A stretch of DNA of 41,384 nucleotides, taken from assembly GCA_003990765.1 (NCBI GenBank), contig RBNJ01000107.1, positions 1 through 41,384 of the forward strand, written 5' to 3'. The notes below the pieces were generated by a model. It was not told the origin of the DNA and searched no databases. It was given only the letters and a program-made list of their open reading frames with translations. Shown here piece after piece: positions 1 to 41,384 of this stretch (the first letter of the stretch is position 1; each line of letters starts with the position of its first letter). The stretch is from Jimgerdemannia flammicorona (taxonomy: Eukaryota). A program made the position numbers and the translations under genes.

Positions 1-50
1 GGTCGGGTTCAGGGGTCGGGTTCAGGGTCGGGTTCAGGGGTCGGGTTCAG
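1..50 (+). repeat. 12-13-bp tandem repeat GGTCGGGTTCAG(G), 4 copies
   Basis: Directly visible at the window start. Confidence 0.9.
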
Positions 51-94
51 GTTTGGGTTAAGGGTAAATAACGGGTCGGGTGACATACATTTCC

Positions 95-259
95 AGGTCG
101 GGTTAAAGACGGGTGACGTATTATTCCGGGTCGGGTTAAAGACGGGTGACGTACAATTCTGGGTCGGGTTAAAGATGGGTGACGTATAATTCCGGGTCGG
201 GTTAAAGACGGGTGACGTATAATTCTGGGTTGGGTTAAAGACGGGTGACGTCTAATTCC
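95..259 (+). repeat. 33-bp tandem repeat, 5 copies (GGGTCGGGTTAAAGACGGGTGACGTATAATTCC)
   Basis: Units start at 95, 128, 161, 194 and 227 with few substitutions. Confidence 0.95.
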
Positions 260-318
260 AGGTTGGCTGTTTTACGGGTCGGGTTTTGGGTTAATCGGGT
301 CGGGTTTGCGGAGCACTA

Positions 319-2057
319 TCCCTGATGAGCCGACCACCCACAAATCCCCTCTGCTCCACACCCACGACTTGCTGGGCCACCTTCTGTAGTCTTGCCACCA
401 CCACCTTGGTTACCAACTTTCTGTCCATATCTAGCAGCATTATCGGCTGCCAGTTCCAATCCTCCCGCCCTCCTTTGTTTTTGTAGAGCAGCATCACCAG
501 CCCAAGGTCCTGCTTCCCCACCCATGTACCTGTCTGTAGAATAAGGTCACACATTGCAGTCATCTCTCCCATCACCCCCGGGACTTCCACCATTCGTTTC
601 CAAAAGTCCCAGGGCAGCCCATCCTCCCCAGGTGCCATACCGGACATTGTCGTGGCAAGAACCTGGTGGATCTCACCCTTCTGTACAGGCATCACCAGGT
701 CCCCTAGCCCTTCAACTTGTGGTGGGTGCCAATCCTCCAATGTACGTTCAATTGTAGTGGCATCTACCCCACCCTCCTCCTCACTCCACAATCCACTCCA
801 TCTCTCCTTCAGCGATCCAAGAATGTCCTGAACACCATGCACTAGTACACCATCAGAGTCCAAGACCCCTTCCCACCATTGCTGGACCTGCCTCGCCCTA
901 AGGGCCCTTGAAAGAAGCTTGGAAGGCCTCTCTCCTTCCTCCAGATCCTGCCAACGAAGCTGTGCTGCCAAGCTTTGTACCCTTGCCTCTTCTTCCTCCT
1001 GCAGCACCCGTTGAAGTTCCCCAACCTCCATTTTCGCCCTCAGTAATCTCCAATCTTCTTCTCTCTCCAACATTGTCAGCCATGCCCACTCCTCCAGGAG
1101 CCTCGTCAATCGAGCAGAGGCCCAGCACACCTTTTGTTTTTGCTGCTTCCCTGCCTCCTTGCCAGCCTCCTTCTAGTAAATCCTGGCCATTTCCTTCATC
1201 CTCATCCACCAAGTCCCAACTGCAGCCCCTTCCTGCCTCCAGGTCTCCACCCTCAGCTGAATGTCTTTAGCCCACTCATCTCACCAGGTCTTGTCATCTA
1301 ACAAAGAGGAATTGAGGTGCCAATGTCCAGGCCCATCCCCACTTCCCCCAAAGCACCCCTGTCCCAAAAGCCCCCAGTGATCCGACCATAGACACCATTC
1401 CACCTCCAATGATTTCCAAACATCTAGGCCCCAGCAGCAAGCCATCAAAATCCAATCGATCCTAGTCCCCAGACCCCCTGCCCAATGTGTATAGACCTTC
1501 CTACTCCCCCAGCACTCCCTTCCAGCATCCAATAGTGCACTCAGCCTCTTGACTTCCTCCCATACCACCAGCCCTCCACTCCTGCCCTCAGCACCTCGTC
1601 CTCCATCTGATCTATCCATCAGTATATCCCTAACCATATTGAAATCTCCCCCAAGCACATCCACCCCGGCCTCCACAAGTAATCCACTCTCCTGTAGTCC
1701 CCTCACCCAATCGACCCTCTCACCCCGTACTGCAGGGCAGTAGCAAGAACCAACCATAACTGGTTCCCAGCCTACCCAAATCCACTCTCCCCAGACCAGT
1801 CTCTCCCCCCAGCACTGCACATTCTGTATCTCCCCTCTGCCTCTCCTAACCAAAATCCCAACCTTGCCCCTCCAAATTGCTGCACCACCCCATTTCTTCG
1901 TCCATTCTAATCTATCAAAGTCATCTTCACACTGGACATCCTGCAAGAGGAAGAGATCGGCCTCCAATCCCTTCATCCAAGTAAAAATGTTCCTACATCG
2001 AGAAGCGCCCCATAACCCATTCACATTCAAAGAGAAAATGTTTGTTGTACTGTTCAT
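319..2057 (-). pseudogene. LINE ORF2 (apurinic-like endonuclease plus N-terminal RT), with stops and frameshifts
   Basis: APE motifs SLNVNGL, FLLQD, GGDFN, TRIDW, SDHW. RT-region motifs APGEDGLPWDFW, W-PIMLLDMDRKL, EQRGFVGGRLIRD. Confidence 0.95.
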
Positions 2058-2090
2058 ATTGATGATATATGTGATGTCGTCAATCTGCCT

Positions 2091-4114
2091 CTACTGCTCC
2101 ATGCTCATCTCCTCCTGTGCCCTGTCCAAATTGTGTTCCGCAGCCACCTCCTCCTCTTCAGCCCTCTGAGCCTCCAATCCAGCCAGTAGTTCATTCATCT
2201 CGCCATCAGCCTTCTCCTCAAACTCTTCTCAGTATTCGATGCATGCTTCCTACCAGAGCTGTAGTCCATGTCGCTTGTTCCAGCAGTATTCAGCCCTTTC
2301 TCCAGCAACAACTGCCATCTCCTCCTCCCTCTCCTTATCTACCTCATATCCTTCCTCCTCCAGATACACCGCAAGAATTTCCGCCTTCAATGCCTTCATC
2401 ACGCCATCCCCCTGCAGTATTCTCGCCCAGTGCTCATCACTCATCACTCGCAAGTCTACTTCCCCCAACTCTTCCGCCGCCAGGTTATTCATCATCCGGC
2501 ACATCCAAAGCAAGTTCCCCACCTCTTTCGCCCCTGGAGTTGCTGGCCTCCCTCCATCCAACATTGTGGTATCAGCTCCAGCACTTGCAGACTCATCCCA
2601 TACTTCCGGGACATCCACCAGTTCCTCCTCGCCACCCGCCTCCACCTGTCTCCCATACGCCACCTCTGGAACTCCGAATTGCACCCGCTGGTCCCCTCGC
2701 ATTGGCACATCTTCCACCACCCTATTCCGGGAAGCCGGGCCATGCCTGATGAGAGGGATAGGGGTAGGGGAACCCACCCAGTCCTCCTCCCACACCTCTA
2801 GTGTACCATCCGCATACAGGTCCTTCCCCGCCTTCATCTTATCCTCCCCCGCCTCCTTCTTGTCTTTCCCCTCTCCCTCACCGACCCAGACACTCACTCC
2901 AGCTCCCCCTGAGCCCTTCATCTTGCTCACCTCCACCAGTAGTCCACTATCCACTTGGCCAACAACTCCTTCTGCCTCTTGCGCCCCTGAGCCCTTTCCC
3001 ACTGCTCCATGGTCACTCGAATCCGCTTTCCATCCACCACCTCCAAGTGTGTCGCCTCTTCAAAAGCCTCCCAAGCCTTCACTCGCCTCTCTACAGCCCC
3101 CCCAAGCTTCTCGAGCACTTCCAGTAAATCCTCCTCCTCTTCCTCACTCCCCTTCACCCTTGTCACCTTACACAGGATCACTCCCCAGACCATCGCTGAA
3201 GGCCAATCCCTTGCCTTCCCAGTGGCTTCCTTCCCAGCCAGCCGAATCCTCACATCCACATCACCAGTCCTGAGCAAGGTCCCCTCCCAGACCCTGAACC
3301 TGATATCGACCACCTCGTCATATTCCGCTATGAAATCCTCAACCCTCTTCCTCGTCTCCATTGCTGTCACCATCGGCACTCCCTTCACCAGCAGTTGGAC
3401 CACCCTGGGGTCCCACTTCAAGTACCGCACCATAGGAACACATACCTCCCCAACCATCAATCCAACCTTCAGCGCCTCCTCCAGTGGCGCCACCTCCTCA
3501 AAACCCACCTCCACTCCTTCCAGTCCCTTCAAAAACTTCACAGATGCTGCACCTGCCACCTGCTTAGCGATGAGCCCTAGCACCATTTTTGCCATCACCG
3601 CCATGCCCCGGAAGCATAGTGTGACCATGAATGCCGAAATTGATTTCTTGAGTAACAGAGCCACCACCAGACCCGTTACACTATCTGCCAAGTCCCCTTG
3701 CCTTCTAAGCCTCAGCCGCTCAGCCTCGTCATCAGCCGTCACATCTGGATTTTTTTCCAGATTGACAGTCCCAACACCATCAGCAGTCACACCCCCCCCA
3801 GCCACTACTCCCATAGCTCCACTGCCCCCCCTTCCAAGGGCCGCACCCCCTAGCACTGTCTCCTTCTCGGTCCCCTTGCCCTTCTTCAGCCAGCCCTCCA
3901 GCCCTAATGCCTGCTGCCTCCCCTTCACCATCTCCGCGAAGCTTGCCCTCCCAGATCCTGATCCTCCACCACCTCCTCCACCCCTTCCATGTCCACCTGC
4001 CAGCAGGCCCCTCATACCGCCCCCTAGGCCTGGCCCCCTCCCCACCTGCTGCCAGTCGAAAGCGCTAGGGCCGCCCTGCCCAGTATGCACCTCAGGTTGT
4101 CTGTCGGTTGCCAT
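2091..4114 (-). pseudogene. LINE ORF1 (gag-like nucleic-acid-binding protein), disrupted
   Basis: ORFs 2927-4114 and 2250-3002 join by a frameshift and end at TAG 2091-2093. The segment VQLLVKGVP...YDEVVDI...RTGDVDVRIRL resembles the RRM-like region of Tx1/L1 ORF1. It aligns with copies B and D. Confidence 0.85.
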
Positions 4115-4196
4115 GTTGTTAGTCTCTTTTTGCTGAAAACGTCGTCGAAAGTGCCTTCCAAAGGTTGTGTAACCTGAATGGTACTGGAAAGAGATG

Positions 4197-4267
4197 CAAG
4201 CCTGTGGGCAGCCTTCCTTTTATACAAATCTCCTCCTCCTCTCTCAATATCTTTGCAACTCCACTAC
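4197..4267 (-). mobile_element. Displaced piece of LINE copy B ORF2
   Basis: Joined to 10388 across one ACTAC it reads EDWRLEGVKLEVVELQ..ILREEEEI (one frameshift), matching copy D EDWRLARIKLEILELQQVLREEEEV. Confidence 0.85.
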
Positions 4268-4554
4268 TGTAAGCACACAACCTCCAAGCCACCGAAATCA
4301 CATATCACCCTCTGAACAAGCCACTGAAATCACATGTGAGCTCCAATCAAATCTGGAAATCACCTGCTTAATTATGAAGCTGAGTCAAACTGAAGTCACA
4401 GTGCACAAAGCTGAGTCAATATGAAGTCACAGAACACAAGATTCACATAAACAGAATCTTACCAATTAGGACCAAATGTATAATACCAAGCACTGAGACA
4501 CATCGAATCAGAGAACCAAAACAAACAACAACCACAACTTCCAAATACACAAAC

Positions 4555-5652
4555 ATGACCACCAAGATCTATATCTGTATCCGCATTGACATTTGGAATG
4601 CCATTGTCAACCGAGCCACACTCCCTCTGCCCCTCATGAATATCCATAGCCTAGCACCCCTCTACTTTGTGGAAGCCTGATGGAATGCTCTGAACATGCT
4701 TAGCAAGGCCTACCAAATCAGACAAATCTCAAGCTACTACCAGATCAGCTGCCTCCTGGAAGACATGATTGAACACCACCACGATACAGACATTACCCAG
4801 ATGTCTCAACACCAGAAGCTCATCGCCCACAAATATCGAGAACTCTTCTACGAGTATAGCACCATTATTCCCTGCCTCCAAGTTACTATAGCCAAAATGG
4901 TTACTACTCTGTTCTATGGCCAAATTGATGACATGATACAAGAACTCAACCACAAGTACCTTGAGTATGTTAAAACCACAGATAGAACCTTCCCACACCC
5001 CAATGATCATATCCTACAAATGCCCCAAGTTGGATATGCCATAAAGGACATCTATGATATAATCCACTTCGATGAAGATGAAGCAGAAGACAATGATCCC
5101 TCTGATGCCAACATGACCTCTAGCCAAGGATCTCTGCCAACCCTGATCACACCGCCAACCTTGCCGATGAACTTAAAACAATTCATAACAGCATACGAGA
5201 CTTATTGGGACAATGACCACTGGTATGAATACCAATCTACGTTCACCCCTGATTACTTCAACTATAATGAAGAGACCAGAGAACACAACCTGTACCTCCA
5301 GACAACCCTCGAGATCGAACCAACCACTCTACCACCTGAGTATGAGTGACATGAACCACAGCTGCCAGCTTACTACAACCCTGTGACTCATAGTGCTGTA
5401 AACTATAGAAGGTATACAAATAGTGAAACTGATGAAAGCGAAGATGTTGTACAGCTCCTTTGCCAACCAATACCTTACCCAGCATACAATACTGATAATG
5501 CCATCTTGTGGGATGGAGACAAAGTTCCAATGTATTATTACCTCAGCAAACAAGGAGAAGTAATCTGCGAACCACTCTTCCTAGACGACTACTTCATCAG
5601 AGATGATATAATTGATAGTGATATCATCAAGAACTACCCAGACAGTGCCTAA
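4555..5652 (+). pseudogene. Unknown 365-codon accessory ORF inside LTR U3 (copy 1)
   Basis: ATG 4555 to TAA 5652 in one frame. Only two TGA stops (4678, 5347), which are CGA and CAA in the other LTR. Confidence 0.8.
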
Positions 5653-5841
5653 ACCTATAAATAGCCTAGCAGTCATAGTATAGTTAGATTAGCCTTGTCC
5701 AATGTGACTGTGAACTGACTCAGTAGTCAGACGATCTCTTGACATGTCAGATCACACTTGTACTATGTGACTGCATTCCGACTCAGCAAGGCACTTAGTG
5801 CTACATCCATATCTAGCATAGTCTAGATAGCCCCTCACTAG

Positions 5842-5972
5842 TATAAATACCCCCTCCCCCAGACCTCAGAATCTCAGACTTGAACAATCCAAACACAACT
5901 CCTGAGCACTTTCCCACAATATCTCTTCACACAGCTACTCCTGGTATAGCAATATCATGAATAGCGAATAAA
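5842..5972 (+). promoter_or_regulatory. LTR core promoter (TATA) and polyadenylation signal
   Basis: TATAAATA at 5842 and AATAAA at 5967, both also present in the LTR copy at about 20894 and 21026. Confidence 0.6.
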
Positions 5973-6334
5973 CCTATTTAACAACCCACAAACCACTCTT
6001 AAGTAAATCCACTCCTTTTTAGGTCCCACTCCTAACCCCATCACGAAACTTCCTAATTGGGTATTGTCTGTAGCAATATGCTAATTCAACTAAGCTGGTC
6101 TTAGTTTTTGAACTTCCTGAAATATGGAAAATCCTGAACATTCAGAACTAGTCCAAAAAAGGACTTCGGTTGAGACGTCAACCCAATCTTGAAATCAATA
6201 AGCATAGAGGATGTACTCCATATGAAATTGATCTTGACCATAAGAAAATGGTCTTCCAGAATATCCAGAACTTCCAGAAAACCCTTCCAGAACTATGTAA
6301 TGGTTACCCTAAAAAGCAACCTTCTTACAACTTG

Positions 6335-6712
6335 AGTGGGTGGTTGGTACAAAGTGGGCTTGTTTGCTGAGATAGTCCATGAAGACAATAATTGCATCTT
6401 TCCCATTCTTGGTTTGGGGTAGTTGTACAATAAAGTCTATAGAGATTTTGCTAGGGTCCACTTTAATTCCATTTGGAGTGATAATGTGTCCAAGAAATTG
6501 AATTTCTTTCAGGAGAAATTCACACTTGCTGAGTTTTGCAAAGAGTTGGTTTCTCGGAGTTTCAGTAGGACTAATTCAAGGTATTCAAGATGTTCCTCCA
6601 GTGTTTTGCTGAAGACTAGGATGTCGTCAATGTAGACAACAACGAATTTGTCCAGGTATGGGTGCAGGATAGTATTCATCAGGGTCTGGAAGGTTGCAGG
6701 AGCATTAGTTAA
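6335..6712 (-). pseudogene. Fused Gypsy RT fragment and integrase fragment
   Basis: [35 protein letters not shown]...[17 protein letters not shown] runs directly into [35 protein letters not shown]. Confidence 0.92.
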
Positions 6713-6715
6713 GCT

Positions 6716-8288
6716 ATTCAGACAGTATATCGAATAAATGGTCTGCTCTTGTATCATTTCATGCTTCATCATTGGTGATATATCCTAGGCTGACAGTGTT
6801 TAGAAGTGACTCGAGTTTTGTACAGAAGGTTTTGAATTCTTCTTTGCCATGTATATCAAATTTGAGGTTGCAGAGTTTTACTCGGGATTCAGCAATTATG
6901 GTTTCACTGCAATATTGGGCAATCATGAGTTGTTTGAGTCCAGGGGCTACAGAATGGGCTCCATATCCTGGGGCATTGTTTGCTGCATTCTGAGCAACTA
7001 CTACAGGTCAGGTATCCCATGTGAGGGGTTTTTCAGGAAGAGTTTGCCACCATTCTTTGGCAGGTCCTTGGAAGAATGTAACAACTTGGTGGACATAGGC
7101 TATAGTAGTAGCAAAGAGTTGTTCCAGAGTGTGGTTTTGATTGTTTGTCAGAACATGGTCAGCAACTTGCTCATTGGTCCATTGATTGGCTTCGAAGTTG
7201 GTGTCAACTATACTAATAAAGCTTTGGACTTCTTGTGCAGTACCATTGAAGATAGGTAGGCTCAGATTTTTGGTAGGTCGGGTCTGTTCAGCTAAGGCAG
7301 TAATGGTTGCTGCCATTATGGCTACCTGGGCTGTGAGGTCTAAAATCTGTTGGTTTGCCATATTGTTTACTGGAGGCAGTTGGACTGCTGGTAGTGGTGT
7401 TACTGGTACTACTTGAGGTACTGGTGCAGAGTGTGATGGGGTTCTTTGGGTCTGTGTAAGTTGCTGGAGTAGTAGTTGTGGGTCTGGAGTGAGGGCTTGA
7501 TAGATAGCTATTTGTTGCTATGTAGGTGTATTCTGTTCTGATGGAGGTACTTCTCCTTCAGTGGTGTATCCGGGATCGAATTCACTGAGATACTCCTCCT
7601 CTTCTTCGGTTTAGGCCTCATGTAATTAGGTTTGCTTGGCATCAAAGTAGATGGAATCAGTTGTATATCTGATTTCAGATGGACTTAATTCAAAGTCAAG
7701 TTTAGGTTCAGTATTGGTTTCAGATTCAGGTAGGGCTGTAGCAGGGCCTGCTTCAGGTTTGGGGTCAGGTAGTTGATGAAGGGTTTCTCTTGCTTCTTCT
7801 TTAAGAATATGGCAGGCCTTGCTGTTCTGGAATCGGTAGTATAATGTGGTCTTAGTCCTGGTGCGGTGAAAGTCAGTAGAGTTGAGCCACTTGGCTACAG
7901 AGGCTTGGGCTTCATGAGGAACTAAGGCTAGAAAGACTGCTGCTGGTTGTCCTAGGTCACTCGGATTTGTGGAGCTGACAAAACTCTTATTAAGAAGAGT
8001 AAAGAAGGCTTCAATAAGACCTTCTTCATCTTGACTTGCTGGATATAGTGCAAGGAGTTTGGTGAATAGGGTTTTGCCTATTTGCTAGTTTAACTGGAGT
8101 ACTTCTTTCTTTGAATGAAGTTTGTCTCACTTGTTGCAGGTGTGGAGGTCAGATTGTCCTTGTATGTCAGGTTCAATTCTCTCCAGATTGTCAGATGGAT
8201 CAGGATAAATTCCAGTTCAGAGGTTGGGCTTTATACCAACTTGTACATAGGAATTCACAGAGGGGTTTGTAGCAGGGTGAGGAAGCAT
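6716..8288 (-). pseudogene. gag: Ty3/Gypsy gag, 3'-truncated with in-frame stops
   Basis: ATG 8288 is in frame with ORF 7008-7361. Capsid-like motifs LPIFNGT..VQSFIS and FFQGPAKEWW; lies directly after the LTR and PBS. Confidence 0.75.
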
Positions 8289-8312
8289 CTTGAAGTGGAA
8301 TTGGATTGTAAA

Positions 8313-8324
8313 CTGCTGCTATCA
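8313..8324 (-). promoter_or_regulatory. Candidate primer-binding site (TGATAGCAGCAG, possibly decayed TGGTAGC..., initiator-Met-tRNA-like)
   Basis: Begins 3 nt after the LTR CA end; one G>A change away from the TGGTAGC iMet PBS start. Confidence 0.45.
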
Positions 8325-8327
8325 AGT

Positions 8328-10387
8328 TGTAAGGTTGCTTTTAGGGTAACCATTATGTAGTTCTGGAAGGGTTTTCTGGAAGTTCTGGATATTCTGGAAG
8401 ACTGTTTTCTTATGGTCAAGATCAATTTTGTATCGAGTACATCCTCTATGCTTATTGATTTCAAAATTGGGTTGACATCTCAACCAAAGTCCTTTTTTGA
8501 ACTAGTTCTGAATGTTCAGGATTTTCCATAATTCAGGAAGTTCAAGAAACTAAGACCAGCTTAGTTGAATCGGCATATTGCTGCAGACAATACCCAATTA
8601 GGAAGTTTTGTGATGGGGTTAGGAGTGGGACCTAATAGGGAGTGGAGTTACTTAAGAGTGGTTTGTGAGTTATTAAATAGGTTTATTCGCTATTCATGAT
8701 ATTGCTATACTAGGAGTAGCTGTGTGAAGGAATATTGTGGGGAAGTGCTCAGGAGTTGTATTTGGATTGTTCAAGTCTGAGATTCTGTGGTCTGGGGGAG
8801 GGGGTATTCATACTAGTGAGGGGCTATCTGGACTATACTAGATATGGATGTAGCACTAAGTGCCTTACTGAGTCAGAATGCAGTCATGTAGTACAAGCGT
8901 GATCTGACATGTCTAGAGATCGTCTGACTGCTGAGTCAGTTCACAGTCATGTTGTACAAGGCTAATCTAACTATACTATGACTGCTAGGCTATTTATAGG
9001 TTTAGGCACTGTCTGGGTAGTCCTCAATGACATCACCATTGATTGCATCATCTCTGATGAAGTAGTCATCTAGGAAGAGTGGTTCATGGATTACTTCTCC
9101 TTATTCGCTGAGGTAATAATACATTGGAACTTCATCTCTGTCCCATAAGATGGCATCATCAGTATCATATGCTGGGTAAGATGTTGGTGGGCAAAAGAGC
9201 TGTGCATCATCTTCACTTTCATCAGTTTCGCTATCTGCATACCTTCTATAGGTTACAGCACTAGGAGTCACGGGGTTGTAGTAAGCTGGTGGCTGTAGTT
9301 CATGTTGCTCATACTCAGGTGGTGGAGTGGTTGGTTCGATCTCGAGGGTTGTCTGGAGGTACAGGTTGTGTTCTCCAGTCTCTTCATTATAGTTGAAGTA
9401 ATCGGGGGTGAATGTGGGTTAGTATTTGTGCCAGTGGTCATTGTCCCAATAAGTCTCGTATGCTGTTATGAATTGTTGTAAGTTCATCAGCAAGGTTGGC
9501 AGTATGATCAGGGTTGGCAGAGATCCTTGGCTAGAGGTCATGTCAGCATCAGAGGGATCATTGTCTTCTGCTTCATTTTCATTGAAGTGGATTATATCAT
9601 AGATGTCCTTCATGGCATATCCAACTTGGGGCATTTGCAGGATATGATCATTGGGGTGTGGGAAGGTTCTATCTGTGGTTTCGATATACTCGAGGTACTT
9701 GTGGTTGAGTTCTTATATCATGTCATTGTTTTGGCCATAGGACAGGGTAGCAACCATTTTAGCTGTAGTAACTTGGAGGCAGGTAATAACAGTGCTATAC
9801 TCATAGAAGAGTTCTCTATGTTTGTGGGCAATGAGCTTCTGATGTTGAGACATCTGGGTAATGTCTGTATTGTGGTGGTGTTTGATCATGTCTTCCAGGA
9901 GGCAGCCGAACTGGTAGTAGCTTGAGATTTGTCCGATTCAGTAGGCCTCGCTAAGCATGTTCAGAGCATTCCATCGGGCTTCCACAAAGTAGAGGGGTGC
10001 TAGGCTATGGATATTCATGAGGGGCAGAGGGGGTGTGGCTCAGTTGACAATGGTATTCCAAATGTCAGCACGGATACAGGTATAGATCTCAGTGGTCATG
10101 TTTGTGTGTTTGGAAGTTGTGGTTGTTGTTTGTTTTGGTTCTCTGATTTGATGCATCTCGGTGCTTGGTATATATGCATTTGGTCCTGATTGGTAAGATT
10201 CTCTTTGTGTGAATCTTGTATTCTGTGACTTTGTATTGACTTAGCTTTGTGCACTGTGACTTCGGTTTGACTCAGCTTCATGATCAAGCAGGTGATTTCC
10301 AGATTTGATTGGAGATCGCGTGTGATTTCAATGGCTTGTTCAGAGGGTGACATGTGATTTTGGTGGCTTGGAGGTTGTGCGCTTACA
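8328..10387 (-). repeat. LTR (2060 bp), minus orientation; 5' LTR of the gag-bearing unit
   Basis: Inverted copy of 4268-6329 with the same TGTAAG/CTTACA termini. Confidence 0.92.
9002..10099 (-). pseudogene. Unknown 365-codon accessory ORF inside LTR U3 (copy 2)
   Basis: Same 1098-nt length as copy 1. Its stops (9938, 9713, 9419 and one near 9102) correspond to CAA codons in copy 1. Confidence 0.8.
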
Positions 10388-13300
10388 ACTACCTCCAATT
10401 TCACCCCCTCCAGTCTCCAATCCTCCACCTCTTCAGAAGAAAGCAAATCAGTCCATTCCATCTGCAATCTAATTAGCCTATTAGAAGCACACCTCACTCA
10501 CTTCCTTCTCTGCCTCCCAGCCTCCCTATCAGCTCCTCCCCAATACACCCTTGCAGCCACCTTTAACCTCATCTAGCAGGCACCCACCAATGAACCCTCA
10601 TGTATCCAGTGAGTGATCATTACTTAGATATCCTCTATCAATAGGACCTACAACCCCTTCTCAGCCAGCAGAGAGGAGATAAGGCACTAATGTCTGGGCC
10701 CATCTCCACTTCCCCCAAAATGCTGCTGCCCCAATAGCCCCCAGTGATCAGACCATAGGCACCACTCCACCTCCAGGGTCCTCCAAACTTCAACACCCCA
10801 ACATTCAGCCATCAGAATCCAGTCAATTCTCATACCCAGCCATTCATCCAGTGTATATACATAGACCCTCCTGTTGCCCCAACATATTTTACCCATATTC
10901 TCTAAGGAGGAGAGATTCTCTGCCTTCTCCTACTTTTCCAGTCCACCACTCCTCCTGCCTGCATTCCTCTCTCCACAGTTCTATCTAACTGTAGATCCTG
11001 CACCATATTAAAGTCACCTCCCAGAACATTTATGCCTTCCTCCAAGAGAATGCCTTCCTCCAAAAGATCCCTAATCCACTCAATCTGCTCACCCCTAACC
11101 ACAGAGCAGTAGCAGGAGCCAATCTTTACAGATTTCCACCCAGGTTGATGCCATTCTCCCCAGACCAAGCAGTCACCCCAGCTCCTGATTCTGCTCAAAT
11201 CTCCTCTACCCTTTCTCACCAGAATCACCACTTTGCCAATCCAAGTAGTAGCTCCTCTCCATTCTCTAGTCCACTCTACCTGATCTTCCTCACCCTCACA
11301 CCATATATCCTGTAGTAAAAAGATATCAGCCTCCAATCCCTTAAGCGAAGTAAAAATGTTCTTCTGCAGCCCAGCCCCCCATAATCCATTCACATTCAGA
11401 GAGAAAATGTTAGTTGTACTGTTCATTAGGAATAATGTTAATTATCAATTGCATCCTCTACAAATCCACATTCAACTCCTTCTCTGCCAAGTCCAAGTCA
11501 TGTTCTGCAGCCAGCTCCTTCTCTTTAGCTGCCTGTACCTCCAACCCTTCCAGAAGTTCATCCATTGTCCCATCCTCCTTTTTCTCAAAGTCCTCATAAT
11601 ACTCCAGATATGCCTCCTGTCAGAGTTGCAAACCATGATGCTCTGCCCAACAGTAGGCAGCCTGCTCACCAGCAACAACTGCCAGCTCCACCTCTCTCAC
11701 CTTATCAACCTCATATCCCTCCTCCTCTAGGAAAATCACAAGAATCTCTGCCTTCAGTGCCCCCACCACTCCCTCACCATACAGAATCCCTGCCCAGTGC
11801 TCCTCACTCATCACTCACAGATCTACTTCTCTCAACTCCTCAGCTATGAGGTTATCCATCACCTTGCTCAACCACAGCAAGTTCCCCACCTCCTTCCCTC
11901 CAGGTGTCCCTGGCCTTCCTATATCCAGTATCATGGTATCTGCCTCTATACTAACAGTCTCATCCCATCCCTCCTCAGGGATATCCACCAGTTTGTTCTT
12001 ACCAACAGCCACCACCTGTCTCCCTTTTGCAACATCAGGAACCCCAAAGTATACCCACTGAGCACCCCACATCAGCTTGTCCTCTGCTACCCAACTCCTC
12101 ACAGCTGGACCCTACCTGATCAGAGGGGGAGTGTTATCCACAACTGGGTCCCAGACCTCAAGTGTACCATCAGCAAATGGGTCCTTGAGAGGCACATTCT
12201 CAGCCCCTTCCAAGCCCTCCTCTCTATCACCACCTCTCTTACTAGCCCAGACACTTGCCTCCACTCCCCCAGACTTCTCAGGGCCCTCAGCCTTCATCTT
12301 TGCCCCTCCTTCCATGCTCACCAGTAACTCCCTCTGCCTCCTATACTCTTGAGCCCACTCCTACTATTTCTTGTCAATATGAATATATTTCCCATCAACA
12401 ATTTCCAGATGTATCGACTCTATATACAATTTCCAGGCCTTCACCCTCTGCTCAACAGCACCACTCAACTCCTCCAGAGCCTCCAACAAGTCCTCCTCCT
12501 CCTCCTCACTCTCTCTCACCCTTAATATCATACAGACAAAAGCCCCCCACATCAACACCAATGGCCAGTCACTTGTCTTCTCCATAGCCTCCCTTCCAGC
12601 CAGTCTAATTCTGACATCTATGTCACCTGTCCTAAAGGAGGTCCCCTCCCACACCTGGAAGCCAACATCCACCACATCACCATACTCCACCATTACCTCC
12701 TCCACCCTCCTCCTAGTCTCCTCCTTCATCACTGTAGGCACCCCCTTTACCAGCAACTGTACCACTCTGGGGTCCCACCTCAGTCAGCATACTATGGGGA
12801 CCACTACTTCCCCAACTACCACTCCAGTCTTCAGAGCTTCTTCCAGTGGGCCTACCTCCTCAAAACCCACCTCAATCCCCTCCAGACCCTTCAGAAACTT
12901 TACTGAGGTAGCCCCAGCCACCTACTTCAAGATAAGCCCCAGGACCATTCTTGCCATTACTACCAAGCCCCAGAAGCACAAGGTGATCACAAACTTCAAA
13001 ATTGACTTCTTGAGCAATGGTGTCACCATCAACCCCCTCATACTATCTGTCAGGTCCCCCTTCCACATTAGCAACCCCTGCCCCAACTTGCCATCAGCCA
13101 TCACATCTCTTTTTTTTTCTTGATTCCCCATCACACTCCCATTGACAGTCACTCCCCCAGCCACAGTATCTCCAGCACCTATGCTTGCATCCCTGACCTG
13201 AGTACCACTCTCCCTCCTGATGCTTGCCTTGCCCTTTCCCTCAGCAGCACCAGCTCTAGTTTCAGCTGGCCATCTACTCATCTTCACCTTATTGACAAAG

Positions 13301-13563
13301 CTAGAGGGGCCAGTCCTTCCCCCAGCTCCACCTGACACCAGTTCTCCTCCAGAATCTTCTCCACCCTTTAACCCTCCAAAGGCCCCTATCCCCAGACCAC
13401 AACCTCTCCCTACATTCTGTCAGCTGAATTCCCTAGATCTCCCTGACCTGGCATACCCATCAGAACTCTTGCTCAATAATATTAGTATAGTATCTTTTCT
13501 CCAAGTTGTGTCAAAAACTGTTGCTTGAAGTTGGTATAATATGAATTGTACAGGAGAAAGGTG
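10388..13563 (-). mobile_element. L1/Tx1-like LINE copy B (older, CpG-erased): ORF1 about 11460-13480, ORF2 start 11426
   Basis: MNSTTNIFSLNVNGLWG, GGDFN, SDHW; ORF1 fragments align with copies A and D; 5' end CACCTTTCTCCTGTAC. Confidence 0.93.
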
Positions 13564-14012
13564 CTGGTGAATCCTGTCATTTTGGAATTATATATTAGTT
13601 CTTTGGTATTACAATCAGTGCCACTTTCCTTTCTTTACTATACATTATTAACTTACTACTACAATGGTCTAATTGATATAGTAAATATAAATATGCTCAT
13701 AAAGGGCTACCATCAGTAAAACAGAGAGGGTGGATGTAAATCTTTATAGATATATTAAAATCAAACCTTGAAGTTATTTGATAAATAAATTTATTTTTAC
13801 AACTGGTTTATTATTTATAATATCTATTAGAGTAGTGTATTTCAGCAATTATTAAAAAGTAAAGGTAAAATCAAATGTATTAAGATTGTTAATGAGTGTT
13901 CCATAATGAAGTCTCCAAAATTGAGCTAATTATAGAGAGTTGGCTTATAATAAAAAATAAAAAAAAATGAAATTACATACACTGTAATATAGCAGATACA
14001 TACTGACAGAAG

Positions 14013-15440
14013 TGTAGTAGATTTCTTTATCTTAAATACTTAATCTTCTTTAACTCCTTGGAGTCCTCAGATATAGGAGTAAGTGATTTCAAAGTATATT
14101 TGCCTACAGGCTTACTAGTTCCTTATCTCTATGCTTAAACTATTTTAATCTGAGGTTTATTTACTTTAGATACTAGAAATATTTATATAAGTTTACTAGT
14201 TATATAGCAGCTAAGTTGGACTTCTTTTTCTATAAGTTATTTTATATAGTCAAGAGATCTGTATACCTATATGATCTATATAATCATATGTTTTATATAT
14301 CTATATAAATTATATAACTGAGAGAATGAAAGACTGCTAAACTATATATTATACAATATCAGAAATCAGATTCAGATACTATAATCAAATATCAATCCTC
14401 TAATTGATTTCCTAATTTATATCAACTATTATAATTTCTTCTGAATAAGTGATTTTAACTCTAAAATACCTATTTAAACTCCTATTCTTCAATTAATTAT
14501 ATTTTTCTAGACTATGTGATCTGCTTAATTACATTCACTCAATAATATTGCTTTACTTACCAGATATCTCCTGGGGCTACTCCTCAGAAATTGGTCAGGG
14601 CTTGTTTATTATCTTTAAATAGTTTGTGGACTCACTTAGTAATAGTAATTCGGATATGGGGTATCTGTATAATAACTCTTATTTCTACCCCTCTCTTATC
14701 CTTTGGATAATTAGGAAAACAAGAAATTACTTAGAGACTTAGTATACTATGTATACCAAGAAGCCTTTAGTTTGAGAAAACACTTACTTAAAATTAGTTG
14801 TAGTGGCAGTGTCCTTCTTATTAACCATGATTGTAAGGGACTTGTTCTTTGCTATATACAGACTGAATTCACCTTGGAATTCAGATTAAATTGGGGTTTA
14901 CTTAAGTCTTTGTGATTTATATACTAGTCTCATTTCTGGTAGAAGTTAACTAGATTTCTAGAGTTTAGTCAGAAATACTAGAGTTACTTAGGTGTTATTA
15001 CTAAAACTCAGAAGAATATATTTGTAAAGGAGGGACTTGATTCTTGTATTAATGACTGAACTAAACCTACTTTATTTCAGATGGAAATTGGGGGATATTT
15101 ACATAAGTTGGTCTGTAATTTCTGACTAAGTATAAGTAACTAATTTGGTAACTATAGTGAGGTTTGTAATTATGACCATTGTTAGATAGTTTGTAATCAA
15201 AAACACTTTGTGATCAGGAGCTCAATTTATAGATAATGATCAGCTACTCTGATTCTGGTTGATGTAGTGCCAATTGTTGAGGATAAGTTCGATATCATTT
15301 TTTACATCATTTCCATTGTTCATTACATTTGTATATCATATGTCATATTTGATAAATAATGATATCATCACCAAGTCACATGATTTCTTATCATATATCA
15401 TGTCTTGTCTATTCACTCATTCATTCACTCATTCTATTAG
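14013..15440 (-). repeat. Probable degenerate 3' LTR of the chromovirus (left boundary uncertain)
   Basis: Starts immediately after the polypurine tract; TATATAAA near 14920 on the minus strand; candidate ...CTACA end at 14013. No second copy is available to confirm it. Confidence 0.35.
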
Positions 15441-15454
15441 ATCCTTTTCCCCTT
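15441..15454 (-). promoter_or_regulatory. Polypurine tract (AAGGGGAAAAGGAT)
   Basis: Minus strand GAGGACATTGATTTTAAGGGGAAAAGGAT, a typical Gypsy pre-3'-LTR context. Confidence 0.65.
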
Positions 15455-15475
15455 AAAATCAATGTCCTCATTGAT

Positions 15476-16281
15476 TCAGAAATTGAGAACCAGAGGAGAG
15501 AAAGGTGGAGAATCTTCCTCAGTATTGTTGTCTTCTCCTCCAGCAGCTAGAGTGGTAGTTGCTGATGGCTCAGTATCTAATGGAGTAGTCAATAAGGTCT
15601 GCAAATGGTTCTTGAACTGGTATGGACAATGGAGTAGGGGTTCTCTATCTAATATAATTGGGACCATCTACATAAGTAGAGTTCTTGATTCTTATACCTT
15701 AGGATATCCATTTAAATATGCAGTTCTTTAAAGAGGTCAGATAGACCCTAGAGCCATTAGTTTAGATTGTTATTCAGAAGAGAGCTCCAGTATAGTTCAT
15801 AATCAGTAGACTTAAGAGTAATCCAGGAGTTGGCTTCTTGGGTCACCTTGATCTCTAGCTCATTAACCTTAGGGAATGAGAGGTTCTGGAAGTCCTTCGG
15901 TTATATATAGTTGAGATTGGAGATTGTAAAGAATGCATAGCACATGATTTGATGGACCTTCTTGGCTAGTCTTTACTTATATCTATCTAGGTTGGTTCAG
16001 TCTGAGACATGGTCAGTAGGTAGGCCATTTGTATATTGAAGAAGTTGATGGCCAATTTTGTATTCATGCCAGATTTCTAGGTGGCCAATAGCAAGGTAGA
16101 CCCCTTTGATGAGTTCATGGCAGTCAAGAATATACTGTCCTAGATCCTGGCTAGAGAGGTTAAGGGCCTCAGAGTGGCAGTTCCTTTCTTGGATAATAAC
16201 CTGGATATGTCCAAAGAGACAGTCAATCTGGCTTGGGAGGGGCTGGCTATGGTGAACTGTTTGGCAGTAGGTAGTAGGCAT
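15476..16281 (-). pseudogene. Decayed unknown extra ORF between chromodomain and PPT (env position)
   Basis: MPTTYCQ... continues in frame past several TAA/TAG/TGA stops, then one frameshift to 15476-15667. Preceded by TATAAATA (16349-16356) and a CT-rich leader. Confidence 0.55.
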
Positions 16282-16959
16282 TCTTGTCTTATCTTTTCTT
16301 TAGGGAGAGGAGAGAGAGATGAGGATTGCAGTATGTTCTTGTCTTAAGTATTTATACTTATTCACCTATTTGGTGTAACTTTATTTTGATCACATTTCTC
16401 ATAGAAGATGTGACCTATTACTGTAAGCTGGATATATGCTGGTTATATTAGAAAATCCTGATTTTAAAGACATCATCACATTGTAGTTATAGTTACACAA
16501 GATTGACAGATCTTGGTCCTTTTTTTTTTTTGTCTTTTTGGTATATTTGCAAGGACTGGTCATCCTTATCTAGAGTGAGTGCTCTCATTGTCATAGCTGG
16601 GGGTTCAAACCTCCCAGAAATAGTATTTTTTATAATCTGAGGCAATTTCTAATAACAATATCTATTATATAGATAGACTTAGATTAGTTTCAATATTGTT
16701 AGCTTTCTTAAGTTCTATATGAAGTATCAGTAATTCTCTAATAGAGGAGATATAGATTGCATGAAACAGAGTTATTCTAAGGTATTTTACTATATCTTGC
16801 TGAATTGTTCTTCATCTGAGTATCTTATTGATTAGTAATAGTATTCCTTTTTCTGCAATATTTGGTATTATATATCCTGGGTAAATATATGATATCTTCT
16901 GCCTTTGCTATATGCTCTAGATTTTAGAGCTATAGTTCCTTCCTCTGCTGGGGAGTGAG

Positions 16960-18350
16960 TGTTTCCATAGAGTCCTGGAGGGCTTCATGTGTATTTTTCA
17001 GAGCTTCTTCTTTTTCTCAGATGGTATCATGGGTGGGGTAACCCTTCCACTTGATGAGGAAAAACTGCTTGACTGTTTTGGTATATTTGTAGACCTTGTG
17101 GTCAAGTACTTCCTTGATTTCGAATTCCTCATGATTATTGATCCTAATTGGGGGTAGTGGTGGAACTGTACACTTAGGAAATGAGTTCTCATAGTAGTCC
17201 ACTAGTTGGTTGATATAGAATACCAGATATACTCAAATATTGTAGAGGAGTTGTAACTTGTAGTTGACTTCACTGACTTTTTCCCCAATCTTATATGGCT
17301 AATTCTTCTAGCTTGGAGTTTCTTGGCTGATTGATATATTAGAGTGTCTGGGTAGAGGTGGTCTGTTCTAAGCATAACTATGTCACCAATATTGTAGGAG
17401 ACTTCTCTTTACTTCAAGTTCACATACTTGGTCTGATAGTCTTGTACTTCTATGAGAGCATCTCTTGTCATTTGGGTAAGGTCAGAAATGGACTCAGCCA
17501 TATCTTGAACTACTGAGACTGTTGATTTCACAGTATAGCTTGGAGTCCTTGAGTATTGGCTATGGTTCAGGAAGAATGGAGTCTTCTTCATAGATATTTA
17601 CTGACTATTGTTGTAGACAAACTCAGCATGGGCTAGAGACTTGTCCCAATCATTCTGCTTATAACAGCAGAAGATACTGAGTATCTGCTTGAGAGTTCTA
17701 TTGGTTTGTTAGTCTAATCATCTGTCTAGAGGTTGTAGGCAGTAGAGAACTTCAGCTTGGTTCTATAGAGAGAGAAGAATGCCTTCCAGAAGTTGATTGT
17801 AATCTTTGCATCCCAGTTAGATACAATGGTACTAGATATGCTATATAGCTTAAAAACTTAGTTAAGGAAGATCTTAGTAATTTCTAATATTGTGGCAGTG
17901 GTCAGAGTGTGTGCAAAATAGACTTATTTGTCTAGATGGTCTATAAATACTATATTGGCATCTCATCCTGTCTTGGTCTTGGAGAGCTGGACAATGAAGT
18001 TTATTGCAATCTAATTCTAGTTGTAACTTGAGATAGGTAGGGATTGCAGAAGTCCTACTGGTAGCTTGTTACCACTTTTGAACCTTTGGTATATCTTACA
18101 TGAAACCATGAAATCTTTGATATCTATAGTCATCTTTGGCCAGTAGAAGTCTCTTGAGAGGAGATTGTAGGTCTTCCCAAAGCCAAAATATCCTGCTGCA
18201 GGAGTGTCATAGAGTTCCTGTATGATCTTGAGTTGCAAAGTATCGTTATTGGATACAATTACTCTATTATAGTCCCTATAGATAAGTCCATCATGGTAAG
18301 TGAATCTTTTGGACATTTTCCTCATGGATTCTGGGACCTCAGCCTATGGG
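16960..18350 (-). pseudogene. Chromovirus (Ty3/Gypsy) integrase plus chromodomain
   Basis: Decayed zinc-finger region (ELYDTPAAGYFGFGKTYNLLSRDFYWPKM), KTPFFLNH, and chromodomain EEFEIKEVLDHK...FFLIKWKGYPTHDTI. Confidence 0.9.
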
Positions 18351-18399
18351 TCTTGGCAGAATTAAAGAAATTTCACCAGAAAGCTATTCTGTCAGTATC

Positions 18400-19095
18400 T
18401 CCTTCTGCTCAAAGCTGACCTCTACCTCTTCCTGTCCTTTCAAAAACTTCCCCAAAGTGGCCCCTTCACCTCTTAAGCCAGAAGCCCCAGAATCATTCTT
18501 ATTGTAACCACCAAGTCTCAGAAGCACAATGTGATGATAAATTCAGACCTCAATTTCTTAAGTAATAGTGCTGCCACCAGTTCCATCACACTATCTGTCA
18601 AGTCCCCAGGCCTTGTATCCACCCCCTGTCCAGATCCACCATCAACTGTCACATCTGGATTTTTTTCCAGATTAGCAGTTACCCCACCATCAGCAGTCTC
18701 ACTCTCCCAGCCACTGCTCCCCCAGCCCTACTGCCCTTGTCTCCATAGGCCACTCTCTCAGAACCTACAGCCCTTGCGATCTCCTTGCCCTTCCTCAGCC
18801 AGCCCTCTAGCCCAGTCATCATTGTCAGTTGACCTCCCTTTACTTTATTCATGAAACTCATCCTCCCTATCTTCTGTACTCTAATACTACCCCCTCTCCT
18901 TCCTTGTCTTCCTGTCAGCAAGCCCCTCATACTTCCCCCAAAGCTATGGCTCCTCCCCACATACTGCCAGTTGAACACACTAGGGCCACCCTGCCCAGCA
19001 TACACCTTGGAATGCTCAATAGATGCTATATTGCTAGTACCTTTTCTCCAAAAACAATGACTTGAGAGTTGCTTGAAGTTTGTATAACCTGAACA
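18400..19095 (-). mobile_element. LINE copy C, 5' UTR and first part of ORF1 only
   Basis: YAGQGGPSVFNWQYVGR...GGSMRGLL matches the ORF1 N-terminus; upstream TTCAGGTTATACAA matches the family 5' UTR. Confidence 0.88.
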
Positions 19096-19099
19096 TTGT

Positions 19100-20155
19100 A
19101 TGATAGCTTATACAAGTCAAGCTACCAATCAGCAGCAAGCTAATTATAGCAGCACCAAACTAGAATATCTTATAGTTATATAGAAAGTTACTCTGTTCAA
19201 ACACTACCTTATCAGAAAAAGATTCACTCTGATAACTGATCATACTGCTCTCAAATGGCTATTCAACTATAAGAAATCCACTAAAATTCTTGTCTGCTGG
19301 ATTCATATCCTATAGAATAACAAAATCACCATTATTCACAAAGTAGAAAAAGCTGACAATAATATTGATGTACTTTTTCACTAACTCTAATGAATTAGTA
19401 GAATAGTGTACTAAGGAACTATTCCCTAAAGGAAGCTTTTTTGAGCATCAAAGTACAAGAAGATCTCATTCAAAAAGAACATCAAAAAGCCCACCAAGGA
19501 TAGAAGAAAAGCTGTGAATAATATACCAACATTGGCCCAATCTCAGAATATAAGTCTGAGACATACTTAAGAAATATAATATCTGCCAAAGATACTAAGA
19601 AAAGAAGAACTATCAAGCATTACTACAACTAATCATGCTATTAGATAATATTTTTCAGAGATAGAGAGTAGATGTAATTAGTTATATCAAGAAGAAACAA
19701 ATATATTATAGTATTTATAGAATATCTGACTAAATGATCAAAGACTTTTCTAATGGAAATCACTAATGCCCTGTAAGTATACAACCTCTAAGCCATCAAA
19801 ATTGCATGTCATCCTCAGAACCAATTTGGAAACCACATGTGAGACTATAAAACAAGTTACTGAGGAGATCATCTGATTACACAAAATATGTCAGCAAGCA
19901 TGAGAACCTATAGCCAAGATACAAGAATACCAGAAGAAGTACTACAACTATAAGACTGACTCTGAACCCCTATAACTGGTTGATATACTATACTATTACA
20001 AAAGAAAATCAAAAGTACCAAACTCAAACTGAGACAAGAAGAACTCTATCTCATCCATCAAAGGTTTATGAACTGCACTTATCAACTCAAGACCAAAATA
20101 TATCACAACTATACAAGATCTCATTACTTAGCAGAAGTAAAACACATTTGAACAA

Positions 20156-20207
<52 letters not shown>

Positions 20208-20500
20208 GTCACTTGGACTCCTTTCCTTTATTACACCCATCTATCCCATATAATTACAGTAAACATTTGAACAACTCTGTTCACTCTATCAGTATCACCT
20301 CTATTGGAGAGTGACAGATGCTTCATCTGAACTCAAGAAAGCTGACATTATTGAAACCAATCTCAAGCCATCCATGTAATAGATATTATCACTAGAAATT
20401 GTCTCAGATTATAGAAAATATCATTTCTAAGAGGTTCAAATCCCCAGTCACAACATTGGGAGCCCTCACCCTAGACAAGAATGGCCAGTCCTCACAAATG
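19100..20500 (+). pseudogene. Heavily decayed Gypsy pol remnant (RNase H to integrase)
   Basis: ANYSSTKLE, FTLITDHTALKWL, KYIIVFIEYLTK and an HPQ-TN-like motif in shifting frames. Confidence 0.75.
20144..20278 (-). mobile_element. Severely 5'-truncated poly(A) retro-insertion with 16-bp TSD
   Basis: ACATTTGAACAACTCT at 20144-20159 and 20263-20278 flanks a 58-nt body with AATAAA (20227-20232) and an about 45-nt A tail. Confidence 0.9.
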
Positions 20501-20649
20501 TGCCAGAAGTCTAAAAAAAAAGAGAACCAAAACCTGTTATTCTTATACAATCACTATCACTAAGGATAGTCTTAATCTTGCAAGAGATAGAAGTGATGAT
20601 ACCTTGGAAACTGATGATATCAGAAGTCAGAAAACTGCTCAGACTTTGC

Positions 20650-21388
20650 CAGAGATGATGTCATCAATAGTGATGTCATTGAAGATTACCCAGACAGTGT
20701 CTAAATCTATAAATAGCTTAGCAGTCATAGTATAGTTTGATTAGCCCTGTATGATATAACTGTGAACAGACTCAGAAGTCAGACAATCTCTTGATATATC
20801 AGATTACACTTGTACTATGTGACTGTATTCTGACTCAGCAAGACACTAAGTGCTACATCCATATTCAGTATAGCCCAGATAGCCCCTCACTAGTATAAAT
20901 ACCCCTCTCCCTGACCTCAAAATCTCAGACTTTAATAGACTCGAACAAACAAGAATATTCCTGAACACTTCCCCACAATATCCCTTTACACAACTACTCC
21001 TAGTATAGCAATATTATAAATAGCAAATAAACCTATTTAATAACCCACAAACCACTCTTAAGTAATCTACTCCCCATTAGGTCCCACTCCTAACTCTATT
21101 ATGAAATTTCCTAATTGGGTATTGTCTGCAGTGATATGCCAATTCAACTAAGCTGGTCTTAGTTTCTTGAACTTCTTAAAATATGAAAAATCCTGAACAT
21201 CCAGAACTAGTTCAAAAAAGGACTTTGGTTGAGACATTAATCTGATCTTGAAATCAATAAGTATAGAGGATGTACTCTATATAAAATTGATCTTGACCTT
21301 AAGAAAATAGTCTTCCAGAATATCTAGAACTTCCAGAAAACCCTTCCAGAACTACATAATGGCTATCCTAACAAGTAACCCTCTTACA
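20650..21388 (+). repeat. Third, partial copy of the 2-kb LTR family (3' about 740 bp, lacks most of the U3 ORF)
   Basis: Aligns with about 5598-6329 and ends CTTACA; homology stops abruptly at about 20650. Confidence 0.9.
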
Positions 21389-21990
21389 TACCCTGACTAT
21401 TGTTGGCCTCCTCTATAGACTCACACTCAGATATAGACTCTTAAAAGAACTTATCTCTAACTGTGGTACAGAATTTATCAATAATATCATCACAAGTTAT
21501 ATCTGAATTTACAAGATCTACCTTAAATAGACTACATCATACTAATCTCAAGTCAATTCTACCAATTAGAACCTCTGCTTACCTGAGATCCTATGGGAAA
21601 TTTAGAAAACCCCTGCTATCTCTATCAAACAAAAGTAATTCAAGATTATATTTACTAAGAATATCAGAACTGCTGACTCTGAGAATTCTTATAAAGACAA
21701 AATAATTATTTAATTAAGCGCAAGCTCAGATAATCTAGGACCAAGAAAGACAAGAAGTACTATAACTAGAGGCAAAAGGATTAGAAAATTAAGATTAGAG
21801 ATCAAGTACTAGTTTAGAGAAGCATGATTGAAACAAACTTTTCCATCAAACTGAAGCCCAAATGGGAAGGACTTTATCTTTTATATAATATCAAATAGAC
21901 TAGTATCTATTTAAGAAGTATGGATAGATGAATCCTGAAGGCATGAGGACATTAATTACCTCAAGCTATGTATATCTCTCTCTATACTAT
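21389..21990 (+). pseudogene. Gypsy integrase core and GPY/F module remnant
   Basis: KELISNCGTEFINNII (decayed SDxGTEF), TSAYLRSYGK, KLKPKWEGLY. Confidence 0.75.
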
Positions 21991-22537
21991 AAACCAGAGG
22001 ATTGACCAGTGCCTCTAAACTCTTATTCTTAGTTTCTTCTAAGCCCTGTCTGTTCCTCTGTCTCAGTTCTACCCACTTGAAGGAACTCTAATACAATTGA
22101 TCCTAAAAATACTAAGAGAACCTTGCCATCATCCAGAGGTTATTATAGATTCACTATCTGTAAGTCTTTTATAACATTGGACAACTATTGCAAGAGCAAC
22201 TATATATAGAGACTAGCTGATATAATTAACTGAGAGGTCTGAGCTGTAAAAATACTCAATCTCTATTTCTTATATAGATGAAATTCAGAAGCTCTCCTGT
22301 AAGCCCACTTTCACTTAACTGATATTTATCAGATAAATGAAACAACTTTCCAGGACACCCTCCAATAAGTAGAAATCCTATTTCCTAAAGAACCAAATTA
22401 AGACCCAGAACTAGAGTAGAGTGACACAGATGTAGAAGAGGATGATAGTACTAGTATAGATATAGAAGATATCTTAGGATATTGGAATAATAACTAAAGA
22501 ACAGTCTGAGAACAGACCATTCTTTAGTGAGGGCTGA

Positions 22538-22904
22538 TGTGATGAGCCAAAAGATAATATACCAAGTTACTATCTGAATTAGTCACTCTAATTTAGCTAT
22601 ATACTATATTAAGAACACTAGACAACCTGGACTGCTCTGCTATACCAACTTGTATAAATAACTCTGATAGCTAAAGAAGGAAACATTGTGGACCTTGAAG
22701 GTCCCCTCCAGACCTTGAAGGTCTTCTGAGACTATAAAGGTCACTCTTCTCCATAAATAGCAATATATAATTAGCCATATAGTAATCAGATAGCAACTAA
22801 CTTATTTAAAATACCCCAGAGATAAGAGTGAATAAACCTCAATCTGAAATTGCAAAGAAATCCAGAAACCCCTCTAGCTGGCAATGCCAAAAGTTATGTT
22901 AATA
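22538..22904 (+). repeat. 3' LTR (about 367 bp) of a second family, preceded by a PPT-like tract
   Basis: TTTAGTGAGGGCTGA|TGTGATGAGC start. Core AAAATACCCCAGAGATAAGAGTGAATAAACCTC is shared with about 29640-29740 (minus). CpGs resume right after 22904. Confidence 0.75.
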
Positions 22905-23218
22905 AGCGGTTTTAAAAACGAATACATGAATTCCCTGAGAGATTGACTCTCCCTGGGTCAACAAGATTCGTCCGTTACCACCGAGTACTCGAAATCTAGA
23001 GCTAATTTCTTTCCTTCATAGATCCGAAAAGCTTGATTTTGGAAAGGGGGTCAGAAACACGTTGATTTTGGCTAGTGTTTCCACTTTCGAAAAGCAGTAA
23101 AAGGCTGGTCATGGTCGCATAAGGGTATGATTTGTATCTAAAAAGTCACTATTTCGCTCTCTAAGTTCCGTATTGTCACCGATGACACAACTTCTCACAT
23201 TCTCCCTCTCTAAAAAGG

Positions 23219-23361
23219 GATCTGACTGTGTAACGTGACTGTTATTGCATCACCTCCACACTAAATGGGACACAATTTTTCAAAAAGGTACTAATCCTGA
23301 TAGGCTATAAGGCACCTTTTGAAAAATTGCGCCCCAAATGATCTGACTGTGTAACGTGACT
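23219..23361. repeat. 22-bp direct repeat pair enclosing a 25-bp-arm hairpin
   Basis: GATCTGACTGTGTAACGTGACT at 23219 and 23340; inverted arms 23266-23291 and 23312-23336. Confidence 0.85.
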
Positions 23362-24329
23362 CTGTCATTACATCATCATCTTTAATTGCACATGTTTTTA
23401 GTCGTAGCAATTAATTCCGCGCTTGAACATTGATTGAGGCCGAAAAGACGGAGACAACTTAACGAAGGGCGGCAGCCCGCCTCTTTGGTATAAGACGTGG
23501 CTTATGTGAGACATGAAAAACTTATCGCGTTTGTGCAACGGCACCATAGACACGTGATCCCGCAAAGGGTATGACAATACAAGGGCGTTACCTTTGACCA
23601 CCAACCTATCACGGTGTGTGCCAGTTAGGATGCAACCAACATTGTCCAATGCCAAACCTGCGGTTCGATGGACGGTGATGCCTCTGGAAAGAGTTCTCCG
23701 GGGTTTTGCTATACTAAATCAGTTGACGATTGCATGCACTGCCTGGGAAATTTTACAATGACATTCATATACCGACATATCAAAATATACAAAACGTTCT
23801 TTACTCGGAGTACATTATGATGAAAAATGACAGTTCCTCTCGACAATTGTCGTACAGGGCCATATTTCGCGTACGTCATTGACCCGCGCCAAGTCTGTTG
23901 GCCTCAGTCACGCGTGGCAGCCACGTCGTATACGATTAAGGTATTTCGTGTCTATTCTCCCTCCGTTTTTTATTTTTTATTATACCCCACTAAATATTTT
24001 TAGCATATTATAACTTGATCAGTGGGGATTATGGTTTCTTAATTTCGCATGTTGATGGGAAAGTTATTAATGTAGAACACATCTGATACTCCTCCGCGCA
24101 AATTATATGAATGTCAGGTACCAGTCTTTATTCTTTCAAAGTCAAATGTATCTGCCGCATAGCGGCAGTACGTGAGCTCTCAGCCACTGTGTTGCCATGT
24201 TCATGGTGACGTCAAACAAGGATATCGGTGGCAACGGAATGTTTATAACGTTCGCGTTCAGTGTCCAGATTATTCTACATCCTTCTTGTCTTCCCAAAAC
24301 CTTCTACTCAACACCATCACCACAAGGTC

Positions 24330-27000
24330 CCAATTTTCGTACAACCGCCACACGCTCCACCATCCTAGACGGTCCAGCCGCTGCTTATACGACGCGCCCC
24401 ACGGCCCTGTCATGACGCGCTTAATGACGTCCTCCATCGCTTAATAATGACGCCGTTGACTGCGACGCGCTCCACCATGACGCCTTTCAACGCGCCGCGT
24501 TCCACCACTCAAGGCCATCCCCTGGTTGCTACTACGTCGCGCCCCGCGGCCCCTTATCACTATATCTCCACCACGACGCGTTTCTCCACCCTGACGCGGT
24601 CTACCACTCAAGGCCGTTCCGTGACTGCTACTACGTTGCGCCCTCCACCACCACGAAAATTTCTACCGTGACGCGCTCCACTACTCAAGGACGTCCTGTG
24701 GCTGCTACTACGCCGCTCCCCGTGGGCCCTATTGCGGCGTGCTCCACCACGCCAGACCGTCCCATGGATGCTTCTACGACACGTCCCACGGCTGCAATCA
24801 CGCACTACCGTCACTTTGATGCTTCTATGGGCCGCTTCTACGACGCTAACTGCCGCGTCCCGCGGGTCCTACCACGACACGCACCGCTACTTCTACTACG
24901 ACATGCCCCACCGCTACAAGAATACCGCACCCTACGGCAGCTGCCACGACATGTCTCACCGGTTGTATAACTACGAGCAACGCCACCACTATAGCGACGT
25001 GCCCGTAGTTGTTTCCACAACGAGCCATGCGGCTGCTACCTCGAAGCGCGACGCTGCTTCTGGCGCTACGATCTCCGCCGCGGGTCCAACGACGCGTCCC
25101 ACGGCCGCATCACGCGAGACCGTACCTTTGATTCTTCTATGACGCGACCCACGGCCGCTTCTACGATGCGCCCGCGGCTGATAACGCGACACGCACCGCT
25201 ACTGTTACTACGACATGCCCCACGGCTAAAAGAACAACGCACCCTACGGTAGCTGTCACGACACGTCCCCACGCTCCTATAACTACCAGCCCTGCCACCA
25301 CTACAGCGACGTGCCCGCGGTTTTTCCACAACGAGTCGTGCGGTTGCTACCTCGAAGCGCAACGCTGCTTCTAGCTCTACGATCCCCGCCGCAGAACCAA
25401 CGACGCGTCCCACGGCCACTCTCATGCAAGATCGTCCCTTTGGTGATTTTACGACGCGCCCGCGGCTGTTAGTATGTCGGGTCCCGCGAGCCCTACCATA
25501 ACACGCACCGCTATTGATACTACGACACTCCACACGGCTGCAAGGACAACGCACCCTGCGGGCAATTGCCACGACGCATTCCATCACTTCTATGTCTACG
25601 AACTCTGCTACCACTACAGCTACGTGCCCGTGGTTGTTTCCACAACGAGCCATGCTGCTGCTACCTCGAAGCGCAACGCCGCTTCTTACACTACGATCCC
25701 AGCCGTAGGTCCAACGACGCGTCCCACGCCGCTATCACACAAGACCATCCATTTTGTGCTTTTATGGCGCGCCCCACGGCCGCTTCTACGGCGCGCCCAC
25801 GGCTGATAACACGCCGCGTCCCGCCGGTCCTACCATGGCACGCATGGCTACTGCTACTACGGCAACCCCACGGCGACAAGAACAACGTACCCTACGACAG
25901 CTGCCATGACACGTCCCACCGCTTCTATAACTACGAGCCCTGCCACCAGTACAGCGACGTGCTCGTGGTTGTTTCCACAACGAGCCATGCGGCTGCTACC
26001 TCGAAGCGCAACGCCGCCTCTAGCACTGCGATCCCCGCCGCGGCTCCAACGACGCGTCCCACGGCCGCTATCACGCAAGAGCGTCCATTTTGTGCTTCTA
26101 TCTCGCGCCCGCGGCCGCTTCAACGGCGCGCCCACTTCTGATAACACGCCACGTCTCGGCAGTCCTACCAAGACACGTAGCGCTATTGCTACTACGACAC
26201 GCCCCGTGGCGACAAGAACAACGTACCCTACGGCAGCTGCCACGACACGTCCCACCTCTTCTATAACTACGAGCCCTGCCACCACTATGGCGACGTGCCC
26301 GTGGTTCGAAGCGCGACGCCGCAGGTCCAACGACGCCTCCCACGGCCACTACCGTCCCTTTGATGATTTTAAGACGCGCCCGCAGCTGCTAACACGTCGC
26401 TTCCCGCGGTTCCTACCATGACACGCATCGCTACTGCTACTACGACAAGCCCCACGGCTACAAGAACAACATACCCTACGACAGCTGCCACGGCACGTCC
26501 ACCACTTCTATAAACATGAACCCTGCCACCACTACGGCGACGTGACCGTGGTTGTTTCCACTACGAGCCATGCGGCTGTTACCTCTAAGCGCTACACCGC
26601 TTCCAGCACTACAATCCCCACCACAGCTCGAACGACGCGTCCCACGGCCGCTATCATGCAAGTCCGTCCCTTTGGTGCTTCTACGACGCGCCCGCGGCTA
26701 CTAACGGGAGTCCTACCATGACACGTACCGCTACTGCAACTATGACACACCCCACTACAAGGAAAAGCACCCCTCGGCAACTGCCACGACGCGTCCCACC
26801 GCTTCTATAACTACAAGCCCTGCCACCATTACAGCAGCTTGGCCGTGGTTGTTCCCACAACGAGCCATTCGCCTGCTAGCTCGAAGGGCTACGCCGCTTC
26901 TAGCACTACAATTCGCCGCAGCTCCAACGAAGCGCCCAGCGGCTGGTAACACAACATACCCCGTAACTGCCACCTCGACGCGTCCCACCGCTTCTATCCA
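24330..27000 (+). repeat. GC/CpG-rich higher-order tandem repeat (24-nt monomers in about 250-336-bp units, about 7 copies) with broken Thr/Ala/Pro-rich coding potential
   Basis: Marker GTTGTTTCCACAACGAGCCATGC recurs near 25008, 25319, 25633, 25968, 26303 (truncated), 26551 and 26848. Monomer consensus is about GCTACTACGACGCGCCCCACGGCT (ATTTRPTA). Confidence 0.9.
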
Positions 27001-28666
27001 TATGTACTCCACATATTCCAAACCCAAAGTGGATAGTATGATTAGGCAACGGCACATCATCGGAAAGCCAAGCAGCTGCCACCGCTACACCCGTGTTCGC
27101 GTCATCCAATACAACCTCGATCTCGAAGCGATGGCGAGGTCCATATTCGTATTCGACTAGGATTGGAAGCCATCCTCGTATTCCAGGCTCAACGCCAACG
27201 CCAAAGTTAATGTTAATGTCAACACCAATTGCAACGCCAGCATAAGCGCAAATTGCCCTTCGGAAGACCCGCCCATTAAGTCATGACACATAGAAAAACC
27301 GCTGAGAACGCGAGAAGGGTGCCGCAGAAGGATTTTAATGTTCAATGGTGCAGGTGTATGGCCAAAGCGTACGAAAGGATAGACTAGTGTCTGGCTTGCA
27401 CAAAGAAGGTTACCGGTTGCCTGTTGAAAGTGTTCTGTGCTTTCGAAATTATTCGCACACCACTGGATACCATCGCGGAGGCCTCAAGAGCGATCGTTAG
27501 ACAGCACAAGAACGAGAGCATCGCGCGTGTTCCATAGTTCGTGTTATTCACCACGTCCCACCCACCGTACCAGATCGGAATACCCAAACGGCCGCCTAAT
27601 TCGGAATGCGCACGCATCGTCCAGTTATTCACTTTGCGCAACACCTCGGAGTCATTATAAACCATGCTCGGAAGGTAGCAAGGGCGACGACTGCTTCCGG
27701 AGGTTGCCGGCACCCTGTGTGCGGCATTTGTGAGACTAGTATCTCATGCTCATATTCAACTGGTTCCTATCGAGCAATTATACGGAGGAGGACCTGAACA
27801 CAGATCCTAGCCAACCTCCGTAAACTCCCCTCAAAGAACTACGAGTGATAACCATGTCCGACAAGAAATGGAAAAAGACCTGAAGATAAATCCTAGTCAA
27901 CGTCTGCAATCTCCTGTCGAACAACTGAAAGTAACAACTATGTTTGTTCTGACTAAAGACCTGAAAACATATCCCAGCAAACCTCCGCATTTCCAGTCAA
28001 ACAACGTCAAACCAGTCCAGCGTAACCCAATACGCATACCCCAGATAGGACGCCATCGTGTTCCTGAAATCTCCAAACACGATCAACGTTCATCTATTGC
28101 TCTCTAATTCTCGAGAATACCTATATGCTCACCAGTAACGAGAACAGCATGTGGCCGCAAGTCGTTACGTGGGACTCGAACCAGGACTTCCTAAAATATT
28201 CTGGAATCACGCTGACATCCTGAATGTCATTGGCATCTTGGGCATGGACTCTCCACCAGGATTTTCGCATAGAATCGGAATTGGCTGGCGCTATATCAAG
28301 TACAACTTAAAGAAAAAAAACGAAAAAAAAATGGAAAGGTAAAGAGAAAAACTGTTTCTTTTTTTTCATACCTGTCAGTCCCCAACCATCTCACCTGGCT
28401 GCATGCTGACAGAAATTGTACCGGCGCGGCCATCCTTTTCCAGGCTTCATCCCGTCGTGTCAATTGTTGCCGATCCATCGCCTCATATGCACATACATGC
28501 AGAAATTAGTTACATATTTCGATTTTAGGTTTGATTACTACAGATGCTGTACCAAATTCTATGAAAAATCAGAAAAGAAATATGAAAAAAAAGCAGAAAC
28601 TGAATATAGTTATTGATTGTCCACAGAAAGGCTGCTACTGTTGAAGGCCATGATTAATATGACTAC

Positions 28667-29949
28667 TGTAACGTGCCCGGCTCAATAGAGGCAAATTACA
28701 AGGTTGGGGGTTGAGGTAGTTTGGCTTGAGTCCCCCAGTTACTTTGTCAAAGGCAACAAAATGTTCTTGGTGTTTAGTGGTATAATAGTCAAAGCTGGAT
28801 ATCTGCGAGCGATTACCTTATTGGGACGGGTTCTTGAATGTAGCGGCGATTTGTGTGTGGCGCGGTCTGCGTGACGATCTTGTGTAGCGCGAGTGGGTTT
28901 CCTTATGCGAAGCGGTCTGGTAATTTGGCGGTTTCCGTATGCGATTTCCGCGTGACGATCTGGTGTAGCGCGACGATCTCCAAAAGATGCAATTTCTGGC
29001 GGGACGATCTTGGCGGACTTCCTTATGCGATTTGGCGGATAACTTGATTTGGCGCGGATTCTCCTGAATCGGCAGGTTTCTCTGGGAATATCGGATAACT
29101 TGGATAACTCGGACGGTTCGAATAACTCGATAACTCGGATGTCGTGGATAACTCAATAACTCCGATGTCGCGGATAATTCGGATAGCTCGGTTTGGTGCG
29201 GTTTCTCTTGAATCGGGCTCACTGGGAACGGATGAATAACTCAGATGGCGCGGATTCTCCTGAATCGGCGGGCTCTTCTGGAAATAGCGGATAACTTGAT
29301 AACTCGGATTCTTGGCAAGTTACATCAAAGACTGGCTTCGTTTGCGCGGAGTTACGTCGATAGACTGGCTCTACTGCGAAGTTGGTCAAAAAGACTGGCT
29401 TGTGGCAAGATTCGGGTTCTCTGAGAATGGCGGCGGATTACTCAAATGGCGGCGAAGTTCTACTCGAACTTGGGCGGATTTCTTGGATTCTTCAGGCTTA
29501 TCTGGCAAGTGAACCAAAAACGGACTCGTTCTTTGTATCGGAAAGTGGACTGGAGTGGAAAGTAAGCTCACAATAACCTAGCCATGGCTGTAGAGTTCCT
29601 CTTGAAGTGTGGTAGGCAGACTTGTCTTTTACTTTGATTTTCAGACTGAGGTTTATTCACTCTTGTCTCTGGGGTATTTTATACAGTTGTGGTTGCTATC
29701 TGGTTACTATGTTGCTAATTATAGATTGCTATCTATGGCAGGTTTACCTGGATGGTACAGTGTACCCACTCAGAACAGTGTACCCACTCAGTATGGTATA
29801 CCCACTCAGTACAGGTAAACATACTGTTTCTGGTATCTCTAAGTAATTATACAAGTTGGTGCAGTAAAGCAGTCTTGGTTGCTTAGTGCATTAGATATGA
29901 TATGTGGCTAATTTATGATTTTGGCGGTCCAATTCTGCTGCTCATCACA
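28667..29949 (-). mobile_element. Composite solo-LTR-like element, possible 4-bp TSD CTAC
   Basis: Minus strand TGTGATGAGC...CGTTACA, flanked by CTAC at 28663-28666 and 29950-29953. Bases 29573-29949 are homologous to LTR 22538-22904. Bases 28667-29572 are CpG-rich with GGATAACTC and GCGATTTGGCGG-type repeats. Confidence 0.6.
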
Positions 29950-30207
29950 CTACTGTTGATACTCACAACTGATGTGAAAGTTTTTTGTTATCTTCACAAT
30001 GACATTTGTTTAAAAATAACAAGAAAAACAAAATTTACCAAAATTTTAAATAATCAATAACAAGTTCTCTATTTTTTATTTATTTATTTATTCTTTATAT
30101 GGCTTATAGTTATGTTTGTATAACTTCATTAAACTTTACATTGAAATTAAAATAAAATAGGAAATAACAATAGTAAGTAATTCTTTATACAATCCATAAC
30201 TTTTATT

Positions 30208-30209
<2 letters not shown>

Positions 30210-30289
<80 letters not shown>
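30210..30289. repeat. 80-nt poly(T) tract
   Basis: Directly visible. Confidence 0.95.
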
Positions 30290-30290
<1 letters not shown>

Positions 30291-31101
30291 AAAAGTGACA
30301 TTCCCAAAAATAATTTGTTTCTGGGTTTGAACTGGGAACGTTTCATTAAACACTATTAGAAGAGATTGGGTCAAGTTTGTCCATTTGATAATTTCACTTC
30401 TCTGTTTCACTAAAATTTAAACAGAAGAATAGTAACTTCAAGAGATCAATTTATTATAGGCCATATTGTAGGATAGTGATGTTGCAGACATCCGAATCCC
30501 GCTTGCTAATTGCAAGAGTAGTAGGATGGCAAGAGATAAAAAAATCTTTATTTCATTCGTGTTACAAAACTTGACACTATCATACACCTTACCAAGAGGT
30601 ACGTATAAACCAACTGCCAGAGACAGAGGTCCTGCAGACAAAGTCGCCAGGCGTGCATGGCAGATCAAAAAAAGGGGATCCTAGGCGGGTGATGCAGGTG
30701 GGGCCACATCCGGCAGTGTGACGACGAATTGAACCACAACGAATGCCTTGGTTTAATTGAAAAATTGAGTAACCTTTGATAAAGTTGGAGAGGTGCATGA
30801 TATTAAGATTTACAATGGTTTCGACGATCAAAGCTGCGATTGAATGACTATGCCATGACTCATAAATGCATTTTTGCATACTATCCACACAGTTACTTGC
30901 CCAATAATATTAAGGGAGCACGTAGAGAGTAAAACTCAATGCGGCCTCGTCCTGTCTGTGAGCAGTGAAGATGTTCATTGTGTACGCCGAAATCGTGTCC
31001 GTCGATTTGGTGTCTCGAATTCGGGGTTAACTTGATGTGGAGCACCGTATAACGTCTGTTGATACGGTGCCTTCGTTTTCTGTAACTGGATGCATATGCT
31101 A

Positions 31102-31191
31102 TCTTCACTGTTGCGCCGAAAACGTGTCAGTGGCTTTTGATCAAGGTCTTCACTGTTGCGCCGGAAACGTGTCAGTGGCTTTTGATCAAGG
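31102..31191 (+). repeat. 45-bp tandem duplication, one mismatch
   Basis: TCTTCACTGTTGCGCCG(A/G)AAACGTGTCAGTGGCTTTTGATCAAGG at 31102 and 31147. Confidence 0.95.
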
Positions 31192-31799
31192 ATGCGGGTT
31201 GCGGCCTACGTTTCCTTTAAGGGATCTTGACCGCGATCCACCGGAGGAATCGACAGAAACGACTTGCCGTAATCAACTCGGCCGGTGGGAATTGCAATGT
31301 ATCTTAATTGACTCCGTTGGAAGGCATAGTCCGGTGTGTTGGGATTTCTCAGAAATCGTTCGGATTGCAAGTCAAAGAGAGAGGCAGCCACGCCATCTCG
31401 AATTTCTCTAAGCCCGAAAGTTCGATGCAAAATGCAATCGACATTTTAGAACTCCTCAAGTTCTATAAATGTATCCATTAGTTCTAAATATGTAAGTCTC
31501 CTATACCTTTTTAATCTTTGCAAGCCCCTGTAATTGTCATCATGTCAGAATGTTTGAAATTAAATATTTACAACCAATTAAATTGTCAATAGTTATCTGG
31601 TCAAATTAAAATATAGGTTATAAGGCATAACTTTTCAAATTATATAAAAAGTGCATGCTATATAATAAAGTACAGTGAAAGCGATTCCTAAACCTAATCT
31701 ATATTCAAAAAGAACAATATTGTGCCTTTTGGGAGAAGCTAATTATACCCTGCCAAGTTGACTTCCTTGGGAGAAGAGTAGTGTGCATGGGAAAACATA

Positions 31800-32345
31800 T
31801 TATACGGAGAATAATAGGTCGCTATCGGTAGCCCTTTTCCAGGGGAAAGTGGTGAAATCACCTTGAACAGGACTATCGCAAGTACTCAGATGTCAATGCC
31901 GAAGAGCTTGTACGAATGTCCCTGTGGACCATGGAAGCCCAAGAGTACAACAGTTCCACATTTTGATGTCGAGAAGGGCAATCTTGTGGGAATGCAGATA
32001 GGCAACACCATCGAGTCTGGCCTCCGACTGGGCGACCACCTCATGTTGGGCCGCCCCAGCATCTGCCTGAAAACCTCCCTAACTACCTCCTCCAGTTGGA
32101 CCTCCCTAAGGCTGGCAAGCAACCCGGGAACATCACCGTCAAGTTTCCCCATGTCGACGAAGGCAAACCTTCGGTCTCGCCAGTTTCCGTAGTGGTGGTT
32201 CTTGACACCTTTTATGATTAGCATCTCGCAACAGAATCCGCGAGTTGGTGTAGTGAGACCCCCGCCTCATTAACAACTTGCTAGCGATTTTCTGGGCTTG
32301 CGGCTAACTAAGCCGAAGGTTCCAACCTCATCTCCCTGAGCACGT
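31800..32345 (-). pseudogene. Ser/Thr protein kinase pseudogene
   Basis: Collinear subdomain remnants in shifting frames: GTFGLV (I), YGNWRDRRFAFVDMGKLDGD (IV-V), VVREVFRQML/LDGVAYLHSHKIALLDIK (VIa-b), YKLFGIDI*VLAIVLF (IX), FPWKRATDSD. Confidence 0.8.
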
Positions 32346-32719
32346 GTAGATTCCTGATAATACGCGAACCTAACAGTAAAAGAGCGATGTCGGGTTCGGC
32401 AAGATTGAGTTCATGATGGGCGATGTCGAGATTGTGTTTGTTGGAGTCAGGTCTAACGAGGTCGCGTTGGCCGAGGTCAGTTCCGGTGATGTCGCATTGA
32501 GGGAGATCAGGTTCCGCGATGTTGCGTTGAGAGCAGATCGTTCGAATTTCGGGATTACATATTTAGAGATAACTAATAAAAGTGGTAAAAAATACTGTCA
32601 TAACCGTTTGCTTGGTATTTGCCACTCAAGAAACTCAAATCACAACGAAATAAGGATTCATAATAGCATAACATACAGATTGGTTGTGCTGATCCTTCTT
32701 CTGGTCGTCGATCAGATCC

Positions 32720-33166
32720 TCATTCCAGACGCCGCTGTGATTGTGCGTTGTGGACAACTAGGTAAAAATAAAATTGTAATGGCCACAATAAGACCTCCAC
32801 ATCCAAGTTAATATCCACTATATCAGCCTCTTCAACTTCTTCAATACCTTCTTTCTTCATGCCATCTATTCCAAAATTTGCCTTTTTCCTGATGATGATA
32901 ATATCCACCATTATTACTTCCCTCTTGGTTAGATTGATGAAGTGCTGGAGGAGGTGAGGGTTGTCTCTCCAGAAGGGGGAAAACAAATCGGTGACTGACT
33001 TTGTGGAAACGGCAACGGAGTGCGTTGGCGAGGATGCAATTGCAATTCTGCCAAGACGACATCCAGATGATGTGATATCGTTTTCATCTTCCGCTATATT
33101 AACTTGAATCCTTGTGCATGCACAAATAAACGAAGCCATCTGGGGGTGGGGGGGAATGGCAGACAT
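32720..33166 (-). CDS. Possible hypothetical protein or exon(s) (MSAIPPHPQMASFICAC...)
   Basis: 148-codon ATG ORF in non-repetitive DNA downstream of the splice-signal array; no recognised domain. Confidence 0.25.
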   Translation of the reverse strand: MSAIPPHPQMASFICACTRIQVNIAEDENDITSSGCRLGRIAIASSPTHSVAVSTKSVTDLFSPFWRDNPHLLQHFINLTKREVIMVDIIIIRKKANFGIDGMKKEGIEEVEEADIVDINLDVEVLLWPLQFYFYLVVHNAQSQRRLE

Positions 33167-33379
33167 TTCTGAAATAGTGGCGGATCGCCAATATGTCGTC
33201 CCGTTTGAGGAAATCCGGCATTAAACCATCCAAATGACCTCCTTGGCTGGCATTGCTCGCCATTTACTAGAGGTGGTGACCTGAAGAATGCGAACGTTGT
33301 TGAAATGTCACTCGGTCGCCATTAGCGTTTTATTGCGCTGGTGTTGCTCAAAAATGTGTTACCTCGAGTTGGCTTTGTT

Positions 33380-34830
33380 AAGATGAGCTTCCCTTTGGGA
33401 CAATAAAAGTGGAGGAATAAATAAACCAAACAAATATCATTGTGCCTAGTTCCCTTGATGGTAGATATTTGCACAAAATGAACTCGTCGCTAACAACTTG
33501 ATGGCAGCACAGCATACCTTTTGGTTGTTCTGCATATTTATTTTGCATGTCGTTGACAAGAGGGCACAGGAACGTCGTTGATATGTCATTCGGTCGCCGT
33601 CAGTTTCACGAAGAAACGCGTTGTCCTCAGAACATATCGCCTTCAGTTCAGTTGACTTGCCTTTGAAACAATAAAAAAGGAACAATATATAAGTCAGTGG
33701 AATACTATTGGGTCACGTTCTGTTAACTGTGGATATTGACAAAACGAAGTAGTCATAGCAGCACAGTATGCTTTTGGGGTTTTCTGCTTATGTGTATTTA
33801 CTTGAGCTGGTGACAGGAAGGCTTGTGCGATTTTTGAGATGTTGCTCAGCCGCCGATGGCTCTGAGAAGCGTCTGATAGCAGAGGTGTTTCCCGTAGAAC
33901 ATGTCACCTTCGGTATATTTTTACCTTTGATAATATACAATAAGGAATAAATTATTCAGTAAAATACATTTGAGTCGAGTTTTGATAATAGTCATCGCCA
34001 ACAACCGAACTATTTCAGGTTAAATAACTAAATAAGCGAGGTAGCACAACATAACTTTCTGTTGTTCCGCCTATTGGCATTGCACGTCGTTAATAAAGAA
34101 TTTGTGACAGGAAACCTACAGATGTTATGGAAATGTCTCTTGGTCGCCATCGGCTTCGAGAAGAGCCTCATTACGCAGGTGTCGCCCCAAATGGTGTCGC
34201 CTCGAGCTCAGTGTTTTGTTCGGTTGGCTTGCCTTTGGGACAATAAAAGACGAATATTCTGTCAGTCGAATAGTATGCGTCGAAGTTCTTAAAACTAGAT
34301 CTTCCATCAAACGATCTCATCGCCAGTAAATGGGATGCTTCCGATTAATCAAGTAATATAACGGTGGGCAGGACAGCATACCGCCATTGCATGTCATTGG
34401 TGAGAGGACATTGTCAAATTTCACTGCGTATGTGTAACACCCTACAGATCGTGTCACACCCAGATCATGTGACACCCAGATCGTGTAAGATTGTTTCACA
34501 CCCGGATCGTGTCGCCTCGAATTCAAGCTTCGGTTCAGTTGACATGCCTTTGGGACAATAAAAGGGGAGGAATATACGTCAATCAAATACTATGCGTCGA
34601 GGGCTGTCTTGCACAAAAAAACTCGTCGCCAACAACTGGAATGCTTCAAATTAAACAAATAATGCATTAGTGGCAGCACAGTATACTTGCATTGCACGTC
34701 GTTGACAAGAATTTGTGACAGGAAGGATGGTGAGACGCCCCTCAGTCATTGTCAGCTTCGATAAGAGTTTGATAAAGAAGTGTTGCCTCCAGAATATGTC
34801 GCCTTCGGTCAGTTGGGCATTGAAAAGAGT
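33380..34830 (-). repeat. Degenerate tandem array of about 265-315-bp exon/intron-like modules (5-6 copies)
   Basis: Acceptor-like TTTTATTGTCCCAAAG or variants end at 33393, 33661, 33925, 34233 and 34548. Donor-like GTATGCTGT/GTATACTGT at 33517, 34381 and 34686. Confidence 0.7.
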
Positions 34831-35949
34831 TGGTAATAGGAAGGCCGAGACGAGAAAGCAGAAAGGCTGGGAACAGGAGAGCAGGAAGGCTAGGGAAAGG
34901 AGAGCAGGAGGCTGAGGGCAGCTGAGTGTTTTGTAAAGTTTTGCAAGGAAGTTTGACAAGGGAGTTATGGTTGGAAATTTTTTCTCAAGGGTAGATTTGT
35001 GAAAGAAGAGAGGAGAGTTCGAAAGGGCGAAGAGTTCCAAGGAGAGGATTGAGGGTAATGGAGAGTTCGAATGGGACAAAGGGGAAGGGGGAGGAAAAGG
35101 GTAGTGGCGAATGAGTTTATTTATGCGGGTATTCAGGGGGTGTGTGGCGTTTAGCAGCTGCATCCTCCTGACATAGGACTGCTATTCTTGATGTATATAC
35201 ATGCTTGTGGTCGTGTGGTATTCCATCAAAAGAGTCTAAATTTTTTATTTCTTTCACCCCTTTCATCTGCTCCGATATTCGGTTCCATCTTTAAGTTCAA
35301 TTTCTTCGCCGAATTTTGGTCATTCTCCAAAATTATCTTTGTTGAGATCCAAGTGTACTTCGCCGAAATCTCCTTCACTGACGAGGTCCCTCTGCTGTAT
35401 CTTGTCCGCTCCGAGAACAATAATCTTCCTAGAGATGGATATCTATCACCCCATCAAGATGATACATTTGCATACCCTCGAAAGGGGAGGAATTAACGGA
35501 AATCATTATTTTCATTTGCAGTAGAATTGTCCTCCGTACGAAAATCCTTAATTCTTACATCAACAAGTTCTTCCACTTCTTTGAATACTTACTTTATTCC
35601 ATTCATTAACAAATTAGACACAAGATGAATTGAACGTGTTTTCAAGCGCTTCGAATAATAATAACCAGTCTCATAGTTATGTAGTTGAGAGTAAAACAAA
35701 TGTTGGCTACCCATGGTGTATTCCAAGTTCGCTAAACCTTCATGAAACCGAACGAAACTCCTCCGAACCCCTTTTTTGCGCCTATTCTTCTCAGATCACA
35801 ATCTACCTATGACATGTCACTCACAATTCAAGGGGTACATCACTGGGAAGCACGCAAACGGCGAAGTCATCTTTCTCCAGTAACATTCAGGTTACACAAT
35901 CTTTTGGCAACACTTTTGACACAGTTTCTGGAGACAAGCTACTAGTATC

Positions 35950-37992
35950 AAGGCAACCAACAAGTATCCTGAGGTGCATACTGGGCAGGGTGGCCCTGGA
36001 GCGTTCAAATGACAGCAAGTGGGGAGAGGCCCTGGCTTGGGGGGAAGTATGAGGGGCCTGCTGGCAGGAGGACACAGTGGAGGAGGGGATGGGGGTGGAG
36101 GTCAAGGGTCTGCCAGTAACGATGGGGGAAGATCTGGGTTCCTGAGCTTCATGGACAAGGTCAAGGGGAGTGGGTGGCCGGCTGGTAATAGGGCTGGTGC
36201 TGCTGAGGGGAAGGGCAAGGCGAGCCTTGGGAGGGGGGGTAGTGCTCTGGCTGGGAGTGCAGGAGTAGGGGCTGGAGGTGCAGTGGCTGGGGGTATGACT
36301 GTTGATGAGAGCATGATGGGGAATCAGGAAAAAAAAAGAGATGTGACGGCTGATGGCCAGGTGGGGCAGGGATTCCCAATGCAGAAGGGGGACCTGGCAG
36401 ATAGTGTAACAGGGCTGGCAGTGACCCCATTGCTCAAGAAGTCAATCTCAGAGTTTGCCATGACCTTATGCTTCCAGGGCTTGGCAGTGACGGCAAGGAT
36501 GGTTCTGGGGCTTGTTTCAAAGCAGGTGGCTGGGGTGGCCTTGGTGAAGTTCTTGAAGGGTCTGGAGGGGGTTGAGGTGGGCTTTGAGGAGGCAGGCCCA
36601 CTGGATGAGGCGCTGAAGATGGGAGTCATGGTTGGGGAGGTGGTGGTCCCCATGGTGCGGTGCTTGTGGTAGGACCCCAGGGTGGTGTAGCTTCTGGTGA
36701 AGGGGGTGCCCATGGTGACTAAGGAGGAGACTAGGAAGAGGGTGGAGGAGGTGATGATTGAGTATGGTGATGTGGTGGACATTGGCTTTCAGGTGTGGGA
36801 GGGGACAACAATCAGGACAGGCAATATTGATGTTAGGATTCGGCTGGCAGGCAAGGAGGCCATGGAGAAGGCAAGTGACTGGCCTTCTGTGCTGATGTGG
36901 GGGGTGTTTGTCTGTAAGGTGTCAAGGGTGAAGGGGAGTGAGGAGGAGGAGGAGGACTTGTTGGAGGTACTGGAGGAGATGAGTGGAGCTGTGGAGAGGA
37001 GGGCAAGGGCCTGAAAGATGTATGAGGAGTCGACACATCTGGAGGTAGTGGAGGGGAAGCATATCCACATGGACAAGGAGCAGTGGGAGTGGGTGCAGGG
37101 GCGCAGGAGGCAGAGGGAGCTACTGGTGAGTATGACAGTGGAGGTGAAGAAGAAGGCGGTTGGGGCTGAGGTATCTGGGGGCATTGAAGCCAGTGTATGG
37201 GCTAGTAAAGGGGTAGGGGAGGTGGAGGTGGGCAAGGAAGGAGATGGGAAGGTGCTGAGCAAGGACCCTTTTACCAATGGTACCTTTGAGGTCTGAGAGT
37301 CAGTATTGGACTCCTTCCGCCACCCTCTGATCAGGAGGGGCCCGGCTGCAAAGAGAAGGGCAACAGAGAATGTGCAGATGCAGGGGGACCAGTGAGTGCA
37401 TTTTGGGGTCCCTGATGTGGTGAAAGGGGACCAGGTGGTGGCAGTGGGTGAGGATGAGCTGGTGGATGTCCCAGAGGTGGAGTGGGATGAGGCTGCCAGT
37501 GTGGGGGTTGACACCATGATGTTGGATGTGGGATGGCCAGGGACTCCAGGAGGGAAGGAGGTAGGGAACTTGCTGTGGATGAGCAAGGTGATGGATAACC
37601 TTGTGGCTGACATGTTGGGAGAAGTAGACCTGTGGGTTATGCCTGAGGAGTATTGGGAGTGGATTCTGTATGGGGATGGAGTGGTGGAGGCACTGAGGGG
37701 GGAGATTCTTGCAATCCTCTTGAAGGAGGAGGGATATGAGGTTGATGAGGTGAGGAAGGGAGAGTTGGTGGTGGTTGCAGGTGAGCATGCAACCTACTGT
37801 TGGGCTGAGCATCATGGGCTGCAGTTCTGGAGGGAGGCATGTCTGGAGTATCAAGAGGAATTTGAGGAGAGAGAGGATGAGGCGATGGTGGAACTTCTGG
37901 ATGGGTTGGAGGCACAGGAAGCTGGAGAAAAGGAACTAGCTGCTGAACATGAATTGGACTTGGTGCAGGAGGAGTTGAATGTGGACTTGTAG
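35950..37992 (+). pseudogene. LINE ORF1, multiple premature stops
   Basis: Pieces 36019-36672, 36697-37014, 37018-37296 and 37396-37992 share one frame, separated by stops (several TGG>TGA); start codon lost. Confidence 0.88.
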
Positions 37993-38024
37993 AGGTTGGG
38001 ATCACTTTTTTAAAATTATTCCTT

Positions 38025-41000
38025 ATAAACAGTACAACTAATATTTTCTCTTTGAATGTGAATAGGTTGAGGGGATCTGGACGGCATACAAACATTTTTA
38101 CTTGGCTCAAGGGATTGGAGGCTGATCTCTTTTTACTACAGGATGTTAGGTGTGAGAATGAGGATGATCGGGTGAAGTGGACTAAGGAATGGGGCAGGGC
38201 TACTGCTTGGTTTGGAAAAGTGGTGATTCTGGTGAGGAAGGGTAGAGGAGACCTAGGGGGAATAAGGAGCTGGAGTGACCGCTTCGTCTAGGGAGATTGG
38301 TAGCAGCCAGGGTAGGAGTCGGTGAGGGTTGGCTCTTGCTACTGCCCTGTGGTTAGGGGTGAGAGGATTGCATGGATTGAGAAGCTGCTGGAGGAGGGTG
38401 TTCTCTTGGCAGAAGGGGTTGATGTGCTTGGGGGGGACTTTAATATGGTTCGGGATCAGCATCTGGACTGCACTGATAGTGGGAGGAGTAGAGGAGGGAG
38501 AAGTGGAGGCCTGGATGCATGAGAGGAGGTGGAGAGGCTGAGCTCCTTAGGAGATATGGGTAGAACATGATGGGGTGATACCAGGGTCTACACACATTGG
38601 GTGAATGGCTTAGGTACAAGGATTGACTGGATTCTGATGGCAGAATGCTGGGGGACTGATGTCTAGAAGGTATTGGAGGTGGAATGGTGCCCATGGTCGG
38701 ATCACTGGAGACTGTTGGGACAGGGGTAGTTTGGGGGGGGTGGAGATGGACCCAGACATTGGCGCCTCAACTCCTCCCTGCTGGCTGAGAAGGGGTTGTG
38801 GGATTCATGGGTAGAGGACATTTGGGTGAAAGTTTCTTGCTGGAGGTGTGAGGGTTTGTCAGTGGGTGTCCATTGGATGAAATTGAAAGAGGCTGCAAGG
38901 GTCTATTGGGGAGAGGCTGGGAGAGAAGCTGGGAGATGGAGGAGAAAGTGCATGAGGTGTAGTTCCAGCAGGCTGAGGAGATTGCAGATGGATTGGGCAG
39001 GTATGCTTACTTCTGCTGGGGTGGAGGATTGGAGGTTAGCGAGGATTAAATTGGAGATATTGGAACTGCAACAGGTGCTGAGAGAAGAGGAGGAGGTGCA
39101 TATGCGAGGTATGGCTGCTAGGCTACAGTGGCAGGGGCTTGAGGAGAGTGAGTGGCCTACTAGATATTTAACCCATCTGCTCAATGCTAGGAGGGTGCGA
39201 CATCAGTGGGATGGAGTTCTAGATGCCAATGGGGACATGGTACATGGCATGCAATGAATCTTAGGGGTTTTGAAAGAGAGATGGCAGGGTTTGTGGAGTG
39301 AGGATGAAGGGGGTGCTGATGAGATGGCTATTGAAGATGCATTAGGGGAATGGAGGCCACCACAAGTGGCTGAACTGGATGATTTGGCCTTGCTGGTGCG
39401 AGGTGAGGAGGTCCAGAGTGTCCTTGCAGTGACAAAAACTGGAACAGCACCAGGGGAGGATGGACTACCATGGGATTTCTGGAAGAAGATGGTCAAGATC
39501 TCCAGCATTTTGGGGGAGATGACTGCTCTCTGTGATCATATTCTTCAGAGTGGTGAGTGGGTTGGAGAGCAGGACCTCGGGCTGGTGGCTTTATTGTACA
39601 AAGACAAGGGGAGGAGAGAAGACTGGAAGAACTGGCGACTGATCATGCTTTTGGATATGGACAGGAAGATAGTGACTAAGGTGGTTGTTGCAAGACTGCA
39701 GAAGGTTGCCCAACAGGTGCTGGGGGAGGAGCAGCAGGGCCTTGTTGGAGGCAGACTTATAAGAGATGGGACTGCTTGGGTGCATGGTGTCATTGAGAGG
39801 GCCCGGGCTTGTGGCCTGGATGGAAGGTTGGTCTTTTTGGACCAGGAGAAGGCCTATGACCAGGTCTGGTGGGTTTGGCTGGGCAAGGTATTGGATTGGA
39901 TTGGTGTTCCTCCAGAATTTTGGGCTTCTATGGTGAATCTGCTTGAGGGCAGTTGGGTGGCATTGATGTGTAATGGTCACTATAGTTGGGTGTTTACCTT
40001 GAGAAGAGGGGTTCCTCAGGGGGACCCCTTGTCCCCTATTCTTTATGCTCTCTCATTGGAACCATTAATGGATAGGATTTACCAGAAGGTGGTGGGGCTC
40101 TCTATATATGGTATAGTGTAGAAGGTGGGAGCCTTTGCAGATGATATGGTGGTTGGCCTTGGGTCTGTGGCAGATGTTGAGGTGCTTAAGGAGATGGTGG
40201 AATGGTATGAGGATCACTCTGGGGCAAAGCTCAACTGGCATAAGTATGAGACTATGGTGTTGGGGAATGGGCTGGTGGGTGGGGATGTCATTGGAACAAT
40301 TGTCTCTACTGGTGAGGTGGTATGGTATTGGGCATCTTCCTCTCTGTGTATGGTTCTGTCTTGCCATGAGTGTGATGGGAGAGCAGAGTGGCTATTTGGG
40401 GGGAGGCCCTTCAGGGTTGGGGAGGCTGCCATATCTCTCTAGCAGGGCAGGTATCAATTCTGAATACATACTGGTTCCCCAAGCTGTGGTATGTGGCATA
40501 CCACCTAGACTTCCCAGTTTGGGTGGTGAAGAGGCTGATAAAGGTGGTGAGGGATTGGATGTGGGCAGAGAGGAGGTCCCAGGTCAGTTGGGATACTCTT
40601 GCAATGCTGGTAGACAGGGGAGGTCTTGGCCTTGTGGATTTCCTTAAGAGGTTGCACTGCTTGCGAGCCTGGTGGTTGAAGAGAGTGGTGGAACTACAGG
40701 GAGGGAGATGGGTACCTCTGATTCAGAAGGTGTGGGAGATGAGAACCTCCCCCCAAGAGTTCTTGGGAGATCTACTCTCTTTGGTAGGGCTCAATGGAAT
40801 TCAGTGGCTGCGATTTAAGGGCTTTTGGTGAGGAGTAGTCAATGGAGCGCACAGAATTGGTCTGCAGTGGCAAGGCAATGAGGGGGAGGTGTTGTGGGGT
40901 CCTTGTATGTGGCGATGGGATAGACTGCTACTGGGGGGTGCTCCACTTACTACGTTTGATATTGGGGATGGAGTGGAGTGTCAGCAGGGTCTTGGCCAGG

Positions 41001-41384
41001 ACCTTTGGCCAAACAGTTGGCAGGCAGTTGGGATCAGCAAGGAGTGGGACTGGGCTGGTATCTGGTCTTGAAGTGCTAAGGTGCAGCGTAGGCTTCCCCC
41101 CAAGTTCTGGGTGGTGTGGTGGTGAATGCTGCAGAGGAATGTCATGCTGAATTTCTGCACTGGGTATCTGGTGGATGGTAGCTGTTTCGATTGTGAGGAG
41201 TGTTACAATGTAGGGTAAGTTGGGAGGTTGGTGCAGATACCGGAACATTGGCTGGGGGAGTGTGAGGTTTTGGGGGACTTTTGGGTTGAAATAGGGAATA
41301 GACTGGGTGTAGAGCACAGGCCAGTGGGCAAAGGGGATCGCTGGGAGAACCTGAGGTCTCAGCTGGTGGGGGGGGTGGGTGATA
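38025..41384 (+). pseudogene. LINE ORF2 (APE endonuclease plus reverse transcriptase), disrupted
   Basis: Start ATG>ATA; GGDFN, FLDQEKAYD, RRGVPQGDPLSPILY, AFADDM, ISLAGQVSILNTYWFPKLWY. Confidence 0.96.

Follow-up and report, generated by a model that had tools for sequence, protein, structure and literature searches.

How could a Gypsy-derived insert come to carry its two long terminal repeats (LTRs) in inverted orientation and at the same time be flanked by a perfect target-site duplication (TSD)? Such an insert lies inside a LINE on contig RBNJ01000107.1 of Jimgerdemannia flammicorona, within the 41,384-nucleotide stretch analysed here (the window), which contains no N, and its structure was confirmed by sequence analysis. 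The left LTR is full length (4268–6329, forward strand, 2,062 bp) and inverted relative to the coding region, while the right LTR (8328–10387, reverse strand, 2,060 bp) is the normal 5′ LTR of the coding strand. The two arms align end to end with 92% identity (1,893 matches, 147 transitions, 18 transversions and four indels making up 6 gap columns, including one of 3 nt at the U5 tip), and this alignment, together with the family copies, bears out the proposal of the initial annotation that two 2.06-kb LTRs converge with their U3 ends outside. Both outer ends are U3 ends, since TGTAAG followed by C or T marks the U3 end in family copies and CTTACA the U5 end. The U3 region of the left LTR contains an open reading frame (4681–5652, forward strand) with one internal stop, which is open over 311 codons in a natural copy and has no Pfam match. 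The unit is flanked by ACTAC at 4263–4267 and 10388–10392 (forward strand), a 5-bp TSD abutting both TG ends exactly at a site that is single in other LINE copies. When the unit and one ACTAC are removed, the LINE flanks align without gaps at the site to five distinct other LINE copies (76–79% identity; six rows, one copy being represented twice), which upholds the earlier claim that excision restores the host sequence. The host LINE continues to the right (10393–13419, reverse strand; endonuclease region 10902–11441); only about 60–70 nt of it lie to the left of the unit, followed by a second LINE copy.

The 2.0-kb spacer comprises three Gypsy pieces on the reverse strand, separated by two microhomology deletions. 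The primer-binding site (PBS), leader and gag region (6710–8327) is collinear with ordinary copies over 1,618 bp. It meets a 275-bp reverse transcriptase (RT) fragment (6441–6714; RVT_1, E=2.7e-11) at junction J1 (6710–6714), a deletion of ∼2.05 kb that removed the end of gag, dUTPase, protease and the start of RT at the microhomology GCTTA, which reads GGCTTA in most family copies. Junction J2 (6441–6448), with the 8-nt microhomology AAATCTCT, marks a deletion of ∼1.07 kb (end of RT, RNase H and start of integrase) and leads to an integrase-core fragment of about 110 bp (6335–6448), which corresponds in position to the rve region of a natural copy and whose terminal tract shows weak complementarity to the PBS. 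Junction J3, at about 6335, joins this fragment to ACTTG (6330–6334, forward strand), the first 5 nt of the primer-binding region, which equals an unprocessed U5 end. The inverted copies ACTTGA and TCAAGT just inside the LTRs, which the initial annotation had taken as a 6-nt microhomology, are present as described but do not represent an integrase/PBS microhomology: ACTTG is the PBS start, the sixth base of ACTTGA is derivable from either side, and TCAAGT is found at the integrase position in none of the 49 integrase sequences listed, the window's own locus excepted.

Ordinary copies of the parent family have direct LTRs, a PBS, a polypurine tract (PPT) and a 5-bp TSD. Their 3′ LTRs are directly preceded by the PPT AAGAAGGGGAGAGT, and the U5 end of their 5′ LTRs is followed by ACT-TGGTAGCAG, from which the PBS of the inverted unit, ACT-TGATAGCAG, has decayed. 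No tRNA genes were found in the window with ARAGORN. Pfam domains of the family include dUTPase, protease, RT, RNase H, integrase and chromodomain (PF00385, E=2.4e-14 in L174), the last of which lies at the C terminus of integrase, assigns the family to the chromoviruses and is part of what the window unit has lost. The Pfam domains of natural copies follow the Ty3/Gypsy gene order (gag, protease, RT, RNase H, integrase), as do the gag, RT and integrase pieces retained in the unit, and the TG...CA LTRs, the PBS after the 5′ LTR and a TSD within the 4–6-bp range are likewise those of Ty3/Gypsy elements. The unit resembles family members such as G000:C103 (10,636 bp) in its LTR, PBS, gag, RT and integrase sequence (∼88–93% identity), its TG...CA ends and its 5-bp TSD, and differs from them in that its LTRs are inverted, the PPT and 4.5 kb of the internal region are gone, and it is single-copy and dead. 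Lacking direct LTRs and a PPT before a 3′ LTR, it is a derivative of a Ty3/Gypsy element rather than an intact one.

The inverted arms recall DIRS-1, in which inverted terminal repeats surround gag and RT but which relies on a tyrosine recombinase together with an internal complementary region that repeats the outer LTR ends (as described in PMC7192593). Unlike DIRS-1, the window unit contains integrase sequence and complete retroviral-type LTRs and derives from a family with direct LTRs. The whole spacer maps to a Gypsy copy, and specifically to gag, RT and integrase, with neither a tyrosine recombinase nor an internal complementary region; within it, TGTAAG occurs once, in isolation, at 7455, and CTTACA not at all. 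Since the parent family encodes an rve/H2C2 integrase, the initial assignment to integrase-type rather than DIRS elements is supported.

A mobile inverted-LTR form, also considered at the outset and here taken as non-autonomous with DIRS-like or TIR-like behaviour, would fit the integrase-type ends and the perfect TSD, but the genome-wide searches make it hardly probable at all. The J3 pattern has one exact match in the assembly and no true second match at two mismatches, no other match among the 40 scored spans J1, J2 or J3, and a clean PBS-tail/integrase junction has no match in the assembly at three mismatches. Screening for U5 ends followed by a truncated PBS, at an estimated sensitivity of about a third of such junctions, returned seven matches, of which only the window unit is inverted; the other six are four normal 5′ LTRs with PBS indels and two unrelated flanks. 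Two further candidates were rejected as second inverted units. At G000:C228, LTRs stand tail to tail ∼40 bp apart, and since a separate TSD (GTCAC/GTCAT) flanks the complete LTR, the locus represents two insertions; at G000:C4561, convergent LTRs 1.3 kb apart result from a nested antisense insertion. Several copies with the same deleted structure at different sites, as in TRIM- or LARD-type groups, are thus not seen among the scored matches. Since J1–J3 are found only here, the unit is a one-off and immobile; without a PPT and a direct second R region it could not be recopied by the normal route, and it has no recombinase. The initial annotation had reasoned that a unique junction combined with arms from different subfamilies would mark a one-off rearrangement; the junction is indeed unique, but the arms are sisters within one subfamily.

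This kinship is seen in several comparisons. In genome-wide comparison, each arm is the best match of the other (92%, compared with 89–91% for the next best), they form a split against the rest with 99% bootstrap support in a 34-row tree, and they are sisters with a local support of 0.93 in a FastTree analysis of a larger set with purine/pyrimidine-coded rows. A rare allele at LTR position 1187 is confined to the two arms, one at position 1223 is found in the arms and one other LTR among 127 pattern matches, and the right-arm allele at position 1740 occurs in 1 of 99 other listed matches. Four or more rare alleles are common to 11 of 5,460 pairs (105 LTRs), and 9 of the 10 pairs besides the arms are the two LTRs of one element. 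However, six rare alleles are also common to two LTRs that belong to different elements, so that the kinship does not prove origin from a single molecule. C-to-T decay is similar in the two arms and the spacer (9.7, 8.0 and 7.8%).

We propose, with a probability of about 0.58, that reverse transcription went wrong in a Gypsy particle on a single occasion, that the resulting cDNA carried a U3 end at both tips, and that integrase inserted it to give the dead unit seen here. From the observed anatomy, unique junctions and arm kinship we infer the following course. Plus-strand strong-stop DNA (U3-R-U5 and the start of the PBS) would have missed its normal partner and primed instead on a plus-sense template within the integrase gene. 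Extension would then have run backwards across integrase, RT and gag, with two skips at direct microhomologies of 5–8 nt, and on through a second LTR. Second-strand synthesis would have yielded DNA with a U3 end at each tip, which integrase could have inserted with the ordinary 5-bp duplication, since the U3 and U5 tips of the family are the same 6-bp inverted repeat (TGTAAG/CTTACA). The exact TSD is in agreement with this proposal, as are the end of the left arm at the LTR plus 5 nt of the PBS, which fits an unprocessed strong-stop end, the position of all three junctions within 390 bp, compared with internal regions of at least 6.2 kb in all 13 ordinary elements measured, the kinship of the arms and the similar decay of arms and spacer. 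The break also lies inside a tract with 7 of 8 positions complementary to the PBS core, a post hoc and weak match. On the other side, J3 is no clean annealing product, as ∼7 nt are absent relative to a PBS-tail junction, and the arms carry too many transversions. The aberrant cDNA suggested in the initial annotation is therefore retained as the best reading, but not its switch at the 6-nt microhomology. Two variants were rejected: integrase autointegration at J3, because 5 nt of the PBS remain past the CA, whereas the nine other antisense junctions of the family join directly at the CA/TA end, and an in-place flip of the 3′ LTR, because host sequence rather than PBS would come next.

The transversion excess is specific to the arms. 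They differ by 18 transversions in 2,055 bp, compared with 4.9 expected from 13 pooled ordinary 5′/3′ pairs (Poisson P=4e-6, age differences ignored), while transitions are typical (7.2%, compared with 5.3–10.4% in ordinary LTR pairs) and the spacer has one rare transversion in 1,883 bp. The resulting 8.8 transversions per kb exceed every full-length ordinary 5′/3′ pair and fall within the range of unrelated subfamily pairs (median 11.3), 24% of 274 subfamily pairs not known from one element being as close. Each of the 18 is confined, or almost confined, to one arm, and they were accordingly rejected as markers of other lineages. If the arms were identical at birth, the excess requires either later extra mutation or two RNA templates. 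Pol-zeta mutagenesis near inverted repeats is reported to reach up to 8 kb into the flanks (PMC3681665), and because of this reach it does not by itself explain the quiet spacer.

These data bear on each of the alternatives. A single element may have been rearranged after insertion, a template switch during repair or replication having put a reversed copy of its own 5′ LTR in place of the 3′ LTR, the PPT and 1.4 kb of integrase, with entry at the shared TGTAAG tip and exit 5 nt into the PBS; the internal deletions at J1 and J2 would date from that event or from later ones. Microhomology-mediated break repair is expected to involve series of short template switches, the 6-bp TGTAAG is as long as the J1 and J2 microhomologies, and such a course would keep the original TSD and make the arms sisters. 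However, it requires the switch to hit the terminal base of the element exactly, and it predicts that the arms postdate the insertion and resemble each other more than the members of ordinary LTR pairs do, whereas transitions are typical and transversions higher; we regard it as possible but unlikely. A somewhat less probable origin is from two elements, a second family member having inserted antisense in the first, with one deletion through TGTAAG fusing the outer ends and another removing the second element past 5 nt of its PBS. Members of the family often lie nested in or directly next to one another in antisense (9 of 129 U5 ends besides the window unit, G000:C4561 among them), and the transversion distance within the subfamily range keeps this model open, as had been argued initially. 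Against it stand the two additional precise deletions, the reciprocal best matches and rare alleles shared by the arms, which are matched in number by just 1 different-element pair among 5,460, the transversions that mark no other lineage, and the near absence of rare transversions from the spacer, which is contiguous with the right arm.

An assembly or amplification artefact (a mis-join or inverted chimera) is very improbable. With 35,354 contigs the assembly is fragmented, the family has many copies and no locus-spanning read set was seen, but the contig has no N and both flanks rejoin one LINE with an exact TSD. Neither arm is a technical copy of the other, since they differ by 8% and carry private alleles. 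Four soil metagenomes (shares of 0.05–0.23 among the runs found) contain pieces of the family and the LINE with normal continuations at J1–J3 and the LINE site; they yielded no locus-spanning piece, which is evidence neither for nor against the assembly.

A template-switch model for LTR retrotransposons was reportedly put forward by Sabot and Schulman in 2007 and is cited in a preprint on rice. The rice complex LTR retrotransposons described there (bioRxiv 10.1101/452573) are aberrant cDNAs made from several templates and integrated in a single step with a TSD, much as proposed for the window unit, and their outer LTRs are not necessarily the most similar; they have three or swapped LTRs, unlike the window unit, and the words invert, orientation, opposite and antisense do not occur in the main text of the preprint. 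Our literature search returned DIRS papers, one HTLV-1 paper and the rice preprint and scarcely covered older Ty1, retrovirus and subscription work, so that the absence of a precedent carries little weight. Antisense LTRs ∼2 kb apart also link the unit to Mu killer and an antisense nested EVD insertion (PMC11624286), which, unlike the unit, arise by inverted duplication or nesting; the EVD locus was not tested as a siRNA source in that paper. A silencing trigger of the Mu killer type acts through a hairpin transcript and small RNAs that silence the family in trans. The antisense arms could in principle yield hairpin or convergent double-stranded RNA against the family.

The unit is most likely a rare copying error inserted by its own element's integrase and not a new kind of mobile element, and as a single dead copy it has little importance in itself. 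It does suggest that DNA bounded by U3 at both tips can be inserted by a Gypsy integrase in vivo, and that the second strand transfer can be misdirected to the wrong strand. We tentatively raise the rather unlikely possibility that two-U3 Gypsy cDNAs are a recurring, undescribed class of reverse transcription products in fungi, formed when the PBS tail of strong-stop DNA primes on a PBS-like tract of the other RNA, that each plants a family-wide hairpin (a silencing trigger and LTR-to-TIR intermediate), and that transversions then accumulate in the arms at about four times the rate of ordinary LTR pairs and also faster than in the spacer. If such inserts recur, they would provide a one-step route to hairpin loci, potentially silencing a whole family, and they would escape LTR finders that require direct repeats. 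The transversion excess in the arms and not the spacer is a warning that inverted copies may defeat dating by LTR pairs; it also provides a natural setting in which to test for mutagenesis linked to inverted repeats.

The Gypsy insert with convergent LTRs (window unit) is 6,120 bp long (4268-10387), has a copy of ACTAC on either side, and lies in a window containing no N. Its left LTR (left arm; 4268-6329, +) and right LTR (right arm; 8328-10387, −) align end to end, bearing out the initial annotation's description of LTRs that face each other, and over the whole length they differ by 147 transitions, 18 transversions and four small indels. Both outer ends are U3 ends, because ordinary (direct-LTR) copies of the family fix which LTR tip is U3 and which is U5. 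When the unit and one ACTAC were deleted in silico, the site was gapless against five distinct other LINE copies (76-79% identity), and the earlier claim that removal restores the host LINE therefore stands. To the left, about 60-70 nt of host LINE are followed by the 5' end of another copy (291-4219, −), which lies within or against the host copy. The same LINE family, with copies at 70-80% identity, comprises this copy, the host copy itself (10393-13419, −) and those at about 18390-19100 (−) and 35887-41150 (+). Elsewhere, the contig start (1-300) carries tandem 12-13-bp and 33-bp repeats with the core GGTCGGGTT, and an array rich in GC and CpG occupies 24350-27000. It is built of ∼312-bp units that have 24-bp sub-repeats, both of its strands have long open frames, and the surrounding retroelements are CpG-poor by contrast.

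Searches of the same genome gave 4,172-6,220 candidates each in a first look, of which 40 per search were scored. Ordinary copies have direct LTRs, with ACT-TGGTAGCAG just after the 5' LTR and AAGAAGGGGAGAGT just before the 3' LTR; solo LTRs have 5-bp TSDs, and one natural copy measures 10,636 bp. Frames in relatives of this copy match dUTPase, protease, RT, RNase H, integrase, SH3 and chromodomain families, which identifies the parent as a dUTPase-bearing Ty3/Gypsy chromovirus. The dUTPase domain lies immediately ahead of the protease (L180:6491-7195, −). The family U3 also carries an ORF of ∼310-320 codons with no Pfam match (4681-5652, +, mirrored in the right LTR), open through 311 codons in a natural copy (L172:1529-2461, −). 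A solo LTR of a family variant (19772-21388; TGTAAG...CTTACA, TSD TGCCC/TACCC) aligns to the arms over its last 730 bp alone and so has a different U3, as in contigs G000:C1176 and C1938. Self-nesting is frequent and often antisense (G000:C4561, C3005, C3132, C645, C103, C1453 and C1511); in C3005 and C4561 it has left convergent LTRs separated by 0.6-1.3 kb. Two LTRs on G000:C228 (L203:1312-4520) form a tight tail-to-tail inverted repeat with a gap of ∼40 bp; a TSD flanks the complete LTR by itself, which marks the two as separate insertions. L120 (G000:C16056:51-2112), preceded by a PPT and followed by a PBS, sits in the middle of a tandem or three-LTR element; it has six rare alleles in common with a solo LTR that is nested on C3132. 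The 5' and 3' LTRs of L066/L089, L071/L087, L067/L090 and L080/L140, on separate contigs, can be re-paired by matching TSDs and common rare alleles.

On the minus strand, the window unit opens with its right arm as a normal 5' LTR, after which come the PBS and 1,618 bp collinear with other copies. A deletion of ∼2.05 kb then joins gag to RT (J1) at GCTTA, for which most copies have GGCTTA; a 275-bp RT piece follows, and a second deletion of ∼1.07 kb at AAATCTCT (J2) leads into ∼110 bp of integrase, which ends at the inversion joint (J3), where CAAGT is linked to the reversed left LTR. The PPT and the final 1.39 kb of the internal region are missing, and internal regions are at least 6.2 kb in all 13 ordinary elements measured. 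None of the three joints was spanned by any other match among the 40 scored per search. A pattern search for J3 gave one exact match and two at 2 mismatches, which on cursory view read as unrelated or PBS-variant sites.

The initial annotation took the inverted 6 nt inside each LTR (ACTTGA/TCAAGT) for microhomology at a possible fold-back or template switch, which the family alignment contradicts. ACTTG is the first 5 nt beyond the U5 end in ordinary 5' LTRs, the integrase break point reads ...CCAC(T/C)ACTGCAAC in the family, and TCAAGT occurs there in no other printed row. On this comparison, the 6 nt comprise a remnant of the PBS and a single ambiguous base, and the left arm has the form of a strong-stop or cDNA end that was not processed. 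The retrieved loci contain 129 distinct U5 ends (63 normal 5' LTRs, 49 with unrelated flanks, 7 abutting sense and 10 antisense family sequence), and of these only that of the window unit has a PBS remnant ahead of an antisense part. The break tract in the reference copy is complementary to the PBS core at 7 of 8 positions, with 3-5 such sites per 8-mer in 6.5 kb. This may favour priming by the PBS tail, but is only a hint, because it was noticed afterwards, J3 lacks ∼7 nt that clean annealing would leave, and a clean version of the junction occurs nowhere else in the assembly.

The arms are reciprocal best genome matches (92%, with the next best at 89-91% among the 40 scored per search) and belong to one subfamily, in which there are at least 124 other LTRs. 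With 2 mismatches tolerated, a search pattern covering LTR positions 1176-1203 matches the two arms alone, and the allele at position 1223 is found in them and one other LTR. Only 11 of 5,460 pairs (105 LTRs) have at least four rare non-deamination alleles in common: the arms (four alleles), nine same-element pairs, so called from a common contig or matching TSD, and one different-element pair. Purine/pyrimidine-coded trees place the arms as sisters, with 99% bootstrap (34 rows) and local support of 0.93 (88 rows with >900 aligned bases). A unique junction between LTRs of different subfamilies had been proposed as the mark of a one-off rearrangement; the junction is unique, in keeping with a one-off, and the sister arms exclude different subfamilies.

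The 18 arm-arm transversions compare with 4.9 predicted by 13 ordinary 5'/3' pairs (1-8 in full-length pairs), an excess that counts against a simple single origin of the arms. The 274 subfamily pairs that do not knowingly share an element have a median of 11.3 transversions per kb, and 24% of them lie at or below the arms' 8.8. Of the 18 changes, 7 fall in the left arm and 11 in the right, all of them private or nearly private; at 7 of the 8 sites listed inside the LTR ORF an amino acid is altered, in line with unselected mutation. Both arms and the spacer between them (6330-8327) have ordinary levels of transitions and C-to-T decay. The spacer has one rare transversion in 1,883 bp (binomial P=0.0075 versus an equal rate, for one element and a test made after looking), so that 18 in about 4.1 kb of arms against 1 in 1.9 kb reverses the pattern of the 13 ordinary elements, none of which is depleted in this way (P=0.53-1.0). 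An origin from two different RNA templates could account for the arms but not for the quiet spacer; extra mutation after the inverted repeat formed is the simplest account. Inverted repeats are described as raising Pol-zeta mutagenesis in yeast, as far as 8 kb into flanking DNA (PMC3681665), and inverted repeats that are spaced and diverged as able to pair in single-stranded DNA (PMC10164571). Neither predicts an arm-only effect, and the arm-only excess is therefore unexplained.

LTR reverse transcription follows a normal series of steps, and RT tends to delete between short repeats. We favour an origin (probability roughly 0.6) in which plus-strand strong-stop DNA would misprime on a plus-sense template inside integrase, extension would run backward with two microhomology skips and on through a second LTR, and second-strand synthesis would be followed by integration via two U3 ends. 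Fold-back of one plus strand would give an identical sequence, indistinguishable from mispriming. A templated inversion after insertion is an unlikely alternative. Nested antisense insertion with deletions, to be weighed with both the sister arms and their transversion excess, is rather less plausible still. An artefact is very improbable for a gapless insertion site in a window free of N, and a mobile form even more so: a screen for U5 ends with a cut-off PBS, covering part of the possible junctions, gave seven matches and no second inverted unit in the family. A look-up by sequence with 5900-7000 likewise turned up nothing similar.

In the literature searched, whose coverage has large gaps, we found no description of an integrase-type element whose LTRs are inverted and bounded by a single TSD. 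Unlike DIRS elements (PMC7192593), the window unit derives from a Gypsy chromovirus, and its geometry resembles that of hairpin-forming transposon derivatives (PMC11624286). The nearest described class comprises complex LTR elements that arise ahead of integration (bioRxiv 10.1101/452573), a source whose main text makes no mention of inversion and whose table and supplements could bear on this. The window unit itself is real, a one-off and dead.

Follow-up and report, generated by a model that had tools for sequence, protein, structure and literature searches.

A 365-codon reading frame, now broken, in the probable long terminal repeat of a Ty3-like retrotransposon of Jimgerdemannia flammicorona

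Introduction

Proteins encoded in the U3 part of a long terminal repeat (LTR) are known in retroviruses, the examples being MMTV sag and HIV/SIV nef, and the bel/tas genes of foamy viruses run into U3; in foamy viruses a second promoter serves the accessory genes. One question then is whether a retrotransposon LTR can likewise harbour a gene of its own. The question is raised by a window of 41,384 nucleotides from Jimgerdemannia flammicorona (the whole stretch of DNA analysed here, contig RBNJ01000107.1), in which two repeats of about 2 kb each carry a frame of the same length. An earlier note, made from the letters of the DNA, had proposed that this frame is an accessory gene hidden in the U3 region of a Ty3/Gypsy element. 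In this report we explore how far the proposal holds. Our best model, which we regard as reasonably probable though well short of certain, is that the frame would be the remnant of a real gene situated wholly in the LTR of a high-copy Ty3-like family, intact at the time of insertion and formerly under selection.

The frame and its two copies

Both repeats contain a frame of 365 codons followed by a stop, amounting to 1098 nt at LTR positions 288-1385 of 2062, and the alignment of copy A with copy B contains no indel (Table 1). Internal stops number two in copy A and five in copy B, none of the seven being common to both, and each stop has as its counterpart in the other copy either CAA (five cases) or CGA (two cases). 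The coordinates and the alignment thus agree with the earlier description of paired 1098-nt frames without net indel or common stop, and also with the open ancestor deduced from it. The codons assigned opposite the stops needed one correction: TGA at 4678 does face CGA and TGA at 5347 does face CAA, but the five stops of copy B do not all face CAA, since copy A has CAA at four of them and CGA at codon 20. Overall, 102 of the 1098 bases differ between the copies, 93 of these differences being transitions.

An open run of this length is not readily obtained by chance. The stop frequency derived from base composition is 0.051 per codon, which gives a probability of about 5e-9 for 365 open codons, and the longest open run found in any of the six frames in 2000 shuffles of LTR A was 211 codons. 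The remaining five frames of the 1098 nt of copy A hold from 6 to 37 stops, the antisense frame being the one with 6. Upstream of the frame the nearest stop, at 4381-4383, is inside the LTR; downstream, the stop of the frame at 5650-5652 is directly followed by the first of two TATAAAT motifs, at 5656, as had been claimed. The 365-codon frame is therefore real, beyond chance, and in this stretch both of its copies are now dead.

Table 1. Coordinates of the features assigned in the window, with the strand and the basis of each assignment; roles given to sequence elements are predicted.
Feature	Position	Strand	Basis or remark
Putative LTR copy A, 2062 nt, TGTAAG...CTTACA	4268-6329	+	inverted-repeat arms, alignment, blastn, depth and loose ends of other copies
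Putative LTR copy B, about 92% identical to A, read as 5' LTR of minus-strand element	8328-10387	-	inverted-repeat arms, alignment, blastn
Putative third LTR copy, 5'-truncated, 86% identical to A positions 1331-2062	20645-21388	+	last 19 codons and stop retained
Internally deleted internal region: PBS-like site adjoining LTR B, gag-like stretch, RT piece, integrase-core piece	6330-8327	-	translations, RVT_1, loose ends at 6448
Integrase-core fragment, adjoins LTR A in opposite orientation	6336-6440	-	tblastn, 57% identity to 18010-17906 (-)
Target-site duplication ACTAC, left copy	4263-4267		joined-flank alignment
Target-site duplication ACTAC, right copy	10388-10392		joined-flank alignment
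Frame copy A	4555-5652	+	internal TGA at 4678 (codon 42) and 5347 (codon 265)
Frame copy B	9002-10099	-	internal stops at codons 20, 54, 129, 227 and 333
Candidate promoter of frame	4294-4485	+	GAAATCAC three times (4294, 4326, 4356), tandem repeat, TATAA at 4479
Two TATAAAT (5656, 5842), probable promoter of genomic RNA	5656-5848	+	motif positions; depth rise from bin 5882 a weak hint
Sole AATAAA of the LTR, probable poly(A) signal (role inferred)	5967-5972	+	motif position

An inverted pair of LTRs inserted as one unit

The two copies are arranged in a manner not expected of a Ty3/gypsy element, whose LTRs should be direct: the repeat arms (4483-6107 and 8547-10171) are inverted and 92% complementary, and the repeat finder reported no direct repeat here. 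Their termini are of the TG...CA type with a 6-nt inverted repeat (TGTAAG/CTTACA) in copies A and B, those of the third copy being alike. Between the two copies, on the minus strand, an RVT_1 match at 6512-6784 is followed by an integrase core at 6440-6336, so that reverse transcriptase (RT) precedes integrase; the gag-like stretch of the same region was judged by eye and has no Pfam match. From these RT and integrase pieces we take copy B for the 5' LTR of a Ty3-like element on the minus strand that has lost part of its interior. Copy A is fused back to front with the integrase of this element, at a point midway along it. Yet six bases, ACTTGA, are common to copies A and B past the end of the LTR, and for this reason copy A too would come from a 5'-LTR context. 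As to layout, the composite at 4263-10392 has its two U3 ends facing outward, and LTR A leads through 6 nt of primer-site flank into reversed integrase sequence.

The history of the insertion can be read from its flanks. Once one ACTAC is taken out, the joined flanks match a LINE copy at 39095-38862 in an unbroken alignment. The duplication together with the contiguous LINE flanks implies that the inverted composite entered as one unit; both LTRs would then derive from one template, on which the frame was open, the stops acquired since being different in the two copies. We suggest that the composite was an aberrant product of reverse transcription which integrase accepted, presumably because the 6-nt terminal inverted repeat of the LTR makes both of its ends alike. 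A G-rich stretch bordering copy B on its outer side was rejected as a polypurine tract, being LINE sequence. Neither an Rfam scan nor a tRNA scan gave a match anywhere in the window.

The inverted arrangement invites a different explanation, in which the 2-kb units are not LTRs but the inverted terminal repeats of a DIRS-like element or a DNA transposon, the frame being its gene. Two inverted copies and a composite bounded by a target duplication are what such an element would show. Against this, the interior holds RT and then a DDE integrase core; LTR A carries 6 nt of primer-site flank, as would a 5' LTR; other copies show a purine tract before the unit and a TGG of primer-site type after it, which is the context of direct LTRs; and no recombinase or transposase was found in the 74 of 112 frames (at least 90 aa) that were run against Pfam. 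A DIRS-like identity in particular was dropped in view of the piece of DDE integrase core, the 5-bp duplication and the lack of a recombinase in those 74 frames. We consider an inverted-repeat element very improbable. That the 2-kb unit is the LTR of a Ty3-like element is supported by its gene order and termini, and this part of the earlier reading stands; a normal direct pair of LTRs, which it also implied, does not, the arms being inverted.

Other copies of the family in public runs

Parts of the LTR occur in 20 public runs from 14 studies, comprising soil metagenomes and two organisms, none of which is recorded as RNA. Four of the 20 were aligned to the window at 80% likeness, with 3502, 445, 383 and 292 contigs respectively. 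In all four the depth jumps at 4268, in run X1 from 5.5 in one bin to 697 in the next, and loose contig ends are found at 4268 and at 6327-6334, the contigs that stop at 6327-6329 entering unrelated flanks. Seven contigs of run X3 have a purine-rich tract directly ahead of 4268 (agreement 0.68), and three X3 contigs extending past 6334 match the inner flank of copy B, with TGG 3 nt after the end of the LTR; at the position of this PBS-like TGG the window reads TGA. The purine tract, the TGG and the positions of the ends would fit an ordinary LTR family that has a polypurine tract (PPT) and a primer-binding site (PBS). Because the other copies show these apparently normal PPT and PBS contexts, we read the inverted LTR pair of the window as an aberrant copy of an otherwise normal family.

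A further discontinuity was seen at 6448, where contigs part from the window (four loose ends in X1, two in X3) and the X1 depth falls from 417 to 4; the position marks the joint of an internal deletion between the RT and integrase pieces. As regards the frame itself, its region is repeated in all four aligned runs, and in the DNA runs X1 and X3 every frame bin is covered, at about half the depth of R/U5, contig depth not being equal to copy count.

Selection on the frame

Copies A and B differ in a manner that looks neutral: the differences at the first, second and third codon positions number 48, 22 and 32, and 26 synonymous codons stand against 65 non-synonymous ones. Such neutrality is expected of copies that have been dead since insertion, and it is therefore silent on selection at any earlier time.

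Two more distant relatives were compared with the frame as protein sequences alone. P0003, an open 247-aa protein from a contig of 998 nt, corresponds to residues 115-364; in the alignment 149 of 250 positions are identical (60%) and 192 of 250 positive, and there are two in-frame gaps. P0004, of 128 aa and 79% identical, has the same Met start and ends where copy B stops (codon 129), and it may be a broken copy. A neutral substitution simulation was carried out in which the 222-codon open piece was taken to 60% amino-acid identity in 2000 runs. The frame was still open in 0.55% of the runs, the mean number of stops being 4.5-5, and the proportion of positives had a mean of 0.71-0.72 and never exceeded 0.78, the value observed for P0003 being 0.77. 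P0003 was ascertained as an open frame and so carries a risk of bias, which is limited because just two relatives exist in the collection.

The variants of the family offer a second comparison. Where copies A and B agree and a family variant differs from them, the change must have arisen between active lineages, and among the 24 variant rows shown for the frame (449 rows for the stretch are not shown) 10 of 14 such changes are synonymous; for private changes, in those of the 24 rows where A and B disagree, the proportion is 2 of 10. Random single changes are expected to be synonymous in 20-31% of cases. For these 24 rows the synonymous excess has a binomial p of 0.001-0.008 and a Fisher p of 0.036.

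These figures bear on the simplest rival, according to which the frame, whether captured or of chance origin, was never selected as a protein but rode as a non-functional passenger in the LTR of one young and fast-amplifying master copy, open merely for want of time. The neutral decay of both copies here would suit a passenger, as would a product with no known domain and no confident fold (see below), and the sense strand contains little G and T, so that stops are fewer; the antisense frame has just 6 stops. Composition alone, however, leaves 365 open codons at the low probability given above; a relative at 60% identity is still open over 247 codons, an outcome met in so few of the neutral simulations; and the variants between lineages are mostly synonymous. 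We judge a passenger unlikely. The frame seems rather to have been under purifying selection in the past, among diverged family members and while the element was active, and the open relative, the simulation and the synonymous variants are, in this sense, signs of selection that favour the genuine accessory gene postulated in the earlier note.

An orphan protein

The predicted protein appears to be an orphan. Among 1.84 billion representatives a full HMMER scan detected two relatives and no more, namely P0003 and P0004, both from short metagenome contigs, and word-based searches at near, shorter and longer length gave 1, 1 and 0 matches (the shorter one being P0004), about 15 billion proteins having been covered overall. 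A longer form fused to gag-pol was likewise sought by word-based search, which is a weak test, and none was found. No DNA relative was confirmed in metagenome, prokaryote genome or viral contigs. In Pfam neither read-through copy matched any family at E <= 1, including gag, pol and env, which bears out the earlier statement that no similarity to these is recognisable, and the best hit of a profile search of the PDB had E = 0.6, that is, noise.

Structure prediction added little to this picture. In the Atlas the model of P0003 has a pLDDT of 0.39, its structure neighbours have TM <= 0.30 and no usable feature match was obtained; the 222-aa open piece had no Atlas match either. AlphaFold2, run on an alignment of four rows, returned a pLDDT of 32.4 with no residue above 50, and with confidence at about 32 throughout no fold is assigned. 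Helix extends as far as about residue 170 in this low-confidence model. In composition the product is acidic (pI 4.3-4.5) and hydrophilic (GRAVY -0.5), with Tyr at 8-9% and an abundance of Asp, Glu, Thr and Pro, and inspection by eye reveals no hydrophobic membrane segment. It is the C-terminal half that contains the blocks most conserved in P0003, among them an acidic/hydrophobic tail that ends in YPDS. A late-domain reading of the PPEY in copies A and B was dropped, PPEY not being kept in P0003.

The lack of any likeness to gag, pol or env could also mean that the frame is a transduced host gene, or a fragment of one, conserved on account of its function in the host and not of any role in the element; the main text of PMC7264820 describes such capture in plant LTR retrotransposons. 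Against this, no cellular homologue was found among the roughly 15 billion proteins, the HMMER scan yielding only the two metagenome matches. Moreover, the frame region is repeated in four runs, whereas captured genes are typically present in one or a few copies, as that main text has it (PMC7264820), and the composition of the sense strand matches that of the gag-pol strand of the element. Capture from the host, one of the origins suggested in the earlier note, thus found no support in these searches and is in our view quite unlikely.

Motif layout and proposed expression

The frame is probably in U3, since it lies upstream of the TATA boxes; the TSS and the borders of R and U5 are placed from motifs, so that the U3 location asserted in the earlier note is a probable one. 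Ahead of the frame, within the first 290 bases of the LTR, the candidate promoter contains, in addition to the three GAAATCAC copies, a 31-nt tandem repeat with TGAGTCA at 4377-4439, and ATG 4555 is the first ATG past TATAA 4479. From this motif layout we infer that the frame may have had its own promoter.

On these grounds the frame could be a transcription unit of its own in each LTR. The GAAATCAC repeats and TATAA 4479 would start an mRNA near 4510, in which ATG 4555 would be the first ATG and which would end near 5990 by means of the poly(A) signal of the LTR itself at 5967, giving a transcript model with concrete ends. The protein would then be made from any 5', 3' or solo LTR. Genomic RNA would start further downstream, near 5875, and the rise of run depth at bin 5882 fits this start, weakly. 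The product might be a trans-acting adaptor that binds host factors and favours expression of the family, either by activating the LTR or by blunting silencing, the whole of this role being a guess from composition alone. Taken as a whole, the notion of the LTR as a self-contained gene, in which the 5' U3 holds a second promoter, an mRNA of 1.5 kb is produced and an activator or anti-silencing factor acts in trans from thousands of LTRs, is put forward tentatively, as a possibility that we think rather doubtful in its entirety. An alternative would be a spliced subgenomic RNA expressed from the 3' LTR; the contigs of the four aligned runs showed no GT..AG joint.

Depth along the LTR differs between runs. 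X12 and X16, which are only guessed to be RNA, have a depth of 0-187 over the frame against 500-7600 over 5882-6286, and the ratio of 5882-6286 to frame depth is about 100 in the runs guessed to be RNA and about 2 in DNA runs; we do not take these depths as evidence on expression. The depth rise over 5882-6286 could be the start of R, or it could reflect a commoner relative that has that part alone.

Comparison with known systems

In its placement the frame recalls MMTV sag and, more loosely, nef and bel/tas, being a frame in sense orientation in U3 (here by motif layout) and apart from gag-pol. The carrier of MMTV Sag is a retrovirus, whereas here it would be a Ty3-like retrotransposon; and, different again from MMTV Sag and nef, the frame is wholly inside the LTR and its product has, by eye, no membrane segment. 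Pfam includes models for both Sag and Nef, and there is no sequence relation to either, neither read-through copy falling into any Pfam family at E <= 1.

The additional ORFs (aORFs) of plant LTR retrotransposons, of which Ogre ORF1 is another instance, offer the second comparison. They too are orphan, lineage-restricted extra proteins, carried by Ty3-like elements with long LTRs and conserved among family members. Examples are the ORF0 of Retrosat2, RIRE3 and RIRE8, upstream of gag, env-like ORFs and the antisense ORFs of Grande, RIRE2 and Retand. The main text of PMC7264820 places aORFs in the internal region (PMC7264820), with which the Retand paper agrees in its account of aORFs; Retrosat2 ORF0 is, in the description of PMC3485330, an orphan ORF upstream of gag. 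The frame described here differs from them in that it is inside the LTR, the comparison being one of position and not of sequences. A phrase search of the main text of PMC7264820 found no wording of the kind in, within or inside the LTR, and a phrase search of the literature for an ORF in a retrotransposon LTR returned just papers on MMTV and retroviruses, which is not proof of absence. The frame thus resembles both the sag-type U3 gene of MMTV and the plant aORF and is, by sequence or position, a member of neither.

Extra genes of LTR retrotransposons are rare windows on the dealings between element and host. A frame inside the LTR would, by virtue of this position, be doubled in each element and kept in solo LTRs, and a gene so placed could be expressed from thousands of sites, with a dosage and a fate unlike those of gag-pol. 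Were the self-contained LTR gene true, it would be to a retrotransposon what Tas is to foamy viruses or Sag to MMTV, and would represent a new class of host-manipulating protein encoded by transposable elements; and if the protein acts on silencing or on LTR transcription, it would add a new participant to the conflict of genomes with their transposons, and would be a new tool as well.

Surroundings of the composite in the window

Three diverged copies of an L1-like LINE, 68-77% identical, are found at 318-4196 (-), 10390-13324 (-) and 35868-39767 (+). They contain an Exo_endo_phos endonuclease and RVT_1, have a GC skew of about 0.5 with a G-rich sense strand, and show long open frames on both strands; the LTR composite lies inside one LINE. 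A second, related Ty3-like element is represented at 17906-18343 (-) by a piece of integrase comprising H2C2 and the start of the core: the Integrase_H2C2 match at 18020-18343 is directly upstream of the region 18010-17906 (-), which is 57% identical to the fragment on the side of LTR A.

Tandem repeats occupy the beginning of the window (1-263), with a unit of 12-13 nt at 1-65 and a 33-nt unit present 5.7 times at 77-263. A GC-rich array (about 60%) at 24854-26306 has a unit of 312 nt in 4.5 copies with 74% matches, self-matches extending over about 24776-26954. Finally, two long T runs, of 46 bases at 20159-20204 and of 89 bases at 30201-30289, are possibly the poly(A) tails of retroposed elements on the minus strand.
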